A stretch of 60,948 bases of DNA, taken from the IMG/VR virus record IMGVR_UViG_3300048587_001148. One strand, 5' to 3'. The notes under the pieces are model-generated. The model was given only the letters and a program-made list of their open reading frames with translations. It had not been told where the DNA came from and did not search any database. The position numbers were made by a program, and so were the translations under genes. Positions 1-60,948 of the stretch are shown piece after piece (the stretch's first letter is position 1; each line of letters starts with the position of its first letter). Source of the stretch: an uncultured virus (IMG/VR IMGVR_UViG_3300048587_001148) (taxonomy: Duplodnaviria; Heunggongvirae; Uroviricota; Caudoviricetes).

Positions 1-508
1 GCCCCCCGGGGGTCCCGGACCATGCCAAGGGCGAGCATGGTCCCCGCCTCTCGGTACCATTCCCATGCCCGGGTATCACCGCGCCGTGAGAGGTCCCTGC
101 TCGTCTCCATGGCCGCCTGCGCGCAGCGGCGACCCATCGCGGTTGTCTGTACCATATCGCGGCGGCAGGCACGGCGACGTATGGCCCCCGTGCATGTTCG
201 GGATCTGGCGCGCCCCCAAGGCGGCTGGGTAAGTACGCGCCGCGGAGTGGGGGGCGCGGGCACCTGAGGTGCACACACTGACACGGTCGCCGGTGGCTCC
301 GTGTGTGTTCCCGCGGCCATCCAGACGGCCGCCCGCGGTGCAAGAGCCCCCATGAGGAGTCGGCGATCGCGCTGTTCATCGTGTCGCCACATCGGATCTG
401 CGGGGATCGTCGCCCCGATGTGCAGGACTCCACCCGTGAACAGTCCTGCCCCGCCGATGAGTGCCCACGACAGCCACCGCCGTCGTCGAGGCGCACTCTT
501 GTCGGGAG

Positions 509-847
509 TCACGGCACCGGTGGGTGGTTTGCCCACTCTGGGGTTTCGTCGACTCCCTGGAAATCCACAGAGTCCCTCCGGTTCTTGCGCAGCGTTTCCG
601 TGGTGAGCATGATCTGGCCATCCGTCCCAACGAAATACAGGCGAGCCTGGCCCGGTGTGATCGTGGCGTCGATGTGGATGCTGGGATTGCCTCGCGCCTT
701 GGCGCGAAGAACTTTCGCCCATTTGAGCGCATCGTTGTCGTCGTCGGGGATACCGATCGCTTCCGGGAACTGGCCGGTGAGCTCGAACGTGCGGACGGCG
801 CGCTCGGCGCCAACGAAGGTCAGATTGAGACGCAGCTCAGTATACAT
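509..847 (-). CDS. hypothetical protein
   Basis: ATG at 847 preceded by GAGGAG; protein-like composition. Confidence 0.6.
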   Translation of the reverse strand: MYTELRLNLTFVGAERAVRTFELTGQFPEAIGIPDDDNDALKWAKVLRAKARGNPSIHIDATITPGQARLYFVGTDGQIMLTTETLRKNRRDSVDFQGVDETPEWANHPPVP

Positions 848-927
848 CACATCACTCCTCGGGCATGCTGGGAGCTCCATGATGGGGGAGCTGATCGGAC
901 CCCACCTACCCCGCCCTGGTGAGTGCT

Positions 928-1236
928 TCAGGTGAGGGATCGCCCTCTCGGGGTCGGGAGTTGTTTGAGTTGCTCGCGGGTCTCTCGTAGCATGCGCTGC
1001 AAGCCGTAAAGGAGGAAGACCGATCGATGACTCCGCTCGTCAGGCCGCCATTTTACCAGCCCGCCGTCCCCCGCGACCCAGAGTGTTCCCAGCGGTCCGA
1101 CGAAAATGGAGGGCTCGTGCTCCGGGAGGGGCAATCGCCAGGGGCCAGCGTCCAGGCTGCCAGAGTGCCTGACGAGCTCCGCATGCAGCCGGCCGACCTC
1201 GCGCGCGAGTCGGCCAATGCGGCCGGGGCGGCTCAT
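928..1236 (-). CDS. hypothetical protein
   Basis: ATG at 1236 (MSRPGRIG) after GAGGA; TATGGT box further upstream (1320-1325). Confidence 0.55.
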   Translation of the reverse strand: MSRPGRIGRLAREVGRLHAELVRHSGSLDAGPWRLPLPEHEPSIFVGPLGTLWVAGDGGLVKWRPDERSHRSVFLLYGLQRMLRETREQLKQLPTPRGRSLT

Positions 1237-1368
1237 GTAGTCCTCGCCCTGGCGTAGGGAAGAGCATGGCGGTGTTCGGGCATGGTCATGTTTCCTGGGA
1301 AGACGTGGCAGGTGAGGACACCATACCCCCATGTCGCAACTGGTTGCGCCCCGCTCCCCGGGAGTGAC

Positions 1369-2568
1369 CTATGGGGCCTCCGACGGGCTGACCAGCCCCG
1401 TCCACCATTGCGCATCAGCCGGTCGCCGGCCGTCGCCCCATCGCCAGGCCAGGTAGGTGGCAAGCGCCTTGGGTCCGACCTGGTCAGGAGGCACGTTGCC
1501 CGACCGGCGTGCCGCAGGCGCCATGCGCCGGATCCACGCCAGGCGCCACTCCGGGTGGCGCTGCCAGAGCTGGAGTGCAACCGCGGAGGCGGCCGCCGAT
1601 GGCCGAGCACCTTGTGGGCGTGGGCAACTCGCGATGAGTCCGGCGATGGCGCCCGGGAGTGTGACCCAGCACGTGGAATCCCGCAGGGCAATCGGGAGGA
1701 CGGGCGGTGGACGGAGGGTGTCCGGAAACCCAGCCTCTCTCGCCCACAGCGAGATGCGATCCCACGCATCATCGCGTCGCACCACCGCCCAGTCCAGGGC
1801 ACTGGGCGTGGCGAGTGTCACGCCCCGGGAGCCCGCCCATGGGATCTGGCGCATGGCAAAGCTTGCTTGATGCCAGAGCGTCCGGGCGGGACGCTCACGA
1901 TCCTGGCAGCCCCGTTCTATCCATTCACGGAGTGAGTGTGGATCGTTGGCAGACCAGGGACAGGTACGGTCGCCGGGGTGATGGGGCACGCTGGTGATCC
2001 ACGCATGTGCCATCCGCTCAGTCCAGCGCGGTAACGATCGCCATGCCGTCGTGAGTGCATCGAGGGATTGCGGGCGGGGGGCGGTATGGCGTGCCCCGCG
2101 TTCCCGTGTCGGCCACAGGGTCCGTTCCCACCGCCAGAGCTCTGCGGCAGATTCTGCCGGCGGCAGCACCCCACCCTGTAAGCTTTCGGCGAGGCTATCG
2201 CGAAGAGCTCGACCCCACTGCGCCCAGTGTTGTCGTGCCGCCAGGAGGTTGCCCTGCGCCCACGCGCGCTGCACATGTGCCCCGCTCCCGCCAGCATGTG
2301 CCCCCCACGGGAGATCGTGCATGACCCCCAGTAGGAGTGGTGGTGACCAGCTCAGGGCGCTCAGGCGTTCGCTGTACTCCTCTCCCCAGAAGGTGTCCAC
2401 AGGAAAAGGCAATCTCCTCCACCCCAACATGGCGACGATCAGGAGGAGTACGCTGGTGCGGAGCGGGTACAAGAGAACTGTCGCGTTCCATCGCGTGTTA
2501 GGTGCCAAAGCGCACCTCGCGCGCCGGACAGAGGATGGCCTCGCCAATCCTGATCGTCGCCCCGGCAA
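1369..2568 (-). CDS. Trp-rich hypothetical protein; start uncertain
   Basis: long ORF co-directional with neighbours; hydrophobic segment near N-terminus. Confidence 0.5.
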   Translation of the reverse strand: MPGRRSGLARPSSVRRARCALAPNTRWNATVLLYPLRTSVLLLIVAMLGWRRLPFPVDTFWGEEYSERLSALSWSPPLLLGVMHDLPWGAHAGGSGAHVQRAWAQGNLLAARQHWAQWGRALRDSLAESLQGGVLPPAESAAELWRWERTLWPTRERGARHTAPRPQSLDALTTAWRSLPRWTERMAHAWITSVPHHPGDRTCPWSANDPHSLREWIERGCQDRERPARTLWHQASFAMRQIPWAGSRGVTLATPSALDWAVVRRDDAWDRISLWAREAGFPDTLRPPPVLPIALRDSTCWVTLPGAIAGLIASCPRPQGARPSAAASAVALQLWQRHPEWRLAWIRRMAPAARRSGNVPPDQVGPKALATYLAWRWGDGRRPADAQWWTGLVSPSEAP

Positions 2569-3958
2569 AACACGCTCGCAGTAGCGGCACGAGAGGAGCA
2601 GCAGCGGCTCGCAGCCGTCGAGGCGAGACCGTCGTCAGGAGATCATCATCCTCACTGAGGGAATATCCCTGCGCCAGAAGGATGGCGGTCGCGAGAATAT
2701 CCGCCTGTACCTCCATCGGGCCGCGCCAGTCAGCTGGCCACGCCGAGGGCCATGCGCGTCGCTCATGTCGCCACCAGTGCGCTAAGGCGGCGGGCGCCCG
2801 ATACTGCCATGCATGCGCCACCTCGTGCGCCAACAGGAAGATGGTCGCCACACGAGTCGAGTCGGTCTTGGCAGTCGGTGAGACGCATTCCGGATTGATG
2901 CCGATCGCATCCCGCGTCGGCCAGTACACGCCACAGTTGCGTTCCCCGAGTGTGCGCATTACCGGAAGATCAAAGAGCTCCATGGCGACGTCTCGACCAA
3001 GCAGGTGACCTGGCCCCGTGGCGTAGAAGGTCTCGACTGTCCCACGGAGTCGCCGCTCCGCCCTGGCGAAGGCCTGTGGCGAGAGCGGCGTCATCGCTTG
3101 CCAGAGATACCCTCGCCATCCTTGTGCGGCGTCCGGGACACACCACGCCGCCTCGTCGTCCGCGCGCACCGCGCAGTCGGTTGTGCGATCGGGACCCCAG
3201 AGATAGTCCCATACGTACGTAGCATGCATCCGCCATCCTGCTGGGAGCAGGGCGCTTCCCCAGAGTGGGGTGAGTCGAGCCGGGTCCCCTGTCTGCCCAT
3301 ACGTGCGTAGTGCAGCAAGGAGTGTGTCGCCTGTGGCGGGAGCGGGCGCAGCGGCGAGCCATGTCGCCCGTGCGCTATCGATGCCCGCATGGCCTCGGGG
3401 GATGCGGCGTACGGTATTGAGGCGCAGGCGGAACGCCTCGTTGATCGCCGGCCACTCGACCGGGTTACGTGTTTCCGCGTAGGCTCCCGCCCACAGGCGA
3501 AGCCCACGATGATACCAGCGCGCCGCCTCATGTGATGCCCCGCGCTGTAGTGCGACATCGCCGGCCATCAGGTATCGGTCCGCCTGGAGGAGCCGCCATG
3601 CACTGGGCAGGGAGTCCACCCCTGGCCAGGCAACCGCGTCCCAGGAGCGACATTCCCGACCGCGGTTGATTGCTGGTGCGCCCGGCCAGGTTGTCGTCAG
3701 GTTGCGTTGGTCGCCGCAAGTGACTCGTCGCGATGAAAAGGCACGTCCAGGGGGCGGCACCATTTGTAGCGCCGCTGCCCATCGTGCCAGGTGTACGTCC
3801 GGCGTGACGACCTCAATCCGCTCAGCGCGAAGTCGTGTGGCGCGTGCGCCCGCGAAGGCCACCCAGAGCAGGAGGAGGCCCACGATCGTGCCGCCAATCA
3901 CTCGGCGTTGGGCCCAGCTGGCGTGGGAAGCATCGAAGCGTGGGGGAAGCCAGAACAT
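2498..3958 (-). CDS. membrane-anchored putative zinc metallopeptidase (HExxH)
   Basis: N-terminal TM (IVGLLLLWVAFAG); LAHEVAHAWQ plus downstream MEVQAD. Confidence 0.6.
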   Translation of the reverse strand: MFWLPPRFDASHASWAQRRVIGGTIVGLLLLWVAFAGARATRLRAERIEVVTPDVHLARWAAALQMVPPPGRAFSSRRVTCGDQRNLTTTWPGAPAINRGRECRSWDAVAWPGVDSLPSAWRLLQADRYLMAGDVALQRGASHEAARWYHRGLRLWAGAYAETRNPVEWPAINEAFRLRLNTVRRIPRGHAGIDSARATWLAAAPAPATGDTLLAALRTYGQTGDPARLTPLWGSALLPAGWRMHATYVWDYLWGPDRTTDCAVRADDEAAWCVPDAAQGWRGYLWQAMTPLSPQAFARAERRLRGTVETFYATGPGHLLGRDVAMELFDLPVMRTLGERNCGVYWPTRDAIGINPECVSPTAKTDSTRVATIFLLAHEVAHAWQYRAPAALAHWWRHERRAWPSAWPADWRGPMEVQADILATAILLAQGYSLSEDDDLLTTVSPRRLRAAAAPLVPLLRACFAGATIRIGEAILCPAREVRFGT

Positions 3959-4074
3959 CTTGGGGAGAGGCGCAGTCTCACCCCCCCGCCGTCAACCTGC
4001 TGACGTGAGTGCTGCAGGTCGTGTATGGTACGGACGGGTAGTCTCACTCTCCCCTTTTCGATCCGGAGTCCCTG

Positions 4075-4464
4075 GTGTCTTCTGTCACAGAGCTTGCCCC
4101 ACCCGTCAAGGGTTCGCGTCAGTACGAGATCCCGATCGGCACCTACTCCTGGTTGATCCAGGTGCCCGCCGATCGCCCGGTCCACCGACTCGACCGGATC
4201 GTTTCCCCGGAGCTCGATGTGTGCGTCGATCGCGCACTGCAGGAAATCGAGCAGGGGCACCTGGACATCGCCAGCACCCCGCCGTCCCTCGCGGAGCTGG
4301 CGGTCGCCCCCGATGATGTGGTGCGCTACACGGCACGCCTCGCCATGGCCCTGATGCTTGCTCCCCCGACGCGCGAGGGTTGGCCGAGTGAGGTCCTGGC
4401 GGAGATCTTGTCGCATGCGGCCAATCGCGGACTCCTGCCCAGGCCTGCGGGACGGCGGCGGTAA
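4075..4464 (+). CDS. hypothetical protein
   Basis: GTG start after GGAG; TATGGT at 4024-4029. Confidence 0.55.
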   Translation: MSSVTELAPPVKGSRQYEIPIGTYSWLIQVPADRPVHRLDRIVSPELDVCVDRALQEIEQGHLDIASTPPSLAELAVAPDDVVRYTARLAMALMLAPPTREGWPSEVLAEILSHAANRGLLPRPAGRRR

Positions 4465-4614
4465 ACGCACGGCGATATTGTCGAGGTCTTCTGCAACACA
4501 CCGTCGGGGTCGCTTGCTTGCGCGAGGACCCCGACGGTCTTTGAGTCCGCCCGTGCGGTGCGGTCAGAGCACTGTGACGGGCAAGGCCACGGCCTCCCTT
4601 GAGACTGTGGTCCA

Positions 4615-5034
4615 TCAGGCGCTGATAATGATCCCCAGTGTAACGCTGAGTGCAGCGAACACCGCTACTGCCACCCACAACACTCCCGCCACCACCCCCT
4701 CCCAGAACGTCGCACGATCAGCTGTCATTCGGGCCATGTGGTGTGCGCGTCGTGCCACCCACCATGCAATGCCAGTGCACGCCCCTGCGATCGCAAGCGC
4801 CACGCTCAGGTGGCCCCGCGCGACCACGTACAGCTGGCCCGCTGCTGTGAGAAGGAACGCGAGGGTTCCCCCAATCATCCGCGCCGTCCATCCACCCGTC
4901 GCTGGCACAAGCTGGGTGCATGTGTAGCCCCAGAGGGTGGCCGCGAGGGTGATCGTGGCCACACGCCCCGCGCGAAAGCGGGCGGCAAGCCGGGGATTGG
5001 TGGGTTGGGTGGATTGGCGCTGCTCAGGGGGCAC
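4615..5034 (-). CDS. multi-pass membrane protein
   Basis: about 4 hydrophobic segments; GTG at 5034 after GGAG chosen as start. Confidence 0.55.
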   Translation of the reverse strand: MPPEQRQSTQPTNPRLAARFRAGRVATITLAATLWGYTCTQLVPATGGWTARMIGGTLAFLLTAAGQLYVVARGHLSVALAIAGACTGIAWWVARRAHHMARMTADRATFWEGVVAGVLWVAVAVFAALSVTLGIIISA

Positions 5035-5168
5035 GTCGCGCTCCAGGGACTCGGTGGCGTCAGACGACGCACTGGATTGATAGGAAGGCGGCACAGCAGA
5101 CCTTCGACCAACGTGGACCCGAGCGTCGCCGGTGGGAGCCACCCCCGCCGCTCCCCCTAAATGCCCGG

Positions 5169-5816
5169 ATGCGCTTCTCCTGGATGACCGTGGTGCTGTT
5201 GGGTAGTGTGTTGCTGGGGGGAGATCGCGTTGCTGCCCAGCGCGCTCCCCGGACGACTCTTCCCACACCACCGATCGGGAACGTGGCCCGTCCCTTTTTC
5301 GGCTTCCTGCCGGACACCACGACGTGGACGCACCTCGCCCTCCTTGGGGCCAGGTGGGAGTCTGGCGACCCGGTCCCCTTGGAGGCGATCCCCGACGCGC
5401 GCATGCGTGGGTTGGTGCGATATACGGCACGGTTTCAGTACGACCGCACCCTCTGCGAAGTGACCGCCTTTACCCCGGTCGAGTATGTCGGCTGGCGTCA
5501 GCAGGCGACTTGGCGTCGCTATCACGCCACGGCTGCCTTGATACGTCGATCGTGGGGGGCATCTGCCCCGGCGAATCCCTTCGCGTGGCAGGTGCATCCC
5601 GATGCGCCAGGGGTGGAGCGTCCCGAAGGGCCAGACGCCGCTCTCGCGTGGGGTGTCCCGGCATCAGGGGAGCACCCGGCGAGTCGCCTGATCCTGCAAC
5701 ACTATGCCACCCCAGGCGGGGGGTCGTATGTGGCGATTACCTATCGTCGGGCGGTGCCTTGTGTGTTGACCGCCGACCCCCCGCCCCCGGTGGCGCGACG
5801 GTTCGGCGTCGACTAA
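5169..5816 (+). CDS. secreted hypothetical protein
   Basis: signal-peptide-like N-terminus MRFSWMTVVLLGSVLLGGDRVAA. Confidence 0.6.
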   Translation: MRFSWMTVVLLGSVLLGGDRVAAQRAPRTTLPTPPIGNVARPFFGFLPDTTTWTHLALLGARWESGDPVPLEAIPDARMRGLVRYTARFQYDRTLCEVTAFTPVEYVGWRQQATWRRYHATAALIRRSWGASAPANPFAWQVHPDAPGVERPEGPDAALAWGVPASGEHPASRLILQHYATPGGGSYVAITYRRAVPCVLTADPPPPVARRFGVD

Positions 5817-6423
5817 ACCGCCGCTGGCTCGGAGTCCCCTCGAGTGCGAAGAGCGCACTGAGACAGAGCACGAGTGTCGCGGTCCCACCGATCACGATGG
5901 CCCCGCTGAGGAGTGCTCCGAGGATCGATTCGTCGGCCTCCGCGGCGATCGTGTTCCGCGCGCCATACCAGGTCGCCGAAGACCACCCGGAGCTGCGCAT
6001 CTCCCGCACGAGCGGGCGCGCGACCCGGAAGGCATCCCACCATCCTCCGAAGGCAACCTTCATCCCCGTGCGAATGACAGGAAGCCATCCCTCTTCGGCA
6101 TCGGGCAGGACCGCGGGCAGAGCTGTTCGCCACGGCAGCTGGGACCGGTAGCGCCACGGGTGAATCGTGACCCCCTGTCCTGTGGCGAGTCCCTCTCCGA
6201 CGCTCAGAATGGTCGGTGGTAGGGCGGTCCTGATCCCCACCAGGGCGCCCCAGACACAGGAGAGTGCAACCAGCAGTTGCGTGGCCACCCGCCGCGGCAT
6301 GCGCGGGTGGTCGATCGGGATGAGGTGCGTGGCCAGCGGCATGAGGACGGCGCCGAGGAGGCCGATACCGGCGGCCGTGAGCCCCCACCACCACAGCCAT
6401 GTGGCCACCGCGCTGCCGATCAC
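5737..6423 (-). CDS. membrane protein
   Basis: three hydrophobic segments; 3' end overlaps the convergent gene. Confidence 0.5.
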   Translation of the reverse strand: MIGSAVATWLWWWGLTAAGIGLLGAVLMPLATHLIPIDHPRMPRRVATQLLVALSCVWGALVGIRTALPPTILSVGEGLATGQGVTIHPWRYRSQLPWRTALPAVLPDAEEGWLPVIRTGMKVAFGGWWDAFRVARPLVREMRSSGWSSATWYGARNTIAAEADESILGALLSGAIVIGGTATLVLCLSALFALEGTPSQRRFSRRRTVAPPGAGGRRSTHKAPPDDR

Positions 6424-6441
6424 CTGAGGCTCGCCTCTCGC

Positions 6442-6783
6442 TTACCTGGACGCCAGGGAGTGGGCGGGCCTGGGATCGTCCGGAAAGGTGATCGGGAGGA
6501 AGACGCGGTAGGCGATCTGGGCGGGCGTTGCTGGGATCGACCGATTGTGCTCCCGTCGGGCGGCCAGCGCACGGGTGCGTCGCACCCCGAGCTCACAGAT
6601 GGCGGCTTCCAGATTAGGGTCCGCCACACCGGCTTCTGGGAGATCCGGGTGGGTGACCAGCCAGAAGCGGACTGCCCCGCGAGGGGTCATGCGCCACTCG
6701 CTGGTGATGGTGGCGGGTAGGGGGTGACTCTGGCTCGCCTCCCGCTCGCGAGTGATGGTACCGGCGGCGCTCTGTGTGCTCAC
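6442..6783 (-). CDS. hypothetical protein
   Basis: start overlaps stop of upstream gene (GTGA coupling). Confidence 0.55.
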   Translation of the reverse strand: MSTQSAAGTITREREASQSHPLPATITSEWRMTPRGAVRFWLVTHPDLPEAGVADPNLEAAICELGVRRTRALAARREHNRSIPATPAQIAYRVFLPITFPDDPRPAHSLASR

Positions 6784-7211
6784 GGGAGCAGTCCCAGCTC
6801 GAGGAGGAGTGAGCGTCGGTAGCCCGAGATGCCATGATGGAAGCGGAGGAGGACTTCCCGCGGATTACTTCCGGCCACGTCGTACTCCGGCCAGCGGCAG
6901 CTCCCCAGGACAATCCCCTCATTCCACTGGCGGATCTCCGCCCCACCGGCGAGCTCAAAGCCGGGGCGTTCCCGCTCGAGCTCGCGCAAGGCCGCGGTCA
7001 TGAGGAGGAATTGGTCGAGGGACGCCACCCCCTGCAGGAGCGAGGCGACCGCTGATAGTGAGGCGGCCGGTCGCTCGGGCTGATGATATGACTGGAGGCC
7101 GGCCTGGCCCGGGGCGCCCCGGAAGGGCTCCCGATGCAGGAGGTCGTGAACGGGCGTGCGGGTGCTGGCTGTGGTTGGCATGGTCTCTGGGGAGGCAGTC
7201 GGTAGCGGCAT
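6780..7211 (-). CDS. hypothetical protein
   Basis: ATG at 7211 lies 5 nt after TATGGT (leaderless pattern). Confidence 0.55.
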   Translation of the reverse strand: MPLPTASPETMPTTASTRTPVHDLLHREPFRGAPGQAGLQSYHQPERPAASLSAVASLLQGVASLDQFLLMTAALRELERERPGFELAGGAEIRQWNEGIVLGSCRWPEYDVAGSNPREVLLRFHHGISGYRRSLLLELGLLP

Positions 7212-7216
7212 GCCCC

Positions 7217-7222
7217 ACCATA
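7217..7222 (-). promoter_or_regulatory. -10 box TATGGT, leaderless start
   Basis: TATGGT-N5-ATG. Confidence 0.55.
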
Positions 7223-7277
7223 GGGCAGACAGGGGGCCCTCGCGAAGGGGACGAACGAGTGACGGGCGACTGGGGAG

Positions 7278-7321
7278 CTGTTGCTGGGCCGTTGCTGGGC
7301 TGCTGATGGTCTGCTGATGGC
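7278..7321. repeat. 4 x 11-bp imperfect tandem repeat
   Basis: CTGTTGCTGGG CCGTTGCTGGG CTGCTGATGGT CTGCTGATGGC in a divergent intergenic region. Confidence 0.7.
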
Positions 7322-7394
7322 CTGCCGAGCGCCTCCCGTAAACTCGCGCGACTGGATCTCGAGTGGCTCCTGTGCCTCTGGGGGTCCTCCGTGT

Positions 7395-7437
7395 TGCTGG
7401 CCCCCATTGCTGGTCCCCGTGCTGGTCCCCGTGCTGT
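7395..7437. repeat. about 3.5 x 12-13-bp tandem repeat
   Basis: TGCTGGTCCCCG-type units. Confidence 0.6.
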
Positions 7438-7643
7438 GCCGTCGTGTCTGCGCTCCCGCATGGGCTGTTCCCCCGCAGTTGGCGGGGTCGACCACCCCTC
7501 GCCATCTACTCCTGCGGAGTGTCGTGTCGGATATGGCCACTGGGGGCTTTCTCGCGGTCACTCCTCTCCACTGCTCCCTGCGCGCGCGCCTGGAGACACC
7601 ACTTGATGCACGCGTCCTCGGGCGCCATGACAAGGATCACCCA

Positions 7644-8372
7644 ATGAACATCGACCCGAAAGCCGAGATCTGTGGCCTCCCCTCCATGGTCGCACGCGCC
7701 CTGGCTCGCGAGGCGTGTGTAGGCGTCCTCACCGTCTCCCGTGCCACCGAGCTGGCGAACCTGGGGGATGCCGACATGGAGGGGGCGATCGCTGCGATGG
7801 TGGAAGCTGGGTACCTTGAGCTCGCCCCCGCCTCACAGTTCAGCCATGTTGATGCGTGGCTTCCAACTGAGCCCGGGCGAGAGCTCGCCCGGGCCTCGGC
7901 CGCCCGCCCTATCAGTCGCGCCAGCGCCCAGCGTGCCGTCACCGACCTCCTGGCTCGTGCCAGCGGCATCAACGCCGATGGAAACTTCCCCGCGTACGTC
8001 ACTCGCCTGGAGATCTTCGGGGGCTTTCTCGGTGACGCCGAGACGCTGTCCGAGGTGGAGGTCACGTACGAAACGGCGCTCCGCCCGGACATCGAAGCCC
8101 TCGGGGCGGACGCGGCGGAGGCGGTCACGCATGCACACATATCCGCCTCTGGTCGCCGCTTCGGCAATCTCACCGAGTACCTCACCTGGCCTCATGAGGA
8201 GGTGCGACTTGCCCTGAAGGCGGGAAAGCGCTCCATCGTCCTCGTGCCACCCCGCGCGATCCGCCACCTCGGGTGGCCAACCCGTACCGTCTTTGAGGCG
8301 GATCCTGCCACAATCGCCCCATACACCGGCCCGGGTCTGGCTGCCCTGCCGGCGCCGGCGCAGGTGATCTAG
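7644..8372 (+). CDS. Pol-beta-superfamily nucleotidyltransferase-like protein with degenerate motif
   Basis: VTRLEIFGGFL...LSEVEV matches the hFGSxL...GDxD pattern with substitutions; AAGGA before ATG. Confidence 0.5.
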   Translation: MNIDPKAEICGLPSMVARALAREACVGVLTVSRATELANLGDADMEGAIAAMVEAGYLELAPASQFSHVDAWLPTEPGRELARASAARPISRASAQRAVTDLLARASGINADGNFPAYVTRLEIFGGFLGDAETLSEVEVTYETALRPDIEALGADAAEAVTHAHISASGRRFGNLTEYLTWPHEEVRLALKAGKRSIVLVPPRAIRHLGWPTRTVFEADPATIAPYTGPGLAALPAPAQVI

Positions 8373-8396
8373 GCATTTTCACGAGAGGATTGTGGT

Positions 8397-9233
8397 ATGC
8401 GTCTGCACTTCATGAGTGATGTGCATCTGGAACTTGCACGCTGGGGCTATGAACCCACCGAGGGCGACCCGCCGGTGGCCGACCTCGTGGTGCTGGCGGG
8501 GGATACGCACACCAAACACCGGGGTCCCGCCTGGGCCGCCGGCCGCTGGCCCGACACCCCCGTGGTCATGATCGCGGGGAACCATGAGTTCTATGGCGGA
8601 TCATGGACCCACGAGGTGGCGCACATGCGCCGTCGCGCGCTCGGCACATCGGTGCACGTCCTGGAACAGGAGAGCATCGACTTTCCTGCCCTGGGGCTGC
8701 GCGTCGCCGGGGCGACGCTCTGGACCAACTACGCCTACCTCGGGGATCCCGAGTGGTCGATGCGTGTGGCCGCCGCCGGCATGAATGACCACCGCGTGAT
8801 CCGGTACGGCAAGTCGGCCTTGCAGCCAATGCACACTCTGCGGCGGCATGAGCGCACGGTGCGCTGGTTGGCCGAAGAGGGAGAGCGTGCCCGCCGCGAC
8901 GGTGTCCCGTTGCTCGTCGTCACCCACCATCCGCCGGTACCGGAAGGCCTCGGGCCACGGCAAACGGAAGACCGGTACGCGAGGCGCCTGAGGGCCTCCT
9001 ACGTATCCGACCTGGCCCAGCTCATCGCGGAGGTCGGAGCCGTCAGTTGGATCTTCGGTCACACGCATGTGCGCAGGGACTTCATGGTCTCCGGGACACG
9101 CATGCTGAGCAATGGTCGCGGGTATCCCAACTACGATGGACCCACTCCCGGGTTTGACCCCCTCCTGGTGGTCGACCCACTGCGTCCGACTCCTGTGGGC
9201 AAAGCCATCACTGGGACAGAGACGTCTTCCTGA
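8397..9233 (+). CDS. calcineurin-like metallophosphoesterase
   Basis: SDVHLE, LAGD, GNHE, THH, GHTH motifs. Confidence 0.92.
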   Translation: MRLHFMSDVHLELARWGYEPTEGDPPVADLVVLAGDTHTKHRGPAWAAGRWPDTPVVMIAGNHEFYGGSWTHEVAHMRRRALGTSVHVLEQESIDFPALGLRVAGATLWTNYAYLGDPEWSMRVAAAGMNDHRVIRYGKSALQPMHTLRRHERTVRWLAEEGERARRDGVPLLVVTHHPPVPEGLGPRQTEDRYARRLRASYVSDLAQLIAEVGAVSWIFGHTHVRRDFMVSGTRMLSNGRGYPNYDGPTPGFDPLLVVDPLRPTPVGKAITGTETSS

Positions 9234-9318
9234 AAGTGTCGCCACGCCGCTGCCCTGCTCGCGGTGGTTGGCGGCGACAGTTCGGGTGTCCAGTAGGGGA
9301 GGCGGAGGATGGTTCGGG

Positions 9319-9324
9319 TATGGT
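9319..9324 (+). promoter_or_regulatory. -10 box TATGGT, leaderless start
   Basis: TATGGT-N6-ATG(9331). Confidence 0.6.
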
Positions 9325-9330
9325 GGGGCC

Positions 9331-10203
9331 ATGCCGAGCACTCAGTTGGATGTCTCGCCCTTCCCTGATGATGACACCCTTGGTCTCCCCCCATGGTGCC
9401 CGCGCGCGCCAGACATAATCCCGTTTGAGATCCGCGACCTCCTGGCCGACGCCGTGCATTTCGCCCCAACGCTTACGGCGGCTGGGCGTCGCCACATGCT
9501 CGCCTACGGGGGAGCGCAGGTTATCCTCGGGCGTGAACTTCGGGTCGCTGCCAGGGCGCCTCATCGGACGCGTGGCGCAACCGCGCTCGGTACGCGTTCG
9601 CATCTCACACATCTGATCCGAAAAACCAGACGCCGCCTGCAGATGGTGGTCTCGCACGAGGAGCTGTATGAGGCGATAGCGCGGGATGGTGACGTCCGTG
9701 CCAACAGTGTGATGTGCGAGTTCCTCGCGCAGCCGGGTATTGCCACGGCAATGCAGGCTCTCTGTAGTGCCCTGGTTCGCGCAGCCTTCGTCTGGCGGCT
9801 GGAATGGACTCAGCAGCCACCAAGGGATTGGTGGTGGCCAATGCTTGAGATGGTCACGGCCCAGTCCGAGGATTGGCCAATGGAGGTCTATCACCTCCCG
9901 GCCGCCTTCCTGCCTCCCCACGAGATTCTCCGCTTGGCGCCCATTCTTCTCCCGACCAGCGAATGGGCGGCAGCACGTCTCTCCCTCTGTGAGGGCGCCA
10001 GCCCAGAAGTGCTGGCCGAACTCTGTCGGCTCGCCCCCCCGCAGCGTGCCGGGCCGCTCCTGACCGTCCTACGGCACCGGCGCGATCTATCCACCATTGC
10101 TCCCGCCCTGATGCCCGCCCTGCTCGGGCACGCGAACCCCGAGATGGCTCGCTTCGGCCTGGAGCTCGCGACGGGTATGACGCAGGCCTCACGACCACGC
10201 TGA
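9331..10203 (+). CDS. unknown paralogue family, member 1 (FPDDD / LGHxxP)
   Basis: SPFPDDDTLGLPPWCPRAP, PTLTAAGRR, WWWP, LPAAFLP, LLGHANPEMARFGL shared with next three genes. Confidence 0.85.
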   Translation: MPSTQLDVSPFPDDDTLGLPPWCPRAPDIIPFEIRDLLADAVHFAPTLTAAGRRHMLAYGGAQVILGRELRVAARAPHRTRGATALGTRSHLTHLIRKTRRRLQMVVSHEELYEAIARDGDVRANSVMCEFLAQPGIATAMQALCSALVRAAFVWRLEWTQQPPRDWWWPMLEMVTAQSEDWPMEVYHLPAAFLPPHEILRLAPILLPTSEWAAARLSLCEGASPEVLAELCRLAPPQRAGPLLTVLRHRRDLSTIAPALMPALLGHANPEMARFGLELATGMTQASRPR

Positions 10204-10241
10204 AGTCGCGTATTTCAGCGGGCGAGCGGCAGAGGATCGGG

Positions 10242-10247
10242 TATGGT
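10242..10247 (+). promoter_or_regulatory. -10 box TATGGT, leaderless start
   Basis: TATGGT-N5-ATG(10253). Confidence 0.6.
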
Positions 10248-10252
10248 TGTCC

Positions 10253-11272
10253 ATGCCTGTCGACCCGCCTGTTTCCCTCTCTCCATTCCCTGATGACGAC
10301 AGCCTCGGCCTGCCCGAGTGGTGCCCGCGCGCCCCTGCATGCCTGCCGCCGCAGGACGGCGCGATGGAGGCGTTCTGGACCATGCTGGTCTCGGCGGCTC
10401 GCTCCCCCACGCTCACCGACGCCGGCCGCCGGTTCATGGCGGAGGGTCTCCTGGAGCGTCCGGGCCGCGGCAACGTGCTGGTGCCATACATTCCGCTTTT
10501 CACGGCGGCAGCCCGATCGGTGCCTCCCCTCCCGGCGCCAAGGGGTCTACCGGTCCGCCCGAAGCGGTCCTCAGCACGCGGGCTCACAGACGGGCGCCCC
10601 CGCGGGAGCGACACCACACTGGTGGGCATCGACGGCCTGTTGGCCCGCCTCACGCGTGAGCGACACACCGTCCTCCCTCGACGGAGCGAGGTGTTGCTGG
10701 CGCTCGAGCATGACATCGCGACCGGCAATGAATTCGGAGCCAGTGACAGCCTCGTCGCTTACCTTTCCCGCGCACGACCCCGCAGCGATCGTGCGTCGAA
10801 TATCCTCTCCCTGCTCGTCGGCGCGTCCTTCGCCTGCCGTCTGGAGTGGACGCGACGCCCCCCCGCTGACTGGTGGTGGCCGGTATTGACCAAGGTCTGC
10901 CAATCCATCTGGCCGGATGAGGCGCTGCCCGCACTCCCGGCGGCTTTCTTGCCCCCCGACGTCGTTGACGCCTTGGTGCGTAAACCCTCCACCCAGTGGC
11001 GCACCTTGCGCTCGCTCATGCTCACCCCGGCGATGACGCCAGAGCAACTCATGGTCATCATCGCGCACCCCGCTGCGCCGCATGGCGATCCCAAGAGTAC
11101 CTCGTATGACGATGGCCAGGTGATGGCGGATCTCTTGCGCTACCGCCGCGACCTGCCGACACTCGCGCCGCATCTCCTCCCGGTGCTGCTCGGTCACCCC
11201 TTGCCGGCGCTGGCCGCCGTCGGCCTCGAGGTGGCAACGCATGGGCGCCAGCTCGAGGCTCGTGGTGTGTGA
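10253..11272 (+). CDS. unknown paralogue family, member 2
   Basis: same motif blocks as member 1. Confidence 0.85.
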   Translation: MPVDPPVSLSPFPDDDSLGLPEWCPRAPACLPPQDGAMEAFWTMLVSAARSPTLTDAGRRFMAEGLLERPGRGNVLVPYIPLFTAAARSVPPLPAPRGLPVRPKRSSARGLTDGRPRGSDTTLVGIDGLLARLTRERHTVLPRRSEVLLALEHDIATGNEFGASDSLVAYLSRARPRSDRASNILSLLVGASFACRLEWTRRPPADWWWPVLTKVCQSIWPDEALPALPAAFLPPDVVDALVRKPSTQWRTLRSLMLTPAMTPEQLMVIIAHPAAPHGDPKSTSYDDGQVMADLLRYRRDLPTLAPHLLPVLLGHPLPALAAVGLEVATHGRQLEARGV

Positions 11273-11320
11273 TGTGACCCCATGCGAATGATCCACTGCG
11301 TGGCGGGACGGCGTCGGGAG

Positions 11321-11326
11321 TATGGT
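11321..11326 (+). promoter_or_regulatory. -10 box TATGGT, leaderless start
   Basis: TATGGT-N5-ATG(11332). Confidence 0.6.
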
Positions 11327-11331
11327 CCGGG

Positions 11332-12318
11332 ATGACCACGATTCCTGCTTTTGATGTATTGTCGCCGTTCCCCTCGCCATTTCCGGACGACGACACGCTG
11401 GGGCTCCCTGACTGGTGTCCCCGAGCGCCTGATCCCATCGGCGGGATCGCGGCTGTTCTCGCCGTCATCTTCTCCCCAACGCTGACCGTGGCTGGCCGTC
11501 GCTTCATGGCCCGGACGTTGGCCCACCAATCTGGGATCGGCGCATATCTGGTGTCCCTTCATCAGGCGCTCATGGTCGCGGACCGGGCCCAACGTCCCTT
11601 GCCGCCGCTCGTCGCGGTCCCGTGCAATACGGCCGAGCGCATCCTGCCGCCGGCGTACACGCAGGTCCCTTCGGCGACCAGAGCGATCATCCGCCGCGCC
11701 GAGGGTCGAGCCTTCCGGGACCTCTCGCCGGAGGAGGTCATGGATGCGATTGGTGCCGACCTGGTGGCCGATGAGGAGGTTGTGGCGAATGCGGTAGTCG
11801 TCCGCTATCTCGCACGACATGCGGATGCCAAATTTTCCTTGGGTGTCGCCGCCCCCCTGCTGCGCGCATCGTTCGCCTATCGTCTCCCCTGGACGCGGCA
11901 CGCACCAGACATCTGGTGGTGGCCGCTGCTGGAGTCACGGTTGGTCCACGACACCCTCGCCTCGCTCTTGTCCGTCCTGCCCGCGGCCTTCTTCCCTCCC
12001 GACGCCATGCTGCGGATCGTCCGGAAGGCTGGCCTGTCACCGATCACTCTCCGCGCGATCGCCCTCTCCCCATGGGCCACACCTGAGGTGCTGATTGAGG
12101 TGTGCCGGCAGACTCGCGTGCCTCCTCTGGACGCCACATCCCCGCCTGCGTTTCTTGGCGGCGGCACGCTCTCTAACATGCTCCGCTGCCGGCGTGATCT
12201 GAACACCCTCGCGCCACAGCTCCTCCCGGTGCTCCTGGGGCACCCGCATGGTGAGCTCGCGGCCCTCGGATTGGATCTCGCGACCACCGCACGCTGTCGC
12301 GGCCAATCCTTACTGTGA
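11332..12318 (+). CDS. unknown paralogue family, member 3
   Basis: same motif blocks as member 1. Confidence 0.85.
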   Translation: MTTIPAFDVLSPFPSPFPDDDTLGLPDWCPRAPDPIGGIAAVLAVIFSPTLTVAGRRFMARTLAHQSGIGAYLVSLHQALMVADRAQRPLPPLVAVPCNTAERILPPAYTQVPSATRAIIRRAEGRAFRDLSPEEVMDAIGADLVADEEVVANAVVVRYLARHADAKFSLGVAAPLLRASFAYRLPWTRHAPDIWWWPLLESRLVHDTLASLLSVLPAAFFPPDAMLRIVRKAGLSPITLRAIALSPWATPEVLIEVCRQTRVPPLDATSPPAFLGGGTLSNMLRCRRDLNTLAPQLLPVLLGHPHGELAALGLDLATTARCRGQSLL

Positions 12319-12397
12319 ACCTGCGATACGCCAATCGTCCCTCCTGGGTTAGACCCGGAGCGCGTTGTTGTATCGGGCCTGCCATCGGGTTGTCGTG

Positions 12398-12403
12398 TAT
12401 GGT
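12398..12403 (+). promoter_or_regulatory. -10 box TATGGT, leaderless start
   Basis: TATGGT-N5-ATG(12409). Confidence 0.6.
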
Positions 12404-12408
12404 GACGC

Positions 12409-13344
12409 ATGATTGCCTCCCCGCAGTGGCCAACCTCTCCCTTCCCTGATGACGACAGTCTGGGTTTGCCGGCCTGGTGCCCGCGGGCCCCCAACCCATG
12501 GCCTGAGCAGTCCCCTTCGCTGTCCCTGCTCCGTGCTGTGGCGCTCTCCCCAACGCTGACCAGGGCTGGCCGGCGTTTCATGTACCACTGGATGTCCCAA
12601 TTTCTCGTCTCTGGCACCGCCGCCCGCGCCTTCGAGGTTCTGGTATATCGCGCCTCGGGATATCGTCCAGCACCCCGGATTGGGCCTCCGCCCCCAGACG
12701 ATGCCGGGTCTGCGCTGCAGGCCTTATTGCGGAAGGCCAAACGCCGCTCGGATGGCCTGATGCACCTGGACGAAACCTGCACCGCCATCGACACCGATGT
12801 GAGCTCCGGTCGGGTCACGGCGATGGAGCAGGCGATGGTGCGCTTCTTTCGGGCAGCCCCCTTGAACTCGCCGGCGCGCCTGGCACAGGACATCAACACG
12901 ACACTCTTGGTGGAGCTCTCTTTTGTGTCCGATCTCCCATGGACCCAGGCCGCACCCGCGCAGTGGTGGTGGCCGACCCTGGATCGTCTGGCCCATCGGG
13001 TCTGGGGTGGCCGTATTCTCCCCCTGCTGCCCGCAGCCTTCCTGCCTCGAGAGCGCCTGGCGGCCATCATCGACGACCCCGAGATCGGCCCGGATGTCCT
13101 CGCGTACGCGCACTTGTGTCCTACAGCGGACCCGTCTCTGGTCGCCGCCTGCGTCGAGGGGCTCCGGGTAAGGCATTCTCCGGCGAGCGGGCCAGAGTTG
13201 CTCGCCACGCTCCGCGTGCGCCGAGACCTCCCCGCCTTGGCCCCCGTGCTGACACCGATCCTGTTGGGACACCCGGTGCCGCAGCTGGCAGCGCTCGGCC
13301 TCGAGTTGCTGGCCGGCCATCATCCCCCCGTTCCGACCCGATAG
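12409..13344 (+). CDS. unknown paralogue family, member 4
   Basis: same motif blocks as member 1. Confidence 0.85.
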   Translation: MIASPQWPTSPFPDDDSLGLPAWCPRAPNPWPEQSPSLSLLRAVALSPTLTRAGRRFMYHWMSQFLVSGTAARAFEVLVYRASGYRPAPRIGPPPPDDAGSALQALLRKAKRRSDGLMHLDETCTAIDTDVSSGRVTAMEQAMVRFFRAAPLNSPARLAQDINTTLLVELSFVSDLPWTQAAPAQWWWPTLDRLAHRVWGGRILPLLPAAFLPRERLAAIIDDPEIGPDVLAYAHLCPTADPSLVAACVEGLRVRHSPASGPELLATLRVRRDLPALAPVLTPILLGHPVPQLAALGLELLAGHHPPVPTR

Positions 13345-13432
13345 AGGTGGTGCTCCCGGGCGATCGGCTGGGCAAACCCGGGGCGAGGGTCCCATGATGT
13401 GAGATTCGGTGGCCAGGCCGTGACGGGGTGCT

Positions 13433-14320
13433 GTGTCGAAGGCAGCCAACGGCGTATGGTTCGAGTGTTACATGGTACACACCCCTGTTCGGGAGCGGAT
13501 GTCACGGATGCCTTCACCTGCCAAGGAACCTCTCGTCGCCGAAGCTGAGGCGCTTTACGCCGACTGGCTCCGCGGAGAGTGCTCACTCTTTTCCCCCGAA
13601 GAGGTCGCCGCGACCCCCTCCGTGCGTTTTCACGTCAAATTCCGCCGAGGGACCCCCGTCCTGGCCATGGGCATCACGATGGCCGAAGGATGTGAGACCT
13701 TTGTCGCGTACGATCAAGGGCATGCGCGCGACGCGGCGCATCTTGCCCTGCGACGCCTCCGCCAGCTGACACCCACCCTGCGTGTGGTCGCTGACGCCGT
13801 CGGTATGCGCGGCCGAGACTTTCAGGCGCCGCGGTGGATGACGGACTGCGCCATGCTCGGCGTCGTGGCCAGTTACGAGTCGGACTGGGCCGCCGCCTTG
13901 CTCCAGGAGTGTGTGGCACCGCTCATGGATCGCGCGATCGCCGCGACGGAACAGGATATCGCCCCGCACCTCGCATGGGGGGAGGGCACCACGGCGTTCA
14001 ACCGGGATGGGACGCGTGCCCATTTTACGCTGCCCCTCCTTCGCCAGCGTGACGGCGCGCCCATGGTCGAGTTGTCCCTCGAGGCGCACCTACAGCATGA
14101 CTCCACGCAACTCTTCGGCGCCAAGTTCGCACTCATCGCACGAACCCTCCCTGTGCATGTTCCTGTTGTCGGGGCGTGGCTGTGGCGTCGCCTGTTGGCG
14201 CACACGACCTCGATGGTGATTCCCATCCAGGACACGATCAAGGCGACCTCGCGGAACCCCTTGCGCGTGCTCTTGCGTTTCCCCGTCCTGGTGGCCAGCA
14301 TCGCAAGGCGCTTTCCGTGA
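13433..14320 (+). CDS. hypothetical protein; true start probably 13472-13508
   Basis: long ORF; TATGGT at 13455-13460 suggests a later start. Confidence 0.6.
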   Translation: MSKAANGVWFECYMVHTPVRERMSRMPSPAKEPLVAEAEALYADWLRGECSLFSPEEVAATPSVRFHVKFRRGTPVLAMGITMAEGCETFVAYDQGHARDAAHLALRRLRQLTPTLRVVADAVGMRGRDFQAPRWMTDCAMLGVVASYESDWAAALLQECVAPLMDRAIAATEQDIAPHLAWGEGTTAFNRDGTRAHFTLPLLRQRDGAPMVELSLEAHLQHDSTQLFGAKFALIARTLPVHVPVVGAWLWRRLLAHTTSMVIPIQDTIKATSRNPLRVLLRFPVLVASIARRFP

Positions 14321-14429
14321 AGAGCCTGATCGCCGCCGCTGCTGCTCAGGGGCAGGTGCTTCGAGCTTGCACTGGCGCGTCGCGTGAGGGTTGTCTCGCC
14401 AGCGCCGGCTACCCCATGGTGGAGTGGAT

Positions 14430-14503
14430 GGCCTCGTAGCTCAGGCGGTTAGAGCAGCGGACTCATAATCTGAAGGTCGGGTGTTCGACTCACCCCGGGG
14501 CCA
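14430..14503 (+). tRNA. tRNA-CAT (Ile2 or elongator Met)
   Basis: GGCCTCG/CGGGGCC acceptor stem, CT-CAT-AA loop, TTCGA T-loop. Confidence 0.85.
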
Positions 14504-14654
14504 TGGCTCCGCGCGTGACCATACGGTAGGAGCCCAGAGATTCTGCCACAGCAGCTCTCAGGGACTGGACGCAGCCTCGGCGGTCATACGCCGAGGTTGC
14601 GTCGTTTTGGGTGTGGCGACTCACATCCTCCGGCTCGCCTCCCCACGTGAACGT

Positions 14655-15101
14655 TCAGGGGCCGCGCTCGATCTCCGAATCGAGTACGGGTTCCCAGGCG
14701 AGATACTCATGGGGTGTGACGCCGCAGGGGTTGTGGACGGCATACGCCCAATGCCCATGCCCACCTACCGGGCTGAGGGCGTGCAGCATCTCATGTTTGA
14801 CCAGCCCGGAGTGTGTCACGTACGGCGCCGCCAGTTGGATGAGGCGACGATCCCGAAAGTACACGCCCCCGACTTCGCGTTCCTTCCTGGGGATCAGATC
14901 GCTGGCCACAATCTCCCACTGTACGGAAGTGAAGTCACCAGACATCCCCGTACACGCCTCGAGCTCCTGCCACCAACGCGCGTACGCCGGCGGCGGCACA
15001 AGGTTGCTTGTCTTGTCAGCCCATGCTGCCGTGGGGTGCTCGCCACAGGCGGCAAGCGACATCACGCTCGCGACGACCCAACGCCATTCCCTCATGTCCA
15101 C
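14655..15101 (-). CDS. lipoprotein with HExxH motif
   Basis: lipobox LAAC; VKHEMLHAL. Confidence 0.7.
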   Translation of the reverse strand: MDMREWRWVVASVMSLAACGEHPTAAWADKTSNLVPPPAYARWWQELEACTGMSGDFTSVQWEIVASDLIPRKEREVGGVYFRDRRLIQLAAPYVTHSGLVKHEMLHALSPVGGHGHWAYAVHNPCGVTPHEYLAWEPVLDSEIERGP

Positions 15102-15232
15102 CTCCGAAGCACGAGGTGGGATGAGGGATTAGGATGTCGTCAAGTCTCTCGCATGTGGTGCAGCTCGCCATGCGCCACTGCGGTCGGCGGGGCGCGCCTC
15201 GTCCAGGGAAGTTTGCCTCCCTGGACTTTGGT

Positions 15233-15637
15233 TTAGTCGCCGAAGTCCCATCCGGTCGGGAGGCGTTCGCCCATCATTTCGAGCGCCTCGGCGACTTCCA
15301 GCTCCCAGGCGGCCGTGACCGCCCGCGTTGGGTCATTCCGGATTTTCTCATGCTGGTTGCGGGTGTCGCGCAGCGCCACGGCAGCGCTTTCCGCCACGAG
15401 CGCTCGGAACTGAGCTTCTTTCCTGGCGTTCCATGTCGCGATCGCGGGGCCACCCATTTCCTCGATTCCCGCGAGTGCCAGATCGAGTTCTACATGGAAG
15501 TAGGGGCATCGCTCACCGAGGCCCGAGAGGTCGAGGTAGGACCGGAGTCGCGCGATGGTATGTAGGGTACGCGAGCGGCCGCCGTGCAATCGCAGGTACG
15601 AGCGGGCGACATCCAGGGGCGCAGGGGAATGCGACAT
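15233..15637 (-). CDS. hypothetical protein
   Basis: ATG at 15637 after GGAGG. Confidence 0.6.
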   Translation of the reverse strand: MSHSPAPLDVARSYLRLHGGRSRTLHTIARLRSYLDLSGLGERCPYFHVELDLALAGIEEMGGPAIATWNARKEAQFRALVAESAAVALRDTRNQHEKIRNDPTRAVTAAWELEVAEALEMMGERLPTGWDFGD

Positions 15638-15961
15638 GTCGATCCCTCCGTGGAGATCAGTCGAACCAGCAGGGACATCCCGCCGTGTGTCGCCGGGGCC
15701 CTCAACCATCAGCGCCGGCTTCCCCCACCATGCCCCCCGTGCAGCCGTATCCCGTGGATCGACTCCCGACCTTCCAGCGATCGGCCGTTTATGGCTACCG
15801 TCGGAATCATACCCGCCACTCGGGGGCCTGACAGTAGCGTGGGCCCGTAGTGCCAGGACCAGGCTCTCGCGAGACCGGTGTGGGCATTTCCTGGGCAGGC
15901 TCTCGGGCGCCGGACGGCGTTCTGACTACCCCTGGCCGGCGGGGCTCCTCCACTCTCGAGC

Positions 15962-18900
15962 ATGACCTCCCCGTTTGACGCCCCCCTCCGTCCGCCGGAG
16001 CTGATCGTCCCCGGCCTGACGATGGCTGGTGTGCGATCCGCCCACTGGCCAGCTGGTCCCGCCGGTGACAGGGTGCTCGGGGAAGAGTGGCGGCAAGCAG
16101 CCCAGCCCCACGTACGCGGGCTCGCCGCCCATCGACCAGATCTCGCCGCCTGGCTGCGTCGCTGGGGGGCAGATGAGATGGTCCCGCTCGAGCCGCTCCA
16201 CCCCGGCCGCCCACCAGGCTTCCTGAAGGAGCCGTGGCCAGTCGACGCGGAGCTCCTACATTTCGAGGGGCGCCTCGGGGCAGAGCGTTTCGCCGAGGGC
16301 CTCCACGCCATCGCGCTCGAGGCGACGCGCATGACCCAGCACGTCTGTGCCCCCACGCTCTGGGTTGCCTTGGGCGGATTTGACCCTGACGGCGAACAGG
16401 CTGCCCTGTGGGTACCAGTGATACTGACGCATGAGGGGCGCGCGCTCGGCCTGCGCCTCGACCCCTACCAGCTCCCCCTCCGGGGCGCCCCGGGCGCACC
16501 ACCAGTCGCCCTCGAGCGGTCGGCATGGGAGGCGCTTCTGGCAGACCCCGAGGGCTGGCTGGCTGGCCGCGAGGCGCCAATCTATGCGACGGCCGTCTTG
16601 CAGGCCAGCGCGCCCACCTACCGCGCCTGGGAAGCCGTGGTCACCGGTGGCGGCCTGCCTCCGGCGGAGGAGATGCCACTCGTCGGCAGTCTTCTCGACA
16701 ACGCACCGATTCCCGTCGTCGGCCCCCGGCCGCCCTGGCCGGATGTGATCCGTGCCATCTGGATGCCAGAGCACTTGGATGCCAGCCAAGCTGAGGCCGT
16801 CTGGGCCAGTACCCGCGTCCCCATCTTGCGCGTGGTCGGACGCACCGGTCAGGGCGTCACGACCACCCTGGGCATGATCGCATGTCAGGCGCTGCGCCGC
16901 GGGGAGAGTGTCCGATGGTTGGTCCCAGACGGTGAAGCCGCACGGGCCGCGGAAGACCTCATCGACCGCCTGTTGGCCCCTGGCCCGACACCGAAGCCGG
17001 CCGCACTCGCTCCGGATCCCGTGTTTCGTCCCATGGCCCTCGTGGACCAGGCATGGGAAACGCTCCTGACCCAGCTGCGTCCGTGGTTCACCGCCCGCGG
17101 CGCTGGAGGAACGATCGCTGGCGGGGTCGCCGCTCTGTACGCGGCGCCCAGTATTGAGCGCCTCCCCATCCCTGAGGGGTGGGCACAGCATGTGAGTCCC
17201 GCCGCGGTCCGAGAGGCGCTGGATCGACTCGCCGCCTGGAGTGATCCGGCGCGTGCGGTGCCAGATGACTCGCCCTGGCGCGCATGTGAACGTCTCCCAC
17301 GGACCCCCCAGGCGCAGGCACTCGTGGACGACCTGCTGGCTCATGGCCGGGCGAGCTTGGTGGTCCTCCTCGAAGACAGCGCCGCCATCGAGGCGCACTG
17401 GGGCATCGAGCCCCCCACCGCCCTGGGGGAGCTCGAGGCCTGGCTCGAGCGGGTCCGCCATGCGGTCGCGTGCCCCTTCCCCGAGACCGCGCCGACCGTC
17501 AGTTGGTCGAACCGGCGCGTGGTGTTACAAACCGCGATGGAGCTGATGCAGGGCTGGCAGCCTGGGGCGCCCCCGCGGGCGCCGGAGGGCACCACCTGGC
17601 ATGCGGAGGCGACAGCCGCGGCACGCGCTACGCAGCGGGGGTGGGCCGGACGGCGCGATCGCAAGCAGCTGCTCGCCCGGTGGGGAGCCACGGGGGATGA
17701 CGCCGCCATCTGGGATACGTGGCGCCTGCGCGTGATGGGATGGGCCGCCTACGAGCGTGGCCTGGCGTATCGAGAGCACGCGGAGCCTGTCTTGACCCCG
17801 TCCTGGCCGCAGGACTGGGAATGGAGCCCGACCACGATCCGCCAATTGCTCCAGTGGATGACGATCGCCGAGAAGTGGTACGGCCCGGAGCGTCCCGAGT
17901 TCACGGCCGATCGATTCGTCCTCCCCCTCCCCGATGCCGACCAGCGCCTGGAACAGCTTGCCTTCGCCGTCACCACCATCCAGTACGTGATCGATCGCCT
18001 TGTCGTGACCGCGGGGGCCGCGGAGTCATGGCGCACGGCCGCCCCCCCAGAGATTGCCACCTGGCTGGATGCCCTCAGTGCACGTCGCGAGGATCTGGAG
18101 GCGCTGGCCACGGCGCACGATCAAAGAGCGGCCCTTGAGGATACGCTGGTCCGCCCCTTCGTGCCCGATCTCCTGGCCGGCACACTGACCCCCGAGGTTG
18201 TTGCGGAGCGCTTGCCCGGCACCGCCTGGGCAGCCTGGCTCGACTGGGCGATCGCACAGGACGCGTGGGAGGCCGGTCAGGGGGTGCAAGTGGAGCACGC
18301 GATGCGAGCTGTCGCCGGCGCCCTCGAGGGAATTGTAGCGCACGATGCGGCTCATCCGCCGCGGCGTGGCCGGCTGGAGATCTTGTTGGCCGGCAGTGCA
18401 CCCGCCGCCCTCCCCGAAGCCGTCGACACGCTCATCGTCCAAGACGACCTTCTGTTGACGGTCGGCCAGGTCGTGCCTTGGCTCCAGACCGCGGCACGAC
18501 TCTATACGGCCGGCGGTCGCGTCTTGGCGGCGCCGACAGAACTCGCCCTCGGAACGCGGCTGGGCGACGCCTTGGTGGCGCAGGGGGTGCCCGCGGTGAC
18601 ATTGCGGTGGCGACACCGCCCTGCCTCGACCCTGACGGGGGCGCTGCTGCATGCCCATGCCGCCACGGTGCAGTGGGTCCCCTTCGCGGATCAGGGCATG
18701 CATGCCGCCGGATGGCATGTCCTCCATGGCGACGCGCCGGCCATCGAGCGGATCCTGACCTGGTGTCGCCACGCCCCATGGCAACCCAATGTGCTCTTTG
18801 TCACCCCGACCGTGACCGATGCCATCGCGCTACGGACGCGTCTCTTGCAGGGCGACGCGGAAGGTCGCGCCTGGGGCGGCTGGAGCGCCACCGACGTCTA

Positions 18901-19528
18901 TCCTATCACGGCTCTGCCCGCCTTCGCCCCGTCGATCGTGGTGCTCGCCGGTGAGCCCGCCGCCTTCCTGGCCGCCTCCCCCGATGATCAGGCCCACCTG
19001 GCGACGGCCCTCCTGGAGGCCTCCCACCACGCGGTGGTCGTCAGCCCCCAGGATGTGGCCGCCGCGCTGGCCCTGACCGACGATCCGATGTGTCTCCCCG
19101 TCCTGCGTGATTTCTGGCGCGTCGTCCTGCAGGGCCGTCTCGAGCATGCCCGCGGGCCCGAATGGCAGGGCGCGCTCTGCCGTCGATTTGCCTCCGCAGA
19201 CCGGTGGGGCGATCGCGGCCGCGGTGGAGGCGACGGAGCCCCGGTGGTTGCTGTCGGATGGTGGCGAGAGCCCGACCGCTACCGTGTCGCCGTCATGGGC
19301 TACACCGACGGCTGGGATGCGGGCGACCGCCTGCATGACCGCACCCTTATCGTGCCACACTTACTCAAGCGCCACGGCTGGCAGCAGGCATGGTGGTGGC
19401 CCCTGGATCATCTACGTGAGCCCCATCGCGCCGAAGACCGCCTGCTGGGGCATCTTGGGCTCTCCGGCCGCACGCCCCCGCCGGCGCAGCCGGAAGAGCG
19501 TGACCTACCCCGCGACGGTGTCACCTAA
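15962..19528 (+). CDS. degenerate DUF4011 / SF1 helicase / Vsr-like (Hhe-type architecture) protein
   Basis: TLWVALG...LWVPVIL (DUF4011-like); LDASQAEAV then GRTGQGVTT (Walker A lacking Lys); C-terminal RLHDRT...KRHGW...WPLDH resembles the REase/Vsr tail. Confidence 0.6.
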   Translation: MTSPFDAPLRPPELIVPGLTMAGVRSAHWPAGPAGDRVLGEEWRQAAQPHVRGLAAHRPDLAAWLRRWGADEMVPLEPLHPGRPPGFLKEPWPVDAELLHFEGRLGAERFAEGLHAIALEATRMTQHVCAPTLWVALGGFDPDGEQAALWVPVILTHEGRALGLRLDPYQLPLRGAPGAPPVALERSAWEALLADPEGWLAGREAPIYATAVLQASAPTYRAWEAVVTGGGLPPAEEMPLVGSLLDNAPIPVVGPRPPWPDVIRAIWMPEHLDASQAEAVWASTRVPILRVVGRTGQGVTTTLGMIACQALRRGESVRWLVPDGEAARAAEDLIDRLLAPGPTPKPAALAPDPVFRPMALVDQAWETLLTQLRPWFTARGAGGTIAGGVAALYAAPSIERLPIPEGWAQHVSPAAVREALDRLAAWSDPARAVPDDSPWRACERLPRTPQAQALVDDLLAHGRASLVVLLEDSAAIEAHWGIEPPTALGELEAWLERVRHAVACPFPETAPTVSWSNRRVVLQTAMELMQGWQPGAPPRAPEGTTWHAEATAAARATQRGWAGRRDRKQLLARWGATGDDAAIWDTWRLRVMGWAAYERGLAYREHAEPVLTPSWPQDWEWSPTTIRQLLQWMTIAEKWYGPERPEFTADRFVLPLPDADQRLEQLAFAVTTIQYVIDRLVVTAGAAESWRTAAPPEIATWLDALSARREDLEALATAHDQRAALEDTLVRPFVPDLLAGTLTPEVVAERLPGTAWAAWLDWAIAQDAWEAGQGVQVEHAMRAVAGALEGIVAHDAAHPPRRGRLEILLAGSAPAALPEAVDTLIVQDDLLLTVGQVVPWLQTAARLYTAGGRVLAAPTELALGTRLGDALVAQGVPAVTLRWRHRPASTLTGALLHAHAATVQWVPFADQGMHAAGWHVLHGDAPAIERILTWCRHAPWQPNVLFVTPTVTDAIALRTRLLQGDAEGRAWGGWSATDVYPITALPAFAPSIVVLAGEPAAFLAASPDDQAHLATALLEASHHAVVVSPQDVAAALALTDDPMCLPVLRDFWRVVLQGRLEHARGPEWQGALCRRFASADRWGDRGRGGGDGAPVVAVGWWREPDRYRVAVMGYTDGWDAGDRLHDRTLIVPHLLKRHGWQQAWWWPLDHLREPHRAEDRLLGHLGLSGRTPPPAQPEERDLPRDGVT

Positions 19529-19725
19529 CACGCGACAGCGCACCCCGTGCGCGACAAACCTCGGCGTGTAGACCGGGGAGGGATCCCACGCATGGCTCGA
19601 CGGTGACGTGGCGGTGACCTGGCGACAGCCGGGGCCGGGGTCCGGGGGGGGGACGCGGCCCTCGCGGGCTCCGCGTATGGTCGGGTGTCGTCTCGACTAT
19701 CACCTCAGGTTCCGCGAGATATGGT

Positions 19726-20892
19726 ATGACCCACACGTCGCCCGATGCCCCTGCCCTGCAGCCCACCTGGCTCACGCCGGATCTGCCGTGGTCGCTCCCG
19801 ATGTGGCGCACCCTCCCCGCGGGCGCCCGACGTTGGCTGCTCCCCCTCCCGCTGACGGTGGCGCCCGAGCGTGCTCGACTGACCGCCGAGGCATCCGCCG
19901 TCCTGTCGCAGGGGGCCGCGGACCCGATCGCGGAGGTCGTCTGGCGGCGTGGTACCCTGGCCGACGACCTCACCCCTGACATGCGCGCCGCAGGATGGCC
20001 CCTCTTGGCCGTGCGGCCGGAAAGCGAATGGTTGCCGGCGCTTGCCCTCCATTCGACGTCAGCGGACTGGCCGCGACTCGGTGAGATGCTGCGGGACATC
20101 TGGCGGACCAAGGTCTCCCTCCAGGAGCACCTCCGCTTGGCCTCCGCTGAGACGTGGCAGGCACTCGTCTGGACGGGGTGGGATGCGATGATTCCGTCCC
20201 ACGGCCACCCCAGTGATATGGGACAGCGCCTCCGTAGTGCGCGGCACTATCGTGCCTACGTGCGTGCCAAGCGCACAGAGCCATGGCCTCCGGGGATGCT
20301 CCCGACCCCCTCCCTGTTTGACCCCGACCATCTGTCGGCCATCCTGCTCGTCGGCGGTGCTGCGGCTGAGGCCAGCATGGGCCATTGGGCGCGTACGGCG
20401 TCCCCGCGGACGGTGCTGGCTCTGGCTGATCGACTCGAAGCCAAGGTCCCCCCTCGACGCACGGGGACACCGCATGCCGCGTGGGGAGGTCTCCTGAAGG
20501 CTCTTGTGCAGCGCCAGGGCCTGGAACCCAGCCTACACGCAGGCGTGTACCATCGACTGACCCGCTGGGCCACGCACGCACTCCCCCGTGGCATGGTGCA
20601 TCCGGAAGTGCTCACGACGATCCCCGCCTGGGTGCCGCCGGCCGCCATCCTGCGCGAGATGCTCGAGACCATGCTGCCAACCACCACGAGCCAGGACCTC
20701 CCGGCCCTCCTCTGGTCCCCAGAGGTTGGCCGCCACCTCCTGGAGCGCCTGCAATACTGCGTGGCACGCTCGTCGCCCGCCTGGGGGCCCGTCGGGACCC
20801 GCGCCGTCCAGGAGCGTGCCCAATGGGAACACGACCATTCATCAGATGTGGTCGGTGGTCTAACGACAGAAGAGTGGCGCATTCCCGCCTGA
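19726..20892 (+). CDS. hypothetical protein
   Basis: 388-aa Trp/Pro/Leu-rich ORF co-directional with neighbour. Confidence 0.65.
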   Translation: MTHTSPDAPALQPTWLTPDLPWSLPMWRTLPAGARRWLLPLPLTVAPERARLTAEASAVLSQGAADPIAEVVWRRGTLADDLTPDMRAAGWPLLAVRPESEWLPALALHSTSADWPRLGEMLRDIWRTKVSLQEHLRLASAETWQALVWTGWDAMIPSHGHPSDMGQRLRSARHYRAYVRAKRTEPWPPGMLPTPSLFDPDHLSAILLVGGAAAEASMGHWARTASPRTVLALADRLEAKVPPRRTGTPHAAWGGLLKALVQRQGLEPSLHAGVYHRLTRWATHALPRGMVHPEVLTTIPAWVPPAAILREMLETMLPTTTSQDLPALLWSPEVGRHLLERLQYCVARSSPAWGPVGTRAVQERAQWEHDHSSDVVGGLTTEEWRIPA

Positions 20893-21235
20893 TCCGCGGG
20901 GGTCGGCCCGTGGGGTCCCCCGTGGGGACGTCCGCGTCGGCAGTGGGGGGTTGGCAAGAGATGGAGGCCCCGTGTATGATGTCGTCAGGGAGTCGCGTCC
21001 CGTGTTCATGATCCACCCGATTGGCCCCTAGGCCCCGGCTGTGGATCACCCCACCCGACCGGTGGATTTCCCCGGTCACTGTCTCGCAGCGGCGCATTGA
21101 CCGCAGGGGCATCAGTGGTGAGGGTCACGGAGGCGCGATTTCGTCGTTTGGATGTTCCGCGGATGCCCGCGTATGATCGCTGCACGTTCCACCACCGGGG
21201 TCTCGGCCCCACCCTTTGAGGAGATGGACCTGGTC

Positions 21236-21421
21236 ATGTCGAAAGCTGCGTTGTTCCCCTGCACCCCGTCACGCACGTCCGATTCGTCGGTCGTGAGCCC
21301 GTGGCATGCGCAATCGGCCAATCGTGCCTATGCGCTGGGAATGGGTTTTACGCGGCAGGACGAGCAGCAGCTCGAAGGGACGAAGGGTATTACCGAGGAC
21401 GGCGGGAGTGGCGGATTCTAG
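21236..21421 (+). CDS. small hypothetical protein
   Basis: GAGGAG upstream, terminator downstream. Confidence 0.35.
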   Translation: MSKAALFPCTPSRTSDSSVVSPWHAQSANRAYALGMGFTRQDEQQLEGTKGITEDGGSGGF

Positions 21422-21463
21422 CGCCACATGAAGTGTAAGCGAGCGATGGACTCGCCCTTCTCC

Positions 21464-21496
21464 CCCGCCGACCCTCACCTGGATCGGCGGGTTTTT
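21464..21496 (+). terminator. intrinsic terminator
   Basis: CCCGCCGA...TCGGCGGG stem followed by TTTTT. Confidence 0.7.
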
Positions 21497-21672
21497 CGTT
21501 GTGTGCTCTTTGACAACCGATGTACTGGGTGTGTGTGAAGCGACCGGTGGTCATCCTGTTTGTGGTGGCCGCGACTCCCCGCAGGTTGGGGTGGCCATCG
21601 GGCGTCTTCACTGCAGCAACGCGACGGCGCCACCCGTCGCGGAGAACGTAGGACGAGTACATGCAGGTCTCT

Positions 21673-21746
21673 GGGGGCGTAGCTCAGTCGGTTAGAGTGC
21701 GGCACTGTCACTGCCGAGGTCGCGAGTTCGAATCTCGTCGCTCCCG
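21673..21746 (+). tRNA. tRNA-Asp(GTC)
   Basis: cloverleaf; CT-GTC-AC loop; G73. Confidence 0.95.
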
Positions 21747-21767
21747 CTGTTTGTATGTCACACATAA

Positions 21768-21841
21768 GGCTCTGTAGCTCAGTCTGGTAGAGCACGCGGT
21801 TGAAGCCCGCGGTGCCGCAGGTTCGATTCCTGCCGGAGCCA
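21768..21841 (+). tRNA. tRNA-Phe(GAA)
   Basis: cloverleaf; TT-GAA-GC loop. Confidence 0.93.
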
Positions 21842-21842
21842 C

Positions 21843-21916
21843 TGCTGGATAGCTCAGGTGGTCAGAGCACCGGACTCATAACCCGGGGGCCGCTGGTTCG
21901 ACTCCAGCTCCAGCAA
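21843..21916 (+). tRNA. tRNA-CAT (elongator Met or Ile2)
   Basis: cloverleaf; CT-CAT-AA loop; paired 1:72. Confidence 0.88.
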
Positions 21917-21921
21917 TACGA

Positions 21922-21995
21922 TGGGGTGTAGCTCAGGTGGTGAGAGCGCAGTCCTGATAAGACTGAGGCCGATGGTTCAACTCCATCCACCCCAA
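21922..21995 (+). tRNA. tRNA-Ile(GAT)
   Basis: cloverleaf; CT-GAT-AA loop. Confidence 0.93.
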
Positions 21996-22029
21996 TAGTG
22001 TACAAAATCAATCTGAGGCACAGTAAGCC

Positions 22030-22100
22030 GTGGCGGTAGCTCAATGGATAGAGCACCGGGGGCACCTGGACGGATGGGCGTTCGACTCGCCTTCGTCACG
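22030..22100 (+). ncRNA. tRNA-like RNA with GGCA tetraloop replacing the anticodon loop
   Basis: acceptor GTGGCGG/TCGTCAC, D-arm AGCTCAATGGATAGAGC, T-loop TTCGACT, stem CCGGG-GGCA-CCTGG. Confidence 0.7.
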
Positions 22101-22148
22101 GCAGCGCAGCAGGAGAAGCGGCATCGCAGGGTGCCGCAGTGGAGAACT

Positions 22149-22220
22149 GCGAAGGTAGCTCAGAAGGCAGAGTCCCCCACTGGCGATGGGGAGGTGAGCT
22201 CTCGACTCGCCCTCTTCGCA
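22149..22220 (+). pseudogene. degenerate tRNA (GGC anticodon, aberrant T arm)
   Basis: acceptor GCGAAGG/TCTTCGC, D arm, CCCCA-CTGGCGA-TGGGG; no GTTC and no G3:U70. Confidence 0.6.
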
Positions 22221-22229
22221 GCGATGTAT

Positions 22230-22303
22230 GTCCGCATAGCTCAGCTGGTCAGAGCGTCGGCCTGTTAAGCCGAATGTCCTTGGTTCGAATCCAAGTGCGG
22301 ACG
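22230..22303 (+). tRNA. tRNA-Asn(GTT)
   Basis: cloverleaf; CT-GTT-AA; G73; G1:C72. Confidence 0.93.
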
Positions 22304-22330
22304 CTGAAGATCGGGAAGTGGAACAGGCAG

Positions 22331-22403
22331 GCCTCGCTAGCTCAACTGGCAGAGCAGCTCCCTCTTAAGGAGACGGTTCCAGGTTCGATTCCTGGGCGTG
22401 GCA
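22331..22403 (+). tRNA. tRNA-Lys(CTT)
   Basis: cloverleaf; CT-CTT-AA. Confidence 0.9.
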
Positions 22404-22407
22404 TCAT

Positions 22408-22480
22408 GCGGACGGAGCTCGGCTGGCAGAGCGTCGGCTTCCCAAGCCGAGGGCCGCGGGTTCGAATCCCGCCGTTCGCT
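22408..22480 (+). tRNA. tRNA-Gly(CCC)
   Basis: cloverleaf; TT-CCC-AA; U73. Confidence 0.88.
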
Positions 22481-22575
22481 TGCAATCCCCACGCACCGTG
22501 GAGCCAGTCACGGAGCGGGTTTGCGCGTGGAGGGCTTGGAGGGAAACCTTCGTCGTGATGACGAGGGGAACACAT

Positions 22576-22650
22576 GGTGATCGTAGCTCAGCCGGTTAGA
22601 GCGCCGCTCTGTGGCAGCGGAGGTCGCGGGTTCGAAGCCCGTCGGTCACC
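22576..22650 (+). tRNA. tRNA-His(GTG)
   Basis: cloverleaf; encoded G-1 and C73. Confidence 0.95.
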
Positions 22651-22730
22651 CTGAAGGAGGACGTCTGGGAGGCGCCCATCGACGCCGGCTTCGTGCGAAG
22701 GACGTTGATGGGCCCGACCTCGCTGAGGAG

Positions 22731-22815
22731 GGATAGGTGGCCGAGTGGTCTATGGCGGCGGTCTTGAAAACCGCAGGCTCGCAAGGGTCCGTGGGTTCGA
22801 ATCCCACCCTATCCG
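22731..22815 (+). tRNA. tRNA-Ser(TGA)
   Basis: type II cloverleaf; G73. Confidence 0.95.
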
Positions 22816-22825
22816 CTGTGTCTAC

Positions 22826-22910
22826 GGTTCGGTGGCCGAGTGGCTAAAGGCAGCAGACTGTAAATCTGCCGGGCGCAAGCCCTACGTAGGTTCGAATCCT
22901 ACCCGCACCA
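22826..22910 (+). tRNA. tRNA-Tyr(GTA)
   Basis: type II cloverleaf; CT-GTA-AA. Confidence 0.93.
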
Positions 22911-22930
22911 TCCCCGTGCCCCCCCCCTAT

Positions 22931-23003
22931 GCTCGCGTAGCTCAGTCGGCAGAGTACATCCTTGGTAAGGATGAGGTCATCGGTTCGATCCCGATCGCGA
23001 GCT
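22931..23003 (+). tRNA. tRNA-Thr(GGT)
   Basis: cloverleaf; TT-GGT-AA. Confidence 0.95.
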
Positions 23004-23043
23004 CTTCCAGGCGTCACGGTGGCGCCATGGACTTCCGGTACCT

Positions 23044-23129
23044 GCATTCGTGGCGAAACTGGTAGACGCACCAGCTTGAGGGGCTGGCGCTCCTCACCGA
23101 GCATCCCGGTTCGAGTCCGGGCGGATGCA
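23044..23129 (+). tRNA. tRNA-Leu(GAG)
   Basis: type II cloverleaf; A73. Confidence 0.93.
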
Positions 23130-23134
23130 CTTCT

Positions 23135-23207
23135 GCGGGCATAGCTCAGTTGGTAGAGCGCGACCTTGCCAAGGTCGAGGCCGCGAGTTCGAGTCTCGCT
23201 GTCCGCT
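23135..23207 (+). tRNA. tRNA-Gly(GCC)
   Basis: cloverleaf; TT-GCC-AA. Confidence 0.95.
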
Positions 23208-23235
23208 TGCTGTGCTGTAGTGTGGCGTTGTCTTT

Positions 23236-23307
23236 GGCGCGTTCGTCTATCGGTCAGGACATGACCCTCTCAAGGTCAAGAGGCGAGTTCGATTCTCGCA
23301 CGCGCTG
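23236..23307 (+). tRNA. tRNA-Glu(CTC)
   Basis: cloverleaf; CT-CTC-AA. Confidence 0.92.
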
Positions 23308-23348
23308 TGCTTGTTGGGCGGCCCACATCTCGGGTCGCCATGCTCCAT

Positions 23349-23421
23349 GTCGCCATCGTCTAGTGGCCTAGGACACGACCCTTTCAAGGTTGGAACACGG
23401 GTTCGATCCCCGTTGGCGACG
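23349..23421 (+). tRNA. tRNA-Glu(TTC)
   Basis: cloverleaf; CT-TTC-AA. Confidence 0.93.
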
Positions 23422-23444
23422 TTCCCTTGCCCTCCCCACCTTAT

Positions 23445-24787
23445 CGGTGGCGCCGTAAACCCCTGCCTTCAGGTATGGGGATATAAGGCGCCCGCAACGA
23501 AGACCTAATGTGTAACGTATTTCCCATGTCAGCCGCCCGGTAGGTGCGGGGGTGAATGAGCATTCGAGAATCGACACCAGGCGGGTTCCCGTGAGACGTA
23601 GCTATCTGTACAAGGCACGGCTGACACCCCGGATCGCGGATGCGGCCCGGGGACAGCTGGCCCTATGCTGTGAACTCTACAATGCCTGTCTGCAGGAGCG
23701 TCGCGATCACTGGCAGCAACGCGGCGTGTCGATTACAGCGAACCAACAGAAAGCACAACTACCCGCGATCAAGCAGGTGCGTCCGGACGTCGCATCTGTC
23801 GGGTCACAGGTACTGCAAGACGTGGTCGAGCGAGTCGATCGCGCCTTCCAGGCGTTCTTCCGTCGAGTCAAGGCCGGAGAAAAGCCCGGATACCCGCGGT
23901 TCAAATCGCGGCGTCACTATAACTCGCTCACCTTCAAGCAGTGCGGCTGGAAGCTCGGCCCTCGCTCAGGGAGCGGTCGCAAACGCACCCTCACCCTCCA
24001 CGGCATTGGGACTCTCACGCTCTTCTGGTCGCGCGAGCTCGAGGGTGCCGTGAAGACCGTCACGCTCCGTCGCGATCGATGCGGCGATTGGTGGGTGAGT
24101 TTCTCATGCGACGGCGTCGCAGCCAATCCCCTGCCCGCCACCGGTTCGCACGTCGGGATCGATCTCGGACTCGAAGCATTCCTCACCACGAGCAATGGCG
24201 AGCGCCTCGAGAATCGACGGCCCCTGCGCCGTGCCAGTGCTGGTATCCGCAAGGCGCAGCGCGTGGTCAGCAAGCGCACCCGCGGCGGGGGGCGCCGCCG
24301 CAAGGCCGTGCGTCGTCTCGCGGTGCGGCACCGCAAGGTTGAGCGCATTCGCCGTGACTGGCATCACCAGGTGGCACACCGTCTCGTGCGTCACCACGAC
24401 GTGCTGGCGGTGGAAGAGCTGAATATCGTGGGACTCCAGCGCGGGATGCTGGCGAAGAGTGTTGGCGACGTAGCATGGGGACAATTTCTCCAGATCCTGG
24501 GCGACAAGGCTGCAAGCGCCGGTCGACTCCTGATCACGGTGGACCCCCGTGGCACCAGCCAGCAGTGCAGTGCGTGTGGCGCCATGCCGGCGACACCGAA
24601 GTCGCTCGGCACACGTGACCATCAATGCGACTGTGGATACGTCGCGCACCGCGATCTTAACGCGGGGCGCAACATTCTGCAGCGCGCCCAACGAATGGGT
24701 CGGGCAGACCCTTCAGCGAGCTGGCCGGCCCACAAGGCAGCAGCGTAGACCTGAGAATCCCCTGGTTTTAGTCATGGGGGGTGTCAA
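23445..24787 (+). mobile_element. IS200/IS605-family TnpB-only (IS1341-type) element
   Basis: TTAT (23441-23444) then left-end hairpin AAACCCCTGCCTTCAGGTATGGGG; right-end hairpin GAATCCCCTGGTTTTAGTCATGGGGG ending in TCAA; no tnpA in window. Confidence 0.85.
23552..24748 (+). CDS. tnpB: RNA-guided endonuclease TnpB (start may be GTG 23591)
   Basis: GIDLG (RuvC-I), VEEL (RuvC-II), CSAC...CDC zinc ribbon, HRDLNAGRNI (RuvC-III). Confidence 0.95.
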   Translation: MNEHSRIDTRRVPVRRSYLYKARLTPRIADAARGQLALCCELYNACLQERRDHWQQRGVSITANQQKAQLPAIKQVRPDVASVGSQVLQDVVERVDRAFQAFFRRVKAGEKPGYPRFKSRRHYNSLTFKQCGWKLGPRSGSGRKRTLTLHGIGTLTLFWSRELEGAVKTVTLRRDRCGDWWVSFSCDGVAANPLPATGSHVGIDLGLEAFLTTSNGERLENRRPLRRASAGIRKAQRVVSKRTRGGGRRRKAVRRLAVRHRKVERIRRDWHHQVAHRLVRHHDVLAVEELNIVGLQRGMLAKSVGDVAWGQFLQILGDKAASAGRLLITVDPRGTSQQCSACGAMPATPKSLGTRDHQCDCGYVAHRDLNAGRNILQRAQRMGRADPSASWPAHKAAA

Positions 24788-25091
24788 GCAACGGTGGCGG
24801 GAGACCTGCCGTATACCCATTGAACTGAAGGAGTCCTGAATGGTGTCTCGCGCATTGACGCGAATGTTCCGCTCGCTGGGTCGCCGCATGGTGCGTACGC
24901 TCGGTGAGGGCGATCCCCGTCGGATTCCCATGTCACATGGTCCAGGCTTCCCTGTGGTACACAGCGGTAGCCTGACGGTGATCCAGGGGGGCAGCGGAAT
25001 GTTGGATGAGCACTTCCGCGCGAGTCATGAGACCTCTGGGAACGAACTGTCGGAATGAACGCCTCGATCAGCGGGGCCTGAGGAGCATCGG

Positions 25092-25910
25092 ATGCGTGCC
25101 CGCGACATGATTGAGGAATTGGTGCAGACGACCGGCGCGCCGCGGGGAGGGCGCGTGTCCCACCTGCTGCGGTGGTTTCCTGAGGCACGCACCCAAGACG
25201 TTGCCGGGCGCGCCGGAGTGACAGGCACCAACGTGTTGCTCGGGGACTCGGCGCCACTGGTGCTCCTGGGGGCGCATCATGACATTCACCCCGGCACGCG
25301 AGAGGGTGCCACGGACAATACGGCGGCTGTCGGCGTGCTCGCGGCCTGCGCGATGCGCTGGCGAGAGGCCGGCGTCTGGCCCGCGGGTCTCGGGATCGCT
25401 TTCTGGGACATGGAAGAACCGGCGAATGGAACTTTCGCTGCTGGCTCCTCGGCGCATGCGCGAGCGCTACGCGCTGCTGGGGTGACTCCACAGTTGATCG
25501 TCGCCTGTGATGTCTTCGGTCTGGGGGTGCCGTTCCTCTCCACCACCTCGAGCTGGCGGGCCGGCGAGCTCTTGCGGTTACAATCCACGCGCGCCGGCTT
25601 CCCCCTGCCGGAGGTGGCGACACCAGGAAGTGACGATGCCGGGTTCCGGCGGATGGGCTTTGAGGCGGCCCTTTTGACCACACTCCCGGCCGATGGCAGT
25701 ACGCGGGCGTGGCGGGCCATGCACACGACGGCCGACACGACGGCGCTGATTGACTGGGCTGCTCTTGAAGGTGTCGAGGCGTTCGTGGCCTCCATTGCAG
25801 CCCTCCCGGTCACGGGAGAGATGGTGCGTGAAGTGGATGCTGCGCGACAGCTCACGCTCCAGAGGGGCCGGTCACCGCTGGGGGCACTGGAGCAATTGCC
25901 GCTCTGGTGA
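25092..25910 (+). CDS. M28-family metallopeptidase
   Basis: GAHHD, GATDN, DMEE, SDD, MHT..DT motifs. Confidence 0.8.
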   Translation: MRARDMIEELVQTTGAPRGGRVSHLLRWFPEARTQDVAGRAGVTGTNVLLGDSAPLVLLGAHHDIHPGTREGATDNTAAVGVLAACAMRWREAGVWPAGLGIAFWDMEEPANGTFAAGSSAHARALRAAGVTPQLIVACDVFGLGVPFLSTTSSWRAGELLRLQSTRAGFPLPEVATPGSDDAGFRRMGFEAALLTTLPADGSTRAWRAMHTTADTTALIDWAALEGVEAFVASIAALPVTGEMVREVDAARQLTLQRGRSPLGALEQLPLW

Positions 25911-25954
25911 CACGAAATGTTCGCGCGTGAATACCCGTCCTGTGCATGACTATC

Positions 25955-26034
25955 GCGAGCGTGGCGGAATGGCAGACGCACCAGACTTAGGATCTGGCGG
26001 GTTTCCCGTGGGGGTTCGAGTCCCCCCGTTCGCA
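25955..26034 (+). tRNA. tRNA-Leu(TAG)
   Basis: type II cloverleaf; CT-TAG-GA. Confidence 0.93.
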
Positions 26035-26051
26035 CTGTGGTAAGTGTTTGC

Positions 26052-26363
26052 TGCCCCTTGGTGTAACTGGCAACACGTCTGACTCTAGCAGCAGGACCGC
26101 TGGACACCCCGGTTGAAAGGCCGGGAGTGAATGCCCTCAAAGTCGGTGAACGCTTCCGGGGAGACCCGATGCCAACGCCGAGCCAAGCCCCGGAGGAGTG
26201 GGGAAGGTGTAGAGACTGGATGGGGGCCACCTGACCGGCGCGCGGATGCGCGGACGCAGGTGAAGGCACAGTCCAGACCACGAACACCGGGCCCGCCCGG
26301 TGGCGGCGAAAGCCGAAGTGGTACGGGATCAGAAGAGTCCAGGTTCGAACCCTGGAGGGGCAA
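26052..26363 (+). tRNA. tRNA-Gln(CTG), intron-containing (exons 26052-26086 and 26326-26363)
   Basis: joined exons give TCTGA-CTCTGGA-TCAGA; U1:A72 and Gln-type D arm. Confidence 0.9.
26087..26325 (+). ncRNA. group I self-splicing intron (IC3-like), 239 nt
   Basis: exon ends in U, intron ends in G; core strings CAACGCCGAGCCAAGC, GAAGGTGTAGAGACT, GGTGAAGGCACAGTCCAG resemble the Azoarcus tRNA-Ile intron. Confidence 0.92.
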
Positions 26364-26466
26364 TTGTGGCACCCCGCGCACCGCGGGTTCATCGGCGTCT
26401 GTGCGCCTGTCGTTCCTTCCCCACGCGTCGGTTCTCCGACTCGGCAACCTACAGGAGGTAGTAATC

Positions 26467-26793
26467 ATGCTGCACCGTTACGATGTACCCGACCTCTGGG
26501 TCGCCAGCAATCCGCCAGTTGGAGCACTGTATCACGAGCAGGCGATTGCACCTGATGCACTGCGAGTGATGCTGGAGGAGGCGACGGAAGTGGTCGTGCG
26601 TCGGCACCCGGAAGGCAAGGTGCTTGCGCGCAAGATGCGGCGGGAGGGATCACGTGGTGGTATCCCGCGTCGGTTTGTATTCCTGGCGCCGTTCGTCCTC
26701 GAGGCACTGTGTCGACAGCATGGGTTCCGCGCCCGCGTGACGGACGGGAAGCGTACGGCTCGACGCGCGGGGTCGGTCGCACTGGTCGCATGA
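26467..26793 (+). CDS. hypothetical protein
   Basis: AGGAGG before ATG. Confidence 0.65.
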   Translation: MLHRYDVPDLWVASNPPVGALYHEQAIAPDALRVMLEEATEVVVRRHPEGKVLARKMRREGSRGGIPRRFVFLAPFVLEALCRQHGFRARVTDGKRTARRAGSVALVA

Positions 26794-26860
26794 TGTAGGC
26801 GAGCAAGCATTGACAAGGCTGGTGGCACAAGGGGAGTTGGCCGCGTGCCACATGGCCATG

Positions 26861-26866
26861 TATGAT
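26861..26866 (+). promoter_or_regulatory. putative internal -10 box (TATGAT) of the tRNA array
   Basis: 11 nt upstream of tRNA-fMet; same motif class as elsewhere. Confidence 0.45.
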
Positions 26867-26877
26867 CATCAACACGT

Positions 26878-26951
<74 letters not shown>

Positions 26952-26954
26952 CTT

Positions 26955-27028
26955 GCCCGCATAGCTCAGATGGCCAGAGCACCGCACTTGTAATGCGGGG
27001 GCCGTCGGTTCGACTCCGACTGCGGGCT
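26955..27028 (+). tRNA. tRNA-Thr(TGT)
   Basis: cloverleaf. Confidence 0.94.
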
Positions 27029-27050
27029 CTCGTGAGGATGGCAGGGCCAT

Positions 27051-27123
27051 GCTTTCGTAGCTCAGTTGGGAGAGCGCGTCACTCGTAATGACGAGGTCCT
27101 GGGTTCGAGTCCCAGCGGAAGCT
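27051..27123 (+). tRNA. tRNA-Thr(CGT)
   Basis: cloverleaf. Confidence 0.94.
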
Positions 27124-27142
27124 CTTGTGCGATGCGGGTTCT

Positions 27143-27232
27143 GGAGCGGTGGCCGAGTGGCTGAAGGCGACGGTTTGCTAAACCGTTTTGGAGGGTAAAC
27201 CTCCAACGAGGGTTCGAATCCCTCTCGCTCCG
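27143..27232 (+). tRNA. tRNA-Ser(GCT)
   Basis: type II cloverleaf; G73. Confidence 0.94.
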
Positions 27233-27243
27233 TGTGGCACGAT

Positions 27244-27317
27244 GCCCTGATAGCTCAACTGGCAGAGCATCCGACTTTTAATCGGTAAGGTTGAAGGTTC
27301 GAGTCCTTCTCGGGGCA
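27244..27317 (+). tRNA. tRNA-Lys(TTT)
   Basis: cloverleaf. Confidence 0.92.
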
Positions 27318-27338
27318 TCGCAGGTTAGGGCATGACAC

Positions 27339-27412
27339 GCGGGCGTAGCTCAGCTGGATAGAGTGCCGAGATTCTAACTCGGATGCCACAGGTTCGAGTC
27401 CTGTCGCCCGCA
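27339..27412 (+). tRNA. tRNA-Arg(TCT)
   Basis: cloverleaf; AT-TCT-AA. Confidence 0.92.
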
Positions 27413-27425
27413 TCTGGTGATACGC

Positions 27426-27509
27426 GCGGTGGTGGTGGAATTGGCAGACACAACGGGCTTAAGATCCGTCGTCGGCAACGACATGAGGGTTCGATCCCCT
27501 CCCGCCGCA
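27426..27509 (+). tRNA. tRNA-Leu(TAA)
   Basis: type II cloverleaf. Confidence 0.93.
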
Positions 27510-27544
27510 TGGTCGTGCAGAACGGTGGCTTGAGAGTGGAATGC

Positions 27545-27628
27545 GCGGTGGTGGTGGAATTGGCAGACACAACGGGCTCAAGATCCGTCGTCGGCAACGA
27601 CATGAGGGTTCGACCCCCTCCCGCCGCA
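27545..27628 (+). tRNA. tRNA-Leu(CAA)
   Basis: type II cloverleaf; near copy of Leu(TAA). Confidence 0.93.
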
Positions 27629-27681
27629 TCATAGGAGATGGTCCATGATGGCGCGCGGTGGTCTGCGCTGAAGATCTACGC

Positions 27682-27754
27682 GGGACGATAGCTCAATCGG
27701 GAGAGCACCGGCTTTGCAAGCCGGGGGTTGGGGGTTCGAACCCCCCTCGTTCCA
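27682..27754 (+). tRNA. tRNA-Ala(TGC)
   Basis: G3:U70; TT-TGC-AA. Confidence 0.94.
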
Positions 27755-27780
27755 TGGTGGTGAAAGGTGGTAGTGCATGA

Positions 27781-27856
27781 CGGGGTATAGCGTAGCCCGG
27801 TTTATCGCGCCTGCCCTGGGAGCAGGAGATCCTCGGTTCAAATCCGAGTACCCCGA
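27781..27856 (+). tRNA. tRNA-Pro(TGG), C at position 33
   Basis: C1:G72, A73; loop CC-TGG-GA. Confidence 0.85.
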
Positions 27857-27871
27857 TGTTGTTTTGGTGAG

Positions 27872-27954
27872 GGCCATCTGGTGAAACGGTAGACGCACTG
27901 GCTTCAGGAGCCAGCGCCCTTCGGGGCATCCGGGTTCGACTCCCGGGGTGGCCA
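27872..27954 (+). tRNA. tRNA-Leu(CAG)
   Basis: type II cloverleaf. Confidence 0.93.
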
Positions 27955-28166
27955 TCGTGGGTGTGTGTTGTGACCGCATCACTGCGACGTGATGCCATGG
28001 AAGGGCAGGTTCGACTCCTGCTCGCTGGCCGAGGACGGGTGTGACGGGAGGTTGGTTCGAATCCAACTCAATGTGCCGCAGGACCGACGACTGCGGAAAG
28101 CTCAGGTGAGACAAATGGCCATGTGGCGTCCCGCCGCACTGCGCGTCGGCGCACGGGACACATTGC

Positions 28167-28240
28167 GGGTCCGTAGCTCAGCTGGACAGAGCAAGCGCAT
28201 CCTAAGCGCTGGGTCGCGTGTTCGAATCACGCCGGGCCCA
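28167..28240 (+). tRNA. tRNA-Arg(CCT)
   Basis: cloverleaf; AT-CCT-AA. Confidence 0.92.
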
Positions 28241-28258
28241 TGCTCGTGAAGTACACGT

Positions 28259-28343
28259 GGTCGCGTGGCCGAGTGGTTGAAGGCAACGGCCTGCAAAGCC
28301 GTCTTCCGAGAGGAACTCACCGGTTCGAATCCGGTCGCGACCT
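28259..28343 (+). tRNA. tRNA-Cys(GCA) with long variable arm
   Basis: CT-GCA-AA; U73; variable hairpin TTCC-GAGA-GGAA. Confidence 0.9.
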
Positions 28344-28382
28344 TGTTCGGTCTCCGCGTAGGTGAAGGCATCTGCTGTTGCT

Positions 28383-28455
28383 GGGTCTGTAGCTCAATTG
28401 GTAGAGCATCGGTCTCCAAAACCGACGGTTGCAAGTTCGAGTCTTGCCAGGCCCG
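28383..28455 (+). tRNA. tRNA-Trp(CCA)
   Basis: cloverleaf; G73. Confidence 0.95.
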
Positions 28456-28851
28456 TGTATGGAAATCGCGTTCCCCCTGCCCCGCACCTGTGGGCTGGGG
28501 AGGAGGTCGGATGGGGTGCTTGGCAAACATGGGCCACGCCCTCCATGCTCGTGTGCTCGCGGGGTCGCCCGCGAGTTGGTGCAACGAAGAGTCTTTCGTT
28601 GGCCGTCCGCTCGGTCCACTACACCGCAGGCGAGGCAGCGTGGAGCGCGCTACGTACGCTGTACGAACGCGCACAGGGTCGACTCGACGGAGTCGTTTGG
28701 AGGGTTCGCCTGACCGAGGCGACATCGGCGATCGGACTCGCTGCCTCACCCACCTGCCCCGCCATCGCAGCTTGAGGAGACGGTGCTCCTGGCGTGCGTC
28801 CCGCGCGTCATCTGCGAAAGGTCCAGAGACTCCTGGATCAGGGACACTCTC

Positions 28852-28924
28852 GGGCCCGTAGCTCAGTTGGGAGAGCGCCGCGCTGGCAGTGCGGAGGTCA
28901 GCAGTTCGACCCTGCTCGGGTCCA
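28852..28924 (+). tRNA. tRNA-Ala(GGC)
   Basis: G3:U70; CT-GGC-AG. Confidence 0.94.
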
Positions 28925-28925
28925 T

Positions 28926-29155
28926 GGGAAGGCGACCAGGACGCGGCTTCCGCGGTTAGTGGTCGTATGGCAGCCCCCGCGTTGACGGCCCCTGAAGTGA
29001 GGCGAAAGGGCTCGAGCGGGAATCACGACGACGGTGGCACGTTGCGTCCGCGGGTAGGTCACTCACCTAAGCCCAACCGCCAAGGCGCCTTGCTGGGAGT
29101 TGCAACTCCCCAGGACGTGGATCCCGAGACAATAGGCTGCCCGGTCGTCCTTCCC
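28926..29155 (+). ncRNA. candidate structured ncRNA
   Basis: closing stems GGGAAGG/CCTTCCC and GGCAGCC/GGCTGCC with internal hairpins; fills the spacer between two tRNAs. Confidence 0.45.
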
Positions 29156-29188
29156 GTTGTACCGCCCACCCACATGGTGGGCGCGCAG

Positions 29189-29500
29189 TGCCCCTTGGTG
29201 TAACTGGCAACACGTCTGACTTTAGCAGCAGGACCGCTGGACACCCCGGTTGAAAGGCCGGGAGTGAATGCCCTCAAAGTCGGTGAACGCTTCCGGGGAG
29301 ACCCGATGCCAACGCCGAGCCAAGCCCCGGAGGAGTGGGGAAGGTGTAGAGACTGGATGGGGGCCACCTGACCGGCGCGTGGATGCGTGGACGCAGGTGA
29401 AGGCACAGTCCAGACCACGAACACCGGGCCCGCCCGGTGGCGGCGAAAGCCGAAGTGGTACGGGATCAGAAGAGTCCAGGTTCGAGCCCTGGAGGGGCAA
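29189..29500 (+). tRNA. tRNA-Gln(TTG), intron-containing (exons 29189-29223 and 29463-29500)
   Basis: joined exons give TCTGA-CTTTGGA-TCAGA. Confidence 0.9.
29224..29462 (+). ncRNA. group I self-splicing intron (IC3-like), 239 nt, second copy
   Basis: differs from first copy at 2 positions. Confidence 0.92.
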
Positions 29501-29612
29501 CTCGTACGCCACCCTGGCGCCGCACTCCGCAGCGCCTCACTTGACCGTCGCGTCACCCGCGACGCCGCTCGCTCGCGAGCGCCATCACAAGGGCCACGCC
29601 CTGGAGCATCTC

Positions 29613-30122
29613 ATGTCACTCTGCCTTGTCCTTAACGCCTCTCTTGAACCGCTCAGTATTCTCCCCGCGATGCGGGGGTTCGCCCTCGTCCGTCGCGGCA
29701 AGGTGGACGTCATCGAGGCGGACGCCGGGCGCGTGATCCGGTGGCAGGGTGGCTCCGCTCCAATGCCCGTGCGTGTCGTGCTCCGGGAGTATCTCAACCT
29801 CGGTGCGCGCTACCACGCCGGCGCGGGCCTGAGCAAGCGCAACCTGCTGCTTCGCGACGCCTACACGTGCCAATACTGCGGCGCCAAAGAGGGAGAGGGC
29901 CGGCGTGGCGCACGACTCACCTGGGACCATGTGCTCCCGCAGTCACGCGGTGGTCAGAATACGTGGGAGAACCTGGTAACGGCCTGCACGAGCTGCAACT
30001 CCCGCAAGGGAAACCGTACGCCGAGTGAGGCTGGCATGCCGCTGCAGCGCCTGCCGCGTCGACCACGGAAATCGGAGCTCCTGCAGTTACGCGCCGATCG
30101 CTGTTTGCCACGTGTCGCGTAG
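29613..30122 (+). CDS. HNH endonuclease
   Basis: LVLNASLEPL N-terminus; CQYCG...DHVLP...GG...WENLVTACTSCN; GGAG before ATG. Confidence 0.93.
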   Translation: MSLCLVLNASLEPLSILPAMRGFALVRRGKVDVIEADAGRVIRWQGGSAPMPVRVVLREYLNLGARYHAGAGLSKRNLLLRDAYTCQYCGAKEGEGRRGARLTWDHVLPQSRGGQNTWENLVTACTSCNSRKGNRTPSEAGMPLQRLPRRPRKSELLQLRADRCLPRVA

Positions 30123-30161
30123 TCCGCCTTCATGCACAGTGAGCGGCAACGACTCACCGTG

Positions 30162-30167
30162 TATGAT
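30162..30167 (+). promoter_or_regulatory. putative internal -10 box (TATGAT)
   Basis: upstream of tRNA-Val(TAC). Confidence 0.4.
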
Positions 30168-30185
30168 CAGGACACATCGCAGTAT

Positions 30186-30259
30186 GGGGGTGTAGCTCAG
30201 CCGGTCAGAGCGTCTGTCTTACACACAGAATGTCGGCGGTTCGAATCCGTCCGCCCCCA
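30186..30259 (+). tRNA. tRNA-Val(TAC)
   Basis: cloverleaf. Confidence 0.94.
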
Positions 30260-30264
30260 CTTTT

Positions 30265-30337
30265 CGGGACGTAGCTCAGTTGGTAGAGCACTGCGTTCGG
30301 GACGCAGGGGTCGCCCGTTCAAGTCGGGCCGTCCCGA
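30265..30337 (+). tRNA. tRNA-Pro(CGG)
   Basis: cloverleaf; C1:G72. Confidence 0.94.
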
Positions 30338-30384
30338 CTATGTTGTACGGCCAGGGAAGTTATTGGGGGGGGCATCACGCACGC

Positions 30385-30459
30385 GCGTTCCTAGCTCAAC
30401 CGGATCAGAGCACCTGGCTTCGGACCAGGGGGTTGGGGGTTCGAATCCCTCGGAGCGCA
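30385..30459 (+). tRNA. tRNA-Arg(TCG)
   Basis: cloverleaf. Confidence 0.92.
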
Positions 30460-30470
30460 TGTACAACAGG

Positions 30471-30633
30471 AGGGGAGACTCGTCGTGACTCTGGGGTGAG
30501 GCCCGGCCCTTCGGGGCGAGAACCATGATGACCTCTGCGGTCTCCGGCGCCGGAGGCAGCACCCGTACGGAGCAGCGGGCCCAAAAACTCGGTACCACGA
30601 AGTCTGCCTCAGGCAAAGGTGTCAGCCTCCCCT
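30471..30633 (+). ncRNA. candidate structured ncRNA
   Basis: AGGGGAG/CTCCCCT closing stem; cUUCGg tetraloop hairpin GCCC-TTCG-GGGC. Confidence 0.4.
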
Positions 30634-30688
30634 TTCGTCTGAGCAGCGCCCATGCGGCGGGGGGACACCCAGGGTACGCTCCACCTGT

Positions 30689-30761
30689 GCGAACGTAGCT
30701 CAGCCGGTAGAGCACGAGCCTTCCAAGCTCGGGGTCGCGAGTTCGAATCTCGTCGTTCGCT
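30689..30761 (+). tRNA. tRNA-Gly(TCC)
   Basis: cloverleaf; U73. Confidence 0.94.
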
Positions 30762-30807
30762 CTTGTTGTTGTGTAGTGCCGCGCGGGCAACGCGGCAGTG
30801 GAGGTAT

Positions 30808-30881
30808 CGGGACGTGGCGCAGCCTGGTAGCGCACTCGCCTGGGGGGCGAGGGGTCGTGGGTTCGAATCCCGCCGTCCCGA
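30808..30881 (+). tRNA. tRNA-Pro(GGG)
   Basis: cloverleaf. Confidence 0.94.
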
Positions 30882-30902
30882 CTTTGATCGACATAGTAAA
30901 CC

Positions 30903-30974
30903 GGGCGCGTAGCTCAGCGGGAGAGCACTGTATTCGCATTGCAGGGGTCATGGGTTCGAACCCCATCGTGTCCA
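30903..30974 (+). tRNA. tRNA-Ala(CGC)
   Basis: G3:U70; TT-CGC-AT. Confidence 0.92.
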
Positions 30975-30984
30975 TGACGCATTC

Positions 30985-31057
30985 GGGCGGTTAGCTCAGT
31001 TGGTTAGAGTGCCACGTTGACATCGTGGAGCCACAAGTTCGAGTCTTGTACCGCCCA
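30985..31057 (+). tRNA. tRNA-Val(GAC)
   Basis: cloverleaf. Confidence 0.92.
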
Positions 31058-31069
31058 TATGTAACACAC

Positions 31070-31143
31070 GGGTCTGTAGCTCAATCGGATAGAGCGCGCG
31101 CCTACGGAGCGCGAGGTTGAAGGTTCGACTCCTTCCCGGCCCA
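31070..31143 (+). tRNA. tRNA-Arg(ACG)
   Basis: cloverleaf; CT-ACG-GA. Confidence 0.93.
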
Positions 31144-31239
31144 CTGTCTCACCACACACCCAGGCATCAGTTGTTTGCGCACCCTGTCTCCTGTGAAACA
31201 ACAGTCGGCTGCGACGGCCGACCCATGTCGGCTTGCCGC

Positions 31240-32355
31240 CTATCGTGTGATGCGGGTGCCAGGAAAGTACGCCTCGAGAATGTCGCGGTGCGTTGCCCCA
31301 GCCTGAGCACGTCCCACCGCCCCATACTGGCAGAGCCCCACACCGTGTCCCCACCCTCGTCCAGTAAGGGTCCAGCGCCCGTCGGTTCCGCCCTTTACGC
31401 GAAAGGCCGTACTCCGCAGCGGTTGACCCGGTCGACTCAATTGCCCGCGAATGTCGTGTCCTGTCAGTACGGCCGATCGTCCACCAGCCTGCAGTGTAAG
31501 TCCGCGCACTCGCCCGGCGGAGGATGTGTCAGTCACCGCCACGGCGGTCACCCGACGGAGGATGTGTTGCAGCGCCGCTGCCCGCAGCTCGTACTCCCAC
31601 TGGGAGTGCGGACTGTCGGCGCAGTAGGCCCGCCCCGTCACGCTATCGACATCGTTCACGGACGGGAGATAAGGGCGGTCCGCGCCGGCAAAGAGGTCCA
31701 CGCCTCGTTCGGTGCGGCCACCACAGGTCGAGTGATAGAAGACGTCGGCAAGATTCCCTGTGCTGTCCCGAAGTACCAGCCCGGCCGTCGCGCGGGCCGC
31801 GCGCGCAAAGACGCTCATCGAGTCGGATTCCGGTAGGTACGCCTGATCACGGACGGACGCCCACACGTCATATGGCGCCGCGCCATACTTGCCGTGGTTC
31901 CGTAGTACATAGGTGCGCGCCAGGATGGCCTGCGCTTCCAGGGCGGCCGGTGCTTCTTGGCCAACTCTTCCCATCTCTGCGCGTACCACGCCCGCGACAT
32001 ACCGCTCAAGGGGCATGGATTCCACACCGACGAGGCGCCCCCCGATCGCCTGCAGTCGGAGCGGCCCCGTAGCGGAATGCCGCCCCCAGGTGATGCCACG
32101 GCCGGCACGTGGTGTGACACGCAGCCAAGCCACCCGACGCCACGAGTTCGCATGGCGCACCTCCAGGCGACCGGCACGCAGGCGCACCGTAATCGTGGCG
32201 GCTCCGCCCTTTTCCTGGTCGGTCGCCCATGTCGCTCCCCCTTTGACCGTCAGGGTGACCGTGGGGCTGGTATGGGCCACTCGAACCATGTCGGGGGGTG
32301 GTGATAGCGGCGACGTGGCCATGATGGCCCAAAGTACCTGATACAGCGCGTTCAT
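31240..32355 (-). CDS. SpoIID/LytB-domain lytic transglycosylase
   Basis: LERYVAGVVRAEM, ALEAQAILARTY, YHSTCGGRTE, GWGHGVGLCQYGA. Confidence 0.92.
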   Translation of the reverse strand: MNALYQVLWAIMATSPLSPPPDMVRVAHTSPTVTLTVKGGATWATDQEKGGAATITVRLRAGRLEVRHANSWRRVAWLRVTPRAGRGITWGRHSATGPLRLQAIGGRLVGVESMPLERYVAGVVRAEMGRVGQEAPAALEAQAILARTYVLRNHGKYGAAPYDVWASVRDQAYLPESDSMSVFARAARATAGLVLRDSTGNLADVFYHSTCGGRTERGVDLFAGADRPYLPSVNDVDSVTGRAYCADSPHSQWEYELRAAALQHILRRVTAVAVTDTSSAGRVRGLTLQAGGRSAVLTGHDIRGQLSRPGQPLRSTAFRVKGGTDGRWTLTGRGWGHGVGLCQYGAVGRAQAGATHRDILEAYFPGTRITR

Positions 32356-32619
32356 CCTGGCGGCTCCTGGAGTCGGGGTCCTGGGGTTGTCCAGGCCAAT
32401 CGACGGGCTCCTGCCCTCGCCGGGGCCGGTCTCCGGGAGAGTCTGGGCGAACGGACCCCCGCTGGCCAAGCCGGGTCCTGGTCGGAACACGCCCGGCTGT
32501 CCCGGGTTCATCCCGCTGTCATGGGGAGTGTGGCGAGACCGGCAACACGAACTCGGGCTTTCGGGGGGCCGCGTATGCTAGGTCAGATACAGAATGACTC
32601 CTTCAACACGGAACCCGAC

Positions 32620-34974
32620 ATGGCACGCCTGCACACCTCCCGCTGTACCACCCTGCCGCCGTCCCTGACGACGATCGCGGGGATGGCCCTACTGTTCGGC
32701 CTCGTCGCCTGCGGTGGCGACCCCCTCACGGGGCCCGGCGACTCCGGGATTACGGCTATCGCCATGGAGGCCCCCGATCGGGTGGCCGAGGGCGCGACCG
32801 TGACGCTGGCCGCCACCCTCACGGTCCACGGCGCTGTTCGTCCAGCGGACTCCACCAATGTGCGATGGAGTGTCCGGCCGGCCAACGCAGCCACCATCTC
32901 CCCGGCTGGCGTGCTCTCGGCGCGGGTCCCAGGCACGCTCGAGGTCGAGGTTTCTGCCCGCGAGCGCCCGACCCTTGTCGCGACCCGAACCGTCGTGGTG
33001 GACTCCGCAGCCATTGTGTCGATCGCCCTCCAGCCGGTGATCAACATTGTGCCCGGGGATACGATTCGACCGCAGACGGCGGCACGTGACGCGATCGGCC
33101 GCAACCGGCTGGTACCTGCCTCGGTCACCTTGATCGAGGGGGCCTTTGTTGCGGCCGGGCCCGGCGCCTTCCGAGCCACTGGTGAGGGCACCGCGCGGTT
33201 CCGGGCGACGTTTGGAGCCCTGACGAGCGAGACCACCATCACGGTCAGTATTGGCACCCTCCAGCGCCTCGGCGTTCCCGCGGCACAGCAACTGCCGACG
33301 GGAGAGTCCCGGACGCTTGCGGTGCCTGGCCAGGACCGACGCGGCAATCTGCTCTCGACCCCGCCCACGCTCGCGGCTCTCAGCCGTGATCCGGCGATCG
33401 CCACTGTCTCCGTCGTGGGCGACAGCGTTCGCCTGACGGCACTCACCCCGGGCCAGACGCGCGTCGTCGTGGCGCGCGCCGCGATCGTGGACAGCTTCAC
33501 GGTGACGACGGTTGGTCCGGCGTTGACGGAGCTCGTGATCACGCCGAGCGCGGCGGTCTTGGATTGGGCCACCGGCGTCGGCGTGCGGGTCGAAGCGCGC
33601 AATACGCTTGGGGCACTGACTGACGTGACGAGCGCCGTTACGGTCACCCAGGTCGGCGGCGAGCCGGGTCTGGTGGGGTGGCAGTTTACGGGTGGGCCGA
33701 CCGGTCGCTTGTCTGCGGGGCTCCCGCCGTTCCAGGCCAACGGTGTCCGACGAGACATTGGTACGAGCGCGCGCGTGGTGTTCGCCTTCCAGGCACTGCG
33801 GGACACGCTGGTGATCCCCATGAACTACCGCCGGCCGCAGACGCTGACCGCGCGGCCGCCGGCCACCTTTGCGATGATCGTCGGGGAGACCCGCAGCTTT
33901 ACGTTCGGGTTGGTGGATTCGACGGACACGCTCCTCGAGCCGCACCAGATCCTGGGCGTGGTGGGGGCACCGACCAGCACCAACCCCGCCGTGGTGAGTG
34001 TGGGGGCAGATGGTATGATCACCGCCGTCTCGCCCGGCCTGAGCACGGTACGTCGCCAGTATTTCGAGGGGACGCAGTCCGTGCAGCTGCAGTCGCAGAG
34101 TGCCGTCACGGTCCAGTCAGCCGTACCAGAGCCCCTCGATAGCAGCCCGATTGGCACGGGGTACATTCAGATCCGCCCGGTCGAGGGGCTGACGCCAACC
34201 CAGCGCACCGCCGTCTTGCAGGCCGTTACGCGACTGGAAAACGTGATCGGTGCCACGAGCCTGAATCCGTTCCCGATCAATGCACCCGCCGGGGTGTGTC
34301 TCTCTGGGGCCCCGGCCATCAACAACGAATCCTTGCCCGGCGTGGTGGTGCAGTTGAGCTTCCGGACCTTTGATGGATTTGGCGGCATCCTGGGCGCGGC
34401 CGGTTGGTGCGCGCGGCGCTCTGGGGGCGCAGGCCTTCCCGTGCTCGGCATCATGATGTTGGATGTCGTCGATGTCGACGTGGCGATCCTCAACGGAAGC
34501 TTCAACAACATCGTCACCCACGAGCTCATGCATATCTTGGGGATTGGGACGCTGTGGACGCAGTTCGGCTATGCGCCGGCGGCGCCCCTGCCCGCCGACC
34601 CGCGATACACCGGCCCAGGCGCGGTGGCTGAGTACGCATTGATCGGGGGCACGGGGTCTGTGCCGCTCGAGGACACCGGAGGTGCCGGCACGGCCGGCGC
34701 GCACTGGCGGGAGTCTGTCTTCAAGAGTGAGCTGATGACCGGCTATTTGAGTGGCTCGACGAGCCCCATCAGCCGCATGACCATCGCCGGCCTGGCCGAC
34801 CTGGGCTACACCGTGAACATGAACGCCGCGGAGCCATATACTCTCGGGGCGGCCCTGATGGCCCTCTCGTCGGCCCATGAGGCAACGCGGATCAAAGAGC
34901 AGTTGATCCAGGGCCGCTTCACGGTCGATCGCACAGGGAAGATGACGCCGATCAAACCCGCCCCGCTCCACTGA
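32620..34974 (+). CDS. lipoprotein with Ig-like (Big) repeats and leishmanolysin-like (M8) zinc protease
   Basis: lipobox LVAC; beta-rich repeats; HELMHILGIG...AHWRE...ELMTGY...LADLGY. Confidence 0.85.
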   Translation: MARLHTSRCTTLPPSLTTIAGMALLFGLVACGGDPLTGPGDSGITAIAMEAPDRVAEGATVTLAATLTVHGAVRPADSTNVRWSVRPANAATISPAGVLSARVPGTLEVEVSARERPTLVATRTVVVDSAAIVSIALQPVINIVPGDTIRPQTAARDAIGRNRLVPASVTLIEGAFVAAGPGAFRATGEGTARFRATFGALTSETTITVSIGTLQRLGVPAAQQLPTGESRTLAVPGQDRRGNLLSTPPTLAALSRDPAIATVSVVGDSVRLTALTPGQTRVVVARAAIVDSFTVTTVGPALTELVITPSAAVLDWATGVGVRVEARNTLGALTDVTSAVTVTQVGGEPGLVGWQFTGGPTGRLSAGLPPFQANGVRRDIGTSARVVFAFQALRDTLVIPMNYRRPQTLTARPPATFAMIVGETRSFTFGLVDSTDTLLEPHQILGVVGAPTSTNPAVVSVGADGMITAVSPGLSTVRRQYFEGTQSVQLQSQSAVTVQSAVPEPLDSSPIGTGYIQIRPVEGLTPTQRTAVLQAVTRLENVIGATSLNPFPINAPAGVCLSGAPAINNESLPGVVVQLSFRTFDGFGGILGAAGWCARRSGGAGLPVLGIMMLDVVDVDVAILNGSFNNIVTHELMHILGIGTLWTQFGYAPAAPLPADPRYTGPGAVAEYALIGGTGSVPLEDTGGAGTAGAHWRESVFKSELMTGYLSGSTSPISRMTIAGLADLGYTVNMNAAEPYTLGAALMALSSAHEATRIKEQLIQGRFTVDRTGKMTPIKPAPLH

Positions 34975-35085
34975 GGCACACACGACGCCCCATGATGCGA
35001 TTCTCGCACCGTGGGGCGTCGTGTAGCATCCGGCCTGAGTCCTACCTATTGCGCCCTCGTACCCCCGCCCTACTCGAGAGGGCTG

Positions 35086-36282
35086 TCACTCCTCTGGGTC
35101 CCTCATCCAGGGGAGCTCGTGGAAAAAGGTGTGGAGGAAGTCCCGCAAGGTGACCCGACGTCGAATGGTCGCGATCGTCGGATACGGAGGCATCGGACCG
35201 ATCCTCCCTCCCTCCCGCCAGTCGCGCACGGGGCCTTTCTGGTGCGCCGCCTCCTCCTCCCAGCCCACCGGGATCACCATCTCGTCCCGATAATGTACCG
35301 GGATGTCCAGCAGGGGGGGGAGCGCACTGCCACCAAGGCCGAATACGACGCGTTCTCCAGCTGCCACGCCATACTCCTCGCTTCCCTCTGGTAGGATGTG
35401 CCCATACCCTGACATGTCCAGTTCGAAGACGTACGCACCGTCGGTCTCGTACGCCATCGGGTACACTGCAATGAATGCCAGCTCCGGATCCATTTCGACG
35501 GGGGCCTCTGTCGGTTCGAGGGCCCGCAGCCAGTTCTGGAAACTGACACCTTCGTACGATGTGATGCGGTGATAGACCTCGCGTGCCACGTCTGTCGGAA
35601 GATCAACCAGGCGCAGGAGGTCTCGGACTCGAACCCCTTCGGCCACGGTGAGATGGCACTCAAGGATCTCTCGCCACGTATCTGAGCTGGTCGGCTTGAA
35701 GATGAGCGTAACGAACTCATCGTCCTGCACGCGCCGGACGGTCACCTGGATTCCGTCCGGCACCAGCGTCACGGCATTGATGCCATGCCAACACGCCGGG
35801 ACCCCGTCGCGGTAGGTGTAGATACGGCTGATGTCCTCCAGCGCCTCTTCGTGCGCCTCTTCAACGGGAAGGGCCCGCAGGTCCCGTTTGTCTTTGGGCG
35901 GGCCAAACATGTCCCGACGCCAAAGGTTGCCCATCTCAATCGCCTGGACCTTCCCCATCCCCTCAAGGAGAGTCTCCGGTTCGGTGATCGTGAAGTCAGG
36001 GTGCTTGTCTGGTGGTGTGGCCGTGAGCGATGTAATGTCCACCGCATCGAAGTGTGGTTCGTCTTCGTGGACAAACAGCCGATCGTCATCTTCGATCAGT
36101 AGCCCAGTGAGCTGTCGGCCATCCGCCAGGGTGATATCCCCAACGCGATACGTCCCCTTGGAGAAGAGGGGCGATCGTTGCCCGGCTGGGGTATACTCCG
36201 GCCAGGTGGCAATCAGGTCGGACTGCGCCCGTCGCAGATGGACTGTCCGTGTGCGAAAGTTCTGAGGCACCGAGCCCCCCAT
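35086..36282 (-). CDS. acidic hypothetical protein; ORF open to 36513, start uncertain
   Basis: long ORF with protein-like composition. Confidence 0.65.
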   Translation of the reverse strand: MGGSVPQNFRTRTVHLRRAQSDLIATWPEYTPAGQRSPLFSKGTYRVGDITLADGRQLTGLLIEDDDRLFVHEDEPHFDAVDITSLTATPPDKHPDFTITEPETLLEGMGKVQAIEMGNLWRRDMFGPPKDKRDLRALPVEEAHEEALEDISRIYTYRDGVPACWHGINAVTLVPDGIQVTVRRVQDDEFVTLIFKPTSSDTWREILECHLTVAEGVRVRDLLRLVDLPTDVAREVYHRITSYEGVSFQNWLRALEPTEAPVEMDPELAFIAVYPMAYETDGAYVFELDMSGYGHILPEGSEEYGVAAGERVVFGLGGSALPPLLDIPVHYRDEMVIPVGWEEEAAHQKGPVRDWREGGRIGPMPPYPTIATIRRRVTLRDFLHTFFHELPWMRDPEE

Positions 36283-36497
36283 GGCTGGCCGCCTTCCGTG
36301 CGGAAGGCATTGGCGTGGCGTCACTATGCTGTCAATCGACAGGATGCTGGGGCTGCCCTGAGCCGGCCAAGGCCTGGGTACCCAGGTCTCAGGGGCTCGC
36401 TCGGCCTCAGGGGTAGGCGCCGACGGCTGTCTCATTTTGGTGTATGGTTGTGTACCCCCCACCATCGGGTGCGCGGGGTTCACAGGCGGAGGTTTGG

Positions 36498-36698
36498 ATG
36501 GTCGTGCTGTCACGGGAGATGGAGCAGTGGTTGCAGACGCTCATCGCGCACTGCGGCAGCTATGCGGTGTTCGAGCGCACACAGCGACGTTGGCAGCAAG
36601 AGCCGGGCGCAGATCTCGCGCGGTGGGTGGCCATCGCGGCCGAAGAACAGCGGGTGAGTGTGCCGGTGGAGCGGCCTCTCACGGCATCAGAGCGATAA
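36498..36698 (+). CDS. hypothetical protein
   Basis: GGAGG before ATG; TAATG coupling to next gene. Confidence 0.5.
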   Translation: MVVLSREMEQWLQTLIAHCGSYAVFERTQRRWQQEPGADLARWVAIAAEEQRVSVPVERPLTASER

Positions 36699-37075
36699 TG
36701 TCGCTTGCACCGCACCTCTTGCGCCGCAGCCGACTCCCGCAGTCCGTCCTCCAGTCCTGGTGTGCCACACCCGATACGTCGCAGGTGATGGATCTTCACG
36801 TCCTCCAGCACGAGGGACCGCTCGAGCGACTTGGGCGAAGGGTGCCCGCTGTGGTTGATGCGACGACCTGGTTCTTGGACCAGTCTCGGCGCCGCGCGGA
36901 CCAGCGACACCTGCAAGCCCAATCTCGGGTCGCCACGGTGGTATGCCGTGCTGGTGGGTCTATCGTGTCGCGTGAGGTTCCCAACGCGGTGATTCGGGCG
37001 CGAATGACCCCGCGCCAGCTTGTCGCCGTCCTACGTGACCTGGGTCCCGATCTTGATCGCATCTCACCGGCATGA
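36698..37075 (+). CDS. hypothetical protein
   Basis: start overlaps previous stop. Confidence 0.5.
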   Translation: MSLAPHLLRRSRLPQSVLQSWCATPDTSQVMDLHVLQHEGPLERLGRRVPAVVDATTWFLDQSRRRADQRHLQAQSRVATVVCRAGGSIVSREVPNAVIRARMTPRQLVAVLRDLGPDLDRISPA

Positions 37076-37117
37076 CCCGAGGCGTGTCGCGCGCTAGGTC
37101 GATAGAGAGACAGCGAC

Positions 37118-37651
37118 CTATAGGCCGGCCGCGCGTCGGCCGTGTGGGCCAAACGATTGGCGCCATGCCTCGGCATGTGTCTCAGGGGACCATTCCCCCA
37201 GGAGCGTCTCCCATGGCACCTCGAAGCAACGTCGTGCGGCGTCGGTTGCATCGGGGGGGACTAGGACCTGCCCTCGGCCGATCACGAGCGCGTCGCCGGC
37301 TCGCACGGTGTAGCCACGCACGACGAAGCCGCGACCATCGAGCACCCCCGCGTCCTCATCGCCACGAAACCACTGCGCGAGGTCACCAAGGCTCAGGCAG
37401 CCACTGCGCATCTGTGCCTGCCAGTATGCGTTGTCATCTGGGAAGGCGCGACGAAGGCGTGGGTCGTCCATCGGCATTGTTCCGAAGCGCCCGATGAGGA
37501 GCGGCTGGCCGTTCGTGCGGTAGGCATACGGCCCTTCCCCCGATAGGCTGTGCTCCACGCGATAGATGACGCGATCGACGCTCGACCGTGGCAGTTCGAG
37601 GGCACCGCGGGACGCCGCCTGCTGCTCTGGCGCTCGCGACGGCGGTGTCAC
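37118..37651 (-). CDS. phage-type hypothetical protein
   Basis: IYRVEH...GPY...LAQWF...GF...QVL pattern recalled from phage hypotheticals; GTGA coupling to RNA ligase. Confidence 0.55.
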   Translation of the reverse strand: MTPPSRAPEQQAASRGALELPRSSVDRVIYRVEHSLSGEGPYAYRTNGQPLLIGRFGTMPMDDPRLRRAFPDDNAYWQAQMRSGCLSLGDLAQWFRGDEDAGVLDGRGFVVRGYTVRAGDALVIGRGQVLVPPDATDAARRCFEVPWETLLGEWSPETHAEAWRQSFGPHGRRAAGL

Positions 37652-38844
37652 ACGCCCGCCACCGCACGTCGTGGCGGCATGGGCTGCCCCTGCGGGGTTT
37701 CGCGCACCCAGGTGCGCAGTAGCCCCCCGGGCACCTGGAGTCGGTCTGCCGCCAGTGCGCACCACGCATCCATCCGCCGTCCCTTGAGCACTTGGATGGC
37801 CACATGGAATGCCGTCTCGGACGCGGAAAAGCCGCGGATGCGCTCGATGGCCTCCCTGCCCAGCGTGACACCGGCAAGTGCCCGGCACTGCTGCTCGATA
37901 CCGTGAAGCACCTGGTCAACCTCCGCCATGGCAGCTCGGCACTCATCAAAGAGTGGGCGCACGAAAGCCACCTGCTCCGCGTCGAGCCCCAATCGGTAGA
38001 GCGCTTCAGCCACGTCCTCCTGGACGCCGTGGGGGCCCAGGATGCCACCGCGGATCAAGGTCTCGACGGCCCGCTTGGGTGTCAGTCCCGTCGCGATCGC
38101 GTGGAGATTGCGGTACCATGTACTCTTCAGCTTGGCGAGTCGCCACAGCCCATCCGGTCCGCGGTAGCGCGCCACCACGCCTTCCGCCTCGCGCTCGGCG
38201 TCAATGCGCGATGCGACATCCGCGAGGGCGCCCGACAGGGGCCGCACCTGCACTGCGGGCGCGTGAATTGCCGAGGCCAACTGTTGGACGATCGCGGGAT
38301 CCACCACGAGCGACAGGTCACGCTTGTCCACCGCGGCCAGCAGCGTAAGCCCCGGCTCCGCGTAGGGCAAGACAATGCGATTGTCCGGCGCCGTGTACTC
38401 GAAGAGTAGGGAGAGGTGCTGGCCCGCGGGGTCACTTACGACCGCCTCTGGCCGCATCCCCATCTCGGCCGCCACGAGTGGCACGCGGCCGAGTTGTTCC
38501 ATCAGGGTCCATGTACCACGTGAACGCATGTGCACCCGATCCGTGATCCAATCCATGATGATCAGGGAGCCATCGAGCTTCTCGGTATACACCACGTCGC
38601 CGCTGCCGGCCGCCCCGGCCAGCTCATGGTCGTCGCCTGGGACTTCACCGACGTTGTGGAACTTAGGGAACCCCGAGCTGATCACCTGCCCGCGATCGTC
38701 AAGCACCACCGAGCGGAAGACGCGCTCGTGAGGCTCCCATCGATGCTTGGCTGGCGACGGGGAAATCAATCGCCCAATCGGCGTCTCTTGTACAGAGAAT
38801 TCGTCGGGCAGCAGGGCACTGGGATCCAGGATGGCATGTGACAT
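37648..38844 (-). CDS. T4 Rnl1-like RNA ligase
   Basis: FPKFHN, motif I EKLDGS, LFEY, EGVV, KLKSTWY. Confidence 0.88.
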   Translation of the reverse strand: MSHAILDPSALLPDEFSVQETPIGRLISPSPAKHRWEPHERVFRSVVLDDRGQVISSGFPKFHNVGEVPGDDHELAGAAGSGDVVYTEKLDGSLIIMDWITDRVHMRSRGTWTLMEQLGRVPLVAAEMGMRPEAVVSDPAGQHLSLLFEYTAPDNRIVLPYAEPGLTLLAAVDKRDLSLVVDPAIVQQLASAIHAPAVQVRPLSGALADVASRIDAEREAEGVVARYRGPDGLWRLAKLKSTWYRNLHAIATGLTPKRAVETLIRGGILGPHGVQEDVAEALYRLGLDAEQVAFVRPLFDECRAAMAEVDQVLHGIEQQCRALAGVTLGREAIERIRGFSASETAFHVAIQVLKGRRMDAWCALAADRLQVPGGLLRTWVRETPQGQPMPPRRAVAGV

Positions 38845-38849
38845 ATGCG

Positions 38850-38855
38850 ACCATA
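38850..38855 (-). promoter_or_regulatory. -10 box TATGGT, leaderless start
   Basis: TATGGT-N5-ATG(38844). Confidence 0.6.
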
Positions 38856-39068
38856 CCCGCCCTGCGAATGCGGCAACAACGCGAATGCCGGCCCGCGCTG
38901 TAAACGACGCCCCTCGCTCCGCCCCCCGGCGCTGGAAAGACATCTTGATCGCCTCTCTGCCGGCGCCGCGATCTCCAGGCGCTCGCCATCACCCCAGCGT
39001 CTTTTTGCGTCGTGGACCCGTGGTGTATGGTGCAGCGAGCGACCACCGCCTCGATGTCTAGGAGATTC

Positions 39069-40517
39069 ATGCCGGTCCGTACGGTGCTTGTCACGCCCAA
39101 TGGTGCATATCCCTGCTCTGTGTCGGTGGTCCCGGAGGGGGTCCTGCCGACAACTGAGGATGAGTACCTGTTGGATCTCTCCACTGCAGCCCGCTCACTC
39201 GACGGTATTCCGGCGCTGCGGTACTTGATCACCGGCCTGCCACTTCGCGAGGTGGGGTTTATCAAGCCGCGGCACGCCAGTCAGCTCTTGGACCCGTGCC
39301 TGATGGCGGCCGCGGAGGCCGATGGTCGCCTGGCGCCGGACGCGCTCACCGGGGTCGCTGTACTAACGCGGCACGCCCCACCGGATGAGATCGTGCGGGG
39401 CGCACACACCGCCCTCGCAGCCTTGAGTGCCACTGGGGTGCAGGAGGTCGTCATCTCCTCACATTTCGCGCAGGCGGCCGCGTACCACGGAAACCTGACC
39501 TGCTTTCTTGCGGACACGCACGACTCTGTGTTGCGGCATCTTTCCGCAGAGAAGGCCTTGGCCGTTGTTCCCTCTATACCGTTTGCGCCGCAGAAAGAGT
39601 CCCTGGACCTTTCCAGTCTTCCTGGTGGACTGTTGTTGTCTGCGGCCCGCGCCCTTGAAGTCGCGCTGGTGGGGGACCACCCACTGCTCTTCGTGGGACA
39701 CCACGGTGATGGCGTTACCATGCTGGCACGTCGCGCCCCTTCCGTGATGCCCCCACTCTCCCAGGAGGAGAGTCGATACGTGCTCGCTGCACAGGATGCC
39801 AGAGGCCTGTTACCGCAACAGTACCGGTGGCCGGTTCGGCCGTTTCGTGCCCCCCATTCCACATGTAGCCTCGGAGGGATGGGATTCTCGTCCGGCGCGC
39901 GCTTTGGCGAATGGACGTCAGCCCATCATGGCGTTCTGTTCCTGGATGAGGTGCAGGAGCTGGATCCAGTGGTCGCCCGAGCACTCGCCGGTGCCATCCA
40001 AAAATCGCCTGATGGTCCACACCCCCTGGTGATCGCCAAGGCAACCTACTGTGGTTGCGATGATCTACCATGCCGCTGCTCGCCCAAGCAGCTCGCGCGC
40101 TCAGCAGGCTGGTGGCAGGGTGCACTGGCGCAGTCGTTCGAGGTGTGTGTGCCTTTGGGGGGGGCCGTCTGTGGTAGACAGGACAGTGGGGACGACCGCG
40201 TGGTGACCTCTGCGGAGATGCGGCAGCGTATTGTTGCCGCGCGGGCACGACGTCGCGACCGACTCGGCGCGCCAGCAGGTGCAACCCAGATCTCCCCAGA
40301 CGTGGAACAATATCTCCATGTTGCCGTCACGGAAGGGCGACTCGCGGCTGACGGGGGAGATGTCGTGCGACGGGTAGCGTGGAGTATCGCTGACCTTGAG
40401 GGGCACGCCTCGCCAAGCCATCTCGACATGCTCGAGGCGCTCCTCCTGGTATCACCGCCGCACCGTGCTGGCTGTCAGGGCCTCCGCCCTATCCCCGCAC
40501 GCCAGCGCCTCCCCTGA
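39069..40517 (+). CDS. ComM/YifB (Mg-chelatase-like) homologue with degenerate Walker A
   Basis: GHHGDGVTMLARR, RPFRAPH, AHHGVLFLDE, RVAWSIADLEG. Confidence 0.8.
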   Translation: MPVRTVLVTPNGAYPCSVSVVPEGVLPTTEDEYLLDLSTAARSLDGIPALRYLITGLPLREVGFIKPRHASQLLDPCLMAAAEADGRLAPDALTGVAVLTRHAPPDEIVRGAHTALAALSATGVQEVVISSHFAQAAAYHGNLTCFLADTHDSVLRHLSAEKALAVVPSIPFAPQKESLDLSSLPGGLLLSAARALEVALVGDHPLLFVGHHGDGVTMLARRAPSVMPPLSQEESRYVLAAQDARGLLPQQYRWPVRPFRAPHSTCSLGGMGFSSGARFGEWTSAHHGVLFLDEVQELDPVVARALAGAIQKSPDGPHPLVIAKATYCGCDDLPCRCSPKQLARSAGWWQGALAQSFEVCVPLGGAVCGRQDSGDDRVVTSAEMRQRIVAARARRRDRLGAPAGATQISPDVEQYLHVAVTEGRLAADGGDVVRRVAWSIADLEGHASPSHLDMLEALLLVSPPHRAGCQGLRPIPARQRLP

Positions 40518-40572
40518 ACGACACCGCTCCCGGCCTTTCTGGCCAGGAGCGGTGTCGTTCCAAACGCCGATC

Positions 40573-40962
40573 TTACCTCCGGAAGGCCTCGAGCATGTTG
40601 AAGGCGGGTACGCCGTCCCGCTCGGACGCTGCGATCACCCGCCTCGCCTTGCCCGGAGACAGACGAAGGGCAAGGGGGGCGGGCTGGCCCAGTCGGTGCG
40701 GCCGCCAGGCGCGTGGCCCGTCGATCTTTCGGATGCTCCCGGTGTCAAAGACGAGTTGGTGACCCACCATTCTCGAGGGAACACGGGACGGCGGTGAGGC
40801 GATGAACCAGACGTAGCCGCCGCCGTGCGCCCCGATGACGGGAAAGTAGATCAGACACTCCGCGATCCGGAGGTGCTCCCGAATCTCGCTGGATGTCAGG
40901 GCACGCGGCCCCCTGCTCTTGCGACGGTTGGCGGCGAAATTACGAAAGCTGCGGTGTGACAT
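40573..40962 (-). CDS. hypothetical protein
   Basis: GAGGAG before ATG. Confidence 0.55.
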   Translation of the reverse strand: MSHRSFRNFAANRRKSRGPRALTSSEIREHLRIAECLIYFPVIGAHGGGYVWFIASPPSRVPSRMVGHQLVFDTGSIRKIDGPRAWRPHRLGQPAPLALRLSPGKARRVIAASERDGVPAFNMLEAFRR

Positions 40963-41013
40963 GCCGTACTCCTCATTCGTGTGTGGTGCTGTTGGCGCGG
41001 TGTGCCTGACGCC

Positions 41014-42876
41014 TCAGGTGTGAACTGGTTCTTGTTGAAAAACCTCTCCCGTGCGCTCGAGGGCACCTTGCTCTCGGAAAAGCGCAGCCAAGGGGCTCGT
41101 GCGGTCTCTGAGGAGCATACCTGGCGGCCCATCGGCCACCACACGGCCATGCTCAAACACGAGCACGCGATCCATGTCGAGGACCGTCTCTAGACGGTGG
41201 GTGGCCACCAGGAGTGTGCGTGCTGGTGTCTGCCGGCGCAGTGCGTCGAGCACCCGGCGCTCCGCCTTCGGGTCAAGCGCACTGGTCGGCTCATCCAGTA
41301 GGAGGATGGGAGCGGTCGAGAGCAGCGCCCGCGCCAGTGCCAGGCGTTGACGCTGACCACCGGAGAAAGTGGCGTCCGCTTCCGTCGCCATGGTGGCCAG
41401 CCCCTGCGGCAGGCGTCGCAGGGTGTGGTCGAGTCCAACGGCGCGCAGGGCGGCCGTAATCAGCGCGTCCGTCTCTGGTTTTCCACCCTCGAGCCGCAGT
41501 CCGTAACAGAGGTTCTCTCGCAGGGTCCCCGGCAGGAGTTCAATGCGCTGAGGCACCAACGCGCAGTGCTGGCGGAGGGTGATGCGTGGCATGTCATCGA
41601 CGGCGTGCCCATCCACCTGGATGGCACTCGGGCTGGTCTTCGCGAAACGTGTCAGTGCGCGCAGGAAGCTGGTCTTGCCACTGCCACTCTCGCCCACCAA
41701 CGCCACCCGCTCGCCCGGCTGGATCTGGAGGTCCGGGAGAGTGAGGAGCGGCGTCCCATCCATCCCCAGCACCCGCCCCCCTTCGCGTGTGGCGATGGCA
41801 CCACGCCAGGTGGCCGGGCGCGTTGCGTCCGCACGATCCGCCAGTGGATCCTCGGCGTCCACCATCTCCCAGAGGAGGGTCAACGCACGGCGCGAGGCGG
41901 TGATCTCGCTCACAATCCCGCTGAGTTGCTGCACGGGGCCAAAGAGCCCGCCGACATAGCCCAGGAAGGCAATCAGGGCGCCTGGGGTAATACTCCCCTG
42001 GACGACCGCCCAGCCCCCGAACACCACGACAGCGATCGTGGCCAAGATCTCGCCACTGCCTGCGGCGAGTGAGGTTCGCCGGTCGCGGAGTGCGCCAAGG
42101 CGCAGGAGGTGGTGGACACGCCGGATGCCTCGCAGGAAGCGGTCGGCCTCCCGACGCTCTTCACCGGCCGCCTGGACCACATAGAGCCGCTCCAGGAGCT
42201 GTGTAAGGCGAGAGTACACGCGCGCGAAGCCTTCGATGCGATGGCCGTCTCGCCGTGTCGCTTCCCGTAGCGCATGGCGCTCCACCAGCGCGGGGATCGG
42301 CACCAGGACCAGCATCATCATGGTCAGCCCCGGATGGATCCCCCACATCACGACCACGGCGATGAGGCCGAAGAGCGCCACGGGGAACATCTCGAAGAGC
42401 AGCTGCGAGAGTGATGTGCTCAGCTGCTCCGCGGACTGCTCCAGCTTGGACAGGGTCTCCGCCGGCGGTGTCCGTTGGTGCGCCTGTGGGGGAAGCGTGA
42501 AGAGGCGCTCCGCGACGGTGCCGTGGAGGTCCTCATCGATCCCCAGACGCACATCGGTCTCACGAGTGTCGCTGATCTCGCTGAGTACCGGCACGCCGAC
42601 CAGGAGAATGACCCAGCCGATCGCGGCCGCAATGAAGCCAGCGCGGTCCCCACCGATCATTGCATCGAGGGCGCGCATGCTGACCACGGGCACCATGGCC
42701 TCGCAGGCCGCCGCAATGAGGGTGATGACCAAGACCATGGCCGCCTTGGGGCCCCAGGGTCGCAGGTACGGCCAAACACGCCAGAGGCCAGCCCAGGCGC
42801 TCTGTGTCGACATGGAACGTCCGTCTGCTTCTTTCTTCATGGTAAGAGGATGGAGGGGGACGTTCGTGCTCGTCAC
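41014..42876 (-). CDS. ABC exporter, fused permease and ATPase (start may be 42840 or 42813)
   Basis: TM domain; GESGSGKT, FSGGQRQR, LLLDEPT, H-loop. Confidence 0.93.
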   Translation of the reverse strand: MTSTNVPLHPLTMKKEADGRSMSTQSAWAGLWRVWPYLRPWGPKAAMVLVITLIAAACEAMVPVVSMRALDAMIGGDRAGFIAAAIGWVILLVGVPVLSEISDTRETDVRLGIDEDLHGTVAERLFTLPPQAHQRTPPAETLSKLEQSAEQLSTSLSQLLFEMFPVALFGLIAVVVMWGIHPGLTMMMLVLVPIPALVERHALREATRRDGHRIEGFARVYSRLTQLLERLYVVQAAGEERREADRFLRGIRRVHHLLRLGALRDRRTSLAAGSGEILATIAVVVFGGWAVVQGSITPGALIAFLGYVGGLFGPVQQLSGIVSEITASRRALTLLWEMVDAEDPLADRADATRPATWRGAIATREGGRVLGMDGTPLLTLPDLQIQPGERVALVGESGSGKTSFLRALTRFAKTSPSAIQVDGHAVDDMPRITLRQHCALVPQRIELLPGTLRENLCYGLRLEGGKPETDALITAALRAVGLDHTLRRLPQGLATMATEADATFSGGQRQRLALARALLSTAPILLLDEPTSALDPKAERRVLDALRRQTPARTLLVATHRLETVLDMDRVLVFEHGRVVADGPPGMLLRDRTSPLAALFREQGALERTGEVFQQEPVHT

Positions 42877-42929
42877 CAGCTCGAACCCTGCCTTCCCTCC
42901 GGGGCGCCCCAGGCCCTGAATGTCTCGGC

Positions 42930-42989
42930 CCTGACCGTCTCTCCCCTGGCCGTCTCTCCCCTGCCTGTCTCGCCTCTGGCTCTCTCGTC
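42930..42989. repeat. 4 x 15-bp imperfect tandem repeat
   Basis: CCTGACCGTCTCTCC / CCTGGCCGTCTCTCC-type units, intergenic. Confidence 0.6.
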
Positions 42990-43159
42990 ACGCCGTCCTG
43001 GTCGCCACGCTGCCGCCGTGCTCCCCGTCTTGTGGTCCATGTTCGTCCTGCGGGGCCTCTGAGGCTGCGACCGGGCACTAGACCACTGAGAGGGCCCGGC
43101 TCGCCTGGAAATCCCACGAGCCAGCTGCAAGGCACCGTCTGGAGTATCCTGCCCTGGGG

Positions 43160-43870
43160 TCAGAGCCCGGCGCGTTGCCGTGTGGCCATGGCCAGTGCCT
43201 CCACCTCTTGGCGGAGTTTCTGCTCGGCCCACCGCAGGGTGGCAGCGACCAGCTCTGTGCTGAACTCGTCGCGGTCGAGCTCGGGATCCCAGCGGGCTGT
43301 CCCAACGGCCCCAGGGGACCAGCGGTACTTGAACCGGGGGCGAGCGGCGGCATTACACCAGACCCGTCCCATCCTGTCGACGCCCAACTCCCGGAGGAGG
43401 AACAGATGCCCGGTCTGGCGGGCCACAAAGGCCTGCCGCTCGTTGCCCGTCTCAAGCGGCCGGGCGATCAGGATGGGCCCGTCAGGACGGCCGGCATCTC
43501 CCAGGAAAGGGCGCCGCCCCCAGCGCTCCACCACCTTGAGGCCTTGCAGCTGGCCGGCCTGGATGTACGGGATGTAGGTGGCCAGCTGAAGTCCTAGGCC
43601 GACGATCTCTTCGATCTCCCGTGCCTCAGCGAGGCGCCCTTGGACGGCAATCGTATCGACCATCGCCTCCAGACGGGCCTCGAGGGCTTCTTGGGCGACC
43701 AAGAGCTTCGTGAGGCGTGGTGAGAGGCGCGGCGAGAGATGTGGTGAGGGAAGTGGTGACGCACCCTGCTCGGCCGGGAGGGGGTCGCTTGACGCCAGGG
43801 GCATCGCGGTGTCCTGCCGCGGCAAGTTTGGGGGCGCGCCTGGTGGCAATTCTGGTGGCAAGTCTGACAT
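43160..43870 (-). CDS. hypothetical protein
   Basis: ATG at 43870 with TATGGT 9 nt upstream; coiled-coil-like ends. Confidence 0.6.
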   Translation of the reverse strand: MSDLPPELPPGAPPNLPRQDTAMPLASSDPLPAEQGASPLPSPHLSPRLSPRLTKLLVAQEALEARLEAMVDTIAVQGRLAEAREIEEIVGLGLQLATYIPYIQAGQLQGLKVVERWGRRPFLGDAGRPDGPILIARPLETGNERQAFVARQTGHLFLLRELGVDRMGRVWCNAAARPRFKYRWSPGAVGTARWDPELDRDEFSTELVAATLRWAEQKLRQEVEALAMATRQRAGL

Positions 43871-44266
43871 GATTCCAGCACCATACATGCTCCGATGACG
43901 GCAAGCCGTATTCGAACGGTCGCCTCCCTGCCCTGCCTGCCTCACCGCTGCCCGGGGCGCCCCGGGCGGTTCCTGATGGCGCTCCCGTGATGGGCGCCGC
44001 CTTCTCCGGCGCAGAACGGAGGTTTGCTCGGGCGGCTTGGGCGTGTGCCGCTTACCCCCCATTGCCGGGCCCAACTGGGTGACCCGAGATAGAGCCGGTG
44101 AAGGTCCGCCCGGGCCGAAGGATGCAGAGGGGGCCGAAGGATTCAGAGGGTACGGACCTGGGAGAGGGGCCCAGGGAGGGAACGATGTCCCAGCGCGAGG
44201 CGTGTCGCACATTGGATTCGTACGGAGCTACTCATGCCATCCTGGTCCCAGGATGGCCTCGAGCTC

Positions 44267-45049
44267 TTACCGCTGGAGCCTGTGGCCCACACCCAGGGTC
44301 GCCAGACCTGCGGTCGCCAGGACCGGACAGTGATGCCCGAGCCAGAAGGCGGTGATCCGCGCGCGGTCGGCGGCGGACTCGAGTGCCCGCCAGCGCGCCG
44401 CGAGATTACCGACGTCGTGCGCCTCCCACCCGTCGATCCTCATCCATCGGGGCACAGATTGCTCTTGCGCGGCGTCGATCACTCCGCGCGTCATGGTGAG
44501 GCGGTCAACTGTGCCGTCAGCCAGAATGATGTGACCTCTACGCCCGAGCCCACGATTGACATGCCGGGAATCGAGGTTCACAACACCGTAGCCAACGCCC
44601 TCGCCGCCACAGATCAGGGACCAGTCGACGAACGGGGTCTTCCACTCGGCCAGCTCGAGCCGGCCACCTGGGTCCGAGAACGTGAGATCCTCGAGCTCGG
44701 CCCCCCAACACTCGTAGCGCAACAATCGCCCCGGGGCGTGGGGCACGACCTGATCCTGCTGGCGTGATCTGATCTCCGCGATCGTGCGACCTCCGGCTTC
44801 CTTGACGGCGATACGCCACCCCTCCTGGGGGGACTCGGCCTGCAGGGCGGCAAGAGTGTCGCGGAGGGCCTGCTGTGCAGCCGCGAGGCCACCCCACGCC
44901 GCATGGTGGTATTCCGGCGGCGGTGGGAGCGGCTTGCCGGGCGTCGCAATGACCCAGCGCTGTGCCCACGACGGAAGCTCCGGATACAGGCGACGCAGGC
45001 TCGCCCGCAACAGAGGATCCTCGACGAGGGACACGGGCATGGTCGACAT
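44267..45049 (-). CDS. hypothetical protein with C-terminal LGHxxP motif
   Basis: ends FWLGHHCPVLATAGL; leaderless TATGGT. Confidence 0.75.
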   Translation of the reverse strand: MSTMPVSLVEDPLLRASLRRLYPELPSWAQRWVIATPGKPLPPPPEYHHAAWGGLAAAQQALRDTLAALQAESPQEGWRIAVKEAGGRTIAEIRSRQQDQVVPHAPGRLLRYECWGAELEDLTFSDPGGRLELAEWKTPFVDWSLICGGEGVGYGVVNLDSRHVNRGLGRRGHIILADGTVDRLTMTRGVIDAAQEQSVPRWMRIDGWEAHDVGNLAARWRALESAADRARITAFWLGHHCPVLATAGLATLGVGHRLQR

Positions 45050-45054
45050 GATTC

Positions 45055-45060
45055 ACCATA
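45055..45060 (-). promoter_or_regulatory. -10 box TATGGT, leaderless start
   Basis: TATGGT-N5-ATG(45049). Confidence 0.6.
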
Positions 45061-45082
45061 CGCGCTGCGCAACAATAACTGT

Positions 45083-45565
45083 CTACCGGCACACTCCATC
45101 TGGCGACAGGACCTGCACCGCTGCAAGGCCCAGCTCGGCCAGTTCGGGGAGGTCGTGCCCGAGCCAGAAGCTGATGATCTCCCGCTGTGTGACCGGATCG
45201 GTGATCACCTGCAGGCGATAGAGGATGTCCCGGCGTACCCGCGCCTGGTAACAGTCCTCGAGATCATCGCGGGTGCCGAGGAGGGTCGGGCACCAGCGGC
45301 GGCCCGCTACCCCGTGATCGGCACTCATAAGCTCCACCTCCGCCCGCCGCGCCCCGAAGGGGAACGGGGTACAGAACCCGTTGGCGTTGACATCCTCCCC
45401 GGCCTGAAGGCCGCGGATTCCTACCGCGTCCTGGGGAGATGCTCCCGGGATCGCCTCGGTGGGTTCCTGCTTCATCGGGGCGCCTGACTCCACGACCCCT
45501 CCACAGGCAGACACGGCCAGCCCGGCCGCGTGTACTGCAGGTGCATGCTTGGTTATCGCACGCAT
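45083..45565 (-). CDS. hypothetical protein with C-terminal LGHxxP motif; start uncertain
   Basis: ends FWLGHDLPELAELGL. Confidence 0.6.
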   Translation of the reverse strand: MRAITKHAPAVHAAGLAVSACGGVVESGAPMKQEPTEAIPGASPQDAVGIRGLQAGEDVNANGFCTPFPFGARRAEVELMSADHGVAGRRWCPTLLGTRDDLEDCYQARVRRDILYRLQVITDPVTQREIISFWLGHDLPELAELGLAAVQVLSPDGVCR

Positions 45566-45626
45566 CTGGAGAGTGGGGGATGCCCTGTGAGTTGGCCAAG
45601 CCCCCTCGACGGCGTTGCCGTCGGCG

Positions 45627-45941
45627 CTATCCTTCCCCGGCCTGAAGGCCGAGGCTTGTCGCGCATTGGGTCAAGTGCGCAGAGAGGGTGGCGCCGTGGC
45701 CGGTGGTTTGGATATGCACCGTCCACCGCACGTGGGTAGCCTCGAGGCCATCGCGATGTAGGTCACTGGCGCTACTCACGCCCGGTGTACCATCGAGGGA
45801 GGCGATCGCCCACGGCATCCCGTCGAGGGGTCGGGCGGAGCGGACATACTCGCCCCCCAGGAAAGGGTCAACCGCCCACGCAGGGAGCTCGGGAAAGAGG
45901 TGGGCAAGTGCCTGCGGCGGAGACGAGCGGAGTGCGGTCAT
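45627..45941 (-). CDS. hypothetical protein; N-terminus resembles 44267..45049
   Basis: LFPELPAWA versus LYPELPSWA; TATGAT-N5-ATG. Confidence 0.55.
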   Translation of the reverse strand: MTALRSSPPQALAHLFPELPAWAVDPFLGGEYVRSARPLDGMPWAIASLDGTPGVSSASDLHRDGLEATHVRWTVHIQTTGHGATLSAHLTQCATSLGLQAGEG

Positions 45942-45946
45942 GCAAC

Positions 45947-45952
45947 ATCATA
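45947..45952 (-). promoter_or_regulatory. -10 box TATGAT, leaderless start
   Basis: TATGAT-N5-ATG(45941). Confidence 0.6.
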
Positions 45953-46047
45953 CCCGCCCGCCACACCGCTCCGATGCGATGGTACAACCTGTCGTGTACC
46001 CGACCGTGCAACCTGCAGCGCGTTTCGGAAATGCGCGGGCATCGCGT

Positions 46048-46135
46048 GCTCATGGTGCGCTTCTTGTGCGCTCATGGTGCGCTTCTTGTGCGCTTATGGT
46101 GCGCTCATGGTGCGCTCATGGTGCGCTCATGGTGC
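46048..46135. repeat. 8 x 11-bp tandem repeat (GCTCATGGTGC / GCTTCTTGTGC)
   Basis: read directly; divergent intergenic region. Confidence 0.9.
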
Positions 46136-46347
46136 GCGCTGGCAGCGTCGTGGTTGCCTCACGGCAGCAGAGGGGGATCGCGGGAGGATCGCGGGAGGTC
46201 TTGGCGAGTGGCGAGCGTGAAGGGTACCATGGGGAGCTCGTGACTGGACCGCTGGGGCGCTCCCGGAAGCGCTCGGACTGTGACGTCGCACCCAGCACGC
46301 CTCGGCCTCCCGGTCGGGTGACACATCGCACGGACGGAGACTGCAAG

Positions 46348-46653
46348 ATGACGGCATCACGTGCGACGCTGGCCAGGGTGCCCCGAACGATCGTCCTCGT
46401 CGAGTCTCCTCCGCAGCATCCCGGTCCCCGGTGGACAGCCTGCTGGCAGGGAATCACCTGTGTATCGGGCGTTGGTGTGTCACCCGAGGCGGCAGTCGCC
46501 GACCTTGAGGCAGGTACCGCCGATTTTCAGCGCCTCGCATCCAAGGGGCACTGGTCGCCCATTCCCTTTGCGGCGGGCCCCCTCCGATTGAGTGTCCACC
46601 CACCCCACACCCCCTGGCTCAGCTCTTCGAAACGCGGTGCCGTTCGGGCATGA
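46348..46653 (+). CDS. HicB-like small protein
   Basis: WTACWQGITCVSGVGVSPEAAVADL resembles the HicB N-terminal fold; GGAG upstream. Confidence 0.45.
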   Translation: MTASRATLARVPRTIVLVESPPQHPGPRWTACWQGITCVSGVGVSPEAAVADLEAGTADFQRLASKGHWSPIPFAAGPLRLSVHPPHTPWLSSSKRGAVRA

Positions 46654-46719
46654 CAAGCTCCCTGTCGATGGCCTGAACCCCCATGCGCCGCAGGCCGGGA
46701 TCCCTATGGCCGGCCCGCT

Positions 46720-46776
46720 GGCGGACGGTAGCCCTGGTGGCGGGCGGTAGCCCTGGTGGCGGGCGGTAGCTCTGGT
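46720..46776. repeat. 3 x 19-bp tandem repeat
   Basis: GGCGGGCGGTAGCCCTGGT units. Confidence 0.85.
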
Positions 46777-46877
46777 GGAGGTGGGGCAAGCATGGTGATG
46801 CGCGCACCGCCGGAACCAATCAGATGCATCGCGCAAGAGGCTGGTCGCCGGCCACACGTACCCCAAGGAGGACGGGA

Positions 46878-47558
46878 ATGCATCTTGAGCACGGCCGCAG
46901 CGGTCGACCACTGACCGGTGACCGGAGAGTCGCCGACACGCTGGCCTATTACGAACGCGAGGCGGCCGACTACGCCGAACGTGCCCGGGGCCTGAACTGT
47001 TCGAGTACCTACGCGCCATTCGTGTGCCGACTGACACCGGGAGCCCGCATCTTGGATGCAGGATGTGGCTCAGGCCGCGACGCGGCAGCCTTTCAGGACA
47101 TGGGATTCCGAGTGGCCGCCATGGACGCGAGCCCCTCTCTTGCCCAGGAGGCGGAGCGTCTCCTGGGACACTCGGTGGTCGTCTGCCGTCACCAGGATGT
47201 GGTCTTCGCAAACGCCTTTGATGGGATCTGGGCCATGGCCACGCTGCTACATGTGCCACACGACGATCTCCCAGATGTGCTCACTCGCTATCGCCGAGCC
47301 CTGACGCCCGGCGGCCTGCTCTTCTGCTCTTTCAAGTTCGGGGAGCAGGATGGGCCAGACGCCGAGGGGCGCTGGTTCACGAACATGACCCGCGAGCGCA
47401 TGCAGTCGCTGGTCGATACGGTGGGAGGGTGGCGTATTGAACAACTCCGAGAGACGCCCGACAGTATGCGTCCCGACACGCGCTGGCTCGAGGTGATGCT
47501 GGTGAAGGAGATGCAAGGCGAGCCGTCCAGCGAGGGGACAATGACACGGGACGGTTGA
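46878..47558 (+). CDS. class I SAM-dependent methyltransferase
   Basis: ILDAGCGSGRD, FDGIWAMATLLHVP; AGGAGG before ATG. Confidence 0.9.
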   Translation: MHLEHGRSGRPLTGDRRVADTLAYYEREAADYAERARGLNCSSTYAPFVCRLTPGARILDAGCGSGRDAAAFQDMGFRVAAMDASPSLAQEAERLLGHSVVVCRHQDVVFANAFDGIWAMATLLHVPHDDLPDVLTRYRRALTPGGLLFCSFKFGEQDGPDAEGRWFTNMTRERMQSLVDTVGGWRIEQLRETPDSMRPDTRWLEVMLVKEMQGEPSSEGTMTRDG

Positions 47559-47831
47559 TCATCACCTCGTGTGGGGACCCGGGCAGCTGAGATACCGAGC
47601 CGGCCCAATTCCCTTCTCCCTCTTGTCAGAACCATGCCGTCTGTCGCATGGTGACAAGGGGCCCAGGGGACCTCTGTCGAGCGATCGCCATCTTCCTTGG
47701 GACATAGGTGGCTCCGTCTGATTCGTCAGGCGGGGCCACCGTCCATTACTGGCAGGATTGCTGGGCGGCATCCTCGCATGGCTTTCAGCGCCTGCCTTGG
47801 CGGGGGCACGTCAAGTTGCGCCCGCCGCAGC

Positions 47832-48200
47832 TTACTCGAGGGCAGCCGTGGCTTGCGCTCGCAGGGCAGCGAGTTCGCGTTCCGCGCACAGCAGCCTCTC
47901 CTCGGCCAGTACCAGGGCATCACGGAGTAACGCAATTTCGTGCTTCCCGGTGGTGAACTCACCCCACCCACATCTCGTGAGCGCAGTGACCTCTCCCTTT
48001 AACATCCGGCAGACCGTCGCATCGCGATGTTGTCCCCGCTGTTCGAACTCATCCCGAGCCCGACCGATGACGACCGCAGCTTCCTCGATCCCCCGTGCCC
48101 GACCTGTGGCGAGCCATGCCGCCCTCTCGCTCGTGTCGCCCTTGGCGCCGTCCCCTGCTGAGTGATCGCCCCCGGAGACGCCCCGTGTTGTGCCTGCCAT
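47832..48200 (-). CDS. hypothetical protein
   Basis: AGGAG before ATG; coiled-coil tail. Confidence 0.55.
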   Translation of the reverse strand: MAGTTRGVSGGDHSAGDGAKGDTSERAAWLATGRARGIEEAAVVIGRARDEFEQRGQHRDATVCRMLKGEVTALTRCGWGEFTTGKHEIALLRDALVLAEERLLCAERELAALRAQATAALE

Positions 48201-48345
48201 GGTCTTCTCCTACGGATATGGGTGCAGCCGTCGGCACGCTCTGGAGCTATGCGATCTTATCGCATCCACCTGCATCTTCCGCGTGTCTCGACACCGCCGT
48301 TACCTGCTCGCCGCCCCTGCGGCAGCGGCGAGCGACCCTGGTAGT

Positions 48346-49425
48346 TTAGTGCATCTCCGTGCCACTGGCGCGGGTCAAGTAGGCACCAGAGATATACTTG
48401 AGCTGCACCCGGCCCAGAACGGCATCGCGCCGTTCGACCTGCGGCCGCACGACCGCTCCTTCGCGAATGTGCCCGTCATCGCCCATGCCGACCGCGATCC
48501 CCTCGGCCACCTCTTCGAGGCGCGCGTAGTCGAACGGGCCGACATACAGCGTGGGCACCCGCGGAATGCCATGCGTGTCCGTGAGGGCCTCGAACTCAGA
48601 CCACGACACCCACTCGCCGTTGATCCGGAGGTCGAACGCCTCGAACCGCGGCTCGGACATGGTCGCCCCGTACCGCAGGTCTTGGCAACCCAAGACTTCA
48701 CCGTGGAGCGAGAGGTGCTGAACAGGTCGCCCGGCAGCAAGCATGCCCTCCCGAATGGCCGTCAGCTTCTCGATCAGCTCGTGGCGCCGCACCGCCAGCC
48801 AGTACAGGTTCTCCGCGGACTCGATCAAGGCCTGTCCGCGAGAGCACACGTAGGCTGGCTCACCCGGCTCCAGGTCCGGGCCGATCGCGATGGCACAGTT
48901 GGTCCCATGCCGCTTCTCTGTGATGACCACTGGCTCGCCCGGCTGGAGGATCTCTGCGAACTCCGGTCGCTTGATGTTCTCGATGTCGTACTTCGGGAGG
49001 AAGCTCGGCCAGGAACGCGCCTTGCCGCTCATCTCCACCGGGATCGGCTCCTCGTACTTGGTAATCCCCAGCGCTTGGGCCAATCCGGTCCCCTCGTCCA
49101 TGACCAAAATGCCACGATCCGCCAGGACGTCGCGCACCCGCTGGATCGGCAGCACAATGCCCTCGCTGAGGATCCCACGAAGCCGAATGGCCTTCACCCG
49201 ATCCTTCGCCTTCCCGACCAGATACCCCCCAACCCCCAGGGCCTCCGCGATATCCGCGGGGAAGACACTGTCGGTCGGGAAATACGCCACCAGGTCCCCC
49301 ACCCGCAGTGACCCCTTGGCAATGACGGCCCGAAAGCCACCGACCACAGCGAGATCCAGGCGGTCGGCGTTGGGGTGCGGCTCAATGGCGGACAGGGGAA
49401 GCACGGGCACAGTGAACAAACTCAT
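48346..49425 (-). CDS. RNA ligase, DRB0094-like family
   Basis: PHPNADRL, RLRGILSEG, motif I TEKRHGTN, HGEV, AFD, IREG, LKYISGAYL. Confidence 0.9.
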   Translation of the reverse strand: MSLFTVPVLPLSAIEPHPNADRLDLAVVGGFRAVIAKGSLRVGDLVAYFPTDSVFPADIAEALGVGGYLVGKAKDRVKAIRLRGILSEGIVLPIQRVRDVLADRGILVMDEGTGLAQALGITKYEEPIPVEMSGKARSWPSFLPKYDIENIKRPEFAEILQPGEPVVITEKRHGTNCAIAIGPDLEPGEPAYVCSRGQALIESAENLYWLAVRRHELIEKLTAIREGMLAAGRPVQHLSLHGEVLGCQDLRYGATMSEPRFEAFDLRINGEWVSWSEFEALTDTHGIPRVPTLYVGPFDYARLEEVAEGIAVGMGDDGHIREGAVVRPQVERRDAVLGRVQLKYISGAYLTRASGTEMH

Positions 49426-49604
49426 GGGGCACCTCATACGGGGATGGCGAATACTGTCGAAGACCGACCATACCAGACGATGGTGGGGCTCGTCGTGCTC
49501 GACCAAGCCCGCGACGGGTTCTGCGCTGTCGAGCGCCAGGGGCGGCCTCCTCCCCGGTAGATCTCAATCGATGAGGCGACGAGGGGGTCAGTATGGGCGG
49601 AGGT

Positions 49605-50189
49605 CTACGCGCCTGTGATGCCGTGTGTTCGAGGGCTCTCCGGGAGAAACGGTGTATGCTGCGCCGTGTCGATCACGAAGCCATGCTCACCATCGTGGTA
49701 CTCCGTTTTCGGTACAACGAACCACCGCTCCTCCCCGGTGCTCGCCTGTCGCGCGAGGGCGACCACCTTCCCGATGGGGACAGTAGGCTGCCCTGGGAGT
49801 GCATAGACCGCACCACTCCCGACGACACTGTGGACCACAAAGTCGTGATGATGTTGCGCCTGGAACGCTTGTCGACGTAGCACCACACTCTCTGCTGGCG
49901 ACACCTCCTTGCCGGTCGCTTGCGTGTAGGCCGACGGCATTTTGTTCTTCAGTCGTTCGTGCGCTGCGGCGACCCGACCATCGAAAAACTCGGGGAACGT
50001 CACCATCACGATGGCGACCTCAAGATCCTGTTCGTACCACCCATCCCCGTTGCGCCACACTTCGTGGATGCGGCGATTGAGGCGCTCGCTCACATGGACG
50101 CCTCCGTGGCCTGCGGTGGAGACGAGTGTGATCCCTGGCGCGACGCTGCTCTGGTGCTGGATCGGGCCCCAGGGTGAGGATCTGGGCAT
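49605..50189 (-). CDS. DUF7007-like conserved phage/plasmid protein
   Basis: SPWG...STAGHGGVHVS...GWYEQD pattern. Confidence 0.65.
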   Translation of the reverse strand: MPRSSPWGPIQHQSSVAPGITLVSTAGHGGVHVSERLNRRIHEVWRNGDGWYEQDLEVAIVMVTFPEFFDGRVAAAHERLKNKMPSAYTQATGKEVSPAESVVLRRQAFQAQHHHDFVVHSVVGSGAVYALPGQPTVPIGKVVALARQASTGEERWFVVPKTEYHDGEHGFVIDTAQHTPFLPESPRTHGITGA

Positions 50190-50575
50190 ATCACGGGCTC
50201 CCGCGTGAGGATGGAGCGCTACCATACCCCCGACGATGGTCCGACCTGAACTGTGCGCGATGATCGCGGCGCCTGGCGCGATGTCGCCACGCCACCGACA
50301 CGCGGTCCTGGCCATGGGGGTCGCGGCTACCCCACCTTGCCGTACCTCTTTGTGGAGTTTTTGTGTCTCGTACTCGTCGCCCGACCACATCCTCAACTCG
50401 TCGCATTACCCGCGGTACGACCACACCCAAGTCGGGACGCCCTGCGCAGCCGGTCCCCGGACCGCCTATTCCGCCGGAGCCACAAGCGGACGGATACTCT
50501 GGAGAGTCGTGCACCGAAGACTCCACCGAGATGGCTGGGAACGCACACGTGTGAGGGGCTACTGGTGGGAGACGG

Positions 50576-50995
50576 CTACCGGCGAACTCGCGCCTGCCGA
50601 TTGGCGGTGGAGGGTCCTTCCTGGAGCACCTCTTCGCGTCGTGCATGTGCCGGCTCGAAGAGAAACACGAGCGTCGAGGATTCGCCCGGAGAATAGGCAT
50701 CATGGCCACAGCCATCCAGGATGACGCCGTCATGGCCATCGGCACGGGCCGCCGCCAATAGCGCGGGGATGCCTTGTGCCCGCTCGTGGTCGGACAGTAT
50801 GAGCGGGTTCTCGAGTCGGACCAGGAAGCGGCCAATGAACCCATCACCATGAGCGTAGTGCTGTGCGACAGCAACGGAGCTGGTGAAACACGCCATCTCC
50901 CGCGCGTGCTCGTAGCCTGAAGCGGAACCGCCCCGGGCGGGGTCGAAGTGCTCGAAGGCTTCTCCGGGGGAGCCATGAAATACAGACAGCCGCAT
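50576..50995 (-). CDS. stand-alone ADP-ribosyltransferase-fold (ART-PolyVal-like) protein
   Basis: FHGS...F..FD...FTSS..VA.HYA...L.LENPL...GHDGVI. Confidence 0.6.
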   Translation of the reverse strand: MRLSVFHGSPGEAFEHFDPARGGSASGYEHAREMACFTSSVAVAQHYAHGDGFIGRFLVRLENPLILSDHERAQGIPALLAAARADGHDGVILDGCGHDAYSPGESSTLVFLFEPAHARREEVLQEGPSTANRQARVRR

Positions 50996-50997
50996 AG

Positions 50998-51306
50998 TTA
51001 CAGGCCCGCCCGGTGGTCGTCATTGGCAGCCATCTCAAGTACGACCTGTGGTAACACGGGCTGATTGCCTGACGGCATCGACGTGTCGGGCCCCTGAAGC
51101 CATCGCACCGCGAGTCGGGTCGCCGCAAAAGCCATCCCAAGCACGCCAACCACCACGAGCCCAACGACAAGCACTGTGCCGAGGAGAAGGAGGTAAAGCC
51201 CCATCCCGACCAGCCCAGCCCAGTATCGCACGTCATAGGACGCGCCAACGGGGAGCGTGTCCGGACGGGGGAGGATGTTACTGAGTGTTGGTGTCGGAGA
51301 GGTCAT
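50998..51306 (-). CDS. small membrane protein
   Basis: long hydrophobic segment. Confidence 0.55.
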   Translation of the reverse strand: MTSPTPTLSNILPRPDTLPVGASYDVRYWAGLVGMGLYLLLLGTVLVVGLVVVGVLGMAFAATRLAVRWLQGPDTSMPSGNQPVLPQVVLEMAANDDHRAGL

Positions 51307-51695
51307 GAGGGTCATCCGTCGGGTGCTCGAGCCATTGTTCCCAAAGCTTGCGCATCAGCGCCCCGAGCACGAGCATGCTCACTCCCCCGAAGCCCACGAG
51401 GAGGAGGATGGCCATGGCGGTGCCGAGGGGGTCGTTGCGTAGGGGCATGGGGGTGTTCTCACACTGTACTGGAGGGTGAGGGCACTCAAGAAGTCCTGAC
51501 GGGCATCCGACCCATCGATATTCCCCCCAGCGGGCGGGGAGAGCCCTGCAAGTCAGCTATCATGTGGGGGACATGTATGGCTGGACGGACACGGGGTACA
51601 CGACCCAGTGGCCCGCGGCACTTCTGTGCCACGCACCGCCGCAGACGAGCGGCTCGCTCGGGGCGTTGGTGCGCTCACACGATCCCTGAGGTCGC

Positions 51696-52430
51696 ATGGG
51701 GTTCCACCGCTTTTCCGCCACCCGGCCCGTCGTGGTCCGGCTCCCCTTTCTGCTCTTGCTCGTCGCCCTGTGGGCACTTCCAGCCCTCCTGGCCCCTTCC
51801 CCCGATCGCGCACTTTCCCGATTGGCCAGCTCACCCTCAGGGGCTACGCACGCTCTTGGCACCCCTCCGGCGCAGCAACCCATGGCCCTCTTCGCGCCGC
51901 CCCCGGAGGGATCCATCGCACGTCTGCGTCTCTGGCCTGTCGCCGATCCGATCTCCCCGCGCCTAGCAAGTCCTGTTGAGGCGGTCGCGCGAGAGCGGGT
52001 CTCGGCGCACATCACGGGGGCACTTCGCCGCGCCCGGTCCCAGCTGGGCACACCGTACCTGCTGGGGGCGCAGCAACCTGGTGGGGCCTTTGACTGTAGC
52101 GGGTTCATTCAGTGGACCATGGGATCGGTCAGTCGAGGGCTGCCTCGTGTAGCGCAGGCGCAAGCGGAGCATGGCATCCCGCTCCCCCGGGATGTCAGGT
52201 ACCTGGCGCCGGGCGATCTTCTCACTTTCGGGAAGGCGGGCGTCGTCTCGCATGTCGGATTGTACCTCGGACATGGCCGCTACATTCACGCTTCAGAGAG
52301 CCGCGGGGTTACCGTAAGTCAGCTTTCCACCCGCGAAGGGTCATGGTGGCTGGGCGCCCGCCGGCTGGTCGGGCCACCACCGCCACCCACCCTGGAGATG
52401 GTCCTTCGGGGGGTGACGTATGCCGCGTGA
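51696..52430 (+). CDS. NlpC/P60 (C40) cell-wall peptidase
   Basis: signal peptide; GTPY, FDCSG, PGDLL, SHVGLY, IHAS. Confidence 0.92.
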   Translation: MGFHRFSATRPVVVRLPFLLLLVALWALPALLAPSPDRALSRLASSPSGATHALGTPPAQQPMALFAPPPEGSIARLRLWPVADPISPRLASPVEAVARERVSAHITGALRRARSQLGTPYLLGAQQPGGAFDCSGFIQWTMGSVSRGLPRVAQAQAEHGIPLPRDVRYLAPGDLLTFGKAGVVSHVGLYLGHGRYIHASESRGVTVSQLSTREGSWWLGARRLVGPPPPPTLEMVLRGVTYAA

Positions 52431-52443
52431 GGCAGTGGGCGCC

Positions 52444-52701
52444 ATGCAAGAACACACCTTTGACCTGATCTTCTCGTTGCCGGCCTCGGCGCCAGACCCT
52501 GAGGCGCACCTGGGGGCACTCCAGGCGGCCGGTTGTGACGACGCGGTGGTGGGTGTCGGACAGCACGGAGGCATTGCCTTGGCGTTCGCACGTGAGGCGG
52601 AGAGTGCGAGCGCCGCAATAGAGAGCGCGACGGGCGACGTGCTGCGCGCCATCCCGGACGCATGCCTTGTGCGGGTTCGCTTGTCCCAACCTGATCTGTA
52701 G
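52444..52701 (+). CDS. small protein resembling the N-terminal domain of a DNA-binding protein family, without HTH
   Basis: FDLIFSLP...AAGCDDAVVGVG...LAFAREA pattern recalled from memory. Confidence 0.5.
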   Translation: MQEHTFDLIFSLPASAPDPEAHLGALQAAGCDDAVVGVGQHGGIALAFAREAESASAAIESATGDVLRAIPDACLVRVRLSQPDL

Positions 52702-52768
52702 CGGGCCGTGAAGCTGCTCGGTGCATGACCAGCAACCTCTCCGTGCCCTCGCGTACGCTCCCGTGTCC

Positions 52769-53371
52769 CTACCGGGAGCGTGCTTTTTCGGGCCGCGGCA
52801 TGATAGGGATCCGTCTGGCCAAGGCCATCAGTGCCTCATCCCAGTCGCTCGCGCGCGCCACAGCCGTTCCCGTGCATTCGAAGTGTGCGTTCCATGGGCG
52901 CGTCATGAGCACCCCGCCCCCGGTGAATCCGGTCACGTTGGTAATGTTGTCGTCCACGATGAGTTCTGCGCGAACGATCGACTTGTCCAGAGTCTCGAGG
53001 TAGTCCCGCCGATGTGTCGTGTCGGCAAATCCATGCCGTTGTAGCCACGTCCACTTGCGCCCCGCAAACCGGTGGTCCGCCAGTTCGCACGTCACGAACA
53101 GGCAGCGGAGGCCTGCTGCGCGCAAGCGTGTCACTGCCTCCAGGGCCCCGAGCCTGGGCTGGATCGTGTCGTAGAAATCCTCTTCCTTGAGCTCATCGTA
53201 GATCACCTGCGCGACATCCTTCGGATAGATCGCCTCGAGATCCCATTCAGTCCACTGGGTCACATCGAGTGTGAGCTGGTGGCGGGCGTTGACGCGGTCG
53301 ATCCAGGTCTCGGACGTGGCCGCCAGGACGTTATCGACATCCAGCGCCACGGTGATCGGGGGAGTCGTCAT
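52769..53371 (-). CDS. 5'(3')-deoxyribonucleotidase-like HAD phosphatase
   Basis: LDVDNVL, KWTWL, DK...LIVDD, PWN. Confidence 0.85.
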
Positions 53372-53506
53372 GCCCATGATACTCGGCCGCCGCCTTACTC
53401 CCCAAAGTCCTCCCCCTCTGCGCTTGGCCGCCTGTCCGTATCCGCCCCATCCTGGGCTCCTGGCCAGACCATCCTCCTTCCGCACCTCGACCGACCGGCA
53501 GCCCCC

Positions 53507-54229
53507 ATGATCGATCCGACCGCAGTCATCCACGAGACCGCTTGTATTGACGCCGGTGCCCAGGTGGGGGCGCGGACCACCGTCTGGCATTTCTCCCACA
53601 TCATGCCCGGTGCGCATCTCGGTGATGATTGTCGTCTTGGGCAAAATGTGGTCGTCATGTCAGGGGTCCAGGTCGGCAACAACGTCAAGATCCAGAACAA
53701 TGTGTCGCTCTACGAGGGGGTCACGCTGGAAGATGACGTGTTCTGTGGGCCCTCCTGTGTGTTTACGAACGTCACCACCCCGCGCAGTCATGTCCCCCGG
53801 CGGGACGCGTACGCTCCGACCGTAGTGGAGCGTGGGGCATCTATTGGCGCCAATGCGACGATTGTCTGTGGGGTCCGACTGGGTCGGTATTGCCTCATCG
53901 GCGCAGGGGCGGTCGTGACGCGGGATGTGCCGCCGTACGCGATCGTCGCCGGGGTACCCGGGCGAGTGCGTGGCTGGGCCTGTCAATGTGGAATCCCGCT
54001 CTCCCTGGAGGATTCCCGTGCCCCTGCCGGCATGGTGGTCTGTCGCGAGTGTGGCGATGCCTACGATGTGCAGCGCGCGGCTGATCGCACGCGGGCCACC
54101 TGTACCTGTGGTGGTGCGGTCGGCCTGGGCGCAGAGCACTGCCGTTGTCACCTTGGCCCCGTTACAGGCGTTCGGCCGTTGGCCGATGTGGCCCAGCAGG
54201 CGCTCTCGGCAGCATCGCGCGGCGACTAA
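53507..54229 (+). CDS. WbpD-like hexapeptide-repeat N-acetyltransferase
   Basis: [37 protein letters not shown]. Confidence 0.88.
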
Positions 54230-54297
54230 GAGGATCTTGCAGTCGTACACCCTGGTCCCATGAGGGGACCGACCACCCCTTGCTTCGGAGTAGCCGG

Positions 54298-54855
54298 ATG
54301 TATCAGCGTGCGATCGTGTGTAGTGTTGTTGGCCTCGGACTTCTCGTCAGCGCCTGCAGCAAGCAGGCCTCACCGATCTTGGGACCAGTTCCAACCGTAC
54401 AGGTACCATCGTTGGACCGGGACGCCGCGGGCGCGGACAGTGCCGCGGTGGCTGCGGCGGCGGCACGCCGTGCGGAGGCAGCGCATCTCGCGCGTCTTGA
54501 GGAGATCGCGCAGGCGATCTTTTTCGACTATGACCAGTTTGATGTGCGAGCTGTCGATCGTGACAAACTGGCTCGGAAGGTGGCCATCTTGCAGGCCCAT
54601 CCTGCCATGCGCTTGCGCGTGGTCGGCCATGCCGACGAGCGCGGATCGGATGAGTACAATATCGCACTTGGCATGCGGCGCGCCGTGGCAACCAGGGACT
54701 TTCTGGTTCGCCTGGGCGTCGACGGCTCTCGCATCGAGACGTCCTCGATGGGAGAGGAGATGCCGCGCGTGCGCACCAACACGGAAGCGGCACACGCCCA
54801 GAACCGTCGGGCAGAGTTTGACGTCATCGCCGGAGGCCACGCGCCTTCGCGTTGA
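54298..54855 (+). CDS. pal: peptidoglycan-associated lipoprotein (OmpA-like domain)
   Basis: lipobox VSAC; IFFDYD, GHADERGSDEYNIALGMRRA, NRRAEF. Confidence 0.85.
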   Translation: MYQRAIVCSVVGLGLLVSACSKQASPILGPVPTVQVPSLDRDAAGADSAAVAAAAARRAEAAHLARLEEIAQAIFFDYDQFDVRAVDRDKLARKVAILQAHPAMRLRVVGHADERGSDEYNIALGMRRAVATRDFLVRLGVDGSRIETSSMGEEMPRVRTNTEAAHAQNRRAEFDVIAGGHAPSR

Positions 54856-54894
54856 GTCGTAGGCATGGTGTGGGGGCGTACGGTTGGTCGCGTT

Positions 54895-55263
54895 TCACAC
54901 GCGACCGAGACGTCCCCTCCGACCTGTCGGTCGGGGCGTGGAGCGCGGGACGGTCGGCCGCGAGTGTCCATCTGCGACGGGGCCGGTGAGCGGGGCACGT
55001 CGTGCTTGTTCCGCGAGTAGTGCCCGCTCGCGCATGGCAAGTGCTCGTAGTATGTCGGCGTAGGTCCGTCTATCCGCGATTGGCGCGGCGACCGCCGAGC
55101 GGATCTCCGCGTCGACGTGGCAGAGCTCCTCCTGCAGGCGCTCTGCGGTCCAGTCGGGAAGATCGGGATAGTGACAGCGTGCGCTGTGTCGGCCCAACAT
55201 GGTGCCATCTCTCGCAAGGGTCCCCGACACCATAGCGTCGGTGGGGGACCGTCGCGCGGACAC
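54895..55263 (-). CDS. hypothetical protein
   Basis: follows adk-like gene on the same strand. Confidence 0.45.
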   Translation of the reverse strand: MSARRSPTDAMVSGTLARDGTMLGRHSARCHYPDLPDWTAERLQEELCHVDAEIRSAVAAPIADRRTYADILRALAMRERALLAEQARRAPLTGPVADGHSRPTVPRSTPRPTGRRGRLGRV

Positions 55264-55272
55264 CCGCGCTGG

Positions 55273-55962
55273 TCAGCGCGTCGCGGCCTGAGGGTGTTGG
55301 GTGAGGGAGCGAAGGGCGCTCCAGAACCGCAGGGCGTCATCGACGACCTCTTCCATCGGCCGATTGCCATCGAGGTGCACCACCGGCACCCCGGCGTGTT
55401 GCAGGATTCGAAGCGCAGGAGTGGTTTGTTCGAGGTATACCGCCTGTCGGCGCGCGGTCGCCTCCGCATTCTGGTCTTCCGGTCTCGGCGCCAGAACACC
55501 GCTGCAGTAGCCTGACGTGCAGGGACCGCCCGTGCCCGCGCCGATGCGCCCACACGTGCCACAGACGACGCGCGCAGCGATACGGCGCGCGAGGACATCC
55601 GGCGGCACGTCCAGCACGAGTACGCCATCCAGCCGCATCGTGCCTCTACTGCGCGCCCCCAGCATCCACATGGCCTGTTCGGGGTTTCGGGGGGTCCCAT
55701 CGAGGAGCCAGCCTGCCTGGCCCGCTGGCTGGCTCCCCAGTTGCTCGGCCAGCAGCTGTTGGACCAGGGGCGTGGGCGCCATGTGTCCAGCCGCCAAGGC
55801 GGCTCCCAGCTCCAATGCGCCCGGCGCCCCGGATTGGACATACCGGCGCAGGAGCGCCCCCGTGTCGAGTTGGCCCAGCCGGAGTCGCTCGACCAGCGCG
55901 GCACCTAACGTCCCTTTCCCACTCCCCGGGGGGCCAAACAGCGAGATCGTGGGCAAGGGCAT
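55273..55962 (-). CDS. adk: adenylate kinase family protein with Cys-containing lid
   Basis: GPPGSGKGT, DTGALLR, LLDGTPR, CGTCG...C, RPEDQ. Confidence 0.85.
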   Translation of the reverse strand: MPLPTISLFGPPGSGKGTLGAALVERLRLGQLDTGALLRRYVQSGAPGALELGAALAAGHMAPTPLVQQLLAEQLGSQPAGQAGWLLDGTPRNPEQAMWMLGARSRGTMRLDGVLVLDVPPDVLARRIAARVVCGTCGRIGAGTGGPCTSGYCSGVLAPRPEDQNAEATARRQAVYLEQTTPALRILQHAGVPVVHLDGNRPMEEVVDDALRFWSALRSLTQHPQAATR

Positions 55963-56101
55963 GGTATGGGCTCCTGAGGTGGGTAGATAGCCCACCATAC
56001 ACGCTTTCGCTCTCTGATCCATCACGCCCCTGGGGGTGCTGGTTTGGACTCCCGCCCTCGGCTGCGCCATCTTACGGGAAGCCCTTTCCCGGAAACTCAT
56101 C

Positions 56102-56809
56102 ATGACTGCCACCGTCCCCATCCTTCCTGAACATTTCCCCGGCCGCGTTGCTGTGACGGGAGATCCGCGATGCCACACCGGGATCGATTTGGATTGGCGC
56201 ATCCAACGGCGCCACCTGGCCGCCTTCATGGACCACTGGGCCACCCAGGGAGTGCGTGAGGCCGATGACCTCCGCCGCGCGGCCCATGCACTTCGCGCGG
56301 AGGTGGGGATCGTGGAGGCCTTCCGGCCTCTTGCCCGGTGGTTTCGTATGCCGGAGGAGGATGTGGCGCAGTGGGACGTCTCTGTCATGTTGGAACAGGC
56401 GGCCCACCTGCTCCCGAGCGACGGATTCACCCTACCCGACTTTCCCATGGAGTGGGATATCCAGTGGGATCAAATGCCGACGACCACAGACCTGGACGCC
56501 CTTCGTCTGGTGACCGTTTCGCCGGCCGGTCACGTGGTACGCGTCGGCCTGCAGTGGCAGTCGGTGGGGGACGATCGCCATCTGGCCTATGGGCTGACCA
56601 CGTATACCCCCGCCGGCCGGCCGCTGCTTCGGCAGCCGATGCGGACCGCCCCGATCGACGCGGGGCACCCCTGGGATGCCTGGTTCGACTGGCTCGTCGC
56701 CCACACGGTCGCGACGCACCTGCACCAGATCGGAAAGATGGCTGGTGGCGCACGCCACCACCTCCGTCCGTCGTGGCTCCCCTGGAGTGATCACGCACCG
56801 GCGTCGTGA
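56102..56809 (+). CDS. hypothetical protein
   Basis: ORF with protein-like composition. Confidence 0.6.
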   Translation: MTATVPILPEHFPGRVAVTGDPRCHTGIDLDWRIQRRHLAAFMDHWATQGVREADDLRRAAHALRAEVGIVEAFRPLARWFRMPEEDVAQWDVSVMLEQAAHLLPSDGFTLPDFPMEWDIQWDQMPTTTDLDALRLVTVSPAGHVVRVGLQWQSVGDDRHLAYGLTTYTPAGRPLLRQPMRTAPIDAGHPWDAWFDWLVAHTVATHLHQIGKMAGGARHHLRPSWLPWSDHAPAS

Positions 56810-56881
56810 TAGGCGGTGTGTGAGGAAAGGATCAGGCCCCGACGAAGCGCTCGTCGGGGCCTGTGTGTGTCGTGGATGCGC

Positions 56882-58312
56882 CTACCGTCGCCGGGGTAAG
56901 GCTGGGCGCCCATGGGACGAGGTAATCTGTTCCCCGAGCGGCCCGATCCCGATCACGCCGGGCGGCACCAGGTCCGGGGTGAGCTCGTCGCACGAGTGGA
57001 GGATCACTGGACACCGAAGCCGTGCCACCCAATCCCCTTGGGGCCAGTTGGTGTAGCCATCGGTGAGCATGACAATCACGTCATACGGCGTACGCCCCTT
57101 CGCGCGCTCTTCCGCGTAGGCCAGCACGGCCTCGTGGTTCGTGCCACCGCCGTTGGTGCGCGGCAAGAGCTCGGCGACGACATCCTTCTGATCCGACAAC
57201 ACGTCAACATCGTGTGTCATCACATCAACGGGCACCTCAAGAATGCGCTGAATCGCCTTGATGACCTCCGCGTCGCGCTTGACCTGTTCCCCGAGGCGGG
57301 ATCCTGAGAGGTCCTGGATGACCAGGACACGGCGATGGCTTTCCATGGTGACGGCGAGCTTGGGAGCGCGCACGGGGTTGCGTTGGGCGTAGCCACGGAG
57401 TGCGCGCTCGCTGCTGGATTCCCGGTAGTAGGAAATGTCGTCATCACCGAGCTTCTGCTTGGCCAGCCGCCCAATCACGTTCCCGACGTTGAGGTTCGGT
57501 GTGATCTTCGCGCGCAACCAGTCGATAATGGCGCCACCCTGGACGCCAACAGACTTGAGAGCCTGCTCGGCCATCTCAGCCCACTCGGCGCCGTTGGGAG
57601 AAATGCCTTCCGGCTTTTGCGTGCCCTGCTTGATCGCTTGAGACCCCTCAACGTCCATGTCGCCCCATTGGCCAGGACCGGGACCGTCGGTTCCGTCCTT
57701 CGGCTTGCCCTGTCCCTTGCCCTGTCCGGGCTGTCCCTGGCCGGGCTGTCCCTGGCCCGGTTGTCCTTGACCCGGCTCGTCCTGGCCCTGGCCCTGGCCT
57801 TGTTGCTGCTGCTGTTGCTGCTGTTGCTGCTGTTCCTGCGCCATCTCCTGCTGGAGGATGGCGTAGATGTCTTCCGCGCGCATGTTGCGAAATCGGTCGT
57901 CACAGATCCACCCCGGAATCGGGACAAATCCCGCCTCCTCAAGGAGCAGGTTGATCTCGTGGTCCGCCGCGACATTGAACAGCCGAGGATCACGCTCCCC
58001 AAGGCGATCGAAGTGGGAAAGCGCCAGGTGCATGATCTCGTGCACGATCAGCGTCGCGCGTTCCCCATCACTGGCGAGCCCCAGGAAGAAGTGGGGATTG
58101 AAGGCGTAGGTTCCATCGGTCCGGACGCACGCGGTCGGCACCTCTTCCGACACACGGTGTCGGGTGTGCCGGAACAGATCGTTGAAGCCTGGATAGGCCA
58201 CATAGATCACCTTCGACATGCGATCAAAGGCCGCCTGCGCGACTCCGCGAATCGCGGAGTCGCTTTGGGTTTCCGGTACACGCGGGAGTGACCCGCTCAG
58301 GACAGCGGCCAT
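56882..58312 (-). CDS. DUF2201-type metallopeptidase-vWA protein
   Basis: HEIMH, NVAADHEIN, DLSGS, GGGT, LTDG; polyQ/PGQGQ linker. Confidence 0.85.
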   Translation of the reverse strand: MAAVLSGSLPRVPETQSDSAIRGVAQAAFDRMSKVIYVAYPGFNDLFRHTRHRVSEEVPTACVRTDGTYAFNPHFFLGLASDGERATLIVHEIMHLALSHFDRLGERDPRLFNVAADHEINLLLEEAGFVPIPGWICDDRFRNMRAEDIYAILQQEMAQEQQQQQQQQQQQGQGQGQDEPGQGQPGQGQPGQGQPGQGKGQGKPKDGTDGPGPGQWGDMDVEGSQAIKQGTQKPEGISPNGAEWAEMAEQALKSVGVQGGAIIDWLRAKITPNLNVGNVIGRLAKQKLGDDDISYYRESSSERALRGYAQRNPVRAPKLAVTMESHRRVLVIQDLSGSRLGEQVKRDAEVIKAIQRILEVPVDVMTHDVDVLSDQKDVVAELLPRTNGGGTNHEAVLAYAEERAKGRTPYDVIVMLTDGYTNWPQGDWVARLRCPVILHSCDELTPDLVPPGVIGIGPLGEQITSSHGRPALPRRR

Positions 58313-58319
58313 GGCGCCC

Positions 58320-59798
58320 TCACCCAGCCTTCGGCTTCGCGCGCTTCGCCTTGGTCGCGGACGCTTGGGCCTCGGCAATCTGCACCTGCACCCGGGTCAG
58401 GGTCCGGATGACCGGCGTGTCACGCCCCTGCGACTCCGCGAGCAGTCGACGGATCGCATCCATCATCGCCTGCGGCGCGTCCGGGTTCGGGAACATCTTC
58501 TCGCGGCGGCCGGCGCCGTCCACGTTCATGATGACACGGACGAAGTCCCACATCTCCGCCTGCAGCTGCCCGTCGTCCGTCACGGAATACCGCGCCAGGT
58601 ACTCCATCAGCGGCACCACGTCACGACCATGCTTCGGGTTCTGCAGGTGACCGATCATGCGCGAACGCAACATGTAGATCAGGTCCAGGCGGCTCAGCTC
58701 GATCGTCGGTGCGGTCGTAGGGGAGCGCAGGATCTCGTCGATCGACGGAATCTCGGCTCCAAGCGCCACGTGCTTCGTGAACTCCGAGGCCACGCGGTTG
58801 CCGAGCGTGCCCGCCAGGGTCTTCTGGAAGAGGGCCGCCATGTAGTTGCCGCTGTAGGCGCGGAGCGTCGTCAGGATCCCTGGCCAGCCGCGGGGCGTGT
58901 TCTTGTTGCCGCCCTCCCCATAGAGCATTGTCGGGTCGCTCGACCGCTCGAGGAACCCCACGATCAGCTCGACCTCGGCCGGGAAGGAGGCGGAATATTC
59001 ACGACGAAGGTGCGGGACGTACCCTTCGATCGTCGAGACGAGGAAGAACTCCTGCATGCGCGTGCGCAGGGCGTACTCCAGCTCGTTCGTGGTCGTGTCG
59101 TGGTGGATCGTGTTGCCCGCTCCGAAGAACATGACATCGTCCCGAATCGCCAGGCCACCGGTGGAGCGGTCCGCAAAGATGTTCAGCAGCGGATTCAGCA
59201 CCTTCGGGTTGGCGCGTGTGATTTCGTCGAAGAACAGGAAGAGCGGCTTCGTGGCACACTCGACCTCACGCGCGGTATAGCGCGTTGGGTCGGCCAGGAC
59301 GGCATCTCGCCAGTTCACCGTCGCCATCCGGAAGTGCTCCCAGAGGGCGATGATGGTCTGGGGGATCGCCGCGGCCCGAGCCGACTGCTCAGCCGCCGTC
59401 TCGCCGTCCGCCGGCGTGGTCGCCGCCCGCTGCTGGGCCTTGGCCGCCACCTTTTCCAGTTGCGCCATGGCCGCCTCGGCATCATCGGCGTGTTCCACCA
59501 CGGCCAGGACGCCCTCGAGCGTCATGGGGTCCACGGCGAGAATGTTCGGCTTCAACAGGACCGCGCCGTGTCGGGCGGCCGCCTGTGCGACCCCCTGCGA
59601 CTTGCCGGCGCCAACGCGTCCATACACCATGATGGGCTTGCGCATGTCATTCGTGATCTGCGCCGTCTTCGCGAGCTCGCCGTTGTACAGCGGCATCTGC
59701 AGGCGAATGATCTCTTCCATGTCGTCGTGCGACACCATGGCGTTGTTCGCGCCATGCTCGAGATCGTTGGGGATGTACGACGTGTCCTGCTTGGCCAT
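58320..59798 (-). CDS. MoxR-like AAA+ ATPase
   Basis: GRVGAGKS, LFLFFDEITRA, GAGN, ALRTR, TPRGW; upstream of vWA partner. Confidence 0.88.
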   Translation of the reverse strand: MAKQDTSYIPNDLEHGANNAMVSHDDMEEIIRLQMPLYNGELAKTAQITNDMRKPIMVYGRVGAGKSQGVAQAAARHGAVLLKPNILAVDPMTLEGVLAVVEHADDAEAAMAQLEKVAAKAQQRAATTPADGETAAEQSARAAAIPQTIIALWEHFRMATVNWRDAVLADPTRYTAREVECATKPLFLFFDEITRANPKVLNPLLNIFADRSTGGLAIRDDVMFFGAGNTIHHDTTTNELEYALRTRMQEFFLVSTIEGYVPHLRREYSASFPAEVELIVGFLERSSDPTMLYGEGGNKNTPRGWPGILTTLRAYSGNYMAALFQKTLAGTLGNRVASEFTKHVALGAEIPSIDEILRSPTTAPTIELSRLDLIYMLRSRMIGHLQNPKHGRDVVPLMEYLARYSVTDDGQLQAEMWDFVRVIMNVDGAGRREKMFPNPDAPQAMMDAIRRLLAESQGRDTPVIRTLTRVQVQIAEAQASATKAKRAKPKAG

Positions 59799-59901
59799 GG
59801 GATCCTCGGCGCGGAACGGTGAAGGAGAAGGGGGACCGGTGGGTGGTCGGACGACTTGCGATCACCATACCCGCCGTCCCGGGCATCCCCCAAGCGCTGC
59901 C

Positions 59902-60948
59902 CTAGGCCTGTGGCCGCGCCCCGCCCGTGAGCGCCTGGAGTGCCCATGTGGCCATGCGTGGGCTCGCGTGCCCGAGGCATGACAGTGCAAGCTCAGCACG
60001 AAGTGCTGGGTCGTCTGTGGCGAGCGCCCTGAGTAGGAGCATGTCGCCCAGTTCTGGTGTCTGGACATGCGGGAGCATGGCGAGCGGATCGACCGCCGGA
60101 TGGAAGAGGCAGGCGCCTGCCGCTGGAGGCGAGGCAAGGATCTGTTCGGTCAGCGGGCTATCGAGTGGGTCGTCCAGAACGCAGGTAATGCGGGCCAAGA
60201 GGTATCCCCACCAGGGATCGCTGGGGTCTCCCATCATGGCGACCACCTGCTGTCCATCGCGCGTCGTACAGAGCTTCAGCGCGGCGAGCGTCCCTACGCT
60301 CGACCCCGCATGTGCATTCTCTTCGAGGAGCTCCACGGCCACCACGTGCTCCGCGTCGGCAACGGCACCCTGCGCCAAGGCCTGTGCCCCGATCGCGAGG
60401 AGCTGGCGAACCGTCATATCGCTCACGGGACGCCGACCCTCGAGCGTGTCGATCAACCCGGTCGCCTCTGCTGGTACTGGCGCATTGGGGTCGAGGCGTC
60501 CGGCGGCAATAGCTGCGGCAACCAGCGGGTGGGTGGAATAGCGGCAGAGTACGGCGGCCAGCTCGCTTTTGAACTGTCGCCCCTGCCACTGTGCCAGCAT
60601 GGCGTCCTGTTGGTCTGGTGCACTGCTTGAGAAGATTGCCATCTGGCGTGTCGGGTCCTGAATCCCCTGCAGAAGCCATGCGGGAGCCGCCGGCGGAAGA
60701 CCCCACGCTTCAGCCCATGTAACTAAGACCCGCCGAAGTCCCGGGTCGGTCGCCATGGCAAGCATGTGATCGACCTTTGTAGGGTTGTGGCGCCAGTCTC
60801 CGAGTGAAGCCCCGAGTACCCCCACCGCAATCCCACCGAGGTTTCTCTGGAGCGGGCTGGCGCGAAGGTAGCTCGCGACCTGGGAGGGGTCCCACGAGAG
60901 TGGAGGGAGGACGGCAATCGGCTCGGGGACGGGATGGATACGCGGCAT
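59902..60948 (-). CDS. hypothetical protein with C-terminal LGHxxP motif; start at window edge
   Basis: ends CLGHASPRMATWAL. Confidence 0.7.
   Translation of the reverse strand: MPRIHPVPEPIAVLPPLSWDPSQVASYLRASPLQRNLGGIAVGVLGASLGDWRHNPTKVDHMLAMATDPGLRRVLVTWAEAWGLPPAAPAWLLQGIQDPTRQMAIFSSSAPDQQDAMLAQWQGRQFKSELAAVLCRYSTHPLVAAAIAAGRLDPNAPVPAEATGLIDTLEGRRPVSDMTVRQLLAIGAQALAQGAVADAEHVVAVELLEENAHAGSSVGTLAALKLCTTRDGQQVVAMMGDPSDPWWGYLLARITCVLDDPLDSPLTEQILASPPAAGACLFHPAVDPLAMLPHVQTPELGDMLLLRALATDDPALRAELALSCLGHASPRMATWALQALTGGARPQA

Follow-up and report, generated by a model that had tools for sequence, protein, structure and literature searches.

Four adjacent genes in a 60,948-nt stretch of DNA (called the window here) encode members of a new, previously undescribed protein family that is predicted to be all-helical and that appears confined to one genome, where it comprises ~15 deeply diverged paralogues. 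The explanation that we favour as a whole, with a confidence slightly better than even, is that of an orphan family of ~15 paralogues in a probable huge phage of ~610 kb, with leaderless genes whose products are probable binding scaffolds.

An array of old paralogues

The preliminary description of this DNA took the four genes to be paralogues, and this is borne out by the alignment (MAFFT), in which the products of genes 2–4 are 40, 43 and 38% identical to the first protein, and by tblastn comparisons of copy against copy within the array (E 1e-31 to 1e-49). The five sequence blocks that had been listed are all invariant or nearly so in 4/4 proteins (Table 1), and the N-terminal motif is also present in each of the four distant paralogues that have an N-terminus (P0009, P0012, P0014 and P0020). 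The GC content at the three codon positions of the four genes (~0.70–0.72/0.53–0.56/0.72–0.80) resembles that of the window's other genes, and the gaps between array genes amount to 49–97 nt.

Table 1. Positions of array genes, upstream boxes and conserved protein blocks.
Feature	Position	Strand	Details
Gene 1 (P0001, 290 aa)	9331-10203	+	ORF, MAFFT, tblastn
Gene 2 (P0002, 339 aa)	10253-11272	+	ORF, MAFFT, tblastn
Gene 3 (P0003, 328 aa)	11332-12318	+	ORF, MAFFT
Gene 4 (P0004, 311 aa)	12409-13344	+	ORF, MAFFT, tblastn
Next gene, outside the family	13472-14320		ATG at 13472; hhalign against family profile, probability 0.1%
TATGGT -10-like box, gene 1	9319..9324	+	6 nt before ATG
TATGGT -10-like box, gene 2	10242..10247	+	5 nt before ATG
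TATGGT -10-like box, gene 3	11321..11326	+	5 nt before ATG
TATGGT -10-like box, gene 4	12398..12403	+	5 nt before ATG
Fifth TATGGT	13455..13460	+	11 nt before ATG at 13472, non-family gene
Block 1	S9-P27		SPFPDDDxLGLPxWCPRAP
Block 2	P46-R54		PTLTxAGRR
Block 3	L157-L172		LxWTxxxPxxWWWPxL
Block 4	L189-P195		LPAAFxP
Block 5	L247-H267		LRxRRDLxxxAPxLxPxLLGH

Judged from the sequence, the four ATGs are the true starts: the N-terminal motif that recurs in distant paralogues follows directly after each ATG, and the ORF of gene 4 cannot extend further 5' because an in-frame TGA (12403–12405) overlaps the last base of its box, 4 nt (12405–12409) before the ATG. A full-length public call from the same ATG exists for gene 3, while the public calls for the other genes cover only residues 105–290 of gene 1 (P0006), the last 216 aa of gene 2 (P0021) and residues 58–311 of gene 4 (P0005): standard gene callers cut the conserved N-terminal motif from three of the four genes because leaderless starts are not modelled.

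Synonymous sites are saturated between copies (pS 0.63–0.70), with the conserved blocks likewise saturated (pS 0.59–0.70), and hence the copies are old; the duplications are old and under purifying selection. A hypervariable middle had been proposed for these proteins: the divergence is present but is not confined to the middle, as several segments diverge, with the indel-richest segment at approximately residues 61–90 of gene 1 being modelled at low confidence (pLDDT 54–66). The interpretation of such segments as variable specificity regions is not supported, with no diversifying selection detectable within a test that is limited by saturation: dN/dS is 0.51–0.71 in the variable columns, and in a strain variant of gene 2 that differs at 13 of 191 residues, 8 of the 13 changes are conservative. 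A dN/dS below 1 in the variable segments also lends no positive support to partner-driven diversification.

Start signals of the array genes

TATGGT 5–6 nt ahead of every array ATG, as claimed in the preliminary description, was confirmed by direct reading. Alignment of the four upstream regions revealed nine columns that are invariant in all of them, namely the hexamer and the ATG, and no other conserved column; because the rest of the upstream sequence is unconserved and synonymous sites are saturated, TATGGT has been kept by selection and not by recent duplication. Across the window there are 8 instances of the layout TATGGT-N5/6-ATG, vs ~0.5 expected. TATGGT-N5-RTG is found 6 times (0.18 expected; 0/100 shuffles reach 6) and TATGGT-N6-RTG twice (0.30 expected; 4/100 shuffles reach 2), with one of these two matches inside an 11-bp tandem repeat at 46048–46137; the hexamer alone occurs 23 times, vs 8.5 expected. 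The layout also opens coding-like ORFs at 7211(-), 38844(-) and 45049(-), an RNA ligase gene has the box in front, and the variants TATGAT and TACAAT open ORFs at 45941(-) and 52253(-). Thus, the suggestion that each gene has its own leaderless promoter stands as far as the individual -10-like box is concerned, its spacing fitting a leaderless mRNA, but such a box is not special to the array: because other genes start with TATGGT too, the layout would be the genome's general leaderless -10. Just after the box, genes 1 and 4 continue with GGGG or GA, which creates weak anti-Shine-Dalgarno complementarity (GGTG).

No -35 element was found upstream of the four genes, and no terminators or terminator-like hairpins between the array genes; read-through transcription is therefore possible, and the earlier assignment of independent transcripts is not supported. 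We infer that the four genes are transcribed leaderless: a sigma-70-type RNA polymerase acting on TATGGT would start at or beside the A of the ATG, the resulting leaderless mRNA would be translated by 70S ribosomes without a Shine-Dalgarno site, and this would be a general mode for many genes of this genome that is not array-specific. The leaderless -10 layout itself is already described in Deinococcus-Thermus: according to the passages of PMC12340547 dealing with the motif, TANNNT precedes about a third of the ORFs of Deinococcus radiodurans by ~6–7 bp and acts as the -10 for leaderless mRNAs.

Predicted structure

The AlphaFold (AF2) model of the gene 1 protein is all-alpha (pLDDT 85.6, pTM 0.83), as is a second AF2 model from a different subfamily (pLDDT 85.8, pTM 0.81). 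Each model was scanned structurally against 48,161 PDB chains, and in both scans the 50 matches listed are nearly all of HEAT/ARM type, including importin-beta, TOG domains, the PP2A A subunit, condensin HEAT subunits, AP complexes, alphaRep and YibA; the Z scores among the matches listed are 5.1–7.0 for the gene 1 model and 5.6–7.4 for the second, with values of Z<8 possibly meaning a mere common helical arrangement. The ESM Atlas yielded LRV/HEAT leads only (scores 0.77–0.84), Foldseek found no match in PDB or BFVD at E<=0.001, and Pfam HEAT, HEAT_2, Arm and LRV gave no match at E<=10 in 13/13 members. Comparison of the family profile with itself produced no off-diagonal match and hence no internal sequence repeat; the C-terminal block LLPxLLGHxxPxLAAxGLELA presumably resembles a HEAT hairpin.

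Each copy is predicted to be a soluble all-alpha protein of ~300 aa. The invariant extended N-terminal peptide FPDDDxLGLPxWCP, which in the gene 1 model has no regular secondary structure at a pLDDT of 92–95, probably packs on the protein body; it is predicted to be followed by a pair of helices and then by a linker that is poorly ordered, rich in arginine and proline and prone to indels, with the last ~200 residues forming stacked helix hairpins in the manner of a HEAT/ARM solenoid.

Distribution of the family

An exhaustive profile search at E<=0.001 amongst 1,835,955,588 representative proteins returned 15 matches, every one of which derives either from a single metagenome contig of 609,694 bp or from short contigs with close variants. 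Among the best four, three are incomplete (truncated or partial) versions of three genes of the window, and one is a 93% identical variant of gene 2 (P0008, from a 957-bp contig); the remaining 11, or their cluster mates of at least 90% identity, are recorded on the 609,694-bp contig, and the window's own products are likewise recorded on a contig of this length. No relatives were found in IMG/VR and JGI metagenome contigs, in a phage collection (tblastn, E<=1), among plasmids (blastn) or over the full length of two huge-phage records. The four proteins match nothing in Pfam, NCBIfam, PHROG, PADLOC (including its defence-related models) or PDB sequences, and Pfam at E<=10 gave a single row for the 13 members searched (E 0.13, in one member). 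The earlier description, in which divergent segments interrupt a conserved scaffold and no domain is recognisable, is supported.

The carrier element and alternative explanations

A large-phage setting fits the surroundings of the array: the window contains 40 tRNA genes covering 19 amino acids within 17 kb, the array lying 8 kb from a cluster of 39, and the tRNA region has HNH and TnpB genes inserted in it and adjoins two phage-type RNA ligases. PHROG hits accompany this set of genes, which consists of the Rnl1-like and PHA02142-type ligases, the HNH endonuclease, a tRNA-methyltransferase-like gene and a DUF2201/AAA pair; the ligases are best matched by two uncultured phages (484 kb and 635 kb) and by jumbo phages. 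Published huge phages carry up to 67 tRNAs and genes for tRNA ligation, as outlined in the sections of PMC7162821 on these genomes. The carrier, a ~610-kb, 66% GC element, is most likely a huge phage (>200 kb) or megaphage, or else another giant extrachromosomal element. An unlikely alternative, although one with some weight, is that it belongs to a high-GC bacterium not yet sampled, perhaps from a lineage rich in leaderless genes, as a chromosomal segment or a megaplasmid, and that the family is a lineage-specific cellular multigene family. The window contains no virion, terminase or replication gene and no phage structural or packaging gene, the source contig did not turn up in the IMG/VR scan, the window encodes proteins of cellular type (ABC transporter, adenylate kinase, SpoIID, NlpC/P60, hexapeptide transferase, M28 peptidase and TnpB), and a leaderless -10 layout is the kind of feature expected of hosts. 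Against a cellular origin, however, the combination of tRNA genes, HNH/TnpB and RNA ligases is typical of very large phages, 33 of the 55 window ORFs scanned are without a Pfam match, and no relative of the family was found among 185,579 species genomes.

It is also conceivable, if quite improbable, that TATGGT has a different job, perhaps as a regulatory site or an atypical ribosome-binding site, and that the four genes form one operon read from an upstream promoter. The short gaps, the lack of hairpins between the genes and of a detected -35 element would suit an operon, and in 4 of the 7 cases in which TATGGT precedes a gene start the next letters are G(G/A), the resulting GGTG being able to base-pair with the 3' end of 16S rRNA. 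The invariant positions are nevertheless T-A-T...T, the signature of a -10 hexamer, rather than the G-rich part, genes 2 and 3 display no purine-rich stretch between box and ATG, and other window genes have conventional, normally spaced GGAG-type sites; moreover, the equivalent Deinococcus motif binds the sigma factor and cannot be replaced by an RBS (PMC12340547, passages on this motif). Finally, we regard as very improbable that the proteins are enzymes in which the invariant Cys (WCPR) and His (LLGH) together with the Asp in RRDL, or else the DDD cluster, would make up a catalytic triad or metal site, assembled by packing of the N-terminal peptide on the helical body. His267 is invariant in 13/13 sequences, Asp252 nearly so, and Cys23 is retained in 8/8 sequences with an N-terminus, being the sole cysteine of P0020; the confidently modelled peptide devoid of secondary structure would also agree with such a site. 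On the other hand, Gln replaces Asp in P0012, the fold is all-alpha with structural neighbours that, among those listed, are nearly all non-catalytic repeat scaffolds, and no enzyme family was matched in Pfam, NCBIfam or PDB sequences.

Proposed role and significance

The preferred reading, that of leaderless genes on a probable huge phage, would have these proteins act as probably non-catalytic binding scaffolds: the conserved core would hold the common fold, and perhaps a common partner, with the diverged surfaces binding different partners during infection. The host-takeover or anti-defence effector role and the early timing put forward in the preliminary description are points that we can only infer. 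A bolder version, which we consider rather unlikely, envisages a huge phage with ~15 diverged, separately promoted alpha-solenoid binders that share an invariant N-terminal docking peptide and whose differing surfaces would seize or inactivate a range of host targets, among them defence proteins or components of the translation apparatus that is encoded close by. If true, this repertoire would be the bacterial-virus counterpart of the ankyrin-repeat host-range families, the multigene repeat-protein binders of poxviruses and giant viruses. Should the favoured explanation be right, it adds a new family with a confident predicted fold and without sequence relatives outside one giant element, and a case in which paralogues have multiplied within a huge phage; the fixed TATGGT box would be usable for re-annotating starts across this genome.

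Comparison with known systems

The start layout corresponds to that of leaderless Deinococcus-Thermus genes, in as far as the relevant parts of PMC12340547 and PMC4007540 describe it: TAnnnT 5–6 nt before the ATG, here with neither -35 nor Shine-Dalgarno site, and starts that callers tend to miss, just as three of the four array genes are recorded only in truncated form. Unlike TANNNT, the box is here one fixed word, TATGGT, usually after a G, and it was read from sequence on a probable huge phage. The translation-related clusters of huge phages, in the sections of Al-Shayeb et al. 2020 (PMC7162821) devoted to them, are matched by the tRNA cluster, RNA ligases and tRNA-methyltransferase-like gene near the array, although the family itself was not found in the two huge-phage records or the phage collection.

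With respect to fold, the last ~200 residues of both models superpose on HEAT/ARM solenoids (rmsd 4–6 Å over 160–214 aligned residues, Z 5–7.4), a similarity that lies within the range of chance helical resemblance and holds at the level of fold class only. In contrast to HEAT/ARM/LRV proteins, the family shows no sequence match and no detectable internal repeat, and its invariant N-terminal peptide and WWWP turn are without counterpart in HEAT/ARM proteins. The ankyrin-repeat families differ in belonging to another fold family, in the bacterial host expected here and in partner-recruiting domains such as the F-box, which were not seen in our proteins; what would be shared is a large viral-type genome with numerous diverged paralogues, some of them in tandem, and a helical-repeat fold with no catalytic signature.

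The four paralogues and their relationship

The tandem array comprises four open reading frames on the + strand (see the table of features), whose products exhibit 40, 43 and 38% identity to the gene 1 product (genes 2, 3 and 4, respectively; MAFFT alignment) and which find each other by tblastn with E-values of 1e-31 to 1e-49. The five sequence blocks reported in the preliminary description are all present, each being invariant or near-invariant across the four aligned proteins. The products are near neutral (pI 5.7–9.5) and abundant in Arg, Ala, Leu, Pro and Trp, whilst GC content by codon position (approximately 0.71/0.54/0.76) is like that of the other genes of this 66% GC window. By tblastn, genes 1–4 are the only family members in the window; two neighbouring regions considered as hidden members, 7281–8372 and 13472–14320, were rejected at hhalign probabilities of 0.4% and 0.1%, and the antisense ORF at 11877–13208, though long, was dismissed as the usual high-GC shadow. 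We regard this anatomy of the family and array as highly probable. Base skews are marked across the array (GC skew -0.07 to -0.09 and AT skew -0.16 to -0.18 at 10001–14000) and exceed those of most of the window.

Features of the window, with coordinates, strand and basis of assignment
Feature	Coordinates	Strand	Basis or remark
Gene 1	9331-10203	+	290 aa ORF
Gene 2	10253-11272	+	339 aa ORF
Gene 3	11332-12318	+	328 aa ORF
Gene 4	12409-13344	+	311 aa ORF
TnpB/OrfB_IS605-like gene	23552-24748		interrupts tRNA cluster
M28 peptidase	25092-25910		interrupts tRNA cluster
HNH endonuclease	29268-30122		interrupts tRNA cluster
T4 Rnl1-like RNA ligase	37648-38943	-	family match
tRNA-methyltransferase-like gene	46824-47558		family match
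PHA02142-type RNA ligase with OB fold	48346-49506	-	family match
DUF2201_N metallopeptidase-like gene adjoining AAA_5 (MoxR-type) ATPase	56882-59798	-	
ORF start behind a TATGGT box	7211	-	TANNNT scan
Inner start of Rnl1-like RNA ligase behind a TATGGT box	38844	-	TANNNT scan
ORF start behind a TATGGT box	45049	-	TANNNT scan
ORF start behind a TATGAT box	45941	-	TANNNT scan
ORF start behind a TACAAT box	52253	-	TANNNT scan

Nei-Gojobori counts were made on a codon alignment of the four genes, comparing the 72 most conserved columns with the 282 others. Synonymous differences were saturated in every gene pair (pS 0.63–0.70), pN was 0.14–0.22 in the conserved columns and 0.49–0.63 in the others, and nominal dN/dS, at these saturated synonymous sites, was 0.09–0.22 and 0.51–0.71, respectively. 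In a maximum-likelihood tree of 13 members the terminal branches are long (median 0.97), only three groups are supported and genes 1–4 form a single clade in none of 200 bootstrap trees; a strain variant of gene 2 (P0008) shows 13 differences from it over 191 positions, of which 8 are conservative. Taken together, these values show that the copies are old and that purifying selection acts on them, relaxed in some segments. The adaptive hypervariability that had been read into the divergent segments is not borne out by the dN/dS of the variable columns, which gave no sign of diversifying selection, saturation leaving the comparison without the power to see or exclude it.

Distribution of the family

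The four proteins matched nothing in Pfam and NCBIfam at E≤1, nor in PHROGs or PADLOC, and relaxing the Pfam threshold to E≤10 for 13 members gave PF23666 as sole match, with one member at E 0.13. A family profile found no relative among PDB sequences, the single row returned (a cycloisomerase, E 0.2) being judged noise. A word-indexed search of 5.8 billion proteins recovered no more than two calls, both truncated versions of genes in the window. An exhaustive HMMER search of 1,835,955,588 representative proteins with the four-sequence profile returned 15 at E≤0.001: of the top four, three correspond to as many window genes in truncated or partial form and one is a variant 93% identical to gene 2, with distinct paralogues or fragments making up the remaining eleven (P0009–P0019). 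These eleven, or their cluster mates at ≥90% (P0020, P0022), are recorded on a 609,694-bp contig, as are the window's own products, and from this shared record we infer a single contig of that size carrying about 15 paralogues. Near-identical variants lie on short contigs of 957–2,889 bp. Public names of the matches are 'hypothetical protein' or nothing. No further relative was found in 185,579 species genomes, in IMG/VR or in JGI metagenome contigs (scanned with two family alignments), and no relative at all among plasmids by blastn or 50,697 phage records by tblastn at E≤1; a search of two whole huge-phage genomes was likewise empty, a result that shows nothing since it had no positive control.

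Predicted structure

AlphaFold2 models built with the family alignment are confident and all-alpha for both the gene 1 product (15 helices; pLDDT 85.6, pTM 0.83) and the distant paralogue P0009 (pLDDT 85.8, pTM 0.81). The invariant N-terminal peptide is modelled at pLDDT 92–95 without regular secondary structure, and residues 61–90 of gene 1, richest in indels, at pLDDT 54–66. Foldseek returned nothing from PDB or BFVD at E≤0.001. Full alignment of both models against 48,161 PDB chains listed nearly exclusively HEAT/ARM-type solenoids, including importin-beta, Kap95, TOG domains, the PP2A A subunit, HEAT subunits of condensin and AP complexes, alphaRep and YibA, at Z 5.1–7.0 (gene 1) and 5.6–7.4 (P0009), covering the last ~200 residues and hardly the N-terminal ~65. 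By the tool's calibration, this likeness of the predicted models is a resemblance of fold class only. No internal sequence repeat was detectable in the family, and ESM Atlas gave LRV/HEAT leads that were weak only.

Genomic setting

The window encodes 40 tRNA genes on the + strand, one at 14429–14504 and 39 within 9.5 kb (21673–31144), which cover 19 amino acids, with no tRNA-Gln in the window. The two RNA ligases and the tRNA-methyltransferase-like gene look like a tRNA-repair set, and the best matches of the PHA02142-type ligase belong to uncultured phages (484 kb and 635 kb) and to jumbo phages of Brevundimonas and Caulobacter. The DUF2201_N/AAA_5 pair is found in N4-like and jumbo phages as well (PHROGs 1314, 1297). 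Further genes encode NT5C, an Mg-chelatase-like ATPase, adenylate kinase, SpoIID, NlpC/P60 and an ABC transporter, and 33 of the 55 ORFs scanned lack a Pfam match. A 1188 aa protein (15962–19528, +) matches nSTAND NTPase 5 only below threshold (25.9 bits, cut-off 34) and PADLOC PDC-S37 weakly; nothing related to it was found in the phage collection. As clues to the host, the ABC transporter (partial matches of only 29–35% to Duganella and Streptomyces) and the tRNA array (scattered phage tRNA matches by blastn) were uninformative.

TATGGT boxes and start sites

TATGGT precedes the ATG of gene 1 (9331) by 6 nt and those of genes 2–4 (10253, 11332, 12409) by 5 nt. In the window, the arrangement TATGGT-N5-RTG is found at 6 sites (0.18 expected), a count reached in none of 100 shuffles, TATGGT-N6-RTG at two (0.30 expected) and bare TATGGT at 23 (8.5 expected). 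One of the two N6 matches falls inside a tandem repeat at 46048–46137, where 8.2 copies of the 11-bp unit GCTCATGGTGC yield a spurious TATGGT-N6-ATG at 46095. A scan for TANNNT lying 5–7 nt ahead of the start codon in ORFs that look coding and span 80 codons or more gave 12 sites: genes 1–4, the five starts tabulated and three that, in our judgement, look internal to longer ORFs. The gene immediately downstream of the array (ATG 13472) has TATGGT 11 nt upstream. Judged from the sequence, the putative promoter box is thus a feature of the whole genome and not specific to the array. Translation of the Rnl1-like ligase (- strand) could begin at ATG 38943, which follows a GAGAGG ribosome site, or at ATG 38844, which follows TATGGT-N5; the gene may have two promoters or yield two forms of the enzyme.

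Upstream alignment of the four genes shows conservation of the hexamer and ATG and of no other column, and no two-hexamer sigma-70 promoter was found. Other window genes have ordinary GGAG-type ribosome sites, so that two modes of initiation would be in use in this genome. A literature search joining TATGGT with leaderless returned no relevant paper.

Interpretation

The preliminary description, whose observations hold and whose interpretation is supported in part, took the array to encode early effectors of host takeover or anti-defence, with variable specificity regions on a conserved scaffold. The scaffold is supported by the shared blocks, a -10 box for each gene by box position and enrichment, the lack of a known domain by the profile searches, and the phage-like setting by the tRNA cluster and the RNA ligases close to those of huge and jumbo phages; early timing, adaptive hypervariability and an effector role gained no such support. 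The most likely reading is that the family consists of genome-specific, non-catalytic alpha-solenoid binding proteins, each copy being expressed as a leaderless mRNA (one starting at or next to the start codon), although a binding function as such is a tentative proposal that we consider rather doubtful. The rival to a non-catalytic protein is an enzyme in which the invariant Cys, His and Asp residues would be the functional ones; the listed structural neighbours of the models are nearly all solenoids.

A rival to separate leaderless transcripts is co-transcription of the four genes, with TATGGT serving in another role: no terminator-like hairpins were found between genes 1–4, so that read-through transcription is possible. 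As to the source of the element, a cellular origin has to be weighed, no virion genes having been seen in the window; judged by the tRNA cluster, the RNA ligases and other window genes, it most likely comes from a huge phage.

Leaderless expression would also account for the state of the public records, in which only gene 3 of the four is full-length. The calls for genes 1, 2 and 4 (P0006, P0021 and P0005) begin at inner Met or Val codons, with 186, 216 and 254 aa in place of 290, 339 and 311 aa, and have lost the conserved N-terminal motif, the putatively leaderless ATG having been passed over; a longer form of gene 4 is excluded by an in-frame TGA 4 nt before its ATG. Six distant paralogues (P0010, P0011, P0013, P0015, P0016 and P0022) look likewise truncated. 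According to PMC12340547, about a third of the ORFs of Deinococcus radiodurans have TANNNT ~6–7 bp ahead of them; experiments showed that this motif serves leaderless mRNAs as a classical -10 region, and it causes mis-annotation of start codons (for leaderless genes with this ORF-adjacent motif, see also PMC4007540). The layout in the window matches the ORF-adjacent -10 motif of D. radiodurans, and the mis-annotation of starts known from that species recurs for genes 1, 2 and 4.
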